The notes beneath the pieces are model-generated. The model did not search any database and had not been told where the DNA came from. It saw only the letters and a list, made by a program, of their open reading frames with translations. The translations under genes and the position numbers were made by a program. Positions 1-64,000 of a stretch of DNA of 64,000 bases are shown here, in pieces. Location: positions 2,272,001-2,336,000 of the forward strand of contig OZ252098.1 in the NCBI GenBank assembly GCA_965248355.1, written 5' to 3'. Numbering within the stretch: the stretch's first letter is position 1; each line of letters begins with the position of its first letter. This DNA comes from Candidatus Latescibacterota bacterium. GTDB taxonomy: Bacteria > Latescibacterota > UBA2968 > UBA8231.

Positions 1-380
1 TCGAGGCGGGCGATGTAGTGGCCCCACTGGCGGTAGGCGCGCACCAGGGCGATCACGTCCCTGTCGCAGCGTTCCGGGTGCTCGGCGGGCTCGACGACGG
101 CCGGCGCCGACGCGGGCTCGGGCGGCAGCGGGACAGGCTCGGGCGGCAGCGGGACGGGCTCGGGCGCCTGCGCGGCGGGCTCCGGAGCGCGGCTCGTGGG
201 CGGCGCCGCAGGGGTGGAGTCCTCTCCCTCGTCCTCTTCCTCGGCCCGCAGGTACCCGTAGTCGAACCCTCGGAAGAAGGTGGCCCACTCCGGCTCCACC
301 GAGGCGGGGTCCGCCAGGTAGCGCTGGTAGAGGGCCTCGAGGTAGGCGGCGTTGGAGCTGTTCAGGTCGATGGGAGGCAT
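1..380 (-). CDS. sucA: 2-oxoglutarate dehydrogenase E1, N-terminal part (runs off the window)
   Basis: Not in the ORF track. Manual minus-strand translation from ATG at 380 gives MPPIDLNSSNAAYLEALYQRYLADPASVEPEWATFFRGF...VIALVRAYRQWGHYIARL, the typical SucA N-terminus. Confidence 0.9.
   Translation of the reverse strand, partial: MPPIDLNSSNAAYLEALYQRYLADPASVEPEWATFFRGFDYGYLRAEEEDEGEDSTPAAPPTSRAPEPAAQAPEPVPLPPEPVPLPPEPASAPAVVEPAEHPERCDRDVIALVRAYRQWGHYIARL
115..165. repeat. 21-bp tandem repeat (~2.5 copies) in the SucA Pro-rich linker
   Basis: Unit ggctcgggcggcagcgggac(a/g) repeated; encodes PEPVPLP. Confidence 0.85.
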
Positions 381-560
381 GGCCGGTGAAGATCGTTTCG
401 CGCGGGGCTCGCGACGAGCGTAACTGCAAGCAGAATCTGGAAGATACTGGGCCGCCGGAATGCGGTAAAGAGCGCTCCTTCCGGCGCCTTGAGCCCATCC
501 GCCGCCCCCCGTAGCTTCTGGGCTCGCCTCCCCCGCCCGCCTCCCCGCCCGGGACCACGG

Positions 561-3500
561 ATGCCGCTGCTGTTCTACGACGGCCCGCCGGCGCTGACCG
601 CCTTCCGGCGCGCGGCCCTGCTCGAGCGCTGCCGCCGCTGCGCCCCCCGGGTGCGCGCCATCGAGGCCCGCTTCCTCTACATGGCCTGGTTCGACGAGCC
701 GCCCGCGGCCGGGGCCGTCCGCCGCCTGGGCGAGGTCCTGGGGGCCGGGGCGCCGCGCGACTCCCTCGATCTCTCGACCTCCTGCCTGCTCGTGACCCCC
801 CGTCCGGGGACGATCTCGCCCTGGTCGAGCAAGGCCACCGACATCGCCGCCAACTGCGCCGTCGCCGTGGACCGCCTCGAGCGCGGGACCCTTTACCTCT
901 TCACGGGCGCCGGCGGCCGGGACCTCGACCCCCTTCGGCCCCTCCTGCACGATCGCATGACTCAAGCCGTGGTCGACGACCCCGAGAGCCTCTTCCGGCG
1001 CCTCGAGCCCCGTCCCCTGCAGACCGTGCCCCTCGTCCGCGACGGGCGCGCGGCCCTGGAGGACGCCGACGCCCGCTGGGGCCTGGCCCTGTCCGCCGAG
1101 GAAATCGACTACCTGGCCGACACCTACCTCCGACTCGGCCGCGACCCCACCGACGTGGAGCTGGTGATGTTCGCCAACGTCAACTCCGAGCACTGCCGGC
1201 ACAAGATCTTCAACGCCTCCTGGGTCGTCGACGGGGTCCCGCAGGAGCGCTCCCTCTTCGACATGATCCGCCACACCCACGCCCGCCACCCCGAGCACAC
1301 GATCAAGGCCTACTCCGACAACTCCGGGGTCATCGAGGGCTTCGCCGCCGAGGTCTTCCGTCCCGACGGGGGCCGCTTTCGATACCGTTACCACGAGAGA
1401 CGGACCCACATCGTGTGCAAGGTGGAGACCCACAACCACCCCACGGCGATCTCCCCCTGGCCCGGGGCCTCCACCGGCGTCGGCGGGGAGATCCGCGACG
1501 AGGGCGCCACCGGCGCCGGCGCCCGCTCCCAGGCGGGGCTGTGCGCGTTCTGCGTCTCCCACCTGCGCATCCCCGGCTGGGAGCAGCCATGGGAGACCGC
1601 CGCGGCCGAGCCACCCGCGCGGCTGGCCACGCCCCTGCAGATCATGACCGAGGGCCCCCTCGGGGGCGCCGCCTTCGGCAACGAGTTCGGCCGGCCCAAC
1701 GTGCTCGGCCTGTTCCGCACCTTCGAGCAGGTCGTCGACGGCCGCCACCGCGGCTATCACAAGCCGATCATGGTCGCCGGCGGCAGCGGCCTCATCGACG
1801 CGGCCCAGGTGGACAAGGCCGGTCCCGAGGCCGGCGACGCGGTGGTCCAGATCGGGGGTCCCGCCCTGCTCATCGGCCTCGGCGGCAGCTACGCCTCCTC
1901 CATGGACACGGGCCGCAACCTCGAGGAGTTGGACTTCGCCTCCGTGCAGCGCGACAACCCCGAGATGCAGCGCCGCTGCCAGGAGCTGATCGACCGTTGC
2001 GCCGCCCTCGGGGACGAGAACCCGATCCGCGCCATCCACGACGTCGGCGCCGGGGGCCTGTCCAACGCCTGCCCCGAGCTGGTGGAGGGCGCCGGCGCCG
2101 TCTTCGACCTGCGCGCCATCCCCAACGACGAGCCGGGCATGAGCCCCATGGAGCTGTGGAGCAACGAGGCCCAGGAGCGCTTCGTGCTCGTCGTCGGCGC
2201 CGGCCGCCTGGAGCGGTTCCGCGAGATCGCCGGCCGCGAGCGCTGCCCCATCGCCGTCATCGGGCGGGTCACCGGCGACGGGCGCCTCACCCTGGAAGAC
2301 CCGCTCTTCGGCAACCGCCCCGTGGACGGGCTGCCCCTCGAGGCCATCCTCGGCAAGCCGCCGCGAATGGTGCGCCGCGTCAGCCGGCGGAAGGGACGCG
2401 GCGGCGACCTCCCCCTCCATGACGTCGATCTCGCCGAGGCGGCCGGGCGCCTGCTGCGCTTCCCGGCGGTGGCCGCCAAGACCTTCCTCATCACCATCGC
2501 CGACCGCACCGTGGGCGGGTCCATCGCCCGCGACCAGATGGTGGGCCGCTGGCAGGTGCCGGTCTCCGACTGCGCCGCCACCCTCACCGGGTTCCGCGGC
2601 CACACGGGCGCCGTCATGGCCATGGGCGAGCGCACCCCGGTGGCGGTGATCGACGGTCCGGCGGCGGCGCGCCTGGCCGTGGCCGAGGCGGTGACCAACC
2701 TCGCCGCGGCGCCGGTGGGCGCCATGGAGAAGGTCAAGCTGTCGGCCAACTGGATGTGCGCCTGCGGCGAGGAAGGGGAGGACGCGGCCCTCTTCGACAC
2801 GGTGCGGGCCGTGGGCCTGGAGTTCTGCCCCGCCCTCGGGGTCTCGATCCCGGTGGGCAAGGACAGCCTCTCCATGCGCGCCGTGTGGAGCGACAGCGCC
2901 GGCGAGGAGCACACGGTGGCGGCGCCCCTGAGCCTGGTGGTCTCCGCCTTCGCGCCGGTCACCGACGTGCGCCGCATCGTCACCCCGGAGCTGAAGCCGG
3001 AGGCGGACACGCGGCTCCTGCTCGTCGATCTCGGCCGCGGCCTCGACCGCCTCGGCGGCTCCTGCCTCGCCCAGGTGTACGGCCGCCTCGGCGAGGAGGT
3101 CCCCGACGTGGAGCCGGCTGACGTGCGCGGACTCTTCACCGCCCTCCAGCGGCTCCTCGCCGAGGGACTCCTGCTGGCCTGCCACGACCGCTCCGACGGG
3201 GGCCTCTTCGTCTGCGCCGCGGAGATGGCCTTCGCCGGAAGGCGGGGCGTGCGCCTGCGCCTGGCCGGCGGGGCCGATCCCCTGCCGGCGCTGTTCAGCG
3301 AGGAGATCGGCGTCCTGATCCAGGTGCGCGCCGCCCATGTGGAGCGCGTGCGGGAGGAGTTCGCCGCCCACGGGCTCGGCGGGTGCGTCCACGACGTGGG
3401 GTCTCCGGTCGAGGCCGACGCCTTCGAGGTCTGCCTGGGGGAGGCGGAGGATCTGATCTACAGGGAGGACCTGGGCGCGCTTCACCAGTCCTGGTCGGAG

Positions 3501-4418
3501 CTGAGCTACCGAATGGCGGACCAGCGCGACGATCCGGACTGCGCCCGCGAGGAGTACGAGGCCCTCGCCGACCGCGCCGACCCCGGGTTGACCTGCCGCG
3601 TCCCCTTCGAGTTCGGCGCCCCCGCCGCCGTCGACTCGCGGCCCCCCGTGGCCATCCTGCGCGAGCAGGGCGTCAACGGCCAGGTGGAGATGGCCGCCGC
3701 CTTCGACGCCGCCGGCTGCCGCTCCGTGGACGTGACCATGACCGACCTGCTCGCCGGGCGAGCCGACTTGGCGGGGTTCGCCGGCCTGGCGGCCTGCGGC
3801 GGCTTCAGCTACGGCGACGTCCTCGGCGCCGGCGCCGGCTGGGCCCGCACCATCCTCTTCCACGACGGCCTGCGCCGGATGTTCGAGGCCTTCTTCGCCC
3901 GGGGGGACACCTTCGCCCTCGGCGTCTGCAACGGCTGCCAGATGCTGTCGCTGCTCTCCGAGCTGATCCCCGGCGCCGAGGGCTGGCCGCGCTTCACGGG
4001 CAACCGCTCCGGCCAGTTCGAGGCCCGGCTGTCGGCCGTGGAGATCCTGCCCTCGACCTCGGTGCTGCTGCGCGGCATGGAAGGCGCCCGCCTGCCCGTG
4101 CCCGTGGCCCACGGCGAGGGCCGCGCCGAGTTCGGGGATCCCGCCGACCTGGGGCGCCTGGCCTCCGGAAGCCGCGTCAGCGCCCGCTTCGTCGACGGCC
4201 GCGGGGCCGTGGCCGCCGCCTATCCGGCCAACCCGAACGGCTCGCCCGAGGGCGTCACCGCCCTGTCCAGCGCCGACGGCCGGGTGACGATCATGATGCC
4301 TCACCCCGAGCGCGTCTTCCGCGTCGTGCAGCTGAGCTGGCGCCCCCCGGAGTGGGAGGACCGCGAGTTCAGCCCCTGGCTCAAGATGTTCGAAAACGCC
4401 AAGGAGTTCGCCTTATGA
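561..4418 (+). CDS. purL: Phosphoribosylformylglycinamidine synthase (large, single-chain type)
   Basis: Motifs NSEHCRHKIFNA, KVETHNHPTAISP, DVGAGGLSN, GGFSYGD, GVCNGCQ, MMPHPER. ATG at 561 preferred over the TTG at 489. Confidence 0.97.
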   Translation: MPLLFYDGPPALTAFRRAALLERCRRCAPRVRAIEARFLYMAWFDEPPAAGAVRRLGEVLGAGAPRDSLDLSTSCLLVTPRPGTISPWSSKATDIAANCAVAVDRLERGTLYLFTGAGGRDLDPLRPLLHDRMTQAVVDDPESLFRRLEPRPLQTVPLVRDGRAALEDADARWGLALSAEEIDYLADTYLRLGRDPTDVELVMFANVNSEHCRHKIFNASWVVDGVPQERSLFDMIRHTHARHPEHTIKAYSDNSGVIEGFAAEVFRPDGGRFRYRYHERRTHIVCKVETHNHPTAISPWPGASTGVGGEIRDEGATGAGARSQAGLCAFCVSHLRIPGWEQPWETAAAEPPARLATPLQIMTEGPLGGAAFGNEFGRPNVLGLFRTFEQVVDGRHRGYHKPIMVAGGSGLIDAAQVDKAGPEAGDAVVQIGGPALLIGLGGSYASSMDTGRNLEELDFASVQRDNPEMQRRCQELIDRCAALGDENPIRAIHDVGAGGLSNACPELVEGAGAVFDLRAIPNDEPGMSPMELWSNEAQERFVLVVGAGRLERFREIAGRERCPIAVIGRVTGDGRLTLEDPLFGNRPVDGLPLEAILGKPPRMVRRVSRRKGRGGDLPLHDVDLAEAAGRLLRFPAVAAKTFLITIADRTVGGSIARDQMVGRWQVPVSDCAATLTGFRGHTGAVMAMGERTPVAVIDGPAAARLAVAEAVTNLAAAPVGAMEKVKLSANWMCACGEEGEDAALFDTVRAVGLEFCPALGVSIPVGKDSLSMRAVWSDSAGEEHTVAAPLSLVVSAFAPVTDVRRIVTPELKPEADTRLLLVDLGRGLDRLGGSCLAQVYGRLGEEVPDVEPADVRGLFTALQRLLAEGLLLACHDRSDGGLFVCAAEMAFAGRRGVRLRLAGGADPLPALFSEEIGVLIQVRAAHVERVREEFAAHGLGGCVHDVGSPVEADAFEVCLGEAEDLIYREDLGALHQSWSELSYRMADQRDDPDCAREEYEALADRADPGLTCRVPFEFGAPAAVDSRPPVAILREQGVNGQVEMAAAFDAAGCRSVDVTMTDLLAGRADLAGFAGLAACGGFSYGDVLGAGAGWARTILFHDGLRRMFEAFFARGDTFALGVCNGCQMLSLLSELIPGAEGWPRFTGNRSGQFEARLSAVEILPSTSVLLRGMEGARLPVPVAHGEGRAEFGDPADLGRLASGSRVSARFVDGRGAVAAAYPANPNGSPEGVTALSSADGRVTIMMPHPERVFRVVQLSWRPPEWEDREFSPWLKMFENAKEFAL

Positions 4419-5398
4419 CCGATTCCATCCGCTGGGGCATCCTGGCCACCGGCCGCATCGCCGGCCAGTTCGCCCGCGGCCTGGCCGATGCCGGCTCCAT
4501 TCTCGCCGCCGTGGGCTCGCGCCGGCAGGAGACGGCCGATGCCTTCGGCGACCAGTTCCAGATCCCGAGGCGCCACGCCTCGTACGAGGCCCTGGCCGCC
4601 GACCCGGAGGTGGACGTGGTCTACGTCTCCTCCCCTCACCCCATGCACTGCGAGAACAGCCTCCTCCTGCTGGAGCACGGCAAGGCGGTCCTGTGCGAGA
4701 AGCCCTTCACCATCAACGCCGGCGAGGCCCGGCGGGTGATCCAGGCGGCGCGCCGGCGGGAGCTGTTCCTCATGGAGGCCATGTGGGCGCGCTTCATCCC
4801 CGCCGTGGCCCGCGCCCGGGAGCTGATCGCCGAGGGCGCCATCGGCGACCCTCGCATGGTGCAGGCCGACTTCGGCTTCCGCGCCGGCGTCAACCCCGAG
4901 GGGCGGCTCTTCAACCTCGACCTCGGGGGCGGCGCCCTGCTCGACATCGGCATCTACGTCCTCTCCCTGGCGAGCATGGTCCTCGGCCCCCATCCGGAGG
5001 ACGTGGCCTCCACCGCCCACCTCGGGGAGACCGGCGTCGACGAGCAGTCGGGGATGCTGCTGCGCTACCCGGGGGGCGAGCTGGCCGTGCTCAGCTGCGC
5101 CGTGCGCACCCGCACCCCGGCCGAGGCGCGCATCTTCGGCACCGAGGGTTCCCTGCTGCTGCACAGCCCCTTCTTCAAGTGCTCGACCCTCACCCTCAAG
5201 CGGGGCGAGGAGGAGGAGCGCCTGGAGCTGCCCGTGGAGGGCAACGGCTACAACTACCAGGCCCTGGAGGTCGAACGCTGCCTGCGCGAGGGGCGGGTGG
5301 AGAGCGAGACCATGCCTCTCGACGAGAGCCTGGCGCTGATGGAGCTGATGGACCGCATGCGGGCCCAGTGGGGGCTCGTCTACCCGACGGAGAGATGA
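4415..5398 (+). CDS. Gfo/Idh/MocA family oxidoreductase
   Basis: MTDSIRWGILATGRIA, VLCEKP, GGGALLDIGIY; ATGA overlap with purL. Confidence 0.9.
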   Translation: MTDSIRWGILATGRIAGQFARGLADAGSILAAVGSRRQETADAFGDQFQIPRRHASYEALAADPEVDVVYVSSPHPMHCENSLLLLEHGKAVLCEKPFTINAGEARRVIQAARRRELFLMEAMWARFIPAVARARELIAEGAIGDPRMVQADFGFRAGVNPEGRLFNLDLGGGALLDIGIYVLSLASMVLGPHPEDVASTAHLGETGVDEQSGMLLRYPGGELAVLSCAVRTRTPAEARIFGTEGSLLLHSPFFKCSTLTLKRGEEEERLELPVEGNGYNYQALEVERCLREGRVESETMPLDESLALMELMDRMRAQWGLVYPTER

Positions 5399-6369
5399 TG
5401 GAATACGGACGGCCGGCCTGGACCGCCAAGAAGGTCTCCCGCATCGTGCAGGGCACGATCATGCTGCGCCAGGATGCGCAGGAAGAGGGCTTCGAGCTCC
5501 TCGACGCCGTGTGGGCCTCGGGCATCAACGCCTTCGACACGGCCGCCCTCTACGGCGGCGGCACCTGCGAGCGCGTCCTCGGACGGTGGCTGGAGGACCG
5601 CGGCCTGCGCGGCCAGGCCTTCGTCCTCGGCAAGAGCTGCCACCACAACTCCGACCGCCGGCGCGTGACCCCCTTCGACATCGCCTCTGACCTGGCCGAC
5701 TCCCTGGCCCGGCAGCGCCACGGGTACCACGACCTTCACTGCCTCCACCGCGACGACCCGCAGGTCCCCGTGGGACCGATCGTCGAGGCCCTCAACGAGC
5801 ACCTCGACGCCGGCCGCATCCGCGCCTTCGGCGGCTCCAACTGGACGACGCCGCGCCTGGAGGAGGCCAACGAGTACGCCGAGGCCCGGGGCCTGCGCGG
5901 CTTCGTCGCCTCGAGCCCCAACTTCAGCCTCGCCGACGAGAAGGAGGCGCCCTGGGAGGGCTGCCTGAGCATCTCCGGCCCGTCGCGGGCGGCGGACCGG
6001 GAGTGGTACGCGGCCCAGCGGATGCCCCTGTTCACCTGGTCGAGCCTGGGCCGGGGATTCTTCTCGGGACTGCTGACCCGGGCCAACGCCGAGTCCCTGC
6101 GCGACGAGGTCGACGCCTCGAGCGTCGCCTCCTACTGGCACGAGGACAACTGGCGGCGCCTCGACCGCGTCCGGCAGCTGGCCGCCGAGAAGGGCTGCCC
6201 CGTGCCCCAGGTGGCCCTCGCCTGGGTGCTGCAGAACCCCGGCCTGGACGTGTACGCCCTCGTCGGCGCCCGCACCGGGGCCGAGTGCCAGGCCAACGCC
6301 GAGGTCTTCGACCTGCCGCTGACGGCGGCGGAGATGGAGTGGCTGGACCTGCGGAGGGAGGAGCGGTGA
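5395..6369 (+). CDS. Aldo/keto reductase
   Basis: GINAFDTAALYG, LHRDDP, FGGSNW, QVALAWVL; ATGA overlap with the previous gene. Confidence 0.9.
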   Translation: MMEYGRPAWTAKKVSRIVQGTIMLRQDAQEEGFELLDAVWASGINAFDTAALYGGGTCERVLGRWLEDRGLRGQAFVLGKSCHHNSDRRRVTPFDIASDLADSLARQRHGYHDLHCLHRDDPQVPVGPIVEALNEHLDAGRIRAFGGSNWTTPRLEEANEYAEARGLRGFVASSPNFSLADEKEAPWEGCLSISGPSRAADREWYAAQRMPLFTWSSLGRGFFSGLLTRANAESLRDEVDASSVASYWHEDNWRRLDRVRQLAAEKGCPVPQVALAWVLQNPGLDVYALVGARTGAECQANAEVFDLPLTAAEMEWLDLRREER

Positions 6370-6473
6370 TCTTCGGGAGCCGGGCGACTGCCTGGACCGC
6401 AGGAGCTACTCGAAGAGTTGTGGACCCAACCCTTCAACCCGTGCTGCCCACTGCTCAGATAGGCTCGATCGGG

Positions 6474-6501
6474 TTGACCGTGGTCTCGGGCACGGTAGAT
6501 T
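6474..6501 (+). promoter_or_regulatory. Putative sigma70 promoter with overlapping palindromic operator
   Basis: TTGACC-N16-TAGATT, overlapped by the inverted repeat ACCGTG-N8-CACGGT, upstream of the low-GC gene pair. Confidence 0.4.
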
Positions 6502-6571
6502 CGGGCTATGTGGACTCTTGGAGTCGACTGCACAAAACAACATATGGCTGCAAAGCCGGAGGGTTCTTGCG

Positions 6572-7024
6572 ATGAGATCTGTCGATATTGCGGTGTCTGG
6601 TCCAGATGAAGAACTCCAGCTTGTCGTCGAAATCAAACACAAGGTTGGGGCCTCTGCCGAGTGGGTCACCCACCTGCGCAGCAACTTGCTGACTCATTCA
6701 TTCATGCCTCCCGCTCCGTTCTTTCTGCTCGTCCTCCCTGATTTTCTCTATCTGTGGACAGACGCCACGCAGATGGATGAGCTGGCAAAGCCTGCCTATA
6801 GAATCGACTCTGACAAAGTACTGGCACCATACCTCAAGTCGAACCAATCCCTGAACGATCTAAGTGGATATGGACTCGGATTGCTTACGACTTCCTGGTT
6901 GAACGACTTGGTCCGTGCAGATCTTCAACGGGACTCGGTAGGCTCGGATTCCCAATGGCTCTTTGACTCAGGGCTGTACGAAGCAATTGCACACGGGTCC
7001 GTCGAGCTTGAAGCGGCCACATGA
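6572..7024 (+). CDS. Hypothetical protein with PD-(D/E)xK-like nuclease motif
   Basis: GGAGG RBS before ATG 6572; VDIAV...LVVEIK; clearly lower GC than the backbone. Confidence 0.6.
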   Translation: MRSVDIAVSGPDEELQLVVEIKHKVGASAEWVTHLRSNLLTHSFMPPAPFFLLVLPDFLYLWTDATQMDELAKPAYRIDSDKVLAPYLKSNQSLNDLSGYGLGLLTTSWLNDLVRADLQRDSVGSDSQWLFDSGLYEAIAHGSVELEAAT

Positions 7025-7620
7025 TTGTGTATGTGGAATCAAACTTCGTCCTTGAGCTTGCTTATCTTCAGGAGGAACATGGCTGCTGCTCGGAACTCTT
7101 ACGCCTATCAGAATCAGGTGACATTGGCTTGGCGTTACCCGCCTTCTGTATTGGAGAACCATATGAATCATGGGTGCGTCGGCGGAAGAAACGAGAACGG
7201 CTACACGGAGAGCTCGTCACGGAAATCGGTGAGCTCTCTCGTTCAAGACCTTACGAAGGGTCCTCCGATGAGTTTCGAGAACTGACCAGCCTATTGACCG
7301 AGAGTGGCGAGCAAGAGAAAGAGCGACTCGATAGGACCCTAGAGAGAATCCTGCAAACCGTTGAAGTGATACCCATCGGTCCGATTGCCAGAAACGCGAT
7401 AAGATTCCAGAAGACTCTCATCCTTTCGCCACAAGACTCGATAGTCTATGCATCGGTTCTCCATCATCTGGCTACAGCTCACGGGGAGGTCTGCTGTTTC
7501 ATCACCAAGAACTCCAAGGATTTCGCGAATCCGGATATCCAGAGCGAGCTGAGGCCCTACAATTGCAGATTGCTGACAAAGTTCGCTGCTGGCTTGCGGT
7601 ATGTCCGTAGCCAATTGTAG
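7021..7620 (+). CDS. PIN-domain protein (DUF4935-like)
   Basis: MIVYVESNFVLE, LSPQDSIVYASVL, FITKNSKDF follow the PIN acidic-motif layout; ATGA overlap with the upstream gene. Confidence 0.75.
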   Translation: MIVYVESNFVLELAYLQEEHGCCSELLRLSESGDIGLALPAFCIGEPYESWVRRRKKRERLHGELVTEIGELSRSRPYEGSSDEFRELTSLLTESGEQEKERLDRTLERILQTVEVIPIGPIARNAIRFQKTLILSPQDSIVYASVLHHLATAHGEVCCFITKNSKDFANPDIQSELRPYNCRLLTKFAAGLRYVRSQL

Positions 7621-7720
7621 ACATGCACACGCCCAGGCCGTTCAAGCCAACTTCATGACTACAGCCGCTGCAGCACTCTCCGTAAGAGCAACGGTCTACC
7701 GACCCGTCGTCTCCGCCCTC

Positions 7721-8005
7721 CCTCACACCACCGCCGCCGACTCCCGCTCCACCTGATCCCAGTCCGGCTCGTGCGGGGACGCGGTCGTTCCAGGCGATGG
7801 ACGTGCCGCGGCAGTCGAGTTCCTCCTCGGGAGGGCGGGGCTCTGACCCCCGGTCTCGAGGAGGGGGATCGTTGGGCACCGCCAGGATGGCGTGGGGATC
7901 GCCGCCGTGGACCTCGACGCCGAAGACCTCGGCGAGCTGGGCCTGCTTGATCTGACCAGTGATGCCACGCCGCGCTGGCAGGCGATGTCCACGGCCTCCA
8001 GGGCC
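7721..8005 (-). pseudogene. Degenerate direct-repeat copy of the 3' end of the enolase-superfamily gene at 19585-20775
   Basis: Aligns by eye to 19583-19891 (GITGQIKQAQLAE.FGVEVHGGDPHAILAVPNDP...EPDWDQVERES.AVV*), with substitutions, 1-bp indels and a 24-bp deletion (19664-19687 missing). Confidence 0.92.
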
Positions 8006-8013
8006 GTGCCGAC

Positions 8014-9630
8014 TCAGGCCGGCACGATCGTCACGTCCACCTCGTCCACGACGATCGGCTCGGGGTCCGGCACCGCGCCGACGTCGACCATCCCGGAGAA
8101 CAGCAGCGTGAGCGTGAGATCGTTGTCGCCGCGCACCACCAGGCCGGGGGTCAGGTCGATGACGACGGTGGTGTGCGGAGGCAGCGTCCGGCCCGCCTGC
8201 GCCGGGCGCCCTTCGCGGTGGTACACGCGGCGAAGTTGCCCGGCCGGAACTTCGGTGCCGTTGAGGTGCACGGCGATCCGGTCGGCCGATCCCAGGCCGA
8301 CCGCGCGCAGGAACAGCGTGGCGCTGGCGGTCTTCTCGACATCTTCGAACAGCCGGAACCGGTAGCTCGCCGACGGGCTGCCCGGCTCGCGCGGCAGGAC
8401 CAGTTTCTGGTCCTTCATCGTGCCGCACACATTGGTGCCGGACGGGCTGATGCCGTGGTAGCCACCCCACATCGAGCGGTAGGTGTAGTGACGGACGCCG
8501 TCGGCCACCCGCTTCGGGTCGCGAGCTTCGCGCAGGAGGCGGAAGGCCGCAGGCCAGCCGGTCTCCGCGCCGCGCTTGCCGGAACGGAACCCGCCCCAGT
8601 GCTTCTGGAAGTTGTAGACCGACATGCCGTCGGCGCCTTCCTGGCGCAGGGCGTGCGCCAGTGCGCGGTACTTCTCCGCCGTCGCCGGCGGACCGAAGCT
8701 CTCGCGCGAGGAGCAGTACGGCTGCACGCCCGGATAGAGCCGGCACGGTGTCCCCGCGGTGACAGCACGGAACTCCTCGTAGTCGGCGTTGAAGTCGGTG
8801 AACGACGAGTCCATGGGAGCGACGAAGTCGACCAGTCCGCCGCCGGTCCACGCGGGCACGTCGAGCCCGACGGCGTGGCAGTCCTCCAGGGTCTCCGGCA
8901 CCAGCACGCCCAGCTCCAGCCGCCGCCCGCGCGCGGCGCCGCGCTCGTCGAGCATGGTGCGCAGCCGCTCGATCAGCTCGGTCATCAGCGGCTGCCGCTC
9001 GCGGGCCAGGCTCCGGTCGCCGCCGGGGGCGGGGAAGTAGAGGCCGTCGCGAAAGGTGAGCAGGACGCCGTCCACGTCGAAGCGCGACACCACCTCGGCG
9101 ACGACCGCGTACAGGTAGTCGCGCACCTCGGGGACCGTGAAGTCCATCCGGTTGCCCGGCAGGAAGGCGCCGCCGGGCGGCACATCGGTGATCTTCCACT
9201 GCGGGTTGCGGTGCAGGAACATGCCGCCCTGGTCCGGAGCGCCGTGGTTGTCGTTGACCCGGAACCCCGCCAGGCAGCGCATGCCCCGCGTCCGGCAGCG
9301 CTCCAGCATCACCTGCAGCGGCATGATGCCGTCGTCCATCATCGGCAGGAACCGGCGGTGCTGCGGGCGCGCGTCGTACTCGAAGCGCTCGGAGCGGAAG
9401 TACATGGTCCAGCCCGCGTTGTAGACCTCCTGCACGAACACGTCGGCGTCGCTGGTGGCCACGTGGTCGATGAACGTGCGGAGCTCTTGCGGCGCGGCCG
9501 GGTGCGAGGTGATCAGCGGCCGGGCGTCGCCCGGGTCGAAGTCGTAGTTGGCCACGTTGGACGGATCGCTGACGTAGACCAGCTCCCAGTCCCGCGGCGG
9601 CCGGGTGTCGGTGGGCGTCACGGCGGGCAT
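8014..9630 (-). CDS. Putative glycoside hydrolase-like TIM-barrel protein (GHL10/DUF187-like) with C-terminal beta domain
   Basis: FRVNDNHG, MDFTVPEVRDY...SRFDVDGV, GADGMSVYNF. Confidence 0.6.
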   Translation of the reverse strand: MPAVTPTDTRPPRDWELVYVSDPSNVANYDFDPGDARPLITSHPAAPQELRTFIDHVATSDADVFVQEVYNAGWTMYFRSERFEYDARPQHRRFLPMMDDGIMPLQVMLERCRTRGMRCLAGFRVNDNHGAPDQGGMFLHRNPQWKITDVPPGGAFLPGNRMDFTVPEVRDYLYAVVAEVVSRFDVDGVLLTFRDGLYFPAPGGDRSLARERQPLMTELIERLRTMLDERGAARGRRLELGVLVPETLEDCHAVGLDVPAWTGGGLVDFVAPMDSSFTDFNADYEEFRAVTAGTPCRLYPGVQPYCSSRESFGPPATAEKYRALAHALRQEGADGMSVYNFQKHWGGFRSGKRGAETGWPAAFRLLREARDPKRVADGVRHYTYRSMWGGYHGISPSGTNVCGTMKDQKLVLPREPGSPSASYRFRLFEDVEKTASATLFLRAVGLGSADRIAVHLNGTEVPAGQLRRVYHREGRPAQAGRTLPPHTTVVIDLTPGLVVRGDNDLTLTLLFSGMVDVGAVPDPEPIVVDEVDVTIVPA

Positions 9631-9635
9631 CTCTC

Positions 9636-11834
9636 TCACTCCGGCGACCAGGTGGTGGCGTGGACGCCCTCGTCGCGGGCGCCGGCCCACAGGGTCAGCA
9701 CGCGGCCGTCGCTCAGCAGCACCGAGCTGGTGCGCGCGTCCATGGGGTGGTAGGCGAGGATGTAGGGCTCCGGATCCCACGTCCGTCCGCCGTCGGAGCT
9801 GGCCAGCGCGCGGGGACCGCCGACGGCGTCCTTGTGGTCGTAGGTCAGCACGACGCGGCCGTCCGGCAGGCCCACGGCATCGGCGGACACCATGTGCAGG
9901 CGGGTGACCAGGAACGGGGTGGTCCAGTCGTAGCCGCCGTTTCCGGAGAACATGATCGCCTCGTTCTTGTAGCGGCCCGGTCCGACCCGGTTGAGCGAGG
10001 GCGCCGGCCAGGTCTCGCGGCCGCCTCCCTGCCCGGCGGGCGCGTCGAACAGGTCCGGGTGCAGGTACTCGCGCTGGAAGCGCGTCGCGCAGAGCAGCTC
10101 GCCCGACGGCAGCTCCAGGAGGTTCGACTCGCAGCTCCCGGGCGGCAGCACCGTCCAGTCGCCCCAGCTCCTGCCGTCGTCATGAGAGCGCAGCAGGACG
10201 TCCCCTTCGTATCCGGCCTGGTGCGCGGCATCGTTCCAGGCGTTGCTGCAGAAGCAGATCACGGTGCCGCCGGCGAGCTGCACGATGCGGCTGCCGTCGC
10301 CCTGCCCGCAGTAGCGCGTCGGCCGGGGCGCCAGCTCGGAGTCCGTCCACGTCCGCCCGCCGTCGTCGCTGCGCGCCACGCGGGGCTCGGGCGTGGGGAA
10401 CGTGCCGCGCGCCGGGTCGGCTTCGTCGGTCAGCGCGGCGTAGCTCGCGAGGAAGGTGCCGGCGCCGGTCACTCCGAAGCCGAACACCGCCGGCTCCCGT
10501 CCGGACAGCGGGATCTCGGCCACGAAGCTCCACGTGCGGCCCTCGTCGGTGGAGCGATGGATGCGGCAGTCGCGGCTGGAGTAGACCAGGCTGCCGTCGG
10601 GATGGCGGCAGACGACCGCGCCCTTGGCGCCGGCGCCGGCGAAGTAGCGGTGCTCGGCCGGCACGCGCCGGTAGGCCGTCATCTCGAAGTTCTCGACGTA
10701 GTCGCCGCCTTCGTAGCGGTCGTCCGGCCGCATGCGGACCATGCCGTTGTCCAGGTAGCCCCGTGCATCGACCTTGTCGTTCCACAGGTTGGGGTAGACC
10801 AGCGGCGGTTTCTCCAGGCCCTCCGGGGTCCAACGCACCACGCCGATCGCCGGCCGGCGGCCCCACTCGTCCATGCCGGGGCCGTAGATGGTGGGCGCGT
10901 ATGAACCCAGCGCCGCGCCGCGGTGGAAGGCGGACACGATCGCGCCGTCCGCTGTCACCGCGATGGCGGCGCTCACGCCCGCACCGGCCAGCACCGGGCG
11001 CGCCTTCTCGCGGATGGCGTAGCGGCTGAGCGCGAGCACGTGGACCTCGTCTCCCCAGTGCGTGCCGGCGTCGTCGTCGGGGGTTGAACCGACGACCGCA
11101 CGCGCGCCGTAAGGGAAGTGCGGCATGCCGTAGCTCAGCACCAGGCGGCCGTCGGGAAGCTCCGCCAGCGGTGCGGGCAGCGGCGCGAATCCCTCCGGCA
11201 CGTTCCAGGTGGCGCCGCCGTCCTCGGATTCGCCCAGCGCGATGTCACCCATAGCGCCGCCGACGGGGGCGACCAGCCGGCCGCAGCCGAGCTGCAGCGG
11301 GTGGAGCGTCCCCCCTCCGGCCGGAAGCCCGGCCGCGGGCTCCCACGCCGCGCCGCCGTCGGTCGAGCGCAGGATGCGTCCCGGCAGGCACAGCAGCAGC
11401 GCGCCGTCGGCCAGGGCGGTCAGGCAGGCGCGGGGCGAGTCGGACAGTTCCACGTCCAGGGCGGCGATCACCCGCCACGGTCCGGCGGGCTCGTCGGCGC
11501 TGACGATCAGCACGCTTCGAGTGAGGTTCGCTTCGCTCACGGCGCCGCTCCGCTGGATGGCGGCGAGGAGCGTCCCGGCCCGGCCGGCGGTCAGTGCGAG
11601 CACCACGCCGCCCGGAGCCGCGGGCGCTGCCAGGTCGGCCAGCTGCGACCAGGTCACGCCGCCGTCGCCGCTGCGCGCCAGTGACCCGCCGCGGCCTGCG
11701 AGCACGAGCTCATCCCCCTGCCGGCAGAGCAGCGGATCGGCATCGCCGAACAGCACTTCCTGGCGCTCGACGCGCAGCCGGCGGTAGCGCAGCACGTGGC
11801 GGTCGCCGTGATCGGACTCGAAGCGTTCCTTCAT
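9636..11834 (-). CDS. Sialidase-like/BNR Asp-box beta-propeller protein
   Basis: Many S-x-D-x-G-x-T-W Asp boxes (RSGDGGVTW, RSTDEGRTW, RSDDGGRTW, RSHDDGRSW, SSDGGRTW). Confidence 0.8.
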   Translation of the reverse strand: MKERFESDHGDRHVLRYRRLRVERQEVLFGDADPLLCRQGDELVLAGRGGSLARSGDGGVTWSQLADLAAPAAPGGVVLALTAGRAGTLLAAIQRSGAVSEANLTRSVLIVSADEPAGPWRVIAALDVELSDSPRACLTALADGALLLCLPGRILRSTDGGAAWEPAAGLPAGGGTLHPLQLGCGRLVAPVGGAMGDIALGESEDGGATWNVPEGFAPLPAPLAELPDGRLVLSYGMPHFPYGARAVVGSTPDDDAGTHWGDEVHVLALSRYAIREKARPVLAGAGVSAAIAVTADGAIVSAFHRGAALGSYAPTIYGPGMDEWGRRPAIGVVRWTPEGLEKPPLVYPNLWNDKVDARGYLDNGMVRMRPDDRYEGGDYVENFEMTAYRRVPAEHRYFAGAGAKGAVVCRHPDGSLVYSSRDCRIHRSTDEGRTWSFVAEIPLSGREPAVFGFGVTGAGTFLASYAALTDEADPARGTFPTPEPRVARSDDGGRTWTDSELAPRPTRYCGQGDGSRIVQLAGGTVICFCSNAWNDAAHQAGYEGDVLLRSHDDGRSWGDWTVLPPGSCESNLLELPSGELLCATRFQREYLHPDLFDAPAGQGGGRETWPAPSLNRVGPGRYKNEAIMFSGNGGYDWTTPFLVTRLHMVSADAVGLPDGRVVLTYDHKDAVGGPRALASSDGGRTWDPEPYILAYHPMDARTSSVLLSDGRVLTLWAGARDEGVHATTWSPE

Positions 11835-11850
11835 TTGGCGGTCACTATCC

Positions 11851-12006
11851 CCTTCCAGATAGGGCCGGATCGATCAGGGCGGCGATGACTCTCAGGCCAC
11901 CGCCGCAGGCCGCGCATTCGCAGGGTCGCCCATCGCAGCCGATGGCCGCGGGACGCAGCGCTCGCCGAGCCCTCCGCGGAACCAGAGCCGCCAGCTTCTC
12001 CAGCAG
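11851..12006 (-). mobile_element. IS91/ISCR-family transposase remnant A (C-terminal, multiply deleted)
   Basis: Encodes LLEKLAALVP / HRLRWATL / ECAACGG.LRVIAAL; near-identical to segments of 16340-16632. Confidence 0.85.
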
Positions 12007-13461
12007 TTAAGACAGAGAACGCCGCTCGGCTAGACTCTGGTAAACCTGTCGCCCTTCGTTGAATAGATGCAGGACTTCCTCCCGCTGTGTATCGTTTGTA
12101 AACCGCCAATCCCGGCTCACTATCTCCGTTGCACTGTCAATCGAGCGGACAAAGAACGCTGCTGAACCTTGCGCGATGTCGACGGGGAGACCTGTACCGA
12201 CATAGATGGGACTCGTGTGTGCATAGATCGGCTGTGCAAAGCTGTCACGGGCTTCCCCAAAGGCACGTGCTGCGACCCAGCCATCGGACTCGATCTGGAG
12301 GTCAAACGCCCATTCCCCACCCTGTCTCAGCCCGTCGAGTGGCACCGTCTGGGTGACCACCCCGTTGTAAACCAACTCGACAAGGTTGAGCGGGTAGTGC
12401 GATTGCCAGGTGATTTGTCCCGACGCCGTGCGAGGACACCCATTCGACGATTCGATAGCGCCGCCGGGGGGTTCCCCATCGAGATTCAGAAATAGCGCCG
12501 GTCCGTTCGTGATGAAGGTACGTCCCGCCTGCAAGCCCTTCAACCAGTTTTCATAGGTAAATTCCTCATCGGTTTGGACATAGACACGGTTGTTCGCACA
12601 GATGAACCAATCTGTCCCGGTCGATGCCGGGAGCGGGATGCCGCAGTTGAGCAGGTGATACCAGATGTCGTATTCGAGATCTTTCCAGGAGGGATCGAAC
12701 AGGTTGAAGGCATCCAACTTCCCTAACGCAGCCGCCACCGGCGCTTCCATTCCCCTTCCGTTGTGACACCACAGCACAATACCTCCCTGTCGTTTGGCGT
12801 CGTCGCAGGCGTAACAGATCGGCGGGTAGTCGGGGTCAAGGTTGCTGACAAGATCACCACGACTAACCGGCTCTACCAGATTCTCAATGTGCAAGAACAT
12901 GACATGTCCAGACCCGCCACCATAATGGGAGTTGTGGCGACTTTCCTCACCACAATCGACCAGATGGTGTGCGGTCGAATAGTCGGTCATGAATCCGAGC
13001 GGATACTTGTTGCTGGCATAGGGTAGTTCACCCCGCTGCAGGATGCTTATGACGGTTACGCTGAGGTCGTGGACTCTTGGATCGAGTCGCAATCGGTCAT
13101 CGGGCTGAGCCTCCCTCTCATTGTAGTGCAGATGTGTATTCCCCGGATACCACCCCTGCGATGGCAGATCTGCCCATCGTTTGAGATGCAGCTCGACCTC
13201 GACGGCCCCTTTTGCGGGCATCGAAACGACCTTCCGAAGGGGTTCGTACTCCGTGCCGCGCTCAACCACGATGTCCGTTGAACCACGGGGCACGTCCACA
13301 GTAAACTCCCCCGGACAGTAGAAAAATGGGTCGCCCGGACCAATCTTCAGGATACTGTCAGCCGGGTGGACAAAGTGGCCGCTGCTGGTCAGGACATGGA
13401 CTTTCGCCTCGACGGAGGCACCTGAAACGCTGTCTCGAATGACGCCTCTGAGAGTTGCCAT
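12007..13461 (-). CDS. CehA/McbA family metallohydrolase (PHP-like)
   Basis: VERGTEY, GWYPGNTHLH, WCHNG, STGTD, GRTFITNGP, AHTSPIYV; lower GC. Confidence 0.8.
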   Translation of the reverse strand: MATLRGVIRDSVSGASVEAKVHVLTSSGHFVHPADSILKIGPGDPFFYCPGEFTVDVPRGSTDIVVERGTEYEPLRKVVSMPAKGAVEVELHLKRWADLPSQGWYPGNTHLHYNEREAQPDDRLRLDPRVHDLSVTVISILQRGELPYASNKYPLGFMTDYSTAHHLVDCGEESRHNSHYGGGSGHVMFLHIENLVEPVSRGDLVSNLDPDYPPICYACDDAKRQGGIVLWCHNGRGMEAPVAAALGKLDAFNLFDPSWKDLEYDIWYHLLNCGIPLPASTGTDWFICANNRVYVQTDEEFTYENWLKGLQAGRTFITNGPALFLNLDGEPPGGAIESSNGCPRTASGQITWQSHYPLNLVELVYNGVVTQTVPLDGLRQGGEWAFDLQIESDGWVAARAFGEARDSFAQPIYAHTSPIYVGTGLPVDIAQGSAAFFVRSIDSATEIVSRDWRFTNDTQREEVLHLFNEGRQVYQSLAERRSLS

Positions 13462-13528
13462 GGAGTGGGTCCTTTCTATGACTCGTCACGTAGGGCCTCA
13501 GGGGCCCCACGGCGCGCTTCCACGCCTC

Positions 13529-14680
13529 CTACTGCCCCCAGACCTCTTCGAAGACCCGGAGGTAGTTCTCGCCGAGGAACTTGCGGATCGTGTCGTCGCC
13601 GTGGCCTCGCCGCACGAGTTCCTCGGTGATCGCGGGGACCTTGCCGATGTGCTCGAGGCCCTCCGGCGCGAGGTCGACCCCGTACTGGTCGCTGCCCAGA
13701 CCGACGTGGTCGGGGCCCATCACGTCGAGAGCGGTTTCGATGTCGTCGACCACTTCGGACAGGTTGCGGTGGGTGATGTGAATCAGTCCCAGCACGCCGC
13801 CGTTGCGAGCGATCGCCTCGAGCATCTTCCGGTCACGAGGGAGTTCGAGGCGTGTTCGCGGACGTGTGCCTCCGGCGAGGCTCGAAGCCGGATCGCTGCT
13901 GGGGAACATGGTAGGCGTGGTGTGGGAGAGAACGACCGGACGGTCGACCCGGTCGAGGATCTCCCAGAAGCCGCGCTCGCCGATGTGCACCAGGTCGACC
14001 ACGATGCGGAGTTCTCCCATCCGGTCGATGAGTGCCTTGCCGGCGGCCGTCAATCCACCCTGGTCGTCGGCGGCCCGGCAGCCGTCCGCGTAGATGTTGC
14101 GACGGGTGTGGGTCAGGCTCGCCACCCGCAGGCCGAGTTTGTAGTACAGATCGAGGAAGCGCGGCTCGGCGCCCAGCGCCTCGCAGCCCTCGAAGGAGAA
14201 GACGAGCGCGACCCGCCCATCCTCCTTGGCCTGACGGATCTCGGCCGCCGACGTGGCGAGCACCAGCTCGTCGAGGCGGTCGACTTCATGGTGCAGGTGC
14301 CAGGTCATCTCGAGCCCGCGGTGCAGCGGGCTGTTGAGCTGGTCGTCGTCGAGGTAGACCGCACAGAGTTGCGAAGTGATGCCGCCTTCACGCCACCGCG
14401 GCAGGTCGTACTGGCCCATGCACCCGAACCAGACGGTGTGCGCCGACATCCCGAACTGGGCGAAGGGGCCGGCGTCGAAACCGAGCGGCGGCTCCCAGCT
14501 CCCGGGGTCGGGGAGTTCGACCCGTTGATCGAGCGTCATCTTGCCGTCGCTGACCGGAATGAGGATGTCGCAGTGACCGTCGATCACGATCGACTCGCGG
14601 TGCAGGGCGGAGGCTTTTTCAGAGATCTCCAAGAGAGTGCTTTCTACGGCGTTGCCCTCGACGACGTAGCCGCGTGGCAC
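13529..14680 (-). CDS. Membrane dipeptidase (M19 family)
   Basis: IDGHCD, FEG, SLTHTRRN, VDLVH, SH, HVGLGSD, KFLGENYLRV; start codon uncertain. Confidence 0.88.
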   Translation of the reverse strand: MPRGYVVEGNAVESTLLEISEKASALHRESIVIDGHCDILIPVSDGKMTLDQRVELPDPGSWEPPLGFDAGPFAQFGMSAHTVWFGCMGQYDLPRWREGGITSQLCAVYLDDDQLNSPLHRGLEMTWHLHHEVDRLDELVLATSAAEIRQAKEDGRVALVFSFEGCEALGAEPRFLDLYYKLGLRVASLTHTRRNIYADGCRAADDQGGLTAAGKALIDRMGELRIVVDLVHIGERGFWEILDRVDRPVVLSHTTPTMFPSSDPASSLAGGTRPRTRLELPRDRKMLEAIARNGGVLGLIHITHRNLSEVVDDIETALDVMGPDHVGLGSDQYGVDLAPEGLEHIGKVPAITEELVRRGHGDDTIRKFLGENYLRVFEEVWGQ

Positions 14681-14799
14681 CCGCGACTCGATGCCGGGCG
14701 GAACCTCCTTGATCTGAGCCCGAGCCGGCGCGCCTCTTCGAAGCTCGGGAGGGAAGTCGCCCTGGATGACCTGTTGGGTGGGGGAGCCCCAAGTATAGG

Positions 14800-14976
14800 G
14801 TCGGGGTTCCAGCCCATCCCCGCGTTCTGGCTGTAGCCAAAGATGTGGCCGCTCGGTGCTTCGACTTGCTCTATGGTCAGCGGCAGCTTGCCACTGGGGC
14901 CGGGAGCACGGGTGCGGACTTGGTAGATCGCATCATCGGTCTCGCCGACGATTTCTGCAAAGGAATCAGTACTCAT
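14800..14976 (-). pseudogene. 5' fragment of a YjhG/YagF-type (IlvD/Edd family) sugar-acid dehydratase
   Basis: IYQVRTRAPGPSGKLPLT...PSGHIFGYSQNAGMGWNP resembles the family N-terminus; similarity stops after ~58 aa. Confidence 0.7.
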
Positions 14977-15004
14977 GCTGCCTCGTTATCTTTCTGGTTC
15001 AGTC

Positions 15005-16015
15005 CTACCAGCCCTCTTCGCGGACTTGGATTTTCTTTAACAAGGGACGCCACCAGGCTTCGTTGTCGCGGTACCAGTGGACCGTATCGCGGAAGCTCTG
15101 GCCGAAATCGACTTGCGGTTCCCAACCTAGCTGGGTGCGGATTTTGGTCGAATCGAGCAGGTAGCGGCGGTCGTGGCCGGGGCGATCATCGACGTAGGTT
15201 TTGTGCGCGGCGTCCAGCCCCAAGGCGTCGAGGATCAGGTCAGCGATGGTTTCGACGTCTTTTTCAATGCCGCTGCCAACGTTGTACGTCTCGCCGATCT
15301 CACCTTTGTTCAGCACGAGGTCGATGGCCCGGCAGTGGTCATCGACGTGGAGCCATTCGCGGCGGTTCTGGCTGGATTTGTACAGCGGCATCTTCTGGCC
15401 GGTGAGCAGGCGGACGACGAAGAAGGGGATGACTTTCTCCGGGAATTGATAGGGGCCGAAGTTGTTGGAGCAGTTCGACAGCGTCACGGGTAGGCCAAAA
15501 GTGTGGCCATAAGCGCGTACGGCTAGATCGGCGGCAGCCTTGGCCGCGTTGTACGGAGTGCGCGGCCGGTAGGGCGATTCCTCGCTGAAGGACTCGTCCG
15601 CGTCGAGGGCCAAGTCGCCGTACACTTCGCAAGTGGAAATGTGGTGAAAGCGCGGCACTTGGGCATCGGCCGCGGCCTGCAACAGCTTTTGCGTCCCCAC
15701 GACATTGGTCTGGAAAAAAGCCGAGGGATTGACAATGGCCAAGCTGTTGTGCGATTCCGCGGCAAAGTTGACCACGTAGTCCGGTCGGTGGACTTCGAAA
15801 AGATGGCGGGTCAGATCGGCATTCTGAATATCGCCGCGGACAAAGGTGTAGCGGTCCCCGTAGTTTTCTTCCACGTCCTGCAGGCTGGCCAAATTGCCGG
15901 CGTAGGTGAGCAGGTCGTAGTTGACAATGCGGTCGTCGGGATAGGTCGATAGCCAGTAGCGAATGAAATTGGAGCCGATGAAGCCGGCACCGCCGGTGAC
16001 GAACAGGGTAGTCAT
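15005..16015 (-). CDS. rfbB: dTDP-glucose 4,6-dehydratase
   Basis: VTGGAGFIGSNF, DLLTYAGN, NFAAESH, HISTCEVYG, YNAAK, NNFGPYQFPEK, DRPGHDRRY. Confidence 0.93.
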   Translation of the reverse strand: MTTLFVTGGAGFIGSNFIRYWLSTYPDDRIVNYDLLTYAGNLASLQDVEENYGDRYTFVRGDIQNADLTRHLFEVHRPDYVVNFAAESHNSLAIVNPSAFFQTNVVGTQKLLQAAADAQVPRFHHISTCEVYGDLALDADESFSEESPYRPRTPYNAAKAAADLAVRAYGHTFGLPVTLSNCSNNFGPYQFPEKVIPFFVVRLLTGQKMPLYKSSQNRREWLHVDDHCRAIDLVLNKGEIGETYNVGSGIEKDVETIADLILDALGLDAAHKTYVDDRPGHDRRYLLDSTKIRTQLGWEPQVDFGQSFRDTVHWYRDNEAWWRPLLKKIQVREEGW

Positions 16016-16046
16016 GGATGCTCTTGGTTAGAGGTTGGGTGCGTGA

Positions 16047-16680
16047 AGTATAGGTAAAATGAGGCACTTTCTTGGACTCTCGGTCAAGGCGGTGATCGCA
16101 CCGCCAGGGTCAGGCAGCCCCCTGAGAGGATCGTTTGCCCATCCTTCGACCGAGCTCGCAGTCCGGTCTGGTTGCCTGTCGGCCCGTATCCGGATCAATC
16201 CGGGGCCTGAGGGACCGTTGAAGGCACACCCAGCCGTACCCCCGGCGACGGCGACGGGTCGAAAAGGCAGGTCAGGCGGCCAACTCGAACAGCGGCTCAG
16301 GCGGGGCCCTCGGCGGGGGCCTCACCGGCAGCCCTACTCCCTCCAGATAGGTCCGGATCGAGGGCGGATCGCAGGGCGGCGATGATTCTCAGGCGACCGC
16401 CACAGGCCGCGCATTCGCTGAGGTCGGAGGAAAACACCCGCGCCAGCAGGGTCGCCCACCGCAGCCGATGGCCGCAGGACGCAGCGCTCGCATCGCCGTC
16501 CGCCGCCGACGGCTCGGCAACCGGCTGGGCCGCGATGTGGTCGCGGGCCCGGGCCAGGGGCGCCAGGACCCCGTGGTAGCGTTGGGGATGGAGCCGGGGC
16601 GGGGAACCAGAGCCGCCAGCTTCTCCAGCAGTTCCATCGGAGACAGCCGGAGATGGCGGGTCCCATCCGACCACGGCGTT
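16047..16680 (-). mobile_element. IS91/ISCR-family remnant B: transposase C-terminus (stop 16272-16274) plus ~225 bp 3' region ending in an oriIS-like motif
   Basis: TPWSDGTRH..LEKLAALVP..RYHGVLAP..WATLLARVF..ECAACGGRLRIIAAL..YLEGVGLP..LFELAA* with frameshifts; downstream end reads AAAGTGCCTCATTTTACCTATAC on the minus strand. Confidence 0.85.
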
Positions 16681-17119
16681 TGCCACCGCCCCGGTGTCAA
16701 TCGCTTGGGTCACCTGTCCCGGTCTCTGAAGGTGCATGGCGACAACCACCGCAGTCTCCTCCCGGAGTCTGCGGTATGCTTCGAAAGTCGCGTGGAAAGG
16801 GATCCTCAAAAACAATGTGCTTTTTGTCGCCGAACAGCCGGTAAAGAGGGAGCCCTCGTCGGTTTGGAGGCGAAGAACGTCGTGTCGGCGTCGATCGAGG
16901 TTTTCCGGGTACGCTGGGCGCTGGTGCCATTCTTCGTCGCTGGACAGTATTCCCTCTAGTCTCAACCGCTTTCAGGTAATGGTTTGCTTGCGCAACGGAT
17001 GCATGGTGATGTGGATGAATAACAGTCGATCAAGCTGCTGTCATTGTGCGTCGGTCGCGTCCGTTGCATATTCATGCGGGACATCAATATAGCACCTTTT
17101 TGCCATGGAAAGACCTCGG

Positions 17120-18703
17120 ATGAAGGACTCTTCGATCTACATTCCCGTTTACGACTGGGACTCGACTGCATCACTGCCGCAATCCTGGGGGTCTCCGCCT
17201 CTTGGCTGGCAGTACGCCAAGCGCCTAGTGCTGGTAAACGACACAGCACACGACCGCCGGGACGAACCGGTCGAAGCGGACGTGGACATTCACGCCGCCC
17301 ACGTCACCGACCTCGGCCGAGAGGTCCGCGTTGCCCGTCTCCACAGCGAAAACGGTCCTATAGAAGTCGTGCCTAGCCAGGCGCATCTCATGGACCGCGA
17401 GGATGAATTGCTGCGCTGTCGGCTGTTTTTCCTTGCCGATGTGGCCGCCGGGGGTTCGGCGACCTACCTCTTGCTATACGGCAACCCCGAGGCGCCCGAG
17501 CCTTGCTACGACACCGACCTCAAGGTCTCGGGTGAAGGGCATGCTCTTGAGGTGGAAAACGAGTATTACCGCGCGGTCCTCGGAAAGAAGAACGGCAACT
17601 GGAAGAATCACTACTCGAAAAGGGGGCCAGCCGAACTCGTAAATCGACACGGCCACGGAGTCGAAGGCACCATTCACTGGGGGCCTGACTGGAGCGACGA
17701 GCGCGTCGGCCGCTACCGGCTGACCAACTGGGACGGCCCGCCCCTGTTCGACTACGATGTGATCAGGGGGCCGGTCTGCGTGCGCATCCGCCGCTGGGGC
17801 CACCCGATCTTGTCAATCGGTCCCCAGGTCGGCCGGCCCCACAAGGTCATGGCTACCGTGACTTACAGCTTCTGGGCCGGTCAGCCCTACGTCATCATGG
17901 AATCGAAGCTCGAGGTTCTCGAGGACGTGCGTTTCCGCGACTGCCGCAACGACGAGTTCGTCATCGGCGAGCAGCTACCCGAACGAGCTTGGATGGGACC
18001 GGAGGGAGAGATCGGTTTTGGGGCCCGGGGCTGGCAGCGCGAGGACCCGCGCTGGGTGACCCATTTCAACCGCGAAACCGGCGAGGGATTCGGTAGCATT
18101 CACCTCCAATTCGAGAACACCAACCCAAGTTGGCCGCAGCCGGCCCACACCGGATTCTCGCACACCGGCACTTGGGTCCGCTATCCGGTGCAGCACGCGG
18201 CGATGCGCGCTGGCGAGCACGTGTACGAAAGGAACGCCTATGTCCTGCACCGGTACGAAGAGGGAGGAGAGCACGGCGGCCTCGCCGACCTCGTCAGCCA
18301 CCAGCAGCGTCTGCTCAACCCGATCACCCAAGGCGAGGCCCCTCCGGCTCCCAGGCCGATCAACCTCGACAATGTCATGGACGCGCTGCGGGCCACCAAC
18401 GAATTCGAGCTCTACGTCCAGGGATCACCCTGGGGACAGCGCCAGCTTAGCTTCGTCGATATCGGAATCGTGCGCGACGTCGCCATCCAAGGGAGCGACA
18501 TCCGCGTCGACATCGTCATGCCGTACGCGGGACGCGAAACGTGGTTCGATTGGTTTTCCGCTGGCATTGAGGAGCAGGTCCGCGCTCGTTTGCAGGACGT
18601 CGGCGAGGTCGAAGTGCGCCTCGTCCGCGAGCCGAAATGGACCCCGCAGCGATTGAACGACCGCGCCCGCCGCGTCATCGGGCCTCTAGATGCACCGGGA
18701 TAG
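17120..18703 (+). CDS. Hypothetical protein: beta-sandwich N-terminal region fused to a C-terminal DUF59-like domain
   Basis: C-terminus VMDALRA...SFVDIGIVRDVAI..IRVDIVMP..EPKWTPQRL resembles DUF59/MIP18; start 17105 or 17120. Confidence 0.65.
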   Translation: MKDSSIYIPVYDWDSTASLPQSWGSPPLGWQYAKRLVLVNDTAHDRRDEPVEADVDIHAAHVTDLGREVRVARLHSENGPIEVVPSQAHLMDREDELLRCRLFFLADVAAGGSATYLLLYGNPEAPEPCYDTDLKVSGEGHALEVENEYYRAVLGKKNGNWKNHYSKRGPAELVNRHGHGVEGTIHWGPDWSDERVGRYRLTNWDGPPLFDYDVIRGPVCVRIRRWGHPILSIGPQVGRPHKVMATVTYSFWAGQPYVIMESKLEVLEDVRFRDCRNDEFVIGEQLPERAWMGPEGEIGFGARGWQREDPRWVTHFNRETGEGFGSIHLQFENTNPSWPQPAHTGFSHTGTWVRYPVQHAAMRAGEHVYERNAYVLHRYEEGGEHGGLADLVSHQQRLLNPITQGEAPPAPRPINLDNVMDALRATNEFELYVQGSPWGQRQLSFVDIGIVRDVAIQGSDIRVDIVMPYAGRETWFDWFSAGIEEQVRARLQDVGEVEVRLVREPKWTPQRLNDRARRVIGPLDAPG

Positions 18704-18749
18704 TACCCTGGCCACCGAGGAGCTGCCTTTTTCATCGAGGCGAAGGCAT

Positions 18750-19490
18750 CTCGAGGAGATGGAGCCGGGGCGGGGGAACCAGAGCCGCCAGCTTCTCCAG
18801 CAGTTCCATCGGAGACAGCAGGAGATGGCGGGTCCCATCCGACCACGGCGTCTTGAGCGCGAAGCAAAGCCGCTGCGCATCCAGAATGCGCAGGCGCCCT
18901 CCCGCCAGGGCCGGCCGGGCCACGTAGCGGCACAAGCGTTCGAGCCCCCGCCGGTCAGGGCCGGCGATCCGCGTTGCCGCATGCAGGGAAAAGCCGCGCG
19001 AAGCAAAGCACAAGGGCGCCGTACGCACTCCGGTGGCCGGATCTTTCAGGACCCGGCGCAGGCGTTGGCCGGCGCGGGCCCCGGTGGCGGTGAGCCCTCG
19101 CACCGAAGCCGCGGTGAGAGCCGCCAGCACCGGCTCCTCGTCGGCGAGCCGATCGGCTGCGGTGTCGTCGAGCAGGCCGCGTTTTGTGCACAAACGGATG
19201 ATGCGGCGCGCACTCGTCTCCACGATCTGCTGCACGGCTTGGTCGGACAACGGCGGGGCCGCAACGAAAACCGGAGCGTCCTCCCCATCGACGTAGACCC
19301 CGTCGAGCATGAGCACGTGCACGTGGGGATTGAGGTTCGGGGAGGAACCGAATCTCTGGACGAAGGTCACCGAGCCCCACCGCGCGCGGTCATGGCCCAG
19401 GGCCTGCGCCTGACGTCGATACCAGCCGCCTACCACGCGCAGAAACACCGCCAGTATCTTCGAGACCCACTCGCCGTCGTAGGCGACGGC
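18750..19490 (-). mobile_element. IS91/ISCR-family remnant C: catalytic core of an HUH rolling-circle transposase, truncated at both ends
   Basis: FVQRFGSSPNLNPHVHVLMLDGVY (HUH), GFSLHAA, LERLCRYVARP (catalytic Tyr), LKTPWSDGT, LEKLAALVPPPR. Confidence 0.92.
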
Positions 19491-19584
19491 GTGCACACAA
19501 GGAAGTTGACCCTGCTGCGGCAGGGGCGGGCCCGGAGGCTCGCCCTTCGGACGGGCGGTGTGATGGTCCCTCCCCGGCGGAGCC

Positions 19585-20775
19585 TCACACCACCGCCACC
19601 GACTCCCGCTCCACCTGATCCCAGTCGGGCTCGTCGGGGACGCGGTCGTTCCAGGCGATGGACATGTACCCGTCCTCGACGTAGGCCGTGCCGCGGCAGT
19701 CGATCTCCTCCTCGGGAGGGCGGGGGCCCTGGCCTCCGGTCTCGAAGAGGGGGTCGTTGGGGACCGCCAGGATGGCGTGGGGGTCGCCGCCGTGGACCTC
19801 GACCCCGAAGGCCTCGGCGAGTTGGGCCTGCTTGATCTGGCCGGTGATGCCGACGCCGCGCTGGCGGGCGATGTCCACGGCCTCCAGGGCCAGGTAGGGG
19901 GCGGTCTGGAAGGGCTGGCCGCCGAGGTGGCCGATCCACTCCAGGGCCAGCACCGGCAGGTCGAGGGTGGCGCACAGCTTCTGCAGGCCCAGCAGGTCGT
20001 AGTCCTGCAGGGGTTCCTCGATCCAGGTGTAGTTGTGTTTCTCCAGCACCCGGCCGATGCGGACGGCCTCGTCGTAGGTGTAGGACTCCACCGGGTCGTG
20101 CAGGAGGATGAAGTCGTCGCCGAGAGCGGCGCGCAACTCGCGGGCCAGCTCGGTGTTGCCGCGCACGCCGCGGTAGGAGTGGTCCTTGGCGCCCCTGAAG
20201 CCGTCCTCCTTGACCTTCACGGCATTGGCCACCATCTCGTCGATCGTGTGGCCGCCGTAGTTGCGGTAGGCCGGGACCCTTTCGCGGCAGGCGCCGAGGA
20301 GGCGGTACACGGGCTGCCGGGCGTGGCGGCTGGCCAGGTCCCACAACATTCGGTCCACCATATCGACCACGCCGCGGCCGGTGTAGTAGAAGCGCTGGGT
20401 GTACCACAGGCGCTGCCAGATGTACTCGCGGTCGAAGGCGTCGACGCCCAGCAGCAGCGGGCCGATCTCGATCTTGAAGCGGCGCGCATGGTGCGTGAGT
20501 TCGTCGACGTGGAAGCCGCTGCCGAAGGCGGTGTAAGCATCCAGGGGGCCGTCGGTGACCAGGCGCAGGGTGGCGGTCCAGGTGGGATGGAGGGTCTCGT
20601 CCCGGCAGGCCTCGAGCCAGCCGGCGGGCAGCTCCGGCGGCGCTCCGAAGCCGGCGGCGTGGGTGAACAGGCCCGACAGGCCGGGGGGCGCCTTCTCCAT
20701 GCCGCCGCGGTTGCCCACCGACCGCGCCTGGGGTTCCCCCGGCCGGATGTAGATGCGCACGTCCCGGATCTGCAT
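19585..20775 (-). CDS. Mandelate racemase/muconate lactonizing enzyme family protein
   Basis: DRMLWDLA, VPAY, GAKDH, LHDP, WIEEPL, GITG. Confidence 0.85.
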   Translation of the reverse strand: MQIRDVRIYIRPGEPQARSVGNRGGMEKAPPGLSGLFTHAAGFGAPPELPAGWLEACRDETLHPTWTATLRLVTDGPLDAYTAFGSGFHVDELTHHARRFKIEIGPLLLGVDAFDREYIWQRLWYTQRFYYTGRGVVDMVDRMLWDLASRHARQPVYRLLGACRERVPAYRNYGGHTIDEMVANAVKVKEDGFRGAKDHSYRGVRGNTELARELRAALGDDFILLHDPVESYTYDEAVRIGRVLEKHNYTWIEEPLQDYDLLGLQKLCATLDLPVLALEWIGHLGGQPFQTAPYLALEAVDIARQRGVGITGQIKQAQLAEAFGVEVHGGDPHAILAVPNDPLFETGGQGPRPPEEEIDCRGTAYVEDGYMSIAWNDRVPDEPDWDQVERESVAVV

Positions 20776-20785
20776 GCTCGACCTC

Positions 20786-21820
20786 TCAGGCGCCCAGGAT
20801 GGTGGCGGTCTCCCGCTCCACGGCGGCCCAGTCCAGCTCCAAGCCCAGCCCCGGCGACCGGGGCACGGGGAGGTGGCCCTCGGTCAGGTGGAGGGGGTTG
20901 CGAATGAGGGGCTCGCCGCCCTGGGAGCCGGTGGCCGTGGCCTCGAACCAGGTGCAGTTGCGCAGGGCGCCGATGACGTGGGCGTGGACGAAGCCGAAGC
21001 CGACTCCCTTGGAGGTGATCTCGCAGTTGACGCCGAAGCTCTCCGCCAGGCGGGCGATCTTGAGCATGTCGGTGATACCGCCGCGCCAGGGCACGCTGGC
21101 GCGCACGATGTCGACGGCCTGGCGGGCCAGCATCTGCGAGGTGGAGAAGGCCGAGCCGGGCAGGTACTCGGCGGCGGCGATGGGCACGTCGAGGGCGTCG
21201 GCCAACCGCTTCAGGCCCATCAGGTCGTAGTCGCGCAGGGGCTCCTCGAACCAGAAGTAGTCCTCCTCCTCCAGCACCCGGCCGACACGGAGGGCCTGGG
21301 GATAGGTGTAGGTCTGCACGGCGTCGTGCATGAGGTGGAAGTCGGGCCCCACGGCGCGGCGGGCCTGGCGGGCGACCTCCATCATGGTCTCGGGGCCGTG
21401 GTAGCAGTGGTCCTTGTACCCGAAGAACCCCTCCTCGCGGGCGGTGACCGCAGCCTCGACGAAGTCGCCCACGGTCGGCAGGTTGCCCCCCATCTTGTAA
21501 GCCGGGATGCGGTCGCGGAAGCCGCCGATGAGGCGGAAGACGGGCACGCCGCAGGCCTTGGCGGCCAGGTCCCACAGGGCCACGTCGAGGTAGCCGCGCA
21601 CCGAGTGGGGCAGGTAGGCGAAGCGGTCGAGGCGGACCAGCTCGTTCCACAGGCGCTCGCGCTCCATGGGGTCGGCGCCGACGAGGGTCTCGCGGCAGGA
21701 CTGGAGGATGTGGCGGGCGCTGTTGTCGTCCACGCCCGGGCACCAGCCCTCCAGCTCGGTATCGGTCCGCAGGCGCAGGAGGCCGCAGGGCTGGTGGATG
21801 TGGATGGCGGTGATGCGCAC
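20786..21820 (-). CDS. Mandelate racemase/muconate lactonizing enzyme family protein
   Basis: DVALWDLAAK, GYKDH, LMHDA, WFEEPL, GGIT, PGLGLELD. Confidence 0.9.
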   Translation of the reverse strand: MRITAIHIHQPCGLLRLRTDTELEGWCPGVDDNSARHILQSCRETLVGADPMERERLWNELVRLDRFAYLPHSVRGYLDVALWDLAAKACGVPVFRLIGGFRDRIPAYKMGGNLPTVGDFVEAAVTAREEGFFGYKDHCYHGPETMMEVARQARRAVGPDFHLMHDAVQTYTYPQALRVGRVLEEEDYFWFEEPLRDYDLMGLKRLADALDVPIAAAEYLPGSAFSTSQMLARQAVDIVRASVPWRGGITDMLKIARLAESFGVNCEITSKGVGFGFVHAHVIGALRNCTWFEATATGSQGGEPLIRNPLHLTEGHLPVPRSPGLGLELDWAAVERETATILGA

Positions 21821-21857
21821 GCGGAACCCTCCCCTCCCCGGCCGCGCGGGGCCGGTG

Positions 21858-22499
21858 TCAGCTCTCCAGGGCCTGCAGCAGGGCCTGGGCGATGACGGTG
21901 TGGCCCGCGTGGTTCGGGTGCACGGGCTCGGGGCAGAAGGTCTCGGCGTCCCGGTAGCGCAGCTGCTTCTGGAAGACGTCGTGGAGGCGCACGAGCCGCG
22001 CGCCGTGTTTCTCGCTCATGCGCTCCACCACCTCGATGTACCGGGGAAGGAGGTCGAGCACCTGGGCGCGGAAGGTGTCGCGGCCGTCGTCCAGGGAGAT
22101 GTAGAACGGGGAGATGAGCACCACGGGGCAGCCTATCTCGCGTGCGGTGAGCTCGAGGATCTCGTCGTAGAGGGCCTCGAAGCGCTCCGGCGGCACCCCC
22201 TCCGGGCCGCCGCCCAGGGCCGAGTGCAGGTCGTTGATGCCGATCTTCACCGACAGCCGGTCGGGCCGGTGGAAGAGGACGTCGTCGCGCCAGCGCAGGT
22301 GCAGGTCGGAGACCTTGTTGCCGCCGATGCCCTTGTTGATCCACTCGATGCGGCGCTCCGGCCAGCGCGCCGTCACCAGCTCGGTGAAGGTGCGCACGTA
22401 GCCGTTGCCCAGGGGCGCCTCGGCGGCGCGGCGCCCGCAGTCGGTGATGCTGTCGCCGATGAAGAGGAAGGTGGTGCCGTCCTGCAGCCAGTCGCTCAT
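21858..22499 (-). CDS. SGNH/GDSL hydrolase
   Basis: FIGDSITD, NKGIGG, IGIND, EPVHPNHAGH. Confidence 0.9.
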   Translation of the reverse strand: MSDWLQDGTTFLFIGDSITDCGRRAAEAPLGNGYVRTFTELVTARWPERRIEWINKGIGGNKVSDLHLRWRDDVLFHRPDRLSVKIGINDLHSALGGGPEGVPPERFEALYDEILELTAREIGCPVVLISPFYISLDDGRDTFRAQVLDLLPRYIEVVERMSEKHGARLVRLHDVFQKQLRYRDAETFCPEPVHPNHAGHTVIAQALLQALES

Positions 22500-23845
22500 G
22501 CCTGGATCCCTCCGTAGGTGCAGACGATCTCGTAGATGACGCGGGTGGCGAAGAGCAGCTCGTCGATCGAGGTGCGCTCGTCGTGGCCGTGGAGCAGGCC
22601 CAGCTCGCCGGAGCCGGCCTGCCGGCGGTAGGGCATGAAGCCGTAGACCTGGGTACCCGGCCGGCGCGGCACGATGTGCTTGGCGTCGGTGCCTCCCGTG
22701 GACAGGACGGGCACCAGCGGCGCCTCGGGCTCGTGCCGGGCCATGACCGCGGCGATGGTGTCGTAGAGCACGCCCGCCGCCTGCGCCTCCAGGGGCGGGC
22801 TGTACTGGTCGACCTCGAGATCCAGCTCCTCGCCGACCACGGCCCGCAGCTCGGCCAGGAAGCTCTCCTGCGTCTGGCCCGGCGCCAGGCGGCCGTCGAT
22901 CCAGGCGGTGGCCTCGGCGGGGATGATGTTGATCCCCGAGCCGGCGGAGAGCATGGTCACCGAGGCGGTGTTGCGCAGCAGGGCGCTCCAGCCGGCGCGC
23001 TCGGCGTCGTCGAGGGGCAGCCGCGCCAGGGCCGCCTCGCTGCGCTCCGGGTCGAACAGGGCCAGCAGGTCGGTCCGCAGCTGGGGCCGGCCGCGGGAGA
23101 TGGCCTCGAAGAAGGTGCGCAGGGTGGCGGAGGGGTGCACGGGCAGGGCGTGATCTCTCAAAGGCGCCAGGGCCGCGGCCAGGGTGAGCACGGCGTTGTC
23201 GCCCTGGGGCACCGAGCCGTGTCCGGGCCGGCCCCGGGCCGTGGCCCGCAGGCGGCAGATCCCCTTCTGGCCCACCTGGCAGGTGGTGAACCGGCGCCCC
23301 CCGAGGCGCACCTCGTGGCCGCCGCCCTCGGTGAGGACCACCGGCGCCTCGATCCCCGCCGGGTGGTGGTCGAGGAGCCAGCCGGGCCCGTGGCCGCCCT
23401 TGCCCGCCTCCTCGTCGGCGGTGGCCGCGAACATGATGTCCCGGTCGAGGCGCAGGCCCTGGCGCTTCAGCAGCAGCATGACCATCAGCTCGGCGGCGAC
23501 CATGTTCTTCATGTCGAGGGCGCCCCGGCCCCAGACGTAGCCGTCGTGGATGTCGCCGCCGAAGGGCGGGTGGGTCCAGGCCCCGGCGTCGGCGGCGACC
23601 ACGTCGGTGTGGCCCAGCAGCAGCAGCGGGGGCTCGCCGCCGCCTTCCCGGCGCGTGGTCACGTTGCCGCGCCCCGGCGCCGATTCCGTGATCTCGGCCG
23701 CGAAGCCCTCCTTCTCGAGGACGGAGGCCAGGTAGCGCGCCGCCGCGGTCTCGTTCCCAGGCGGGTTCGTGGTGTCGATGCGGATCAGGGCCTGCAGGTG
23801 GGCGGTCACCTCGGCGCCCACGGTGTTCCAGTCGATGCCTTGCAT
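22496..23845 (-). CDS. M20/M25/M40 family metallopeptidase
   Basis: TNPPGNE, GHTDVV, GRGALDMK, ADEE, GGTD, HGHDER. Confidence 0.92.
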   Translation of the reverse strand: MQGIDWNTVGAEVTAHLQALIRIDTTNPPGNETAAARYLASVLEKEGFAAEITESAPGRGNVTTRREGGGEPPLLLLGHTDVVAADAGAWTHPPFGGDIHDGYVWGRGALDMKNMVAAELMVMLLLKRQGLRLDRDIMFAATADEEAGKGGHGPGWLLDHHPAGIEAPVVLTEGGGHEVRLGGRRFTTCQVGQKGICRLRATARGRPGHGSVPQGDNAVLTLAAALAPLRDHALPVHPSATLRTFFEAISRGRPQLRTDLLALFDPERSEAALARLPLDDAERAGWSALLRNTASVTMLSAGSGINIIPAEATAWIDGRLAPGQTQESFLAELRAVVGEELDLEVDQYSPPLEAQAAGVLYDTIAAVMARHEPEAPLVPVLSTGGTDAKHIVPRRPGTQVYGFMPYRRQAGSGELGLLHGHDERTSIDELLFATRVIYEIVCTYGGIQA

Positions 23846-23887
23846 GAGGGCGGGTAAACAAGAGGTTTCGGCGTTACCTTCAAAGCC

Positions 23888-24715
23888 ATGCCCCGCCCCC
23901 TGCTCCTGCTTCTCGCCCTCGCCTGGCCGTACGCCTGCTCCGGCTCCGACCCGGCCAACGGCGGCGGTCCGGGCGTCGCGCCCTCTTCGAGCGCCATCCC
24001 CACCTGGGGCTACCGCATCGTCGACGTCTTCCCCCACGACCCGCAGGCCTTCACCCAGGGCCTGGTCTACCACGGCGGCCACCTCTACGAGAGCACCGGC
24101 GGCGGCGTGCAACTGACCTCGCGGCCGTCGATCCCCTCCAGCCTGCGCAAGGTGGAGATCGAGACCGGCCGGGTGCTGCGGGAGCACACCCTCGAGCCCC
24201 GGTTCTTCGGCGAGGGCCTGGCCCTCCTCGAAGGGCGCCTCTTCCAGCTCACCTGGACGTCCCGCGTCGGATTCGTCTACGACCTCGACAGCTTCGCCCA
24301 ACAGCGAGAGTTCCGCTACGCCACCGAGGGCTGGGGGCTCACCCACGACGGCGCCGCCCTCGTCATGAGCGACGGCTCCGCCCATCTGTCATGGCGGGAT
24401 CCCGTCACCTTCGCCGAGCGGGGCCGCGTCGAGGTCCGCCACGAGGGCGAGCCTTTGTACAGGCTCAACGAGCTGGAGTGGATCGGCGGGGAGGTCTGGG
24501 CCAACGTCCTGGAGTCGGACCGCGTGGCCCGCATCGACCCGGAGAGCGGCGCCGTGGCCGGCTGGATCGACCTGACGGGCCTGCTCACCTCGGGGGAGCG
24601 GCAACAGGCCGACGTGCTCAACGGCATCGCCTTCGACGCCGCCGGGGGCCGTCTCTTCGTCACCGGCAAGCTGTGGCCCTGGATGTTCGAGATCGAGGTC
24701 GAGGGCGCCGGCTGA
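23888..24715 (+). CDS. Glutaminyl-peptide cyclotransferase (probable lipoprotein)
   Basis: Signal peptide with Cys; FTQGL, YESTG, FGEG, EGWGL, LNELE, VLNGIA. Confidence 0.92.
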   Translation: MPRPLLLLLALAWPYACSGSDPANGGGPGVAPSSSAIPTWGYRIVDVFPHDPQAFTQGLVYHGGHLYESTGGGVQLTSRPSIPSSLRKVEIETGRVLREHTLEPRFFGEGLALLEGRLFQLTWTSRVGFVYDLDSFAQQREFRYATEGWGLTHDGAALVMSDGSAHLSWRDPVTFAERGRVEVRHEGEPLYRLNELEWIGGEVWANVLESDRVARIDPESGAVAGWIDLTGLLTSGERQQADVLNGIAFDAAGGRLFVTGKLWPWMFEIEVEGAG

Positions 24716-24868
24716 GCCCGGCCCGGGGGCGCGCCCTCGAGTCCACTGACACCCCAAGGGCCGGGCGGGAGGCCCCGCCTTGCCGCCTGGGTGCCGGGAA
24801 TCGATGTTACGGCCGTCCCCGCGCAACGGCCCCGCGCAGGCCGGCGCGGCCCTCCCGGAGATACCCCC

Positions 24869-26587
24869 ATGGACAGCATCCTCATCGTCGTGGCCGCCTT
24901 CGTCGGCTACCTGGTGGCCTACCACACCTACGGCCGCTACTTGAGCCGGAAGGTCTTCGGCCTGAGCTCCGACAACACGACTCCCTCCCGCGAGCAGAGC
25001 GACGGCGTCGACTTCGTCCCCACCCGCAAGCAGGTCATCTTCGGCCACCACTTCACCTCCATCGCCGGCACGGGCCCCATCGTCGGCCCGGCCATCGGCA
25101 TCATCTGGGGCTGGGTGCCGGCCCTGCTCTGGGTCTTCCTCGGCTCGATCTTCATGGGCGCCGTCCACGACCTCGGGGCCCTGGTGATCTCGCTGCGGCA
25201 CAAGGGCCGCACCATGGCCGACATCACCGGCATGGTCATGAACCGGCACCTGAAGATCATGTTCTTCATCATCGTCTTCCTCGCCCTGCTGATCGTCATC
25301 GCCATCTTCGGCCTGGTCATCGCCGTGCTCTTCGACCTCTATCCCCAGGCCGTCTTCCCGGTGTGGATGGAGATCCCCATCGCCCTGGTCCTGGGGCGGG
25401 CCATCAGCCGCGGACGCATCAACCTCACCGGCGCCACCGTGGTCGCCGTGGCCGCCATGTACGTCACCGTCGTCCTCGGGCACTACGTCCCTCTGCAGAT
25501 GCCGGCCATCGCCGGGATCCCGGCCACCGGCGTGTGGACCGTCCTGCTCCTCGTCTACGCCTACATCGCCTCGACCCTGCCGGTGACCACCCTGCTGCAG
25601 CCCCGCGACTACATCAACGCCTGGCAGCTCTTCATCGCCCTGGGACTGCTCGTGCTCGGGGTCTTCGCCGCCGCTCCGGCCATGGTCGCCCCGGCCTTCC
25701 ACCTGTCCCCCGAGGGGGCGCCGCCGTGGATGCCCTTCCTGTTCATCACCATCGCCTGCGGCGCCATCTCCGGCTTCCACTGCCTCGTGTCGAGCGGGAC
25801 CTCCTCCAAGCAGGTCTCCAGCGAGCCGGACGCGCGCTTCGTCGGCTACGGCTCCATGCTCACCGAGGGGTTCCTGGCGACGATCGTCATCATCGCCTGC
25901 GGCGCCGGCCTGGCCCTGGCCTATACCGCGGCCGACGGCACGGTGCTGACCGGCCCGGCCGCCTTCGCCGCCCATTACGGGAGCTGGATGGCCTCCAGCG
26001 GCCTGGCCTCCAAGGTGGCCGCCTTCGTCGTGGGAGCGGCCAACATGATCGCCGCCCTGGGCCTGCCCCGGGAGCTGGCCATCGTCGTCATGGGGGTCTT
26101 CGTCGCCTCCTTCGCCGGCACCACCCTCGACACGGCGACCCGCCTGCAGCGCTACGTCATCAGCGAGCTGGCGGCGGACCTGCGCATCGAGCCCCTGACG
26201 CGCCGCCACCCGGCGACCCTGCTGGCCGTGGTCAGCGCCGCGGCCCTGGCCTTCTACAACGGCGGCGGCGGCAAGGGAGCGCTGCTGCTGTGGCCGCTCT
26301 TCGGCAGCATGAACCAGCTGCTGGCCGGTCTCGCCCTGATCGTCGTCACCTACTGGCTCAAGCAGCAGGCCCGCAACTACCTGGTCACCCTGCTGCCGTC
26401 GCTGGCGATCTTCGTGTGCACCACCTGGGCCCTGGCCCACACCCTGGGCAGCCTCTACGGCAGCGGCAACGTGCCGAGCCTGGTCATCGGCGGGATCGCC
26501 CTGGCCCTGCAGATCTGGCTCACCGTCGAGGCCCTGGCCCTGCTGCTGCGGCGGGAGCCCGAGCCGGCGGCGGCCGCCGCCGGCTGA
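24869..26587 (+). CDS. cstA: Carbon starvation protein A (peptide/pyruvate transporter)
   Basis: DGVDFVPT, FGHHFTSIAGTGPIVGP, ITIACGAISGFH, TTLDTATRL, WPLFG. Confidence 0.92.
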   Translation: MDSILIVVAAFVGYLVAYHTYGRYLSRKVFGLSSDNTTPSREQSDGVDFVPTRKQVIFGHHFTSIAGTGPIVGPAIGIIWGWVPALLWVFLGSIFMGAVHDLGALVISLRHKGRTMADITGMVMNRHLKIMFFIIVFLALLIVIAIFGLVIAVLFDLYPQAVFPVWMEIPIALVLGRAISRGRINLTGATVVAVAAMYVTVVLGHYVPLQMPAIAGIPATGVWTVLLLVYAYIASTLPVTTLLQPRDYINAWQLFIALGLLVLGVFAAAPAMVAPAFHLSPEGAPPWMPFLFITIACGAISGFHCLVSSGTSSKQVSSEPDARFVGYGSMLTEGFLATIVIIACGAGLALAYTAADGTVLTGPAAFAAHYGSWMASSGLASKVAAFVVGAANMIAALGLPRELAIVVMGVFVASFAGTTLDTATRLQRYVISELAADLRIEPLTRRHPATLLAVVSAAALAFYNGGGGKGALLLWPLFGSMNQLLAGLALIVVTYWLKQQARNYLVTLLPSLAIFVCTTWALAHTLGSLYGSGNVPSLVIGGIALALQIWLTVEALALLLRREPEPAAAAAG

Positions 26588-26610
26588 CCGGGACCGCCCC
26601 TTCCCCGCCC

Positions 26611-28638
26611 ATGTCCCGGCTCCTGCAGGGCTGCCTTCTCGGGCTGCTGGCCGCCGGGACCGCCGCCGCCCGGCCGCCCCTGGCCGGGGTCGAGTGGCGC
26701 ACCCTGGACGACCTGCGCCGCCTCGCCGGGGCGGCGACCCTGCGCCACGTGGCCCCCGGGATCGCCCTCGTCGACGCCGAGCCCGCGGACCTGGCCGCCC
26801 TGGGGGCGAGGGTGCGCTTCACGGACCAGGCCCGTCCGGGAGAGAGCTACTTCCTCTCCGACCACGTGCACGCCCGGCCGGCGGGCCCGCCCATCACCAC
26901 CGTCTACCAGGATCCCGGGGGCTGGGCCCTGCACCGGCTGCCCGTGCAGCGGCTGGCGGAAGCCCTCGATCTCGAGCACTTCCTCTACCCCCTGCCCGAG
27001 CGCTACGCCACGCCGTCCCCGGCGGCGCCTAGGGCCGCGCCGCGCCCGGCGCAGCGCTCCCCGTCCCCGGAGGTGCGCGACCTGCTGGACGAGGTCGACC
27101 CGGCGCGCATGCGGGCGGACCTGGAACGGCTGGTCTTCGTCGATCCGGCCGCCGGCGCCGTGGCCGGCAACGTGCGCACCCGGTATGCCCGGCGTCCGGA
27201 GACCTTCGCCAGCACCACCTCCCTGCGGCGGCAGCTGGCCGCCGCCCTGGGAGAGGAGGCCGTCACCCTCGACACCTTCCGGATCGCCCCCGGGGACTCG
27301 CTGATGTACAACGTCATCGGCGAGCTGCGCGGCACCGACCCGGAGGCCGGCTACTGGGTGGTGTGCGCCCACTACGACGCCATCGGCTCCAACTCCCGGC
27401 CCTCGGACATGGCCCGCATCGGCGAGGGCCGGGAGCCCTGGGACTGGCGGCTGCACCCGGCGCCCGGCGCCGACGACAACGGCACGGGGGTCGTGCTGCT
27501 GCTCGAGAGCGCCCGCCTCCTGAGCCGGCGGAGCTTCCCCTTCTCCATCCGCTTCATCGCCTTCTCCGGCGAGGAGCTGGGCCTGTGGGGCAGCCGGCAC
27601 TACGCGGGCCGGGCCGGGGCGCGGCAGGACCGCGTCCTCGGCGTGCTCAACTACGACATGGTGGGCTTCAACGACCTGGCCCGCCGCATCGAGCTGGTCA
27701 CCAACCCGTCGTCGGCCTGGCTCGTGGACCTGATGATCGCCGCCGCGCGGCGCTACGAGCTCGGTCTGCAGATCGACGTCCTCGAGGACCGCTACGCCGG
27801 TCTCAGCGACCACGCGCCCTTCTGGGCCCAGGGCTACGACGCCATCCTCGGCATCGAGAACTACCTGCCCACGGACTCGACCTCGGCGGCGGTCGTCCGC
27901 GGCGACTACCGGGTCAACACCCAGTATCACACCGTGGCCGACTTGCCCGACTCCATCGACTGGGAACTGGTGACGGCCGTGACCCGTCTGACGCTGGCGA
28001 CCCTGGCCCAGTTCGGGGTCGAGGAAGGGCTGCCCAACCTGGCGGTCTTCGGGGGTGATCTGGCCGGCGACGGCTCCGGCGGCCTCCTGGCCCGCATCTC
28101 GAACATCGGGCCGGTCGCCGCGGACGGACCCGTGACCCTGCGCCTGCGGCGCTGCCGGAGCGACTCCAGCGGCTGCGAGGTCGTGTACGAAGGCACCCAT
28201 CCGGGACCCGTGCCCCCGGGGGCGGCGGTGGAGGTGCGCGTGCCCTGGCCGCGCTACGGGGAGGCCCTGTTCCTCGTCGAGGTGGACCCGGAGGACGAGG
28301 TCCTGGAGGAGGTCGAGATCGCCGACAACCGCGCCTTCACCCACGTGCGGCTGGTCCCCGCCGACATCCTCGTCTTCCCCAACCCCTTCCAGCGCTCGCG
28401 CGACGGCTTCGCCCGCTTCTTCGTGCCCGAGTTCTCCCGCCTGCGCATCTTCGAACCCCACGGAGCCCTGGTGTGGCAGGGCCGGGAGGAGTCGGGCAGC
28501 GTCGACCAGCGGGGCGAGATCCGCTGGACGGGCGTCAACGCCGCCGGCCACCTCCTCGGATCGGGGGTCTACTTCTACGACCTGCGCAGCTTCGAGGGGG
28601 ACGCCATCCAGCGGGGCAAGATCGCCCTGCTGAGGTAG
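26611..28638 (+). CDS. Secreted M28 peptidase with CARDB-like and FlgD-Ig/T9SS-like C-terminal domains
   Basis: CAHYD, GADDNGTG, GEELGLWGS, SDH, YHT; C-terminal FPNPF...SGVYFY...KIALLR. Confidence 0.85.
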   Translation: MSRLLQGCLLGLLAAGTAAARPPLAGVEWRTLDDLRRLAGAATLRHVAPGIALVDAEPADLAALGARVRFTDQARPGESYFLSDHVHARPAGPPITTVYQDPGGWALHRLPVQRLAEALDLEHFLYPLPERYATPSPAAPRAAPRPAQRSPSPEVRDLLDEVDPARMRADLERLVFVDPAAGAVAGNVRTRYARRPETFASTTSLRRQLAAALGEEAVTLDTFRIAPGDSLMYNVIGELRGTDPEAGYWVVCAHYDAIGSNSRPSDMARIGEGREPWDWRLHPAPGADDNGTGVVLLLESARLLSRRSFPFSIRFIAFSGEELGLWGSRHYAGRAGARQDRVLGVLNYDMVGFNDLARRIELVTNPSSAWLVDLMIAAARRYELGLQIDVLEDRYAGLSDHAPFWAQGYDAILGIENYLPTDSTSAAVVRGDYRVNTQYHTVADLPDSIDWELVTAVTRLTLATLAQFGVEEGLPNLAVFGGDLAGDGSGGLLARISNIGPVAADGPVTLRLRRCRSDSSGCEVVYEGTHPGPVPPGAAVEVRVPWPRYGEALFLVEVDPEDEVLEEVEIADNRAFTHVRLVPADILVFPNPFQRSRDGFARFFVPEFSRLRIFEPHGALVWQGREESGSVDQRGEIRWTGVNAAGHLLGSGVYFYDLRSFEGDAIQRGKIALLR

Positions 28639-28648
28639 GGAGGAAGGG

Positions 28649-30415
28649 ATGCGCACAACATCGGCGGGGCGGGTGCTCCTCGGCGCCGGGGCGGCGGCCT
28701 GCCTGGGGCTCGCCTCGGGCGCGGCGGGCGAAACCCTCAGCGCCGAGGCCGTGGCCGCCTATCAGCTGCTCGAGGTCGTCGACCCGGAAGCCGTGCCCGG
28801 CGACTTCACCGGCGGCGCCGAGCCCCACTACTGCGGCACGCCGCTGGCGGTGGCCGCCGTGGAGGCCCTGCAGAGCGCCGACCCCTTCGCCGGCCGCCTG
28901 CTGGCCCGCGCCCTGCAGCGGCCATCCCTGGCCCACGAGGTGGTCACGCCCTCCGGCCGCTTCCGCGTCCACTACGACACCGAGGGCCCGGACGCCGTCG
29001 ATCCCGACTACGTGGACCTGGTGATGACCCTGGCCGACAGCGCCTGGCGCGTGCAGGTCGAGGATCTCGGCTACCGGGAACCGCCGCGGGACGAAGGCCA
29101 GGGCGGCGGCGACGAGGTCGACATCTACCTGACCGACGTGGGCCGCTCGCAGCGCTACGGCCTCACCTATCCCATATCGAGCGGGGTCACCGGCCCTAGC
29201 TACCTCGAGATCGACAACGACTTCGAGAACGCGATCTTCGGCAGCGCCAGCGTCTGCCAGGGATACAGCGGCAGCCGCGGCCTCGACGCCCTGCGGGTCA
29301 CCCTGGCCCACGAGTTCTTCCACGTCGTGCAGTTCGGCTACTACCAGGGCGGCGACGGCAGCTGGTGGCAGGAGGCCACGGCCACGTGGATGGAGGACGT
29401 CGTCCATCCCGGGGTGAACGACTATCTCCAGTACGTGTGCGTCTTCCTGGGCTCCCCGGGGCGCGCCCTCGACGGGGGCGATCCGCGGGTCGACTTCCAC
29501 CCCTACGGCAGCTCGATCTTCGCCTTCTTCCTCGACCAGCGCTACGGCCGCGAGATGGTGCGCCGCACCTGGGAGGAGCACGCCCGGCGCCGCTCCGCGA
29601 ACCTCGACAACTTCGACCGCGCCCTGCGCGACTTCCACGGCGAGGCCGGGATCAGCGGCCCCGAGGCCGGTCTGGAGAGCGCCTTCGCCGACTTCGCGCT
29701 CTGGTCCTGGTTCGTGGGCGACCGCTCCCGAGAGGGGTTCTTCGCCGAGGGCGATCTCTACCCCGCCCGCGAGGAGCCGGCCTTCCCCGTGGCCGCGGGC
29801 ACGGAGGTCTCCGACAGCGGCGCCGTCGACCACATGGCCAGCCGCTACCTCCGCTTCGATCCGCGCCTGCTGCCGGGCGGCGCCACGATCCGCATCGACC
29901 AGCCCCGGGGCCGCTGGCGCAACCGCCTGCTGCTGGCGGCGGCCGGCAGCCTGGAGGTCCTGGACCTGGACCGCACGGCCACGGTGCGCGGCTGGGACGC
30001 CTGGGACGAGGTCGTCCTCGTCCTCAGCGACCTCGACCTGGCCGGCGTCGGCTACGACTACGAGGTGGCGGTGGAATACGACCCGGAGCTGGTCGACCAG
30101 GGCGTGACGCCGCCCGTGGCCTCCAGCCTCGACGCCGCCTGGCCGAACCCCTTCCGGCCGGCCCTGCACGGCGACGTGCTCATCCCCTTCTCCCTGCACC
30201 GCCCCAGCGCCGAGGTTCGCCTGACGCTGTACGCCGCGGACGGCGGACGGGTGCGCAGCTTCGACCTGGGGGCGCGCTCGGCCCGGCGGCATCTCGTGCC
30301 CTGGAACGGCGCCAACGAGTCCGGGGAGCCGGTCGGTTCGGGGATCTACTACGCGGTGCTGGAAGCGGAGGGGCTGTCCCTGCGGCGGGCCCTGGCCGTG
30401 GTGCGCGGCCGCTGA
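28649..30415 (+). CDS. Secreted HExxH metalloprotease (MXAN_6640-like) with FlgD-Ig C-terminal domain
   Basis: FRVHY, AHEFFHVVQFGY, WWQEATATWMED; C-terminal WPNPF...WNGANESG..VGSGIYY. Confidence 0.8.
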   Translation: MRTTSAGRVLLGAGAAACLGLASGAAGETLSAEAVAAYQLLEVVDPEAVPGDFTGGAEPHYCGTPLAVAAVEALQSADPFAGRLLARALQRPSLAHEVVTPSGRFRVHYDTEGPDAVDPDYVDLVMTLADSAWRVQVEDLGYREPPRDEGQGGGDEVDIYLTDVGRSQRYGLTYPISSGVTGPSYLEIDNDFENAIFGSASVCQGYSGSRGLDALRVTLAHEFFHVVQFGYYQGGDGSWWQEATATWMEDVVHPGVNDYLQYVCVFLGSPGRALDGGDPRVDFHPYGSSIFAFFLDQRYGREMVRRTWEEHARRRSANLDNFDRALRDFHGEAGISGPEAGLESAFADFALWSWFVGDRSREGFFAEGDLYPAREEPAFPVAAGTEVSDSGAVDHMASRYLRFDPRLLPGGATIRIDQPRGRWRNRLLLAAAGSLEVLDLDRTATVRGWDAWDEVVLVLSDLDLAGVGYDYEVAVEYDPELVDQGVTPPVASSLDAAWPNPFRPALHGDVLIPFSLHRPSAEVRLTLYAADGGRVRSFDLGARSARRHLVPWNGANESGEPVGSGIYYAVLEAEGLSLRRALAVVRGR

Positions 30416-30419
30416 GGCT

Positions 30420-31772
30420 TCAGGCGGTCAGGCGATCCTGTTCCCGGCGCAGCGCCGGCAGGAAGCCCTCCTCCAGAGCCACGTCGGCGTAGCGCACCAC
30501 CTCGCCGGCGGCGACGCCGGTCTTCAGCCGGGCCCCCGGCGACAGGCCGAGGGGCAGCAGCCCTTCGGCGCGGGCCTGCTCCGCGGTCTCGATCACCCCG
30601 TTCACCGTGTACCCGCCCCCACCGTCGAGGACCTCGCCGGCGGCCAGGTCCCGCTTGGCCACGGTGACGGTGTCGGCCACCGGCCGCAGGCGGGGCGCGC
30701 CTGTGGGCCGCTGGTAGAGGGCGGCGCGGGCGATGGACAGGGGCGCCTCGACGGCCACGAGGTGGTAGGCCCGCCAGAGCAGGAAGTTGCGGCCCTCCCC
30801 CCCGGCGTGGCAGTGGTAGCCGGCCAGGTCCTCGCGGATGAAGGGGTGCTCGGCGCGGATGACGCAGAACACGCCCGTGCCCAGCGGGTCGGGCAGCATG
30901 GTGCGTCCGTCCGCGGCGACGCTGTTGGCCAGCTCGACCACGCCGGAGCGGCCGAGCAGCCCGCCCTCCTCGCGCAGGCTGAACCGGCGCGGGATCTCCT
31001 CCACGTTCACCGAAGGCTCGTGCATGCCGCGCACGTCGGGCGGCAGGCCGGTCATGTTGGCCAGGGCCGTCATCTCCACCTGGGCCTTGGTGCCGTCCCG
31101 GAAGGAGTTGAACATCCTCGTGTTGATGGTGCGCCGCTCCATGAGATCGTCGTCGAAGCCGTAGCGGTCCTGGACCGAATCGGGGGTACCGGCGGAGTCG
31201 TCGGCGTAGCGCACGGTGCCGCGGCCGGCGGCGACGATCTCGAACCCCAGGGTGCGGGCCCACTCGACCAGGTCCATGATGCAGCCCGGCTGGTCGCCGT
31301 CGACGAGGGTGTAGACCACCCCGGCCGCGTCGGCCCGCCTCTTGAGCAGCGCGCCCACGGTGACGTCGGCCTCGACGTTGACCATGACCACGTGACGGCC
31401 GGCCTCGATCGCCGCCAGGGCGTGGCGGGCGCCGGCCTCGGGCGCGCCGGTGGCCTCGACGACGACGTCCACCTCCGGGCAGGCCGCCGCCAGCAGCGGA
31501 TCCCCGGTGACCGCGCAGCGGCCGGAGCGCACGGCGTCGGCCACGGCGGTCTCGGTCCCGGCCTCGGCGGCGCGTTCCGCCGGGCCGCAGGAGGCCAGCA
31601 CCCGGTGCGCCCGCTCCGGGTCGAGATCGGCGACGACGGCGGCCTCCATGCCCGGCGTCTGGGCCAGCTGCACGATCAGCCCGCCCCCGAACTTGCCGGC
31701 GCCGATGACGGCCACGCGGACCGGACGCCCCCGCCGCTCGCGCTCGGCCAGCAGGTCGCTGTAGAGGCTCAC
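30420..31772 (-). CDS. NAD(P)-dependent oxidoreductase with C-terminal SAF domain (homoserine dehydrogenase-like)
   Basis: VIGAGKFG, VMVNVEADVTVG, DGDQPG, DGTK, AKRDLAAGEVLDG.GGY; GTG start overlaps the upstream stop. Confidence 0.88.
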   Translation of the reverse strand: MSLYSDLLAERERRGRPVRVAVIGAGKFGGGLIVQLAQTPGMEAAVVADLDPERAHRVLASCGPAERAAEAGTETAVADAVRSGRCAVTGDPLLAAACPEVDVVVEATGAPEAGARHALAAIEAGRHVVMVNVEADVTVGALLKRRADAAGVVYTLVDGDQPGCIMDLVEWARTLGFEIVAAGRGTVRYADDSAGTPDSVQDRYGFDDDLMERRTINTRMFNSFRDGTKAQVEMTALANMTGLPPDVRGMHEPSVNVEEIPRRFSLREEGGLLGRSGVVELANSVAADGRTMLPDPLGTGVFCVIRAEHPFIREDLAGYHCHAGGEGRNFLLWRAYHLVAVEAPLSIARAALYQRPTGAPRLRPVADTVTVAKRDLAAGEVLDGGGGYTVNGVIETAEQARAEGLLPLGLSPGARLKTGVAAGEVVRYADVALEEGFLPALRREQDRLTA

Positions 31773-32782
31773 AGGGTCACGGTCCGGCCCGTCTGCCCGG
31801 CCTCGAGGGCGGCCAGGCAGAGGGCCAGGGACTTCACCGCGTCGCCGTAGGGCGAGCGGACCCTCGAGCCGTCGCCGGCGGCCACGGCCTCGACGAAGAC
31901 CTCGTCGATCCCCGGGCCGGGGGCGGTGCGGGTCTCGGTCGCCATCTCCTCCCCGGCGCCGTCCTCGGAGGGGCGCCGGCGGCGGACGGCCACCTGGTCC
32001 CGCCCCCAGGTGAGCAGGCACTGGTCGTAGAGGACGTCGACGATGTTGGTCTCGCTCCAGTCGAGGTTGTCGTAGGCCCAGGTCGTGGTCAGCGTGCCGA
32101 GGGCGCCGCTCTCGAACTCGAGGATGACGGCGTGCACGTCGGGGCAGTCGATGTGGGGGATCTGCCGGTTGGCCTGGCGCGCCGTCACCGCGCCGACCTC
32201 GCCCACGAGGCAGCGCATCATGTCGAGGGTGTGGGTGGCCTGCTCCACGAGCTGCCCCCCGGACCGGGCCAGGGTCGTGACCCAGCTCCTGCTCCCCGGC
32301 GCGACCCGGCCCGAACCGCTCCAGTAACGGCCGCTGGCGAGGCTGACGGCGGCGCCGTCGAGGGCCTGCCGGGCGACGTCGGTGGAGCCGAGATAGCGCA
32401 GCTGGTAGCCGACGCAGGTGAGCAGGCCGGCGGCCTCGACGGCGGCCTCGATCTCGAGGGCCTGCTCGAGGTGGCGGGCCACCGGCTTCTCCACGAAGAA
32501 CGGCAGCCCGCGCTCGACGACGGCCAGCTCCGGGTCGCCGTGGGCGAAGACCGGGAGGCTGAGGTAGACGGCGTCCAGGTCGTCGCGCTCGAGCAGGCGG
32601 CGGAAGTCGGTGAAGGCCTCGGCGCCGGTGCGTTCCGCCGCCTCGCCGGCCCGGGCTTCGTCGATGTCGCACACCGCCGCCAGGCGCGCCTCCTCCATGC
32701 CGGCGAGCCGGTTCATGTGGCCGCGGGCGTTGCCGCCGCAGCCGATGAACCCGATGCCGACGGACTTCTCTTCCTCTGCCAC
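31769..32782 (-). CDS. Gfo/Idh/MocA family oxidoreductase
   Basis: IGFIGCGG, FVEKPVA, SGGQLVEQATH. Confidence 0.88.
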   Translation of the reverse strand: MAEEEKSVGIGFIGCGGNARGHMNRLAGMEEARLAAVCDIDEARAGEAAERTGAEAFTDFRRLLERDDLDAVYLSLPVFAHGDPELAVVERGLPFFVEKPVARHLEQALEIEAAVEAAGLLTCVGYQLRYLGSTDVARQALDGAAVSLASGRYWSGSGRVAPGSRSWVTTLARSGGQLVEQATHTLDMMRCLVGEVGAVTARQANRQIPHIDCPDVHAVILEFESGALGTLTTTWAYDNLDWSETNIVDVLYDQCLLTWGRDQVAVRRRRPSEDGAGEEMATETRTAPGPGIDEVFVEAVAAGDGSRVRSPYGDAVKSLALCLAALEAGQTGRTVTL

Positions 32783-32899
32783 GAAGCACCCCTCCGGTTT
32801 GCGGTCCCGGCCCGCCGGCGTCCGCGTGGCGCCCGGCGGCACGGCCGGCGTGACGATAGCGGATCCCCGGATCCGGAGAAAGCCGGCCCGGGTTTCCGC

Positions 32900-32929
32900 T
32901 TGCCCGCCGGCTTCCGCCCTGGGTATACT
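32900..32929 (+). promoter_or_regulatory. Putative sigma70 promoter of the helicase gene
   Basis: TTGCCC...TATACT (spacer ~18) in an AT-richer patch between divergent genes. Confidence 0.45.
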
Positions 32930-32930
32930 T

Positions 32931-35900
32931 ATGAACCAGTGCTTGTTTGAGCCTCATCCGTGGAAGCCGTCGATCCCGTTGATCCGACCCTTGTCACCCG
33001 AGGAATGCCCCGCCGACCCCGACCCGGGTGGTGACCTGACCGCCTACCTGCGCTACCTCGAAGGCACCCTGCTGTCCGACAGCCTCGTCCACCGGGAGGT
33101 CCTGCCCCCGCGGCCGGCGCGCCACGCCGGCGGCGCCTCCCATCTCGGCGGCGGCGTCGCCCGGGTGCTCGCCGCCGCCGGCATCGAGCGGCTCTGGAGC
33201 CACCAGGAGGAGGGCATCGGGCACCTGCAGGCGGGCCGCAACGTCGTCGTGGCCACGCCCACGGCCTCGGGCAAGACCCTGGTCTACAACGCCGCCGTCC
33301 TCGCCGATCTCCTGGGCGAGCCGTCGGGGTTCGCCATCTACGTCTTCCCCCTCAAGGCCCTGGCCCACGACCAGCTCGACGAGCTGCGCAGCCTGCTGGC
33401 CAACATGGCCTGCGGCCTCACCGCCGAGATCTACGACGGCGACACCAAGCGCCACGTGCGAGACCGCATCCGCCGCCATCCGCCGAACATCCTGATCACC
33501 ACGCCCGACATGCTGCACGCCGGGCTGCTGGCCTTCCACGAGGCGTGGGAGGAGGTGTGGCGGAACCTGCGCTGGGTCGTGATCGACGAGCTGCACACCT
33601 ACAACGGCATCTTCGGCTCCCACGTCCTGCACCTGTTCCGGCGCCTCGACCGTCTGTGCGCCGCCTACGGCGCCGAGCCGCGCTACGTCACCTGCTCGGC
33701 CACCATCGGCAATCCCCGGCCGCTGGCCGAAGGGCTATTCGGCCGGCCCTTCACCGCCGTGACCCGCTCCGGGGCGCCGGCGGCGGCGCGCCACTTCCTG
33801 ATCGCCGATCCCGCGGAGAGTCCCAACACGGCCGCCGCCCGCCTGCTGCAGTCCGCGGTCGAGCGCCGGCTGCGCTCCATCGTCTTCACCAGGGCCCGCG
33901 TGGCCACGGAGCTGATCTACCGGTGGGCGACCCAGCACCGCCGCGGCCTGCGGGACCGCATCAGCTCCTACCGGGCCGGCTACCTGCCCGAGGAGCGCCG
34001 CCAGATCGAGTCGCGGCTGATCTCCGGCGAGCTGCTCGGCGTGGTCAGCACCTCGGCCCTGGAGCTCGGCATCGACATCGGCGGGCTCGACGTCTGCGTC
34101 CTCGTCGGCTACCCCGGGTCGATCGTCGGCACCTGGCAGCGCGCCGGCCGCGTCGGCCGCCAGGGCCGCGAGTCCATCGTCGTCCTGCTGGCCGGCCGCG
34201 ACGCCCTCGATCAGTACTACGCCAGGCATCCGGAGCGGTTCTTCGGCCGCGACATCGAGGACGCCGTGGCCGACCCCTCCAACCGCTACATCCTCGACCA
34301 GCACCTGCCCTGCGCCGCCCGCGAGCGGCCCCTGACCCTCGACGAGCCCGGATACGCGGCGGTCCCCGGGTACGGGCCGGCCCTGGAGCGGCTGACCGGG
34401 CGCGGGGAGCTGCTCCAGAGCGCCGGGGGCGACGCCTGGTTCGCCTCCCGGAAGCGGCCCCACCGGCGGGTGAACATGCGCGCCATCGGCGAGAGCTGGT
34501 CGATCGTCGCCGGCGGGACGGACCGGCCGCGCCCCGGGCCTGAGGGCGAGGCCGCCGGCCGGGGGCGGGCCATCGGCACGGTCTCCGGCGGCCAGCTCCA
34601 CGCCGAGTGCCACGAAGGCGCCATCTACCTGCACCGGGGCCGCCAGTACCTCATCGGCGAACGCCACCCGGTGAAGCGGCAGATCGGCGCCCAGGTCGTC
34701 GACGTGCCCTACTACACGAGACCCACGAGGGAGAAGGAGACGGAGATCCTCGAGGAGCTGGCCTGCCGGCCCATGCACGGCTACCAGGCCAAGCTCGGGC
34801 GCCTGCTCGTGCGCTCCCAGGTGACCGCCTTCGAGAAGGTCCGCGTCGGCGACCAGGCCGTGATCTCGCGCCACCCACTGGACAGCCCCGTGGAGACCTT
34901 CGAGACCGTCGGCCTCTGGCTCGAGATGGACGCCCCCTTCAAGAAGCAGCTCAAGCGCCGCGGCCATCACCACATGGGATCCCTGCACGCCGCCGAGCAC
35001 GCCGCCAAGTCCCTGTTCCCGCTGCTGGCCCTGAGCAAGAGCACCGACGTGGGCGGCATCTGCTACCCCCTGCACCCGCAGCTGCGCAAGGGAGCGATCT
35101 TAGTCTACGACCAGTACCCCGGGGGCATCGGCCTGGCCGAGAAGGGCTTCGACATGCTCGACCGCCTCCTCGAGCTGACCCTGGGCCTGGTGGAAGGCTG
35201 CGACTGCGAGGAGGGCTGCCCCTCGTGCATCCACTTCCCCTCCTGCGGCGCCGGCAACCACCCCCTCGACAAGGCCGGCTGCATCCATCTGCTGGAGCTG
35301 CTCGGCGGGCGCATCGGCCTGGACCCGGAGTCCCTCGACGGGGACGACCTGGAGGCGGAGCCGCCCCTCTTCGCCGACTGGGAAGCCGCGGGCGGGGAGG
35401 ACGGACCCGGGGCGCCCGAGCCTGAGGAGCGGCACGTCGTCGTCTTCGACCTGGAGACCCAGCTCAGCGCCGCCGAGGTCGGCGGCTGGAACCGCACCTA
35501 CCTGATGAGAGTGAGCTGCGGCATCCTCTGGGACAGCCGCCGCGACGAGTTCGTCACCTACTTCGAGGACCGCGTGCCCCAGCTCATCGAGCACCTCCGG
35601 TCGGCCGATCTCGTGGTCGGCTTCAACTGCATCGGCTTCGACTACTCCGTCCTGCGCGGCTACACCCGCTTCGACTTCCGCGACCTCGCCACCCTCGACA
35701 TGCTGCGCGAGATCCGCGACCACCTGAACTACCGCGTCAGCCTCAACAGCCTCGCCCAGGCCACCCTGGAGGAAGAGAAGACCGCCGACGGACTGCAGGC
35801 CCTGCGCTGGTGGAAGCAGGGGCGTCTCGACCTGATCGAGGAGTACTGCCGCAACGACGTCCGCATCACCCGCGACATCTGGCGCTTCGGCCGCGACCAC

Positions 35901-36032
35901 GGCTACCTGCTCTTCGACCGCCGCGGCGAGGGGCGGATGCGGGTGCCCGTGGACTTCCGGGAGGCCGAGCCGGCCGGGGTCAGAGCTGGGTCAGGGCCGC
36001 GATCAGCGCCGTCTGGGCGCCGAAGAGGGTGA
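32931..36032 (+). CDS. DEAD/DEAH helicase with DUF1998 Zn domain (MrfA/YprA/SftH-like) fused to a YprB/RNase H-like exonuclease
   Basis: TPTASGKT, DELH, SAT, YRAGY, ALELGIDIG, QRAGRVGR, CDCEEGCPSC..C; C-terminal VFDLETQ..VGFN..FD..YCRND. True start may lie slightly downstream. Confidence 0.9.
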   Translation: MNQCLFEPHPWKPSIPLIRPLSPEECPADPDPGGDLTAYLRYLEGTLLSDSLVHREVLPPRPARHAGGASHLGGGVARVLAAAGIERLWSHQEEGIGHLQAGRNVVVATPTASGKTLVYNAAVLADLLGEPSGFAIYVFPLKALAHDQLDELRSLLANMACGLTAEIYDGDTKRHVRDRIRRHPPNILITTPDMLHAGLLAFHEAWEEVWRNLRWVVIDELHTYNGIFGSHVLHLFRRLDRLCAAYGAEPRYVTCSATIGNPRPLAEGLFGRPFTAVTRSGAPAAARHFLIADPAESPNTAAARLLQSAVERRLRSIVFTRARVATELIYRWATQHRRGLRDRISSYRAGYLPEERRQIESRLISGELLGVVSTSALELGIDIGGLDVCVLVGYPGSIVGTWQRAGRVGRQGRESIVVLLAGRDALDQYYARHPERFFGRDIEDAVADPSNRYILDQHLPCAARERPLTLDEPGYAAVPGYGPALERLTGRGELLQSAGGDAWFASRKRPHRRVNMRAIGESWSIVAGGTDRPRPGPEGEAAGRGRAIGTVSGGQLHAECHEGAIYLHRGRQYLIGERHPVKRQIGAQVVDVPYYTRPTREKETEILEELACRPMHGYQAKLGRLLVRSQVTAFEKVRVGDQAVISRHPLDSPVETFETVGLWLEMDAPFKKQLKRRGHHHMGSLHAAEHAAKSLFPLLALSKSTDVGGICYPLHPQLRKGAILVYDQYPGGIGLAEKGFDMLDRLLELTLGLVEGCDCEEGCPSCIHFPSCGAGNHPLDKAGCIHLLELLGGRIGLDPESLDGDDLEAEPPLFADWEAAGGEDGPGAPEPEERHVVVFDLETQLSAAEVGGWNRTYLMRVSCGILWDSRRDEFVTYFEDRVPQLIEHLRSADLVVGFNCIGFDYSVLRGYTRFDFRDLATLDMLREIRDHLNYRVSLNSLAQATLEEEKTADGLQALRWWKQGRLDLIEEYCRNDVRITRDIWRFGRDHGYLLFDRRGEGRMRVPVDFREAEPAGVRAGSGPRSAPSGRRRG

Positions 36033-36438
36033 CCATGATCCCGATGGTCCAGTAGAACCGGGTGTCCATGATCCGGCGCATCTCGTCGAAGCGCCGGTCG
36101 ACCTGGGCGAAGCGGGAGTCCACCTGCGCGAAGCGGGCATCCACCTGGACAAAGCGCTCGTCGATCTGGGCGAAACGAGCGTCCACCTGGACGAAGCGCT
36201 CATCGATCTGTGCGAAGCGGGCGTCCACCTGCGCCCGATGCTCGCGGACCTCCGTGCGGAGTTCCTGGATATCCCCGCGGACCTCCGTGCGCAGCTCGCG
36301 GAGATCCTGCCGGTTTTGCTCGCGAAGGTCCCGGACCTCCAGCCGGAGATCCCTGATGTCCTCGCTCAGATGGATGGCCCAGTGCATTTCCTCGGCCGGG
36401 GGTGCCTGCGGCGAGCCGCCGCTGTCGGGCTGTGCCAT
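35980..36438 (-). CDS. Coiled-coil heptad-repeat protein with C-terminal membrane anchor (DUF1640/CCDC90-like)
   Basis: Repeats VDARFAQ/IDERFVQ, then hydrophobic FYWTIGIMVTLFGA. Confidence 0.75.
   Translation of the reverse strand: MAQPDSGGSPQAPPAEEMHWAIHLSEDIRDLRLEVRDLREQNRQDLRELRTEVRGDIQELRTEVREHRAQVDARFAQIDERFVQVDARFAQIDERFVQVDARFAQVDSRFAQVDRRFDEMRRIMDTRFYWTIGIMVTLFGAQTALIAALTQL
36085..36232. repeat. 21-bp (7-aa) tandem repeat, ~7 degenerate units
   Basis: Recurring gaagcgggcgtccacctg / gaagcgctc.tcgatctg units. Confidence 0.85.
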
Positions 36439-36849
36439 GGGGCGAATCCTCGAATGTAGGCGGTTGGGCCAGCGGCCAGCAATGCAATCGAGGGGCCAGC
36501 GCCGCGCCGTCAGCGATGGTCCCCCGGGCGGCGCCATCCGTGTAACCCATGGCGCCCACTCGCGTGTCCCCCCCGCCGCAGGCCCTCGGCTCGGGCCCCG
36601 CGGTGGCACACGAGCCCACACCTGCGGCGACGGGAGGCGCCCTCGACCAGCCGGGCCGCGACGGGGGGGCTGCGCTCCAGGAGAGGGGAGCCTCGGCCTG
36701 CGCTCCGGCGGCGCCGGCCGGTGGCACCGCCGACCCCAACGCGTGAGCGGGCGGGATCCGCTCGCAGGATCCGGTTGACCGGGGGCTGCCGCGGCGGCAG
36801 ATTCCGCGCCCCGGCCGGTCTGTTCGACGCCACTCCCGGAAGGTGATCC

Positions 36850-37779
36850 ATGGCCATCGCCATGACCCCGCGGCAGGAGCAGGACTTCGAGGAGAAGGGC
36901 TACGTCGTCCTCGACGACTTCCTCGCGGCTCCCGAAGTCGACCGTCTTCTCGCCGCGGTCGACGAGGTCGCCGCGCGCATCAGGGAATCCTCCGGACTCG
37001 GCCCCGGCGAGCCCTTCGCCTTGCGCAACGCCCTCGCCCACCACGAGGCCTTCCTCGACCTGGTCGATCACCCGAAGGCCCTGCCTCTCGTCGTCGACGC
37101 CATCGGCTGGAACATCCAGGTCCGCACCTCCCACCTCGACTACCGCCCCCCCTATCCCGGGGACATGCGCGCCGGCGCCGTCGGCCTCGGCGACGGGGAG
37201 GACCAGGAGGCCGGGTACCGCAACGTCAACTGGCACCCCGACCTGGCCGGCAACTACCTCTTCGAGGCCCCCTCCCTCGACGGGCGTCTGCCCTTCATGG
37301 AAATCAAGATCTTCTACGCCCTGTCGGACCTCAGCGAATCGAACCGCGGCAACCTGTGGATGATTCCCGGCAGCCACCTGCGCCCCCCGCGGGAGCTGCG
37401 CGAGGGCGCCGGGGTCGATCCCGAGGCCGCCGTGGAGCTGAGGATCCCCCGCGGCACGGCGGTCCTGTGGCGCACCGCCACCTGGCACTGCGTGGGCCCC
37501 AACCTGTCGGCGAGGACGCGCCAGATCATGCACGTGGGCTACCACTACCGCTGGCTGCGCCCCACCGACTACGTGGAGCAGGACCCCGCCTTGATCGAGC
37601 GCAGCTCCCCGATCCGCCGACAGCTGCTGGGAGCGCTGGCCCCCGGGTCCCATCCGCTCGGGGAGGCGCCGGAGTTCCACCCCGCCTCCCAGTACTGGAT
37701 CTCCCGCAACTGGGACGACGTTCCGCTCCGGGCCTGGGCGGAAGCGCAGGGGGCGGCGGCGACCACGGATCCGATGTAG
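36850..37779 (+). CDS. Phytanoyl-CoA dioxygenase family (Fe/2OG) protein
   Basis: FEEKGYVVL, WHPD, PGSH, WHCVGPN..R. Confidence 0.9.
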   Translation: MAIAMTPRQEQDFEEKGYVVLDDFLAAPEVDRLLAAVDEVAARIRESSGLGPGEPFALRNALAHHEAFLDLVDHPKALPLVVDAIGWNIQVRTSHLDYRPPYPGDMRAGAVGLGDGEDQEAGYRNVNWHPDLAGNYLFEAPSLDGRLPFMEIKIFYALSDLSESNRGNLWMIPGSHLRPPRELREGAGVDPEAAVELRIPRGTAVLWRTATWHCVGPNLSARTRQIMHVGYHYRWLRPTDYVEQDPALIERSSPIRRQLLGALAPGSHPLGEAPEFHPASQYWISRNWDDVPLRAWAEAQGAAATTDPM

Positions 37780-38092
37780 CGTCCCATGACCGCGGCCGGA
37801 TTGGCCACCGACACCCAACCTGTATCCCACCTCGATGGCCCACCGAATTCACCCAAGGCAGGGCCGCAAGCCGGAGGTTGATCCCGATGATGCCCCACTG
37901 TATTTTCCGTCCATTCGGCATCCGTTAGACTCAGACTCAATGCTTACGATGAAGCAAACGCGCAATGGTTCAGTGCCATTGCACACGGAGTGAAGGATGA
38001 TGAAAAGATGTTGTAGGTCTGAACGCCGTTCCGGAGTCATGTTTCACAGTAAGAGCTTCCTTACAGTGCCCAGAGCTTGACTCCGTACCCCC

Positions 38093-39418
38093 ATGCCGAT
38101 CGAGGTTCTCCCCAATACTACCAGTGCTCGAGACAGCCGGAACAAGCTGCGGCCGGAAGACAGGGCAGTCCACGACTGGTATCGGTTCGTCCTGTCGTTT
38201 CCGCCCCACCTGATTCAAGAGTATGTGGACCGCTTCGAGGTAGGTCCCTCCGATCCGGTTCTCGACCCGTTCTGCGGGACCGGCACCACATTGGTCGAAT
38301 GTAAGAAACTGGGAATTGGCAGCATTGGCATCGAGTCGACCCCAATGGCGCATTTTGCGAGCTCCGTAAAGGTCGATTGGTCGGTCGATTGCGCGGGGCT
38401 TGTGGACTATGCTCATAGGGTCGCCACATCTGCGAGGAAGACTCTGGAGCAACAGGGCATCGATGAATGGGAAGGCACGCTGTTTGCCGCGAAGGAGAGC
38501 CGGAGGTCTCCGCTGCAAGTACTTCCTCCCGAACGATCTAAGCTCTTGCTGAAGGATTCGATCAGCGCGCTGCCCCTACACAAGACCCTGGTACTCCTGG
38601 ACGCCATCGACCGACACGGCAATCTCCAAGTGCAGCAATACGGACGGCTCGCGCTTGCGAGGGCGCTGGTGCATCGTATCGGCAACTTGAAGTTCGGCCC
38701 GGAAGTGGGGGTTGGCCCGATCAAGAAGGACGCTCCGGTTTTAGATGCTTGGCTCGGCTGCATACGGACCATTGTCCATGACCTGCGTCTAATCAAAGAT
38801 CGGACAAACGTGCCTGCCCGAGTCATCAAGGGAGACTCCCGGGAAGTTGGCCAGCTCCTGAGTCCGCAATCCGTTGACGCCGTGATTACTTCTCCACCGT
38901 ACCCGAACGAGAAAGACTACACCCGGACGACACGTCTAGAGTCGGTCATCCTCGGACTCATACGCAGCAGACAGGAATTGCGGTCACTCAAACAGAGCCT
39001 GATCAGGTCCAACACCAGAGGGGTGTACAAATCCGACACGGACGATCGGGAGATTGCGAGCAACGTCGAGATACGGAATATCGCCGATGCCATTGAGAAA
39101 CGCCGTATCGAGCTAGGTAAGACATCCGGCTTCGAGCGCATGTACCCACGAGTGACCCGGCTGTACTTCGGCGGCATGGTACGGCATCTCTCCTCCCTGA
39201 GAACGGTCCTCAGACCGGGAGCCAAGCTCGCCTACGTGGTGGGTGACCAAGCATCTTATTTGAGAGTCATGATCCGCACTGGACAGTTGCTTGCCGACTT
39301 GGCCCGATCTCTGAATTACAGAGTCACCGGCATCGACCTTTTTCGAACGAGGCCGTCAACGGTTACCGGCGATCAACTTAGAGAAGAGGTCGTCTTGCTT
39401 GAATGGCCTGGCAATTGA
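38093..39418 (+). CDS. DNA amino-methyltransferase (probably N4-cytosine)
   Basis: Motif I LDPFCGTGTT precedes motif IV ITSPPY; lower GC; frame intact. Confidence 0.9.
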   Translation: MPIEVLPNTTSARDSRNKLRPEDRAVHDWYRFVLSFPPHLIQEYVDRFEVGPSDPVLDPFCGTGTTLVECKKLGIGSIGIESTPMAHFASSVKVDWSVDCAGLVDYAHRVATSARKTLEQQGIDEWEGTLFAAKESRRSPLQVLPPERSKLLLKDSISALPLHKTLVLLDAIDRHGNLQVQQYGRLALARALVHRIGNLKFGPEVGVGPIKKDAPVLDAWLGCIRTIVHDLRLIKDRTNVPARVIKGDSREVGQLLSPQSVDAVITSPPYPNEKDYTRTTRLESVILGLIRSRQELRSLKQSLIRSNTRGVYKSDTDDREIASNVEIRNIADAIEKRRIELGKTSGFERMYPRVTRLYFGGMVRHLSSLRTVLRPGAKLAYVVGDQASYLRVMIRTGQLLADLARSLNYRVTGIDLFRTRPSTVTGDQLREEVVLLEWPGN

Positions 39419-39434
39419 TTGAGAGGGGGCAACT

Positions 39435-40184
39435 ATTTCCCAGAACCGTTATGCAGCGATCATTGCGGCGATTTTCCGTGCCAAGTATGAGCACGGACAA
39501 CGCGAGGTGTACTTTGAACGAGAGGACATCGTCACCTTCGCGTCTAAGTTGAATGTCGACCTGCCCAAGAATCTGGGCGATCTGATCTACAGTTTTCGGT
39601 ACAGAACGGTCCTCCCGGCCAGCATTCTAGCAGAGGCTCCCCGCGGAGAAACTTGGATCATCCGCTCGGCGGGCCGTAGCAAATACCGCTTCGTTCTGGT
39701 TGGCGATGTACCACTTGTCCCCAACCCGGGCCTCGCAGTCACGAAGATCCCTGATTCGACTCCTGGCATGATCGCCAAGTACGCGTTCAGCGATGAGCAA
39801 GCCGTATTGGCTCGTGTTCGCTACAACCGCCTGATCGATGTGTTCCTCGGCATCGCCTGTTACTCGCTCCAGAATCACTTCCGGACGACCGTCCGCGGTA
39901 TGGGCCAAATAGAAACAGACGAGATCTAAGGTGGGAACGACAATCTCAACAGAGTACAAATCGAGCAGGATATCGCCCTTTGCGCCGACAAACTGCCGTC
40001 TCTGATCTGTCGGCCCGTCGCCACCCAGTTCATGCAGGACGACTTGGTCGCGCTTTTCGAGTTTGAACAGCAGGGCGACGACCTGAAGGTTGTATCAGAG
40101 AAGCACTATCAACTGGTGCCGCCGGACGCCGTGACCCATGAGGATTTGGTCAGATATGGGCAGCGATTGTCAGATGGGACGTGA
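39435..40184 (+). pseudogene. Inactivated putative type II restriction endonuclease
   Basis: In-frame ATT at the RBS-proximal position; KNLGDLIYSFRYR..YSLQNH..QIETDEI then TAA at 39927-39929; coding-like sequence resumes as GGND..VQIEQDIALC..EKHYQLVP to TGA 40184; directly downstream of the MTase. Confidence 0.7.
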
Positions 40185-40299
40185 ATTGCGTGCGCGCATA
40201 GAGAGGCCAGGTCTGATCACCTCTCCAGTATTGTTCGGGACACAGGAGGTAGTGGTTGTGCCATCCGAGGTAACTCCGCCAGTCACGGCCCCCCAACCC

Positions 40300-40373
40300 A
40301 TGGACTACGCCATCGTCGAAGCCGGCCCCGGGGACGCCGGGACCCTCGCCGACGTCTCGATCCGCAGCTACCC
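40300..40373 (+). pseudogene. Short 5' gene stub, possibly GNAT acetyltransferase
   Basis: MDYAIVEAGPGDAGTLADVSIRSYP in backbone codon usage, cut off at the next start codon. Confidence 0.3.
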
Positions 40374-41552
40374 GTGGCCGCCACCGACTTCTCCATCGCC
40401 GGGCTGAACGCCTTTCACGTGGCCTTCAGCGACGAGCCGTCGTACTGGGAGGACTACAGGGGCAGCGCCGGAGCCGCAGCCGGCGCCCGCTTCGAGTTCC
40501 GCGACGGCTGGCGCACCGTGTACCCGCGCTGGGTGGAGAGCGTGATCGTGCGCGTCCAGCTCGCCGACGGGTCCTCCGGCTGGGGCGAGGCCAACTGCCC
40601 CATCGGCCCCGAGGTGGCGGCCCTGGTGGCCGAGAGCCTGGTCCTGCCCATGGTCCGCGGCCGGGAGTTCGGCCACCCGCTGGAGCTCTGGGACTTCCTC
40701 TACGACGCCCAGCGGGGCCGCGGCTACGCCGCCGGGTACTGGCTCGATGCCATGGCCGCCGTGGACATCGCCCTGTACGACGCCATCGGCCGCCGGGAGG
40801 GCGCGCCCGTGGCCGCCCTGCTGTGCGAGGCGCCTCGCGCGCAGATCCCCGTCTACCTGTCCGGCCTGCGCCAGGCCACCCCCGGGGACCGCCTGGAGCA
40901 CCTGCGCTCCTGGCTCGACACCGGCCTGCGGGGGGTCAAGCTGTTCCTCGACGGGGATCTCGACGCCGGGACCGCCGAGGTGGAGTTCCTCCAGGCCGGG
41001 GCCGAGGTGGAGCAGTGGATGGTGGACACCCTGTGGATGGTGCCCCCGGCGAGCGCCGCCGAGGCCCGCAGGCGCTACGGCGACCTGGGCTGCCGCTGGC
41101 TGGAGTGCCCCCTGGAGCCGGAGGATCTGGCCGGCCACCGCGATCTCCTCCGGCACCCGGGCGCGCCCATCGCCCTCGGCGAGCACTTCCGCACCCACTG
41201 GCAGACCCGCCCCTGGCTCGAGCCGCCCGCCCTGGAGGTCTTCCAGCCCGACGTGGGCCGCACCGGCCTCAGCGACGGCCTGCGCCAGCGGGACCAGGCC
41301 GCCGCCGCCGGTGTCCCCACCACCCCTCACATGGGCAACGGCCTCGGTCCCTTCCAGGCCGCCACCCTGCACTTCGCCGCCGCCTGCACCGGCGCCTGCC
41401 TGCAGGAGTTCCAGGCGGGCCTGGCGGAGCGCGCCGCCCTCGTGGGCCACACGGCCTGGGAGTACGCCGCCGGAGGCTTCCGGCTCCCGGACGCCCCCGG
41501 CCTCGGCGTCGAGATGGACGAGGCGGCCCTGGACCGCCACGCCGGCGGCTGA
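40374..41552 (+). CDS. Mandelate racemase/muconate lactonizing enzyme family protein
   Basis: GWGE, AVDIALYD, GVKLF, MVD, WLECPL, GEH, QPDVG, PGLGVE. Confidence 0.88.
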   Translation: MAATDFSIAGLNAFHVAFSDEPSYWEDYRGSAGAAAGARFEFRDGWRTVYPRWVESVIVRVQLADGSSGWGEANCPIGPEVAALVAESLVLPMVRGREFGHPLELWDFLYDAQRGRGYAAGYWLDAMAAVDIALYDAIGRREGAPVAALLCEAPRAQIPVYLSGLRQATPGDRLEHLRSWLDTGLRGVKLFLDGDLDAGTAEVEFLQAGAEVEQWMVDTLWMVPPASAAEARRRYGDLGCRWLECPLEPEDLAGHRDLLRHPGAPIALGEHFRTHWQTRPWLEPPALEVFQPDVGRTGLSDGLRQRDQAAAAGVPTTPHMGNGLGPFQAATLHFAAACTGACLQEFQAGLAERAALVGHTAWEYAAGGFRLPDAPGLGVEMDEAALDRHAGG

Positions 41553-41648
41553 CCCGGGGCGCCCGGAGAGCACCGCGGGAGTCCTGCGGGACCACCGCCG
41601 CCGTCCGGGACTTGGGGAGGCGCCGCGTCCGCCGCTATCTTGGCGGAC

Positions 41649-42608
41649 ATGCCAACCCTCGACCGCGCCCTTCTGCTCGAGCTCTACCGGACCCTCTGCA
41701 CGATCCGCCGCTTCGAGGAGTCCTGCATCCAGCTCTACCGCCAGGGCCGCATCCGCGGCTACCTGCACCCCTACCTCGGCGAGGAGGCGATCGCCACCGG
41801 CGTCTGCGCCGTCCTCGGCCCCGACGACTACATCGTCTCCACCCACCGCGGCCACGGGCACTGCCTGGCCCGCGGCGGCCGCCTCGACCGCATGTTCGCC
41901 GAGATCGCCGGCAAGGCCACGGGCTACTGCGGCGGCCTCGGCGGCTCCATGCACATCGCCGACGTGGCGACCGGGAATCTGGGAGCCAACGGCATCGTCG
42001 GCGCCGGCATCCCCATCGGCGTCGGCGCCGCCCTCGGGGCCACCATCCGCGGCGAGAAACGGCTGTGCGTCGTGTTCTCCTCCGACGGCGCCGCCGGCCA
42101 CGGCACCTTCGGCGAGGCCCTGAACCTGGCCGCCCTCTGGGACCTGCCGCTGCTGGTGGTCATCGAGAACAACCAGTTCGCCGTGTCCACCTCCGTCGAC
42201 AAGGCCAGCCGCGTCAGCGAGCTGCACAAGCGCGGCCTCGGCTACGGCGTCGAGGGCACCAGCGTCGACGGCAACGACGTGGCCGCCGTGTACGAGCGAG
42301 CCACCGAGGCCCGGGAGCGCTGCCTGGCCGGCGGCGGCCCGGTCCTGCTCGAGGCCCTGACCTACCGCCACGCGGGGCACCACGTGAACGATCCCGGCGA
42401 CTACATGCCCCGGGACCAGCTCGAGCACTACAAGTCGAGGGACCCCCTGATCCTGTGCCGGCGGCACCTGGCCGCGGCCGGGGCGCCGGAAGACGAGGCC
42501 GACGCCATCGAGGCCGAGGTCGAGGCCGCGATCGAGGCGGCCGTCGAGTTCGCCCGCAACAGCCCCGAGCCGGACGTGGACGCCTTCGTCCACCAGCTGC
42601 CGCCGTGA
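41649..42608 (+). CDS. TPP-dependent dehydrogenase E1 alpha subunit (acetoin/pyruvate type)
   Basis: STHRGHGH, GGSMH, GANGIVG, SDGA..ENN, TYRHAGH. Confidence 0.92.
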   Translation: MPTLDRALLLELYRTLCTIRRFEESCIQLYRQGRIRGYLHPYLGEEAIATGVCAVLGPDDYIVSTHRGHGHCLARGGRLDRMFAEIAGKATGYCGGLGGSMHIADVATGNLGANGIVGAGIPIGVGAALGATIRGEKRLCVVFSSDGAAGHGTFGEALNLAALWDLPLLVVIENNQFAVSTSVDKASRVSELHKRGLGYGVEGTSVDGNDVAAVYERATEARERCLAGGGPVLLEALTYRHAGHHVNDPGDYMPRDQLEHYKSRDPLILCRRHLAAAGAPEDEADAIEAEVEAAIEAAVEFARNSPEPDVDAFVHQLPP

Positions 42609-43591
42609 CCGAAGGGCGCACCCTGCTCTACCGGGACGCCGTGAACGAGGCCCTGCGGCAGGAGATGGCCCGCGACCCCTCCGTGTTCTGCATCGGCGTG
42701 GGCATCGCCGAGCGCGGCGGCTCCTACCAGATCACCCGGGGCCTGCTCGACGAGTTCGGATCGAAGCGCGTCATCGACACCCCCATCGCCGAGCCGAGCA
42801 TCGTCGGCGCCGGCGTGGGCGCCGCGATCACGGGCATGCGCCCCGTGGTGGAGGTCCTCTTCGTCGACTTCACGCTGCTGACCATGGACCAGGTCGTGAA
42901 CCAGGCGGCCAAGTACCGGCTCATGTCCGGCGGCAAGGGCACGGTACCCCTGGTCCTGCGCACCCAGGGCGGGGTCGGGGACTCCGTCGCCGCCCAGCAC
43001 TCGCAGAGCCTGGAGGCCCTGTTCTACCACATCCCCGGCCTCAAGGTGGCCATGCCGTCGACGCCGTACGACGCCAAGGGCCTGCTCACCAGCGCCATCC
43101 GCGACGACGACCCGGTGATCTTCATCGAGCACAAGCTCCTATACATGACCGAGGGGCCGGTGCCGCAGGAGGAGTACGCCATCGATCTGGGCGTCGCCGA
43201 CGTGAAGCGGGCCGGCCGGGACTGCACCCTCATCGCCTGGTCGAACATGGTTTCCCGGTCGCTGGAAGCGGCCGAAAAGCTGGCGGCCGAGGGCATCGAG
43301 GTGGAGGTCATCGATCCGCGCAGCCTGGTCCCCCTCGACCGCGGCGCGATCCTGGAGTCGGTGCGCCGCACCGAGCACGTGGTCATCGTCCAGGAGGCCG
43401 TTCGCCGCGGCGGCGTCGCCTCGGACATCGCCTCCATCATCCAGGCCGAGGCCTTCGACTACCTCGACGCCCCGGTGGAGATCGTGGCCGGGCGCAACAC
43501 GCCGATCCCCTTCAGCCGCAACCTCGAGCAGGCCTGCATCCCGCAGGTGGACGACATCGTCGCCGCCGTGCGCCGCGCCGTGTACGCATGA
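42605..43591 (+). CDS. 2-oxoacid dehydrogenase E1 beta subunit
   Basis: RVIDTPIAE, GMRPVVE, AAQHSQ, DAKGLL, FIEHK, IDPRSLVPLD. Confidence 0.93.
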   Translation: MTEGRTLLYRDAVNEALRQEMARDPSVFCIGVGIAERGGSYQITRGLLDEFGSKRVIDTPIAEPSIVGAGVGAAITGMRPVVEVLFVDFTLLTMDQVVNQAAKYRLMSGGKGTVPLVLRTQGGVGDSVAAQHSQSLEALFYHIPGLKVAMPSTPYDAKGLLTSAIRDDDPVIFIEHKLLYMTEGPVPQEEYAIDLGVADVKRAGRDCTLIAWSNMVSRSLEAAEKLAAEGIEVEVIDPRSLVPLDRGAILESVRRTEHVVIVQEAVRRGGVASDIASIIQAEAFDYLDAPVEIVAGRNTPIPFSRNLEQACIPQVDDIVAAVRRAVYA

Positions 43592-45054
43592 CCCCCGTGC
43601 TCATGCCCCAGGTGGGCGAGAACCTGACCACCGGCGTGCTGCTGGAGTGGTGCAAGGCCGAGGGCGAGCCCCTGTCGCGGGGGGACGTGATCGCCGTGGT
43701 CGAGTCGGAGAAGGCCGCCTTCGAGGTCGTGGCCGAGGAGGACGGCGTGCTGCTGCGCCAGGACGTCGCCGCCGGCGAGCCGGCCCGCGTCCTGGAGCCG
43801 ATCGCCTGGATCGGCCAGCCGGGGGAGAATCCGAACGAGGCCCCGCCCGCACCCGGGCCGCCGCCCGCGGAGGAAGGAGTGGCGCCGGCTGCCGCCGCGC
43901 AGCCTTCGCCCAACTTGCCGCCGGGCCCGCCGCCTCGGGAGTCACGCGCCGAGCCGGCAGCCGCCCCGCACACCTCGTCTTCCGCGGCGATACCCCCGGC
44001 CACGGGGGGAACGGCGGCGGCCTCGCGGGCAGCAGCCCCTCGCCCCTCGCCCTCTGCGCCGGCCCCACCGCCAGCCGCCGCCACTACCCGTCTCTCGCCA
44101 TCGGGGGCGGCCTCGCCGGCGACAGCTCGCCCGGCGGTGACCGGCCGTAGCCGAGCCTCCAAGACCGAGGCGGCCCCGCCTCCGGCCGCCGGCGCACCCG
44201 CCTCCCCGTCGGCCCGCCGGCTGGCTCGCCAGCTCCTGGTCGACCTGGCCTCGGTGCGAGGCTCGGGGCCGGGGGGCCGCGTCGTGCGCCGCGACGTGCT
44301 CACGGCGGCGCTGAACGACAGCGGCGGCGCCGTGGCGCCGGCACCGGTCCCGGCCGCCGTCGAGCAGGGCGACCGCCTCGTGCCTCACTCGCGGCTGCGC
44401 CGGGCCGTGGCCGAGCGCATGAGCGCCAGCGCCCGCCACGTCCCCCACTTCCATCTGTTCGCCGACGTCGACGTCACCGAGGCCCAGGCCCTGCGCCGGG
44501 AGATGACCGGCGAGCCGGCGGTCTCCCTCACCGATCTCCTCATCGCCGCGGCGGCACGGGCCCTGCGCCGTCACGAGCGGCTCAACGCCCACGTGGGCGA
44601 CAGCGGTATCGTCCTCAAGGCGGGGTGCCACGTGGGACTGGCCGTGGCCGTCGAGGAGGGCGTCCTCGTGCCGGCCCTGGCCGACGCCGATCGCAAGGGC
44701 CTGGAGGAGCTCGCCGAGGCCCGGGCGGCCCTCGTGGAAGGCGCCCGCCGGGGCCTGGTGCCGCCCGCCCCCGCGCCGACCTTCACGGTGACCAACCTCG
44801 GCGCCTACGGGATCACCCGGTTCCTGCCCCTGATCAACCCCCCCGAGTGCGGGATCCTCGCCGCCGGACGCAGCGAGGAGCGGGTCGTGGCCCGGGCGGG
44901 AGCCCCGGCCGTGCGCGAGATCATCACCCTGGTCCTGGCCTGCGACCACCGGGCCGTGGACGGCGCCTACGCGGCCGGCTTCCTGGAGGATGTCCAGCAG
45001 GGCCTGGAGCGGCCCCGGGATCTGCCCGGAGCCCCGGGGCCGGGCGCCGGGTGA
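43588..45054 (+). CDS. Dihydrolipoamide acyltransferase E2
   Basis: Lipoyl domain VESEKA, long Pro/Ala linker, ASPSARRLA binding domain, TNLG, DHRAVDG. Confidence 0.92.
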   Translation: MTPVLMPQVGENLTTGVLLEWCKAEGEPLSRGDVIAVVESEKAAFEVVAEEDGVLLRQDVAAGEPARVLEPIAWIGQPGENPNEAPPAPGPPPAEEGVAPAAAAQPSPNLPPGPPPRESRAEPAAAPHTSSSAAIPPATGGTAAASRAAAPRPSPSAPAPPPAAATTRLSPSGAASPATARPAVTGRSRASKTEAAPPPAAGAPASPSARRLARQLLVDLASVRGSGPGGRVVRRDVLTAALNDSGGAVAPAPVPAAVEQGDRLVPHSRLRRAVAERMSASARHVPHFHLFADVDVTEAQALRREMTGEPAVSLTDLLIAAAARALRRHERLNAHVGDSGIVLKAGCHVGLAVAVEEGVLVPALADADRKGLEELAEARAALVEGARRGLVPPAPAPTFTVTNLGAYGITRFLPLINPPECGILAAGRSEERVVARAGAPAVREIITLVLACDHRAVDGAYAAGFLEDVQQGLERPRDLPGAPGPGAG

Positions 45055-46022
45055 ACCCCGTGGCCTCGGCCGGCGCCCCCGTCCTGTCCCTGGGCGAAGC
45101 CCTGGTGGAGTTCATGCCGGAGCCGGCGGGGCAGAGCATGCGCCGCGCCGTGAACTGGAGGAAGTACGCCGGCGGTGGACCCGCGACCTATGCCGCCGCC
45201 ATCGTCCGCTGCGGCCGTCCCGCCGCCCTGGTCACCCGCCTCGGGGACGATCCCTTCAGCGACTTCCTGGTCGACGCCCTGGCGGAGGAGGGGGTCGACG
45301 TGTCGCGGATCCGCCACGTCCCCGGCCGCCAGGCCGGGATCTGCTTCCACGAGTGCATCGGAGGGCGGACGAACCTGCTCTTTCACCGCCGCGACTCGGC
45401 GGCCACCACCCTCGGCCCGGAGGACATCGACCCCGCGGCGATCGCCGGAGCCGCCGCCCTGCACGTGCCCGGCACCACTCTGCAGATCAGCGCCGGCGCC
45501 CTCGAGGCGTCCCTGGCGGCCATGGCCGCGGCCCGGGCCGCCGGGGTCCCCGTCTCCTTCGACCCGAACCTGCGCGCCATCCCCGGCGCCTCGGACACGG
45601 CAGCGGCCTTCGAGGAGGCCGTGGCCGCTGCCGACGTCGTCACCCCCACCCTGGAGGAGGCGGCGGCGATCACCGGCCTCGAGGATCCGGTGGAGGCCGG
45701 CCGCGAGCTGCTCGCGCGGGGTCCGCGGCTGGTGGTGGTGACCCTCGCCGCCGAGGGCTGCGTGGTCCTGGCCGAGGGCGAAGAGCCCGTGAGCTGCCCC
45801 GGTTACCCCGTGCCGGTTGTCGAGCCCACCGGCGCCGGCGACTGTCACGCGGCGGCGACCACGGTGGGATTCCTCGAGGGCTGGGGTCCGGAGCGCCTCG
45901 GCGCTTTCGCCAACGCCGCCGGGGCCATCGCCGTGACCGCCATGGGCCACTTCGGACCGGCCCTGCCGACGCCGGCCCGCATCGCCGAGCTGATGGGCAC
46001 GAGTTCGGAGGAAGTGCCATGA
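45051..46022 (+). CDS. PfkB-family sugar kinase (KdgK-like)
   Basis: LGEALVEF, AGG, SFDPNLR, EPTGAGD, ANAAGA. Confidence 0.9.
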   Translation: MNPVASAGAPVLSLGEALVEFMPEPAGQSMRRAVNWRKYAGGGPATYAAAIVRCGRPAALVTRLGDDPFSDFLVDALAEEGVDVSRIRHVPGRQAGICFHECIGGRTNLLFHRRDSAATTLGPEDIDPAAIAGAAALHVPGTTLQISAGALEASLAAMAAARAAGVPVSFDPNLRAIPGASDTAAAFEEAVAAADVVTPTLEEAAAITGLEDPVEAGRELLARGPRLVVVTLAAEGCVVLAEGEEPVSCPGYPVPVVEPTGAGDCHAAATTVGFLEGWGPERLGAFANAAGAIAVTAMGHFGPALPTPARIAELMGTSSEEVP

Positions 46023-46915
46023 CGGAGCTGCGCATCGCCCTGGCCCAGACGCGCCAGACCGCGGACCGGCAGGACAACCGACGGGCCATCCTGGAGGCCT
46101 TCGACCAGGCGGAGGCCCGGGACGTCCGCATCCTGTGCTTCCCGGAAGCCCAGACCCTCGGCTACCGCGTGGACATCGCCGAGCCGTCCGGCCCGGTACC
46201 CGTGGCCTGGCTCGAGGAGTTGCACGCCGAGGTGGCCGGTCGCTGCGCCCGGCTCGGCATGGCCTGCATCCTCGGCACCGAGGTGAGGTCGGAGAGCGGC
46301 AAGCCCTACAACTCGGCCCTGGTCATCGGCGACGACGGCCGCATTCGGGGGGCCCACCACAAGACCATGCTCACGCCGCTGGACGCGGTCGCCTACGAGC
46401 CCGGGACCGGCCCGCACACCTTCTCCCTCTTCGGCGTGACCGTGGGCGTGGTCATCTGCTTCGAGGGGCTGCGCTTCGCCGGCACCACGGCCGAGTGCGT
46501 GCGCCGCGGCGCCCAGGTGGTCTTCCACCCGCAGAACAACACCACCCGCCCCAACGACTGGAAGATCCCCCTGCACCACGCCATGATCGTCACCCGCGCC
46601 GCCGAGAACACGGTCTGGTTCGCCGCGTGCAACGCCTGCCTGCCCCACCAGAACAGCCGCAGCCTCATCGTCGCTCCCGACGGCCGCATCCACGCCCGGA
46701 CGGAGCTGAAGCGCGAGGAGCTGCTGGTGGCCGACATCGACCTGGACCAGGCGACGCGGGCCATGTTCCGGTTGGGCGAGCAGGGGATGGCGGCGGGCGC
46801 CCTCGAGGACAGCGCGGAACTGTTGTTCGCCGACACCGTGAAGCGGGAGGAGTACGCCGGCGTCTTGAGCCGCGAGGGCCGGCGGGGAGAAGAGGGCGGC
46901 TCGAGCCCGGGGTGA
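46019..46915 (+). CDS. Carbon-nitrogen hydrolase (nitrilase superfamily)
   Basis: FPE, YNSA, HHK, VICFE (Glu-Lys-Cys triad), RAAEN. Confidence 0.9.
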   Translation: MTELRIALAQTRQTADRQDNRRAILEAFDQAEARDVRILCFPEAQTLGYRVDIAEPSGPVPVAWLEELHAEVAGRCARLGMACILGTEVRSESGKPYNSALVIGDDGRIRGAHHKTMLTPLDAVAYEPGTGPHTFSLFGVTVGVVICFEGLRFAGTTAECVRRGAQVVFHPQNNTTRPNDWKIPLHHAMIVTRAAENTVWFAACNACLPHQNSRSLIVAPDGRIHARTELKREELLVADIDLDQATRAMFRLGEQGMAAGALEDSAELLFADTVKREEYAGVLSREGRRGEEGGSSPG

Positions 46916-46931
46916 GCTGGGGGATTTCAGC

Positions 46932-48071
46932 TCACGGCAGGCGCCAGCGCACCAGCTCCAGGCGCGTGCGCTCCGGCGCCGACCGGTACGAGTAGCAGGT
47001 GAGCAGCTCGCCGTCCTCCAGCTGCACCGTATTGCCGAACCCGCCTCCCTGCTCAAGCCCCCAGGGCGTGCGCCCCTCGATGGTGATCCGGTCCGCCGAG
47101 AAGTCCCAGCTGTCGCCGTCGTCGTGGCTGACCAGGGCCCGCAGGCCCAGGGGGTGGAAGGTGGACCGCTGCGTGCAGGTGAGCAGCAGGCGCCCGTCGG
47201 CCAGCCGCAGGGCCCGCATGTAGTGCATGCCGTAGTCCCCGAAGTCGCACAGGCTCGACCAGGTGCGGCCGCCGTCGGGGGAGCGGCACACCAGGGTCCG
47301 GTCGATGCCGTCGTTGCCCGCCGGGACCGTGCGTCCGTCCTCCATCGGGTACATCGGGCTCGGGGGCCCGCAGCGGATCCAGTGGATGAGGTCGCCCCCG
47401 CGGGTCAGGTAGGTGAAGTCCTCGCCGAAGAAGCCGTCGAAGTTGTCATAGGGCCGCTGGCCGTAGTCGGGGATCGCTACACGTTGGGTTTGGTCCCAAG
47501 TGACGCCTCCGTCCGTGGAGCGCCACATCCAGGCCACGGACGAGTCGCCCAGGCTCACGCCGTAGAGCAGAGTGCCGTCGGGCAGCTCCACGACGTTGCG
47601 GCAGGTATGCGTCCACTTCTCCTCCGGCTCGCCGCAACGGGCCTCGCCCGTCAGCAGGAGCTTCGTCCTCTCCCAGGTGCGGCCGCCGTCGGTCGAGCGG
47701 TGCAGGTGGCTGTGGATGACGCCGTCCTCGTTGCGGGCGTCCCTGGCCAGCAGGTGGCTGCTGATGAACAGCACCCCCTCGCTCGTGCAGGTGAGCCACT
47801 GCTCGCGGCCGATCACGTCATCGGCCACCTCGGGCTCCGTCCAGCTGCGGCCGCCGTCGAGGGAGCGCCGCAGGGGCATGACCTCGGTCCAGGTGCCGGC
47901 CGCCGGGTCCCCCGTGCTGTCCAGGGAGACGAGGACCAGCTCGCCCCCGGGCAACAGCGCCAGGCTCGGCTTGTATCCCTCCCCGAGATCGAGGCGCTGC
48001 GCCTCGATCGTCCAGGTTCCGAGACGGCGCGGGTGCTCCACCCGGATGGGCAGGTCGGTGGTTGGGTTCAT
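46932..48071 (-). CDS. Sialidase-like/BNR Asp-box protein
   Basis: RSLDGGRSW, RSTDGGRTW, RSTDGGVTW, RSPDGGRTW, SHDDGDSW. Confidence 0.8.
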   Translation of the reverse strand: MNPTTDLPIRVEHPRRLGTWTIEAQRLDLGEGYKPSLALLPGGELVLVSLDSTGDPAAGTWTEVMPLRRSLDGGRSWTEPEVADDVIGREQWLTCTSEGVLFISSHLLARDARNEDGVIHSHLHRSTDGGRTWERTKLLLTGEARCGEPEEKWTHTCRNVVELPDGTLLYGVSLGDSSVAWMWRSTDGGVTWDQTQRVAIPDYGQRPYDNFDGFFGEDFTYLTRGGDLIHWIRCGPPSPMYPMEDGRTVPAGNDGIDRTLVCRSPDGGRTWSSLCDFGDYGMHYMRALRLADGRLLLTCTQRSTFHPLGLRALVSHDDGDSWDFSADRITIEGRTPWGLEQGGGFGNTVQLEDGELLTCYSYRSAPERTRLELVRWRLP

Positions 48072-48156
48072 GTCGGTGCTCCTTGATTCCCGCGCGTTTG
48101 TTGCGGCCATGTCGTTCTTGGTCTGAGGTTAGGGAACCGGGACGTTCCGGTCACCC

Positions 48157-48195
48157 CTGACGCCGGCGCGGTTGCTGGCGGAGGTCACAGGATGA
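48157..48195 (+). pseudogene. Probable C-terminal stub of a deleted PIN toxin gene
   Basis: LTPARLLAEVTG* whose TGA overlaps the antitoxin ATG (ATGA); resembles PIN-toxin C-termini. Confidence 0.45.
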
Positions 48196-48437
48196 GCAAG
48201 TCCGCCTACCCCCTCAAGCTGCCCTCCTCGGTGAAGGCCGCCGCGCAGCGGCTCGCCAAGGAGGACGGGGTCTCCCTGAACCAGTGGATCGCCGCGGCCG
48301 TGGCCCAGAAGATCGGGGCCGTCGAGGCCGCGACGGAGTTCCTGGGGAGGCGCGCCGGAGGCGCGGTGCCGGGGGACATGCTGCCCTTCCTCGACGCCGC
48401 GCCCGACGTCCCCCCACCGCCGGAGGACGAGCCGTGA
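48192..48437 (+). CDS. Ribbon-helix-helix antitoxin (HicB-like/CopG), orphan
   Basis: YPLKLPSSV..LAKEDGVSLNQWIAAAVAQK; C-terminal PDVPPPPED. Confidence 0.82.
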   Translation: MSKSAYPLKLPSSVKAAAQRLAKEDGVSLNQWIAAAVAQKIGAVEAATEFLGRRAGGAVPGDMLPFLDAAPDVPPPPEDEP

Positions 48438-49864
48438 GCCCCACCCGGCCGAACATCCTCCTCATCCTCGTCGATGACCTGGGCTGGACCGACCTGGCCT
48501 GCTGCGGCAGCGAGTTCTACGAGACGCCCAACCTCGACCGGCTGTGCGGCGAGGGCATGCGCTTCACCGACGCCTACGCCGCCTCTCCGGTCTGCTCACC
48601 CACGCGGGCCAGCCTGCTCACCGGCAAGTACCCGGCCACCGTGGGCATCACCGACTGGATCGACTGGCAGGATGTCGTGCACCCGGCCCGGGGCGCGGTC
48701 GTCGACGTCCCCTACCTGAAGGACCTGCCCGCCTCCGAGCACTCCCTGGCCGCGGCCCTCTCCGACGCCGGGTACGCCACCTGGCACGTGGGCAAGTGGC
48801 ACCTCGGAGGGCCGGGCCATCTGCCCGAGGACCACGGCTTCGAGGTCAACGTCGGCGGCTGTCACCGGGGCTCGCCCGGCGCCGGCGGCTACTTCAGCCC
48901 CTGGACGATCGAGCCTCTGGCCGGCGCCGACGTGCCCGAGGGCACCTACCTGACCGACCATCTCACCGACCGCGCCGTCGACCTGATCCGCCGCGCCGGC
49001 GACCGGCCCTTCTTCCTCAACCTGTGGTATTACAGCGTCCACACGCCGATCCAGGCCAAGGCCGCCACGGTGGCGCGCTACCAGGACAAGGCCAGGGGCC
49101 TCGGCCTCGACCGCTTCGAGAGCTTCGCCGAGGGCGAGCCCTTCCCCTGCGAGCACAAGCGGGACCAGCGGGTGCGCCGCCGGCTGCTGCACTCCGACGC
49201 CGTGTACGCCGCCATGATCGACGCCCTCGACGAGAACATCGGCCGCGTGCTGGACGCCCTCGACGAGACGGGCAAGACCGGCGATACGCTGGTCGTCTTC
49301 ACCTCCGACAACGGCGGGCTGGCCACGTCGGAGGGCTCGCCCACCTGCAACGCCCCCCTGGCCGAGGGCAAGGGCTGGATGTACGAGGGCGGCACCCGGG
49401 AGCCCCTGATCGCGCGCTGGCCGGGACGGGTCGCCGCCGGCAGCCGCTGCCGGGTGCCGGTGACCTCCCCCGACTTCTACCCGACCCTGCTCGAGGCCGC
49501 CGGGCTGCCGCCGAGGCCGGACCAGCACGTGGACGGAGCCAGCTTCCTGCCCCTCCTCGAAGGCACGGGCGTCCTGGAGCGGGAGGCCATCTTCTGGCAC
49601 TACCCCCACTACGGAAACCAGGGGGGCACGCCGGGCTCCTCGGTGCGCCGCGGGGACTGGAAGCTGATCGAGTTCTACGAGGACGGGCGGCGGGAGCTGT
49701 ACAACCTGCGGGACGACCTGTCCGAAGACCGCGACGTGGCCGCGGCGAACGCCGACGTGGCGCGCGATCTGCACGAACGGCTGGCGGCCTGGCGGGAGGA
49801 GGTGGCGGCGAAGATCCCGGCCCCCAACCCCGGGTGGTCCAGCGAACCGAGGAGGAAGGGATGA
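48434..49864 (+). CDS. Sulfatase (Cys-type, formylglycine-dependent)
   Basis: PNILLILVDDLG, CSPTRASLLTG, GKWHLG, SDNG, YEGG. Confidence 0.95.
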   Translation: MSPTRPNILLILVDDLGWTDLACCGSEFYETPNLDRLCGEGMRFTDAYAASPVCSPTRASLLTGKYPATVGITDWIDWQDVVHPARGAVVDVPYLKDLPASEHSLAAALSDAGYATWHVGKWHLGGPGHLPEDHGFEVNVGGCHRGSPGAGGYFSPWTIEPLAGADVPEGTYLTDHLTDRAVDLIRRAGDRPFFLNLWYYSVHTPIQAKAATVARYQDKARGLGLDRFESFAEGEPFPCEHKRDQRVRRRLLHSDAVYAAMIDALDENIGRVLDALDETGKTGDTLVVFTSDNGGLATSEGSPTCNAPLAEGKGWMYEGGTREPLIARWPGRVAAGSRCRVPVTSPDFYPTLLEAAGLPPRPDQHVDGASFLPLLEGTGVLEREAIFWHYPHYGNQGGTPGSSVRRGDWKLIEFYEDGRRELYNLRDDLSEDRDVAAANADVARDLHERLAAWREEVAAKIPAPNPGWSSEPRRKG

Positions 49865-50868
49865 CCCTGCGAGCCGGCGTCATCGGCTGCGGAGGCCGGG
49901 GCCGCGCCCACGCCGAGGGCTACGCGGAGGACGAACGGGTCGATCTCGTCGCCTGCGCCGACCCCTCCGAGGAGGCCCGGTCCGCGCTGGCCGAACGCTT
50001 CGGGGTGGCGGGCACCTGGGCCGACCACGGCGAGATGCTCGACCAGGAGCGCCTCGACCTGGTCAGCGTCTGCACCTGGCCGCAGCTGCACCGGCCCATG
50101 ATCGAGGCGGCGGCCGCCGCCGGCGCGCGGGCGATCCACGCCGAGAAGCCCATGGCGCCCACCTGGGGCGACGCCCGGGCCCTGCACGCGGCCTGCGCCG
50201 AGCGCGGCGTGCTGCTCACCTTCTGCCACCAGCGCCGCTTCGGAGACCTCTTCGCCACGGCGCGGCAGCTGCTCCGCGACGGCGCCATCGGGCCCCTGCG
50301 CCGCGTCGAGGCGGTCTGCCCCAACCTGTTCGACTGGGGCACCCACTGGTTCGACATGATGTTCTTCTACAACGACGAGACCCCGGCGCGCTGGGTCATG
50401 GGCCAGATCGATGTCTCCGAGCGGCGGGAGATCTTCGGCGTGCGGCTGGACGCCGGCGGTCTGTCGTGGGTCCGCTTCGAGAACGAGGTGGAGGGCCTGC
50501 TGACCACCGGCGACGTCGGCTACGCCGGACCGGCCAACCGCCTGATCGGCCCCGAGGGGGTGATCGAGGTGCAGGGCGCGGGGTGCCCCCTGCGGATGCG
50601 GCGCGGCGGCGGCTGGGAGGTGGTGGAGGCGCGCTCCTCCGGAGTCCCGGCGGCCCGCCACACCATCGCCAGCGTGAAGAACCTGGTGGACTGCCTCTGC
50701 AGCGGCCAGGAGCCGGAGCTGTCGAGCCGCAAGGCCCTGCAGGCGACGGAGCTGATCTTCGCCACCTACGAGTCGTCGCGCCGCCGCGGGCGCGTCGACC
50801 TGCCCCTGGAGGTGGAGGACTCCGCCCTGCAGAGCATGCTCGACGAGGGCGTGATCGGCGGCGGGTGA
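49861..50868 (+). CDS. Gfo/Idh/MocA family oxidoreductase
   Basis: GVIGCGG, AEKPMA, HQRRF, DWGTH. Confidence 0.88.
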   Translation: MTLRAGVIGCGGRGRAHAEGYAEDERVDLVACADPSEEARSALAERFGVAGTWADHGEMLDQERLDLVSVCTWPQLHRPMIEAAAAAGARAIHAEKPMAPTWGDARALHAACAERGVLLTFCHQRRFGDLFATARQLLRDGAIGPLRRVEAVCPNLFDWGTHWFDMMFFYNDETPARWVMGQIDVSERREIFGVRLDAGGLSWVRFENEVEGLLTTGDVGYAGPANRLIGPEGVIEVQGAGCPLRMRRGGGWEVVEARSSGVPAARHTIASVKNLVDCLCSGQEPELSSRKALQATELIFATYESSRRRGRVDLPLEVEDSALQSMLDEGVIGGG

Positions 50869-50880
50869 GGCTGACGGCGG

Positions 50881-51807
50881 CTACTCCCGGCGCCGCAGCT
50901 CGATATCTCCGGAGAAGGTGGACGCCTCGATGCGGGCGCCGCCGCCCCAGAGGGTCAGGTCCCATGCCCGGGGCTCCCCCTCCCCCTCGCCGAAGTCGCT
51001 GACGATGCGGCCGGAGAACACCTCCAGCTCGACCTCGGCGCTGACCTGCGCCGGCAACCGCAGGCCGATGTCGCCGCTCTTCGTGTCCAGCTTCAGGCGG
51101 CCGGCGGCGGCCAGGTTCCCCTCGAAGCGCAGATCTCCACTCAGGGACTCGGCGGCGCCCTTGCGCAGGCTGTCGACCCGGGCCTCGATGTCGCCGCTCA
51201 CCGTATCGACCTCGAACTCCCCGGCGTCGAGGCGGACGCTGACGGCGCCGCTCACCGACTCGGCCTCCACGCGCCCTTCCGTGGAGCGCACCTCCAGGTC
51301 GCCGGTGACCGACTCCAGGTAGATCCCCTGGGAGCCGACGTCGACGGCCACGTCGCCGCTGACCACGTCCACCTCCAGGTCGCCCGTCAGCCCGGTGACG
51401 AGGATGTCGGCGCTCACGCAGTCCACCTCCACCTCGCTGGCCAGGGGGACCTTGATCACCAGGTGGGCCTGTCCGTGATCCCTGAAGCCCTCGAACCGGG
51501 AGTCGTGGACCACCTCCACCTCGATCGTCCCCCCATGGCGCTCGAAACGCAGCTCCTTCACGCCCTTGCCGAGGGTGCCGGTGACGGCGACCTCGGCCTG
51601 CTCCCAGCCCTCGATCTCGACGCGGCCCGAGACATTGCTCACCTCGACCTTGCCCCGGGGATCGGCCTCCATGCGCTTCTCCACCGACCCCTGGGCCGCG
51701 GCCGCGACCGTTGTCAGCGCGCACAGGAGAAGGACCCGGAGGGCGGGGCCGCGGCGGGTGCCGGGAAAGTCCGCCCGGGCGGGGTTGGAAGTGCTCTGCC
51801 TGTTCAT
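50881..51807 (-). CDS. DUF4097 family beta-strand repeat (adhesin-like) protein
   Basis: Signal peptide; repeated SVSG/VSGD/TKSGD/TFSGD motifs. Confidence 0.85.
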   Translation of the reverse strand: MNRQSTSNPARADFPGTRRGPALRVLLLCALTTVAAAAQGSVEKRMEADPRGKVEVSNVSGRVEIEGWEQAEVAVTGTLGKGVKELRFERHGGTIEVEVVHDSRFEGFRDHGQAHLVIKVPLASEVEVDCVSADILVTGLTGDLEVDVVSGDVAVDVGSQGIYLESVTGDLEVRSTEGRVEAESVSGAVSVRLDAGEFEVDTVSGDIEARVDSLRKGAAESLSGDLRFEGNLAAAGRLKLDTKSGDIGLRLPAQVSAEVELEVFSGRIVSDFGEGEGEPRAWDLTLWGGGARIEASTFSGDIELRRRE

Positions 51808-51996
51808 CTCGTCTCCTCGGTGTCGACTCGGGACGCCCGCCGACCTGCGCGCGCCCGTCCTCCCTGAGGATGCTAGCCGGATGCGATGCGCCGCAAGAGC
51901 CCGGGGGCCTGCGCCTCTGCCGGGCCGGCATTTCCTATACTTGCGCGCCCTCTGACACTTCGGCCCCTCCGACCCCTCCGACGAAAGGAAACCTCC

Positions 51997-52752
51997 GTGG
52001 ACAGCCCCCGAGCGGTCGTGCGCAACTGGCGCGACAGCGAATGCTACCTCGGCCACGACAACGCCGTCGTCTGGCCGATCCTGAACCGCGCCGGCGGCGG
52101 CGGCGAGCCCTCGCCCTTCCGGTGCCTGACCCACCTGAGCGCCTTCGCCGGCCACTCCCTGCAGGGAGGCAAGAGCACGAACTACCACTCCCACGGCAAC
52201 GCCGAGCAGTACTACTACATCCTCTCCGGCCAGGCGGAGGTGCTCATCGGCAAGGACCGCCACGCCGTCAGCGAGGGATCGGTGGCCTACTTCCCCCCCG
52301 GCGTCCCCCACCAGCTCGTGGGCGAGAGCAACCCGGACTGGATGCAGTACCTCATCATCACCTGCCCGGTGCCGGAGGGCCGCGGCGGCAGCGAGCCCCG
52401 GGTGCTGAACTGGCGCGACGCCTCGCCGAACATGGGCGTCCACGGCAACGCCGTGACCTGGCAGCTGCTGGAGCGGCTGGACGCGGAGGAGCCGGGCACC
52501 GACCAGCCCTGCCTGCTCGCCTTCTGGTACCTGGCGCGCCAGGCCGTGGCCCGGGGCAAGGCCTCCGACTTCCACGTGCACGACGACAAGGAGCAGGTCT
52601 ACTACGTCCTGGAGGGAGAGGGCACGGTGGTCACCGGCTTCGACGCCCACCCGGTGAGGGAGGGCGACACCGTCTACCTGCCCATCGGCGTGCCCCACGC
52701 CATCCTCAACGACCGCTACGACGGCTGGCTCTCGTACCTGGTCGTCAGCTGA
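51997..52752 (+). CDS. Bicupin protein
   Basis: Two cupin motifs (HSH..EQYYYILSG..PPGVPH; HVH..EQVYYVLEG..PIGVPH); AAAGGA RBS; TATACT upstream. Confidence 0.85.
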   Translation: MDSPRAVVRNWRDSECYLGHDNAVVWPILNRAGGGGEPSPFRCLTHLSAFAGHSLQGGKSTNYHSHGNAEQYYYILSGQAEVLIGKDRHAVSEGSVAYFPPGVPHQLVGESNPDWMQYLIITCPVPEGRGGSEPRVLNWRDASPNMGVHGNAVTWQLLERLDAEEPGTDQPCLLAFWYLARQAVARGKASDFHVHDDKEQVYYVLEGEGTVVTGFDAHPVREGDTVYLPIGVPHAILNDRYDGWLSYLVVS

Positions 52753-54374
52753 TGGGCTGGGACGTCCTGATCCGCGGCGGCCGCGTCGTCGACGGCAGCG
52801 GCAACCCCTGGTTCCGCGGCGACGTGGCCCTCAGCGGCGACCGGGTGGCCGCGGTGGCCGCGCCGGGGGCCGTCCCGCCCGAGAACGCCGCCGAGGTCGT
52901 CGACGCCGGCGAGGCCGTGGTCTGCCCGGGCTTCATCGACATCCAGTCCCACTCCATCTACCCCCTCATGGCGGACGGCCGCTGCCTGTCCAAGATCACC
53001 CAGGGCGTGACCACGGAGATCATGGGCGAGGCCTGGACCCCGGCCCCGGTGACCGGCCGCAACGAGGGCGGTCTCGGCACCGCCGTGTACGGGGACCTGC
53101 TGGGCGACTGGGTGGAGCCGGCGAAGGGGTGGACGCGCTTCCGCCACTGGCTCGAGGCGGTCGAGGCGGCCGGCACCTCGCCCAACGTCGGCTCCTTCCT
53201 CGGCGGCGGCACCCTGCGCAGCTGCGCCAAGGGGCTGGACATGACCGCCGCCGCGCCGGAAGATCGGCGGCTCATGGCCCGGGTCGCGGCCGAGGCCATG
53301 GAGGACGGCGCCTTCGGACTCTCCTACGCCCTCATCTACCCGCCGGACTGCTACGCCGACACCGACGAGATCGTCGAGGTCTGCGAGGTGGCGGCCCGCT
53401 ACGACGGCAGCTACATCACCCACCTGCGCTCGGAGGGGGCCGCGATCTTCAGCGCCCTCGACGAGGCCTTCGAGATCGGCGTCCGCGGCGGCTTGCCGGT
53501 GGAGATCTATCACCTGAAGGCGGCGGGCCGGGCCCACTGGGACAAGATGCCGGAGGTCATCGGCCGCATCGACCGGGCCCGCGCCGGGGGCCTGGACGTG
53601 GCCGCCGACATGTATCCCTACGACGCCTCCGGAACCGGCCTGACCGCGGTGCTGCCGCCCTGGACGGCGGCCGGGGGGAAGCTCTTCGAGCGCCTCGAGG
53701 ACCCGGCCGAGCGGGAAGAGATCCGGCGCGCCGTCATGGACCCCGACGACAGCTGGGAGGCCATGGTCACCGAGCACGGCCCCGAGGGGGTGATGCCCAT
53801 CGGCTTCCGCAAGCCGGAGAACCAGGCCTGCGTGGGCCGGCGCCTCTCCGAGATCGCCGCCGAGCGCGGCGAGGACTGGTTCGACACCGTCTGCGGCCTG
53901 CTGCTGTCGGAGCGCCAGCGCATCGGCACCATCTACTTCTCCATGACCGAGGACAACCTGCGCCTGCAGCTCGGGCAGCCGTGGATCAAGATCTCCACCG
54001 ACGCCGGCGGCGTCGACCCGGCCTGGGCGCGGAGCCTGGGGCCCGTGCACCCCCGCGGCTACGGCACCTATCCGCGCGTCCTCGGCCGCTTCGTGCGCGA
54101 CCAGGGGGTGCTGCCCCTGGAGGACGCCGTCCGCAAGATGACCTCGGCCGTGGCCGGCCGCCTGGGCCTGCGGCAGCGGGGCCTGCTGCGCGAGGGAATG
54201 CTCGCCGACGTGGTGATCTTCGATCCCGAGAGGGTCGCGGACCGCGCCACCTTCGAGGAGCCCCACCAGCTCTCGGAGGGGGTGCGCGACGTGTGGGTGA
54301 ACGGCCGGCGGGTGCTGCGCGACGGCCGCCACACCGGGGCCACACCGGGCCGCTTCGTGCAGCCCTGGAGCTGA
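52752..54374 (+). CDS. N-acyl-D-amino-acid deacylase family amidohydrolase
   Basis: GGRVVDGSG, PGFID, QGVTTE, HLRSE, DMYPY, HPRGYGTYPR. Confidence 0.92.
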   Translation: MGWDVLIRGGRVVDGSGNPWFRGDVALSGDRVAAVAAPGAVPPENAAEVVDAGEAVVCPGFIDIQSHSIYPLMADGRCLSKITQGVTTEIMGEAWTPAPVTGRNEGGLGTAVYGDLLGDWVEPAKGWTRFRHWLEAVEAAGTSPNVGSFLGGGTLRSCAKGLDMTAAAPEDRRLMARVAAEAMEDGAFGLSYALIYPPDCYADTDEIVEVCEVAARYDGSYITHLRSEGAAIFSALDEAFEIGVRGGLPVEIYHLKAAGRAHWDKMPEVIGRIDRARAGGLDVAADMYPYDASGTGLTAVLPPWTAAGGKLFERLEDPAEREEIRRAVMDPDDSWEAMVTEHGPEGVMPIGFRKPENQACVGRRLSEIAAERGEDWFDTVCGLLLSERQRIGTIYFSMTEDNLRLQLGQPWIKISTDAGGVDPAWARSLGPVHPRGYGTYPRVLGRFVRDQGVLPLEDAVRKMTSAVAGRLGLRQRGLLREGMLADVVIFDPERVADRATFEEPHQLSEGVRDVWVNGRRVLRDGRHTGATPGRFVQPWS

Positions 54375-54378
54375 AGCC

Positions 54379-57312
54379 ATGGTCCGGCCGGACATGGGGA
54401 AGGGAGGCAGCGCGGTCCTCCCGGCGGCGGCCTTGCTCTGGCTCTGGGCGGCGGGAGCCGGCGCCGGCGAGCCCTTCGTCACCGTCGACCTGACCGATCT
54501 CTACCACGGCCGGTTCATCGCCGCGGACATGGGCGACGGCTACGGGATCGCCGAGGGGCAGCTGCCGGCGGCGGGCTCCCGCGTCGAGGTCGGGGGCATC
54601 CCCTTTCTCATCGGCACCCGGGAGGGCGGCGACCACCTGGACGTGGGCCTGGCCCGCTGGCCCGACGTGGAACAGGACCCCGTCGGTTTCTACTCGCACT
54701 ACAAGCCCGACGGGTACGGCGATCCCGAGTGCCCGGTGGTGCGCATCCCGCGGCAGAACTACTCGGGGCTGTACCTCCTGTGTCTGGCGGACACCGATCC
54801 GGCGAAGACCCCCGTGGTCTCCTTCCGGCTGGGGCTGCACGACGGCCACGGCATCCTCTACGACAGCGCCGTTCAGGTGCCGCGGTGGAACGAGGCGGGC
54901 AACGAGCGGGTCCTGGCCCACCGGCCCCTGCGCCTGACGGGGGCCGCGGGAGACGCGGAGGGCCGCCTCTTCGTGGTGAAGGCGCCCCTGCGCTCCGGGG
55001 ACATCCAGGACATCGCCGAGCCGGGCGGCCACCTGGACTTGGAGCTGACCAAGGAACTGCACGTGGCGGTGCGCAATCCCGACCCGGCGCGCTTCCGCGT
55101 GCGCGCCCTGGGCCGGCCCAGCGCGGTGCGCGTGCTGGCCCTGACCCTGGCGGTGGCGCCGGTGCAGATGCGGGTGGGATCGGCCGAGGTGGGCAACGTC
55201 TTCGTGGCGCCCCAGGTGCCGGTCTTCTCCGTGGCCCTCCGGAATCTCACGGAGCAGCCGGGGCGCGCCAGCGTGGAGGCGGTGGTCACCGACTACTACG
55301 GCAACCAGAGCCGCACGCGGGAGAGCCTGGACCTGGCGCCGCTGGCGGCCGACACCCTGCGCCTGGAGCTGCCCCGGGAGAAGCGAGGCTGGTTCGAGGT
55401 GGTCTTCCGCCTGCTCGACGGCGGGGAAGCCTCAGTGGAACGCCGCACCACCATGGCCCTGCTGCCCGAGGACCGGCGGCGGGCGACCTTGCGGGACTCG
55501 CCCTTCGGCACCTGGTGCTTCGGCACCGGGCACCGCGGCACCACGGCGGACCGGGCCGGACCGCTGATGTACAAGGCGGGGATCCGGCGAACCATGGGCT
55601 ACGGGTACGAGGAGCTGCGGAAGCACGGCCTGACGCTGGGCCAGCACTCCAGCATCGTGGGCACCCACAAGGTCGGCGAGACGGACCCGGAGGCGCTGCG
55701 CCGCAGCTTCGCCCAGTGGCCGGAGACCCGCCAGGCCCTGGTCTTCCACGAGAGCAACATCGGCCCGCTGAAGACGCGGCCGGGCTTCCTCACGGGGGAC
55801 GGACCGGCGCCGCTGGACTCGACGGCGCTGGCCGAGCTGGAGCGGCGCTGGGAGCACGCGGTGGCGGCCAGCGAGGCGGTGCGCCGCCTCGACCCGGAGA
55901 TGGAGCTGGTCTTCGGCAACATGGTGCAGCCCTCGATCGAGCAGTTCCTGGCGCGCGGCTATCCGCGCCGCTACATCGACCGCCTGGGCGAGGAGTCCCC
56001 CGGCTTCATGCGCATGCCCGAGCGCCAGCCGGAGGTGGCCGGCTTCGGCAGCCTCTGGTGGATGAAGGAGATGGCCCGCCACTACGGGTACGGCGACGTG
56101 GGGCTGGCCGTCTCCTTCGAGTGGATGTACCACTCCACCAACCCCGGCAACCTCCACCCGCGCACGGCCGCCGCCTACAACGTGCGCGACGGCCTGCTGG
56201 CCCTGGCCTACGGCGTCCCCCACGTCAACCCGGCCCTCGCCTACGACGTAGGCAACGCCTACCACTTCTCCAACTGGGGCGCCTCCGGCCTGGCCCACCG
56301 CCCGCCCGAGCTGAACCCCAAGCCCGGGTACGTGACCTACGCCACCCTCACGGCCCAGCTCGACCGGGCGCGGTTCTCGCGCAAGCTGGAGACCGGCTCC
56401 ACCAGCCTCTTCGCCCTCGAGTTCACCCGCCCCGAGGGGGACCGGGTCTACGCCCTGTGGACGCTGCGCGGCCAGAGGGAGGTCCGCCTGTCCGTGAACG
56501 GCACGGGACCCGCCACGGTGACCGACGGCATGGGCAACAGCGTCCAGGCGCCCGTCGCGGACGGCGAGGTGGTCGTCGTCGTGGACGACTCCCCGCGCTA
56601 CGTGGGCGGCGTCGAGGTCGCCTCGGTGAAGGCCGGGACCTGGCGGTACACCGCGGCGCCCGGCCCCGGGGCCGTCCTGGTGCACGGCCTCGACGACCCC
56701 GGCGCCTGGCGGGTGAGCGCCCGCCGGGACACGGCCTTCGAGAACTACACCTGGGACGTGGTGCGGCGTCCGGGCCGGCTGACCTGGAGCGCCGTGCGGG
56801 ATCCCGAGCGAGGCGCGGTGACGCAGGTGGCCCTGGACGGTCCCCAGGGCGGTCCGGACGTGGCCGCCTGGTACAACTACTGCGAGCTGGAAGAGGAGGT
56901 CCCGCTGCCGGGGAGGCCGCGCCGGATCGGCCTGTGGGTCTACGGCAATTCGAGCTGGAGCCGCATCGTCTTCGTCCTGGAGGACGCCGAGGGCGAGGAG
57001 TGGGCCCACCTGGGCGCCGCCCTCCACGGCCGCGCCGACTGGAACACCAACGACACGGAGAGCACCTCCTTCGTCAACTTCGACGGCTGGCGCTACATGG
57101 GGATCGACCTGCCGGGGGAGTACCCCGTCGAGCGCTACCAGTGGCCGCGCAAGTGCAACTGGCGATCCACCGGCGGCGACGGGCTGGTCGACCACCCGCT
57201 GCGGCTGAAGGGGTTCTACGTGCAGTTGCGGGAGAAGCTGGTCTACGTCGACGAGATGGTGCCGGCCGCGAGCCGGCACCTGCTGCTCGACGACCTGATG
57301 TGCTCCTACTGA
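54379..57312 (+). CDS. Large secreted hypothetical protein, possibly glycoside hydrolase-like
   Basis: 977-aa ORF in backbone codon usage with signal peptide; PKPGYVTYATL and VNFDGWRY segments. Confidence 0.6.
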   Translation: MVRPDMGKGGSAVLPAAALLWLWAAGAGAGEPFVTVDLTDLYHGRFIAADMGDGYGIAEGQLPAAGSRVEVGGIPFLIGTREGGDHLDVGLARWPDVEQDPVGFYSHYKPDGYGDPECPVVRIPRQNYSGLYLLCLADTDPAKTPVVSFRLGLHDGHGILYDSAVQVPRWNEAGNERVLAHRPLRLTGAAGDAEGRLFVVKAPLRSGDIQDIAEPGGHLDLELTKELHVAVRNPDPARFRVRALGRPSAVRVLALTLAVAPVQMRVGSAEVGNVFVAPQVPVFSVALRNLTEQPGRASVEAVVTDYYGNQSRTRESLDLAPLAADTLRLELPREKRGWFEVVFRLLDGGEASVERRTTMALLPEDRRRATLRDSPFGTWCFGTGHRGTTADRAGPLMYKAGIRRTMGYGYEELRKHGLTLGQHSSIVGTHKVGETDPEALRRSFAQWPETRQALVFHESNIGPLKTRPGFLTGDGPAPLDSTALAELERRWEHAVAASEAVRRLDPEMELVFGNMVQPSIEQFLARGYPRRYIDRLGEESPGFMRMPERQPEVAGFGSLWWMKEMARHYGYGDVGLAVSFEWMYHSTNPGNLHPRTAAAYNVRDGLLALAYGVPHVNPALAYDVGNAYHFSNWGASGLAHRPPELNPKPGYVTYATLTAQLDRARFSRKLETGSTSLFALEFTRPEGDRVYALWTLRGQREVRLSVNGTGPATVTDGMGNSVQAPVADGEVVVVVDDSPRYVGGVEVASVKAGTWRYTAAPGPGAVLVHGLDDPGAWRVSARRDTAFENYTWDVVRRPGRLTWSAVRDPERGAVTQVALDGPQGGPDVAAWYNYCELEEEVPLPGRPRRIGLWVYGNSSWSRIVFVLEDAEGEEWAHLGAALHGRADWNTNDTESTSFVNFDGWRYMGIDLPGEYPVERYQWPRKCNWRSTGGDGLVDHPLRLKGFYVQLREKLVYVDEMVPAASRHLLLDDLMCSY

Positions 57313-57396
57313 CCTGCGCGACCTGATCCGCCCGACGGGGCACCAGCACCCCTGCACGGGCGATCAGCCCGGCGCCTCCCAAGCGTCGGGGCGTCG

Positions 57397-58608
57397 CTAT
57401 CTGCCGTGGAAACGGGAATCCGTGAAGTTGAAGACCGCGGCTCCCGGCGCTTCGACCTCCAGGATCTCGGTGCCGACCCAGCCGTTGTATTGCTTGCCCG
57501 GCAGTACTTCCAGCAGGGCGACCACGACGGACCGGGCCGGGATGTCCGCCTCTCCGCTGGCCCAGACCTCGCCCCCCTCCCCCGGAGTTCGCAACCGCGC
57601 CTTGACGCCCCGGGCGTCCTCCTGACCCAGGTTCATCAGCAGCAGGCGCACGGTCGGGGGTTCGCGCAGGCTGCCCCAGGGACCTCCATCGTGGCCGGTG
57701 TGGAAGTGCGGCAGGGCGAACTCCGACGAGCAGAAGATGGCCGGCTCTTCGTAGCGCTTCGTGAAGAGCTGTCCCAGCTCGAGCAGTTCGGGCGAGAGGC
57801 CGCTGCCGTTGGTGGGAGTCTCCAGGAACCGGCCGCAGATCTCGTCCAGCTGTTCGTCGGTGAGCGGACAGTTGTTCTCCTCGAGCTTCCACTTGCCGAA
57901 GAACCCCACGCCGGGCGACTCGGGCGCGACCAAGCGGATCAGGCGGATCTGTTGTTCCAGCTCTTGGGCCGTCTGGGTCCACCGGTAGTCGCCCTTGTCC
58001 TCGCTCTCCTTGCCCAGCCCCAAGGCCACCACGGACCTGTCCAGAAGGCCGACAAGCCGCGCGGCCTGAAGCTGAAAGGGGATCATCCACGCGTCGTTGA
58101 GGTCGAAGTAGGTCTCCAGCAGGACCAGCTCGACCGTCTGCCGGTAGACCGCCGCCAACTCCGGCGCAACGGGGCCTCGCATCTGCCAGACCGTGACTTT
58201 CAGCTCCGGCCTCTTCTCGCGCACGGCCTGGAGGATGGCGGCCGTGTGCTGGTCGATGCCTCCGTCGTAGTCCCAGCCGAACTCGTCGATGTTGACCGCC
58301 GGGTGGGGATTGTCCGCGAAGTCCATCTGGACCAGCACGTCGGAAGCCTCGTCGACGTTCATGCCCAGGAAGCTGTAGTGGACCACCCCCTGGGAGACGA
58401 TCCCGCCCCTGGCCTTCCAATACTTCCAATCGCCGCCCCGGGTAAAGGTCTGCGATGCGAGTTCCGGGTAGGCTCCGTAGAAGGCGATCACCTTCTCCAG
58501 TCCCATGACCCTGTCCTCGGCGGATGTGGTTTGAGCTCCCTGCAGCGTCATGATCATCAGGCACATGCAATACCGCCACAGGGGAACCGGGCGCTGGTCA
58601 TTCTTCAC
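57397..58608 (-). CDS. Hypothetical protein
   Basis: ~400-aa ORF with normal residue composition; somewhat lower GC; start uncertain. Confidence 0.65.
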   Translation of the reverse strand: MKNDQRPVPLWRYCMCLMIMTLQGAQTTSAEDRVMGLEKVIAFYGAYPELASQTFTRGGDWKYWKARGGIVSQGVVHYSFLGMNVDEASDVLVQMDFADNPHPAVNIDEFGWDYDGGIDQHTAAILQAVREKRPELKVTVWQMRGPVAPELAAVYRQTVELVLLETYFDLNDAWMIPFQLQAARLVGLLDRSVVALGLGKESEDKGDYRWTQTAQELEQQIRLIRLVAPESPGVGFFGKWKLEENNCPLTDEQLDEICGRFLETPTNGSGLSPELLELGQLFTKRYEEPAIFCSSEFALPHFHTGHDGGPWGSLREPPTVRLLLMNLGQEDARGVKARLRTPGEGGEVWASGEADIPARSVVVALLEVLPGKQYNGWVGTEILEVEAPGAAVFNFTDSRFHGR

Positions 58609-58710
58609 AAGGAGTCTCTCGGCACCCAAGACCCGTATAGTATCGGGCTGATTGCGGGAGGTGCTGCCAAAGCGGTGAGTCGAACCCGCCAGGGCGATGG
58701 GGCGAAGGAT

Positions 58711-58730
58711 CGGGGCCCGGCCGGGCCCCG
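58711..58730. terminator. GC-rich palindrome downstream of rpmG (terminator-like)
   Basis: Perfect palindrome cggggcccggccgggccccg; no clear U-tract. Confidence 0.4.
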
Positions 58731-58746
58731 GCAGGCCGTCCTGGGG

Positions 58747-58908
58747 TTACCGCTCCTCGCGGTAGACGACGTGCTTGCGCAGGGTCGGATCGTACTTCTT
58801 GACCTCCAGGCGTCCCTGCTGGTTGCGCCGGTTCTTGGAGGTGTAGTAGCGGTGGTCGCTCTCGGTGCTCTTCAACGCGATCTGGTTGCGGGGGCCGGTC
58901 TTGGCCAT
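58747..58908 (-). CDS. rpmG: 50S ribosomal protein L33 (Cys-free form)
   Basis: Below the ORF-track cutoff; [62 protein letters not shown]. Confidence 0.95.
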
Positions 58909-59000
58909 GGTCTTGCTTCCTTTGGGAGGTGCACTGTCCTGAGCCGCAAGAAAATACAGGGAGGCCCCGAATCCCGCTACCTCGCCTCCGACGGGGCCTC

Positions 59001-59909
59001 GTGAGCGGCCTGGCGGGCGGAGGCGCCCTGCACGCCCTGGCGGCGGTGCTGCTGTGGTCGACGGTGGCCTCCGCCTTCAAGCTCTCCCTGCGGGAGCTGT
59101 CGCCGCCGCAGCTGGTCTTCGGCAGCAGCCTCGTGTCGGCGGCCTTCCTCGGGATCGTACTGATCCTGCGGGGCCGGCTGCCGGAGCTGCTCTCCCTGCC
59201 CCGCCGCCAGTGGCTGCGCTCGGCCGGCCTCGGGCTGCTCAACCCCTGCCTCTACTACCTGGTCCTGCTGGAGGCCTATCAGCGGCTGCCGGCGCAGCAG
59301 GCCCAGGCCCTCAACTACACCTGGGCCCTGGTGCTGGCCTACCTGTCGGCCCTGCTGCTGCGCCAGCGCCTGCTGCGCACCGACGTGCTCGCCGGCTTCA
59401 TCTGCTACGGCGGCGCCCTCGTGGTCGCCACCCGCGGCCACCTCCTGGAGCTGCGCTTCGACGACGGCCTCGGCGTCGGCCTGGCCCTGGGCAGCACCCT
59501 GATCTGGGCCCTCTACTGGGTCGGCGTCACCCGCGATTCCCTCGACGCGGGGGTGCGGCTGTTCCTCAACTTCCTTCTCGGACTTCCCTGGGCCGTCCTG
59601 CTCTGCGCCCTGGCGGCGGACTTCGACTTCGGCTGGAGGGGCTGGGCCGGCGCCGCCTACATCGGCCTCTTCGAGATGGGCCTCACCTTCCTGCTCTGGC
59701 TCGCCGCCCTGCGCCGCGCCGGCAACGCCTCCCGCGTGGCCAACCTGATCTTCCTCTCCCCCTTCCTCTCCCTCTTCTTCCTGCACCACCTCGTGGGGGA
59801 GCGGATCGAGCCGGCCACCCTCGCCGGTCTCGCCGTCATCGTCGCCGGCCTGCTGATCCAGCGGCGGGGGGCGGCGCGGGGGCGGTCGGGGCCTCAGGCC
59901 AGGGGTTGA
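59001..59909 (+). CDS. DMT/EamA family transporter
   Basis: [41 protein letters not shown]; about 10 TM segments. Confidence 0.9.
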
Positions 59910-59912
59910 TGA

Positions 59913-60497
59913 CTATCGGATAAGCGCCATGCGGCGGAAGGCCCAGGTATGGTCTCCCTCTTGCAGCCGGTAGAGATAGACCCCGCTGGCTACGGGCCGT
60001 CCAGAGTCGTCCGTGCCATCCCACAGGACTTGACTCGAACCTGGGGGCAGGGCGAGGGAGCGCACCCTTTGAGCGCGGAGGTTGAAGATCCATGCTGATC
60101 GCACACCAAGGCCCCCCGGTCCGGCGGTGATGGCGTAGGTCCACCATGGCTGCGCAGCCTGTGACGCTACGGGCACGACTATCTCGACGCCGCCGTCTTC
60201 GAGCTTGCCCAGGAAGACATCCGTTCGGACCAACTTGGAGTACTCTCCATCTTGCTCCAGCACGTCCGACTGCCAGGCGATCCAAACCCGTCCCTCATCG
60301 TCTACCGTCATCCCGGTCAGGTTCGCTGGCGAAGGGATCGAGACCTGCCAGGCTTCCGCCTTGAACCCGGGGAGGGTCCGGCTGGTGTCCACCGAGCCGT
60401 CCATCGAATACACGGGCAATCCCGGCACAAGCTCGGCGTGCGCTGTGACGAGCCACCCGACCATCGAGAACGCGAGGATGCCACGGATCGCTGTCAT
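59913..60497 (-). CDS. Secreted protein with FlgD-Ig C-terminus, probably internally deleted
   Basis: Signal peptide, partial propeller-like blades, abrupt join to IFNLRAQRVRSL..WDGTDDSGRPVASGVYLYRL; the PNPF start of the domain is missing. Confidence 0.55.
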   Translation of the reverse strand: MTAIRGILAFSMVGWLVTAHAELVPGLPVYSMDGSVDTSRTLPGFKAEAWQVSIPSPANLTGMTVDDEGRVWIAWQSDVLEQDGEYSKLVRTDVFLGKLEDGGVEIVVPVASQAAQPWWTYAITAGPGGLGVRSAWIFNLRAQRVRSLALPPGSSQVLWDGTDDSGRPVASGVYLYRLQEGDHTWAFRRMALIR

Positions 60498-60537
60498 GGG
60501 AACCTCCCAAGGGATGACGCTCGTCTATCTCGCAATT

Positions 60538-60852
60538 TCAGTCGTGTCCGGCGGCGGTCATCGGCCGGATGCCTGCCAAGTCGGCCTCTTCGTCGCGTTG
60601 GGTGCGATACAGGTCCCACCGGGCCTGCAGGTTCAGCCAGAAGCCCGGCGTCATGCCGAAGAACCTCGCCAGGCGCAGGGCCGTGCTCGGGGTTATGCCG
60701 CGCCGGCCGTTGACCAGCTCGTTGATCCGCTGGCAGGGCACGTGGATCGCGTCGGCCAGCTGCCGCTGGGTGACGTCCATCGGCACCAGGAACTCCTCGA
60801 GAAGCATCTCGCCGGGGTGGGTCGGCTTACGGTCGGTCGGGACGCGTACCAT
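60538..60852 (-). CDS. higA: HigA family antitoxin (copy 2)
   Basis: PTHPGEMLLEEFL..TQRQLA..RINELVNGRRGITPSTALRLARFFG..FWLNLQ. Confidence 0.93.
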   Translation of the reverse strand: MVRVPTDRKPTHPGEMLLEEFLVPMDVTQRQLADAIHVPCQRINELVNGRRGITPSTALRLARFFGMTPGFWLNLQARWDLYRTQRDEEADLAGIRPMTAAGHD

Positions 60853-61084
60853 CTCTCTCCTCAACAGTGGTGGGCGACCGCGCGAAGTCCTCGTCATCAC
60901 CCACGTCGGGCATCACTCTGAGGTACTGCTCGAATGACATCTCCGACTCGGCTTCAGTGCCGAGGAGGGCCTCGCGCAGGATCGCACGGTGCTCTTCCTC
61001 GGCAGAGCGACCCTTCCGGCTAGCGCGCTCCTCGAGCCGGGCGACGACCTCCGGTTCCAGCTTCCCGACGATCAGCTCTGCCAT
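60827..61084 (-). CDS. FitA-like RHH antitoxin with 3' end fused to a higB tail
   Basis: MAELIVGKLE..L.ERA..GRSAEEEHRAILREAL..MPDVGDDEDFAR; no PIN gene follows. Confidence 0.8.
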   Translation of the reverse strand: MAELIVGKLEPEVVARLEERASRKGRSAEEEHRAILREALLGTEAESEMSFEQYLRVMPDVGDDEDFARSPTTVEERDGTRPDRP

Positions 61085-61085
61085 G

Positions 61086-61400
61086 TCAGCCGTGTCCGGC
61101 GTCGGCCATCGGCTGGATGCCCGCCAGGTCCGCTTCCTCGTCGCGTTGGGCGCGATACAGGTCCCAGCGAGCCTGCAGGTTCAGCCAGAAGCCCGGCGTC
61201 ATGCCGAAGAACTTCCCCAGGCGCAGGGCCGTGCTCGGCGTGATGCCGCGCCGGCCGTTGACCAGCTCGTTGACCCGCTGGTAGGGGACGTGGATCGCGT
61301 CGGCCAGCTGCCGCTGGGTGACGTCCATCGGCCGCAGGAACTCCTCGAGCAGCATGTGGCCGGGGTGGGTCGGCTCACGGTCGGTCGGCACGCGTACCAT
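61086..61400 (-). CDS. higA: HigA family antitoxin (copy 1)
   Basis: Close paralogue of 60538-60852. Confidence 0.93.
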   Translation of the reverse strand: MVRVPTDREPTHPGHMLLEEFLRPMDVTQRQLADAIHVPYQRVNELVNGRRGITPSTALRLGKFFGMTPGFWLNLQARWDLYRAQRDEEADLAGIQPMADAGHG

Positions 61401-61410
61401 CTCTCTCTCC

Positions 61411-61611
61411 TCAACGGTGGTAGTCGACGATCTCGACATCGCTGGGTCCGACGCGCAAGACCTCGAGCCTGTTGCCGGGCGGAATCCGCAGGTCGCCCAG
61501 CGCCTCGGCGGCCTCGAGCTGGTCGAGCTTGCGCACCGCCACGCGCACGAGCGACGAAGGGCATGTACGTCGAGCAAGCCGCGTGTCGCGACCGTGGTAG
61601 ACGTCTTCGGT
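61411..61611 (-). pseudogene. higB: HigB (RelE/ParE-type) toxin lacking its start and an internal segment
   Basis: TEDVYHGRDTRLARR..VAVRKLDQL..LGDLRIPPGNRLEVL|RVGPSDVEIVDYHR*; the usual G..SIRIN.Q.RI.F segment is absent. Confidence 0.85.
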
Positions 61612-61616
61612 ATGTC

Positions 61617-61645
61617 ATGATAGCACGGATATCATGCTACGTCAA
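61617..61645 (-). promoter_or_regulatory. higBA promoter with palindromic operator
   Basis: Minus strand TTGACG-N17-TATCAT; inverted repeat TAGCA-N9-TGCTA across the spacer. Confidence 0.7.
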
Positions 61646-61768
61646 CGGTAGTCGTACCAGGATGGGCGGGGTCGGGCGTTCGGCAAGCGTGGGCGGCGGA
61701 ATGACGGTCTCGGAAACCACTACCTTTTCGGTTCGAGCACGCACGACCGTAGACCAGGAGGACCTCCC

Positions 61769-62563
61769 TTGACGAGCGAGTTGAGCTTCCGGGCCCGGGT
61801 GCCGGTCATCGACGCCAACGTCGGAGTCGGCCACTCGCACCTGCGGCCGGCCCCGGTCGACACCCCGGAGGAGCTGCGCGCCGAGCTCGGCCGCCACGGC
61901 GTCGAGCGCGCCGTCATCCATCACCAGCACGGCGAGAGCCTCAGCGCCGTGACGGGCAACGATCTCCTGCACGAGTGGCTCGAGGGCCACGAGGACGCCT
62001 TCATCCCCCAGTGGATGGCCAGCCCGGAGCCGGACAGCCTCAAGCAACTGCAGCACCTGCGCGCCGAGGGACGCGTCAGCAGCGTGCGCATCCACGACTC
62101 GGGGGCCGCCCAGGTGCCCTTCGTCGACTGGGTCTACGGCGATCTGCTCGAGTGGCTGCAGGCGGAGGGCATTCCCGTGTGGATCTCCCTGCACGATACC
62201 TGGGACCCCTCGTGGATGGTGCGCAAGACGACGCCGGTCACGGAAGTGATGGAGATCCTGCGCGCCTTCCCCGACCTGGTGACCGTCCTCCTCGGGATCC
62301 ACTTCGTGCACTCCTACTACGTGCGGCCCTTCCTGAAGCTGACCCGCACCTGCCTGGAGCTGAGCCGCTACGAAGTCCTGCGGGAGCTCGAGGTGCTCGT
62401 CTCCGAGTTCGGAGCCGGGCGCTTCCTCTACGGCTCCTTCTATCCGCGCCTGGCCATGGGCCCCATGCTCTACTACGTCCACCACGTCGGCTTCGACGAG
62501 GCGACCCTGCAGGCCGTGTGCAGCGGCAACCTGGAGCGCCTGCTGGAAGGAGGCGCCAAGTGA
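61769..62563 (+). CDS. Amidohydrolase_2 family protein (degenerate metal ligands)
   Basis: VIDANVG, GND, FPDL, FLYGSFYP, GNLERLL; AGGAGG RBS. Confidence 0.75.
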   Translation: MTSELSFRARVPVIDANVGVGHSHLRPAPVDTPEELRAELGRHGVERAVIHHQHGESLSAVTGNDLLHEWLEGHEDAFIPQWMASPEPDSLKQLQHLRAEGRVSSVRIHDSGAAQVPFVDWVYGDLLEWLQAEGIPVWISLHDTWDPSWMVRKTTPVTEVMEILRAFPDLVTVLLGIHFVHSYYVRPFLKLTRTCLELSRYEVLRELEVLVSEFGAGRFLYGSFYPRLAMGPMLYYVHHVGFDEATLQAVCSGNLERLLEGGAK

Positions 62564-63304
62564 TCGACGGCTCGGAGGTGATCGACTTCCACGGCCATCC
62601 GGGGCGCTGGGGTGTCTCCAACCTCGACCCGGGGCCGGTCTTCCTCGCCATGGACGCGGTCGGCATCGACCGGTCCGTCCTGTTCGACATCTGGCACCCC
62701 GAGGGCCGGCGCGCCAACGACCTCACCGCCTCCCTCGTGGCCGCCCATCCCGACCGCCTCATCGGCTTCGCCTACGTCTCCCCCCTGATGCCGGAGACGC
62801 TCGTCCCCGAGCTGGAACGAGCGATCGACCAGCTCGGCCTGAAGGGCATCAAAGCTCTACCCTCCCTTCGTCGAGCCGCCTCTCAGCGACCCCGCCTGGT
62901 GGCCGATCTACGAGTTCGCCGACGACCGGGGGCTGGTCGTGCTGTGGCACACGGGCATCGAGCCCGGATCCTGGCCCAGGTACATGGGAGAGGTGGTGGG
63001 GCGCTTCCCCGGCGCCCGTTTCGTCTCCGGACACTCCGGCAACTGTCCGCCCATGCGGCGCCAGGCGATCGACGTCGCCCTGGACCATCCCAACGTCTAC
63101 CTGGAGACCTGCTCCACCTTCCGCACGCCGGGCGTGATCGAGCAGCTCGTCGAGGAAGCCGGTGCGGACCGCGTCCTCTTCGGGTCCGACATCCCCCTGA
63201 TGGACCCGCGGGCGCAACTGGGCAAGATCATCACCGCCGACATCAGCGACGACGACAAGCGCCTCATCCTCGGCGCCAACGCCCGGCGCCTGCTGAATCT
63301 GTAA
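62560..63304 (+). pseudogene. Amidohydrolase_2 family protein with a 1-bp frameshift at ~62851
   Basis: IDFHGH..GLKGI then an extra A; continues KLYP..WHTG..GHSG..VLFGSD..GANARRLL in another frame. Confidence 0.8.
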
Positions 63305-63431
63305 CCGTCAGAGGAAGGGCTCCTCGTCGCAGGAGGCCTTCATGCCGTCTGCGGATCCTCTGCGCCGCCGCGGCCGGCCGTCGGGCCCCGCACACCCATC
63401 ACATGTACGGCGCTGTCGCTGATCTTCACGA

Positions 63432-64000
63432 CTACCGATTGAGAAGCAGGTAATCGATCGGATCCTCGATGAATTCAACATTGTGATTCAGACCGCAGTC
63501 ATCGGGAAAGGCTTCTTCACAACCCGTGTTGAACATCAGCGGTCCCCGGTTCCGGTACCAGGCGATGCATTGGACCAGGGCGATCATGTGCCGCGGGCGA
63601 TCCGAACGATTCGGCACCCCTCGATGCCAGAGCCGCACGTCCCGGATGAGCACGCTTCCCTTCTTCGCCCACCCCCTCACGGGGGGAGAGACCATCCTCT
63701 GCGCCTCTTCGGTCTCCTTGTCGATCACCGTATCCGGGAAGGGGTGCAGATGCGTGCCCGGCCACAGCTCCACGGCCCCGTTCTCTTCCGTCACATCGTG
63801 CGGAGAGATATTCGCCACCACCGACGCGGCCGGGTGGGCGGGCTCGTGACCCGGCCATAGATGGGCCCCGTCCCGGTGCAGGGGCTGGGTGCCGCTGCCG
63901 GGACAATTGGTGTTGCCGTTGTAGAAGTTGTTGAAGAATCCCTCGCCCAGCAGCGCGGTGTTGACCTGAATCACGAACGGATTGGCGACGATCTCGCGAA
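63432..64000 (-). CDS. Phytanoyl-CoA dioxygenase family protein (5' end outside the window)
   Basis: QPLHRD, NGAVELWPGTH, RLWHRGVPN.S..PR. Confidence 0.88.
   Translation of the reverse strand, partial: REIVANPFVIQVNTALLGEGFFNNFYNGNTNCPGSGTQPLHRDGAHLWPGHEPAHPAASVVANISPHDVTEENGAVELWPGTHLHPFPDTVIDKETEEAQRMVSPPVRGWAKKGSVLIRDVRLWHRGVPNRSDRPRHMIALVQCIAWYRNRGPLMFNTGCEEAFPDDCGLNHNVEFIEDPIDYLLLNR

Follow-up and report, generated by a model that had tools for sequence, protein, structure and literature searches.

Results

Organization of the locus

The window, which is the whole 64,000-nucleotide stretch of DNA that was analysed, comes from the genome denoted here as G000; parts of the locus are given in window coordinates, and positions within the IS are prefixed by q. 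The locus contains the following features.

6518..7620, plus strand: low-GC island (GC 0.53) with two ORFs, the second encoding a PIN_12 domain protein (Pfam PF16289, E 4e-9)
7721..8005, minus strand: pseudogene fragment of 285 nt, a degenerate duplicate of the final ~309 nt of the MR/MLE gene, matching 19583-19891
8014..9780, minus strand: native GHL10-family glycoside-hydrolase-like gene (Pfam PF02638; the counterparts in G002, G006 and G007 are syntenic, with 90-92% amino-acid identity)
9636..11834, minus strand: native BNR/sialidase-like gene (Pfam BNR_2; 90-92% amino-acid identity, syntenic)
11854..12008, minus strand: ISCR remnant A, internal pieces without an oriIS end (12008 to 11975 equals q1473-1506; 11928 to 11854 equals q1680-1756)
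12007..13461, minus strand: CehA/McbA-family metallohydrolase gene, GC 0.57 (NF038032, 197 bits)
13529..14680, minus strand: native M19 membrane dipeptidase gene (Pfam PF01244, Peptidase_M19, 227 bits; syntenic in relatives)
14791..14799, minus strand: lone 9-mer matching the oriIS terminus (it reads CCTATACTT on this strand), which coincides with the far boundary of segment R
14800..16045, minus strand: captured segment R, with a dTDP-glucose 4,6-dehydratase gene (rfbB) and the start of a YjhG/YagF dehydratase gene (yjhG), assigned by identity to genus g14
16046..16681, minus strand: ISCR remnant B, the 3' end of tnpA and the oriIS end, including the true right end (16681 to 16046 equals q1425-2058, 83% identity)
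16683..18690, plus strand: captured segment D, a DUF59-fusion gene and its upstream region, assigned by identity to g14
18754..19491, minus strand: ISCR remnant C, the Y2_Tnp core of tnpA (19491 to 18754 equals q788-1523, 90% identity; Pfam PF04986, 82 bits)
19585..20775, minus strand: intact native MR/MLE enolase-superfamily gene, eno1 (Pfam MR_MLE_C and MR_MLE_N)
20786..21820, minus strand: native tandem MR/MLE paralogue, eno2, adjoining eno1

The genes that a preliminary description had named from the sequence alone (sialidase-like, GH-like, CehA/McbA, dipeptidase, truncated dehydratase, rfbB and DUF59 fusion) agree with the profile matches, and the difference in GC content that it had noticed between blocks was confirmed, the measured values being 0.574 for CehA, 0.591 for rfbB, 0.617 for DUF59 and 0.725 for GHL10 and BNR in a genome of 0.689. 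The gene that it had called an enolase is actually an MR/MLE protein of the enolase superfamily, as its Pfam domains indicate.

In relatives the locus runs in the order GHL10, BNR, CehA, M19, sulfatase, aldo-keto reductase (AKR), a small orf and two MR/MLE genes. The first four of these genes stand in the same order beside the same MR/MLE gene in G002, G006 and G007, at 89-93% nucleotide identity, and the whole of 8013-14660 is syntenic in these three genomes, all of which are without the duplicated gene end and carry, within the four-gene block, a trace of remnant A at most as ISCR sequence. The locus is probably best described as a native, genus-level cluster for carbohydrate and sugar-acid catabolism that was invaded and partly overwritten by an ISCR-family rolling-circle transposon.

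The island at 6518..7620 is not a part of the ISCR and is located in a variable hot spot adjoining the cluster. Its position is occupied by other islands in relatives, and none of its homologues elsewhere in g14 and g22 (74-77% identity) adjoins the MR/MLE gene. The locus as a whole is a recombination hot spot, where relatives have partly duplicated genes and unrelated islands for defence or toxin-antitoxin functions.

Family affinity and ends of the transposon

Mapping on a near-full copy elsewhere in the genome (tnpA from q398 to ~q1836, right end at q2058) bears out the repeats and the three overlapping, same-orientation remnants that had been described, and the true right end in remnant B corresponds to the oriIS-like end that had been proposed for it. 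Remnants A, B and C share the minus strand, and B has sequence in common both with C (98 nt) and with A; the three are pieces of one IS91/ISCR-family element, remnant C being without the N-terminal zinc-finger part and without the 3' end. When the best three candidates per genome are scored, B is 93% and C 95% identical to copies in G085. The whole genome contains three Y2_Tnp matches, the longest of which is frameshifted, so that the array, in which every transposase copy is broken, is now a fossil, in keeping with the earlier view that the copies had eroded. Similar remnant-delimited loci, which had also been anticipated, occur elsewhere in this genome and in relatives, and oriIS-anchored shortened copies are found in series and in large numbers.

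An intact relative of the transposase (476 aa, L026:4007-5437) is 38% identical to Rcr1 of ISCR1 over residues 4-474, its full length (E 1e-114), and has in common with it the zinc-finger (CxxC...CPSC), HxH and RYHGV motifs. The profile match of remnant C and the alignment of the intact relative with Rcr1 together give the transposase a Y2_Tnp/HUH core and an N-terminal zinc-binding region. The frameshifted copy in G000 scores 289 bits against the NCBIfam model of ISCR clade Ia (NF052416; cut-off 925) and 80.6 bits against that of IS91 (NF033538; cut-off 125), and these scores point to affinity to ISCR, yet not to membership of the named clade Ia.

The right end of the element lies 227 nt past the stop codon and terminates in ...AAAAAGGTGCCTCATTTTTCCTATACTT, while ISCR1 terminates in ...AAAAAGGTGGTTTATACTTCCTATACCC at the position of 232 nt stated in PMC6218425; the oriIS motif AAAAAGGTG-N10-CCTATAC is common to both ends. 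The ISCR-like character claimed for the element is upheld by this motif together with the identity to Rcr1 and the higher of the two NCBIfam scores. Eighteen of the 20 right ends examined terminate in CCTATACTT, with the last 9 nt identical and unrelated flanking sequence after each, and a GTTC/CTTG tetranucleotide adjoins none of the 20 oriIS ends. A fold of the right-end alignment has 7 pairs with zero compensatory changes. Six full-length copies have in common a left boundary near q290, a candidate terIS, with the putative hairpin TGTGAGG-GAAT-CTTCACA.

Captured segments and their donor genus

The interval from ~14.66 to 19.55 kb (~5 kb) is a mosaic in which two transposon fragments are combined with two short chromosome pieces matching unlinked loci of g14, and it stands in place of the sulfatase, AKR and small orf; four close relatives keep the sulfatase and AKR. 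To judge from sequence identity, the two pieces, segments R and D, are copied from g14 and are present at this locus in this genome alone.

Segment R contains rfbB (15005-16015; TIGR01181, 418 bits), which begins 31 nt past the oriIS end of remnant B, and the first ~60 codons of yjhG, an N-terminal YjhG/YagF fragment. A locus conserved in 24 of the 31 g14 genomes matches it at 88-94% nucleotide identity, and in the 9 other genomes of the host's own genus it finds nothing but matches of 80 nt or less. The DUF59-fusion gene of segment D (17105-18703, plus strand) encodes a 532-aa protein with a C-terminal DUF59 domain, its final 3 native codons being replaced at the segment boundary; segment D corresponds, at 86-94% nucleotide identity, to a native g14 locus that is present in 18 of the 31 genomes, and it has no match in G002, G004, G006 or G007. 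The best match of each segment, at 94%, is in the same g14 genome, G125, where the two loci are 315 kb apart. The segments also match the g14 loci in GC content (0.59-0.62 and 0.60-0.625, respectively), and ISCR sequence was found at none of the 10 g14 loci examined.

The homology of segment R stops on one side at the base preceding the oriIS end (16045/16046) and on the other at the lone 9-mer, a sequence that occurs 10 times in the 5.5-Mb genome, five of these being ISCR ends, and that is absent at the corresponding position of the g14 donor loci. Segment D adjoins no oriIS end; its neighbours are interior positions of the remnants, q1425 in B and, across 63 further nt, q1523 in C. In the other genomes of the 75 in the family, no match crosses any of the mosaic junctions among the best three candidates per genome. 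In G085, which belongs to genus g22, the same rfbB DNA, 97% identical to that of G125, is fused on its yjhG side to an oriIS-anchored ISCR fragment. Copies of this ISCR in g14 genomes are few and divergent, again among the best three candidates per genome, and the capture may therefore have gone via an unsampled intermediate host.

An assembly chimera, in which g14 reads of the same sample were joined to this genome via shared ISCR repeats, is extremely improbable. The shortness of the foreign segments would suit such an artefact, as would the depth of the ISCR bins, which at 10-30 times that of the flanks in three metagenomes shows the repeat to be abundant in these communities; but the native g14 loci have no adjoining ISCR, the boundaries at 14800 and 18690 do not lie within repeats, the segments are 6% diverged from every sampled g14 genome, and short-read contigs of run X1, possibly the source sample, are exact across 16650-17146 and 6000-7766.

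It is decidedly unlikely that the ISCR pieces were mere passengers in a mosaic which was built in an unsampled strain and entered by ordinary recombination, with the transposon playing no joining role. The entry itself would have proceeded by homology-facilitated illegitimate recombination at M19 and MR/MLE anchors, and it is consistent with the exchange of native DNA of similar length between two conserved anchors, with the standing of the locus as a recombination hot spot and with the death of the transposase genes in this genome. This accounts for the arrival of the mosaic in the genome, but not for its making: the captured DNA runs from the last oriIS base to a 9-nt oriIS repeat, another genus has this cargo fused to ISCR, and two widely separated donor loci are now together.

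Nucleotide identity of the CehA gene is 89-92% in G002, G004, G006 and G007; in genus g3 it is 78-79%, and no ISCR occurs there within 5 kb of the gene. In relatives remnant A is reduced to ~35 nt in G007 and a diverged stretch in G002, and is missing from G006; one metagenome contig joins 11840 to 13538, skipping CehA, which at a 90% likeness threshold is a weak hint. From its GC content, the adjoining remnant and this contig joint, CehA may be an older capture tied to remnant A.

The duplicated MR/MLE gene end

The sequences 7721-8005 and 19583-19891 form a direct repeat with 86% identity over 311 columns, including a 24-nt gap, and the duplicate differs from the end of eno1 at 17 of 281 ungapped sites; four 1-nt indels make it a pseudogene. 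The homology of the two copies stops 2 nt beyond the stop codon, after which the sequences differ, eno1 keeping ~45 nt of ancestral downstream sequence. No duplicate is present at the corresponding position in G002, G006 or G007, no oriIS motif occurs at either junction of the duplicate, and G007 carries this gene end three times, without ISCR nearby.

The duplicate differs from the gene ends of G000 and G007 at 17 of 281 sites each and from those of G006 and G004 at 30-31, and a tree of the 281 sites puts it beside the G000 and G007 ends, within the clade that has the GHL10-M19 block in common, with bootstrap values of ~50 at the relevant nodes. Being closer to the former two ends, it is younger than the block, and not being basal to the block-sharing clade, it cannot mark the insertion of the block.

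These results bear on the claim of the preliminary description that the whole of 7721-19891 was built by repeated rounds of ISCR capture, and that the MR/MLE 3' end, as the counterpart of the 3'-CS of complex class 1 integrons, was where homologous recombination rescued the circles. The layout is formally parallel (gene end, same-orientation ISCR remnant, oriIS, foreign genes, duplicate gene end), and remnant A, inside the interval, is at least as old as the subclade. This account is nevertheless very improbable: GHL10-BNR-CehA-M19 is syntenic in three relatives without the duplicate, the duplicate is younger than the block, both of its junctions are without the oriIS motif, co-mobilization with ISCR predicts shared post-stop sequence where the copies differ, and the multiple gene ends of G007 occur without ISCR. 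Among the ORFs scanned with Pfam and NCBIfam profiles there was no integrase match. A duplicate does close the region, as the integron layout has it, but the interval between the copies is not all insertion and the duplication is younger than the genes it encloses. The duplicate most probably reflects a rearrangement of its own, later than the block and at a recombination hot spot, and is not a 3'-CS analogue. The idea of captured cargo survives for segments R and D, which match g14 and place foreign genes against oriIS, but not for GHL10, BNR, CehA and M19: relatives carry most of the supposed cargo in the same order, without the duplication and, the trace of remnant A aside, without IS sequence.

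Discussion

One-ended rolling-circle capture by the ISCR element is the best explanation of the mosaic and, as far as sequence comparison can indicate, a likely one. From the observed family affinity, junctions, donor genus and synteny we infer the following transposition route and order of events. Replication would start at oriIS and run back through the element, past its left end and into the neighbouring donor DNA, and the product would be rejoined at an oriIS end; captured DNA would therefore come out flush with the oriIS terminus. In the ancestor of the subclade, an earlier event of this type probably left behind remnant A and perhaps brought in the low-GC CehA. According to PMC6218425, ISCR transposition has never been demonstrated experimentally. 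Three features tell against the proposed route: segment D adjoins interior points of the remnants and not an oriIS end, the simple model does not account for the 98-nt overlap of B and C, and the textbook model does not foresee the lone 9-mer.

A speculative and on balance unlikely view is that the oriIS nick site works like an integron attachment site, with segments between two direct copies of the oriIS terminus as cassettes. A trans-supplied HUH transposase would excise the DNA between two nick sites as circles and reinsert these at any oriIS end already in the genome, which would build the serial arrays of oriIS-anchored fragments and cargo in these Latescibacterota genomes. The candidate cassettes are rfbB, between its two 9-nt copies, and a phosphoesterase gene at 52180/54181 of the genome, between two 27-nt oriIS-like copies of a second type.

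The system resembles ISCR1 (Rcr1/orf513) of complex class 1 integrons in the full-length 38% match of the transposases, the oriIS ~230 nt past the stop, the common motif and the variable foreign genes adjoining the oriIS side, which PMC6218425 describes for ISCR1. It differs in its host, the chromosome of an uncultured and probably Latescibacterota bacterium, in its metabolic cargo, in having no integron and no demonstrated 3'-CS analogue, in a score far under the clade Ia cut-off (289 against 925 bits), and in the conserved left end with its putative hairpin (6 copies) and the many oriIS-anchored shortened copies in series. The HUH/Y2_Tnp transposase (PF04986), the variable far boundaries and, in G085, the location of mobilized DNA past the non-oriIS end recall the one-ended transposition of IS91 and IS1294, whereas the GTTC/CTTG target rule given in PMC5737581 finds no counterpart beside oriIS in 20 ends, and the IS91 model gives 81 bits against its cut-off of 125. 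The same source describes catabolic genes flanked by repeated partial IS copies in IS91/ISCR8-type systems of sphingomonads and Delftia (cIS91sdpA), so that the stocking of catabolic instead of resistance genes, which the preliminary description had inferred, is already on record for IS91/ISCR elements. For cIS91sdpA it reports circles observed directly, on plasmids of cultured Proteobacteria, while the evidence here is comparative alone, with both donor loci identified to the base.

The locus is a clear natural example of an already known gene-capture process. It also carries a caution, in that the apparent cargo is for the most part native and that no transposon is needed for a flanking gene end to become duplicated. 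ISCR elements have been blamed for moving many resistance genes, and the locus provides a natural before-and-after record, with two base-exact donor loci, one junction on the oriIS terminus and a cargo-element fusion in a second genus. It lends support to one-ended rolling-circle capture in bacteria other than Proteobacteria and in a setting without antibiotic selection. L025 and L026 supply intact transposases and sharply defined ends suited to bench tests, and the record shows metabolic genes being carried by these elements from one genus to another within an uncultured phylum.

Organization of the locus

The genome that holds the window (G000) is a single contig of 5.50 Mb with a GC content of 68.9%. 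It contains the direct repeat reported in the preliminary description, which pairs positions 7721-8005 with 19583-19891, the shorter copy (7721-8005) lacking 24 nt and carrying four indels of 1 nt each. The homology runs to 2 nt past the stop codon of eno1, a minus-strand gene at 19585-20775 which had been labelled an enolase gene, and which instead encodes an MR/MLE protein of the enolase superfamily with a tandem paralogue (eno2) at 20786-21820. The identities listed for the other genes agree with those found here, and the GC contrast between blocks is borne out. Mapping on a near-full ISCR copy of the same genome (56700 to 54642; its coordinates are denoted q, and its right end, oriIS, lies at q2058) likewise bears out the presence of three minus-strand remnants of a single IS91-family element.

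ISCR remnants in the window
19491 to 18754, minus strand, remnant C (q788-1523)
16681 to 16046, minus strand, remnant B (q1425-2058)
12008 to 11975 plus 11928 to 11854, minus strand, remnant A

The locus in related genomes

The protein encoded by eno1 has an amino acid identity of 93-96% in four genomes of the same genus, and in G002, G006 and G007 the locus was read end to end.

Gene order in G002, G006 and G007
Left flank (window 1-6369)
Variable island
GHL10, BNR, CehA and M19 genes (89-93% nucleotide identity)
Sulfatase, aldo-keto reductase (AKR) and small orf
eno1 and eno2

Apart from vestiges of remnant A in the BNR-CehA interval (about 35 nt in G007 and a diverged stretch in G002, with none in G006), no ISCR sequence was found in the locus of these three relatives; the copy of the eno1 gene end beside GHL10 is also absent (0 of 3). 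Because the relatives are syntenic over 8013-14660, and hold this block in the same order without the duplication and, the remnant A trace aside, without the element, the claim that this stretch is inserted cargo is refuted by the standard that the preliminary description itself had set. An empty site corresponding to the full 12 kb was not found, the relatives carrying the block. Their similarity to G000 ceases at the GHL10 stop codon, beyond which each of the three has an island sequence of its own. The DNA specific to G000 is confined to about 14.66-19.55 kb, where it stands in place of the sulfatase, AKR and small orf. In more distant genera only the eno1-eno2 pair is conserved, and the DNA downstream is unrelated in tblastx comparisons with the window.

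Within the shared block, CehA has a low GC content (0.574) and remnant A at its 3' end, and a single metagenome contig connects 11840 with 13538 (shorter side 46 nt, 90% likeness threshold); because of these features there is a hint, and only a hint, that CehA may be an older capture common to the subclade. No ISCR sequence occurs within 5 kb of the CehA copies of another genus, g3, which are the nearest others (78-79% identity).

The duplicated gene end

Over 281 sites, the gene-end fragment at 7721-8005 has 17 differences from the gene end of G000 and 17 from that of G007, against 30-31 from the gene ends of G006 and G004; in a tree, the fragment, G000 and G007 form a single unresolved group, the alignment being short and its support weak. 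Because it is closer to the gene ends of G000 and G007 than to those of G006 and G004, the fragment is, by these distances, younger than the shared block. Past the stop codon, the fragment and the intact copy differ in sequence, no oriIS motif was found at the junctions of the fragment, and no match spanning both a PIN island and an adjoining full MR/MLE gene, a possible donor of the fragment, was found in 75 genomes of the family.

In G007, the terminal 34-77 nt of eno1 are present in three copies (locus L017, 5029-5086, 5682-5758 and 12324-12357), which flank a HepT-like cassette and a duplicated 344-nt 5' fragment of M19, in a locus without ISCR sequence. Recombination junctions seem to recur at the 3' end of the MR/MLE gene. 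The islands to either side of the cluster carry defence or toxin-antitoxin genes (PIN, HepT, GmrSD, Schlafen/AlbA_2).

Genes of the flanking islands
Window 6518-7620, PIN_12
G007, L017 5126-8665, HepT-like and GmrSD
G007, L022 3763-5148, Schlafen/AlbA_2 with HATPase_c_4

Genes of this kind at the flanks of the cluster vary from one genome to another; the flanks look like defence-island hot spots, and the gene-end fragment is read here as a recombination scar at a hot spot, which could have arisen through integration of a circularised fragment by a single crossover, or by duplication followed by deletion.

The interpretation of the whole interval 7721-19891 as a complex integron, with the gene end as its duplicated boundary, is not supported: 8013-14660 is native synteny, and the duplicate appears younger than the block.

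Captured DNA and its donors

Two segments of the DNA specific to G000 can be traced to another genus, g14. Segment R (14800-16045), which comprises rfbB and about 60 codons of yjhG, matches a locus conserved in 24 of 31 g14 genomes, at 88-94% identity, and has matches of at most 80 nt in the genus of G000 itself; for segment D (16683-18690), which holds a DUF59-fusion gene, the match is a second locus, present in 18 of the 31 at 86-94% identity, and the segment is absent from G002, G004, G006 and G007. The best matches of both segments are in a single g14 genome (G125), at 94% identity and 315 kb apart, the GC content of the segments (0.59-0.62) is that of the g14 loci, and none of the 10 native g14 loci examined contains ISCR sequence.

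The boundaries could be placed exactly. Segment R starts at 16045, directly against the oriIS end of remnant B (16046) and 31 nt before the rfbB start codon, and its far edge, at 14800, lies against a lone copy of the 9-mer CCTATACTT at 14799-14791, which is missing from the donor loci at that position and which occurs only 10 times in the G000 genome, five of these at ISCR ends. Segment D extends from the truncated left edge of remnant B (q1425) to three codons short of the native stop, and a stretch of 63 nt separates the segment from remnant C at q1523. No similarity was found for 14662-14790, 18691-18753 or 19492-19536, and no match crossing a mosaic junction was found in the other genomes among the 75 of the family, the top three candidates per genome being scored. 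Judged by these sequence comparisons, the mosaic specific to G000 is captured DNA.

The same rfbB DNA, 97% identical to that of G125, is found in G085, a genome of a further genus (g22), where its yjhG side is fused to an oriIS-anchored ISCR fragment and where it reaches past the G000 boundary on the side opposite this fusion, an arrangement that fits a process in which DNA would be mobilised from beyond the left end of the element with variable termination.

The imported rfbB of G085 is in three pieces (locus L056, 3637-9415), with insertions 1.4 kb and 3.1 kb long between them, and the interrupted region is flanked by two oriIS-anchored ISCR fragments. The DUF59-fusion protein (17105-18703, plus strand, 532 aa) has an N-terminal region of about 440 aa without a Pfam or NCBIfam match, and the nucleotide identity of the DUF59 (FeS_assembly_P) fusion gene is 69-94% across several genera of the family.

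Mechanism and recurrence

The most likely mechanism is the one-ended rolling-circle model described for IS91/ISCR elements (PMC5737581, PMC6218425), which the data fit: initiation would occur at oriIS, read-through past the left end would take in donor DNA, and the product, rejoined at oriIS, would have foreign DNA directly abutting the oriIS terminus. A genome-wide search for an intact transposase and for other arrays, as the preliminary description had suggested, detected only three Y2_Tnp matches, the longest copy being one of these and frameshifted; four further loci at which a gene is bracketed by ISCR pieces were found in the genome. At 51.5-56.4 kb of the genome a phosphoesterase gene lies between a 539-nt oriIS-anchored copy (99.6% identical) and the near-full copy, and the search for a donor of this cargo (52-54 kb) returned partial matches only, at 77-82% identity. 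In relatives, oriIS-anchored fragments of differing length follow one another in arrays, 1-3 kb apart.

Several features are not explained by this model: remnants B and C overlap by 98 nt, break points recur near q1425-1436 and q1521-1529, a lone 9-mer stands at the far edge of segment R, and a second oriIS-like motif, AAAAGACCCTTTATAATGCCTATACAT, forms direct repeats around the phosphoesterase/HEAT-repeat gene at 52154-52180 and 54155-54181 of the genome (locus L001, 2154-2180 and 4155-4181) and has 0 occurrences in 5 of 5 shuffles. They would be compatible with a cassette-like mechanism acting at the nick site, which is nevertheless considered improbable; no transposase matching the second motif was found in the G000 genome.

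A variant of the second motif, AAAAAGGCGCTTTATTAACGCCTATACGT, at 2572301-2572329 of the genome (locus L002), is joined directly to a different ISCR fragment, at its truncated edge. Another lone CCTATACTT follows GGCATTT at window 51926-51942 (plus strand), far from the array, and may be left over from an ISCR end or be there by chance.

Occurrence in metagenomes

Contigs assembled from public metagenome run X1 match the window exactly across 6000-7766 and 16650-17146; this run may be the source sample, and its contigs are therefore not counted as independent support. In runs X5, X6 and X8, from three other studies, the summed contig depth over the ISCR bins (16020-16520 and 18525-19526) is 10-30 times that over neighbouring genes, and the ISCR family is therefore very abundant in these communities; the sparse contig cover over parts of the window in the same runs does not amount to absence. 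A joint in run X5 connects 14627 to 16045 with 36 other letters between, and may represent a strain in which oriIS lies beside M19 without rfbB; this joint does not enter into the evidence given here.

Affinity of the element

The 14 loci retrieved as relatives of the transposase are all labelled as Candidatus Latescibacterota MAGs, and intact genes in related MAGs encode transposases of 476 aa (L026) and 480 aa (L025). The 476-aa protein is 38% identical to Rcr1 of ISCR1 over residues 4-474 (E 1e-114), its top matches in a plasmid collection are ISCR1 (38.8%) and ISCR2/ISVsa3 (37.7%), and the G000 copy scores higher with the NCBIfam model for ISCR clade Ia (289 bits) than with that for IS91 (81 bits), each score being below its curated cut-off. 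The right end is sharp, reading ...TTTT(T/A)CCTATACTT in 18 of 20 ends from G000 and relatives, followed by unrelated DNA; the oriIS-end sequence, a candidate nick site of the transposase, is ...TTTTTCCTATACTT. The element ends in ...AAAAAGGTGCCTCATTTTTCCTATACTT, 227 nt past the transposase stop, and ISCR1 ends in ...AAAAAGGTGGTTTATACTTCCTATACCC, 232 nt past its stop codon (PMC6218425); when the two ends are aligned, the AAAAAGGTG and CCTATAC blocks have equal spacing in both. The left boundary, with a short hairpin, is common to six full-length copies. At oriIS no conserved hairpin was found with RNAalifold (7 pairs, -2.1 kcal/mol, no compensatory pairs), and the oriIS region upstream of rfbB contains 0 sites for an outward sigma-70 promoter of the kind that ISCR1 has, although the phylum may use another promoter type. 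The protein identity, the model scores and the aligned oriIS blocks uphold the ISCR-like nature first proposed for the element.

IS91/ISCR elements which carry catabolic genes and form circles have already been published (PMC5737581), as have the structure of ISCR elements and the variable region on their oriIS side (PMC6218425, PMC13393415), and no paper pairing Latescibacter with IS91 was found in the literature searched. The element is a new, distant member of the ISCR family in an uncultured phylum, and its capture junctions are unusually clear.
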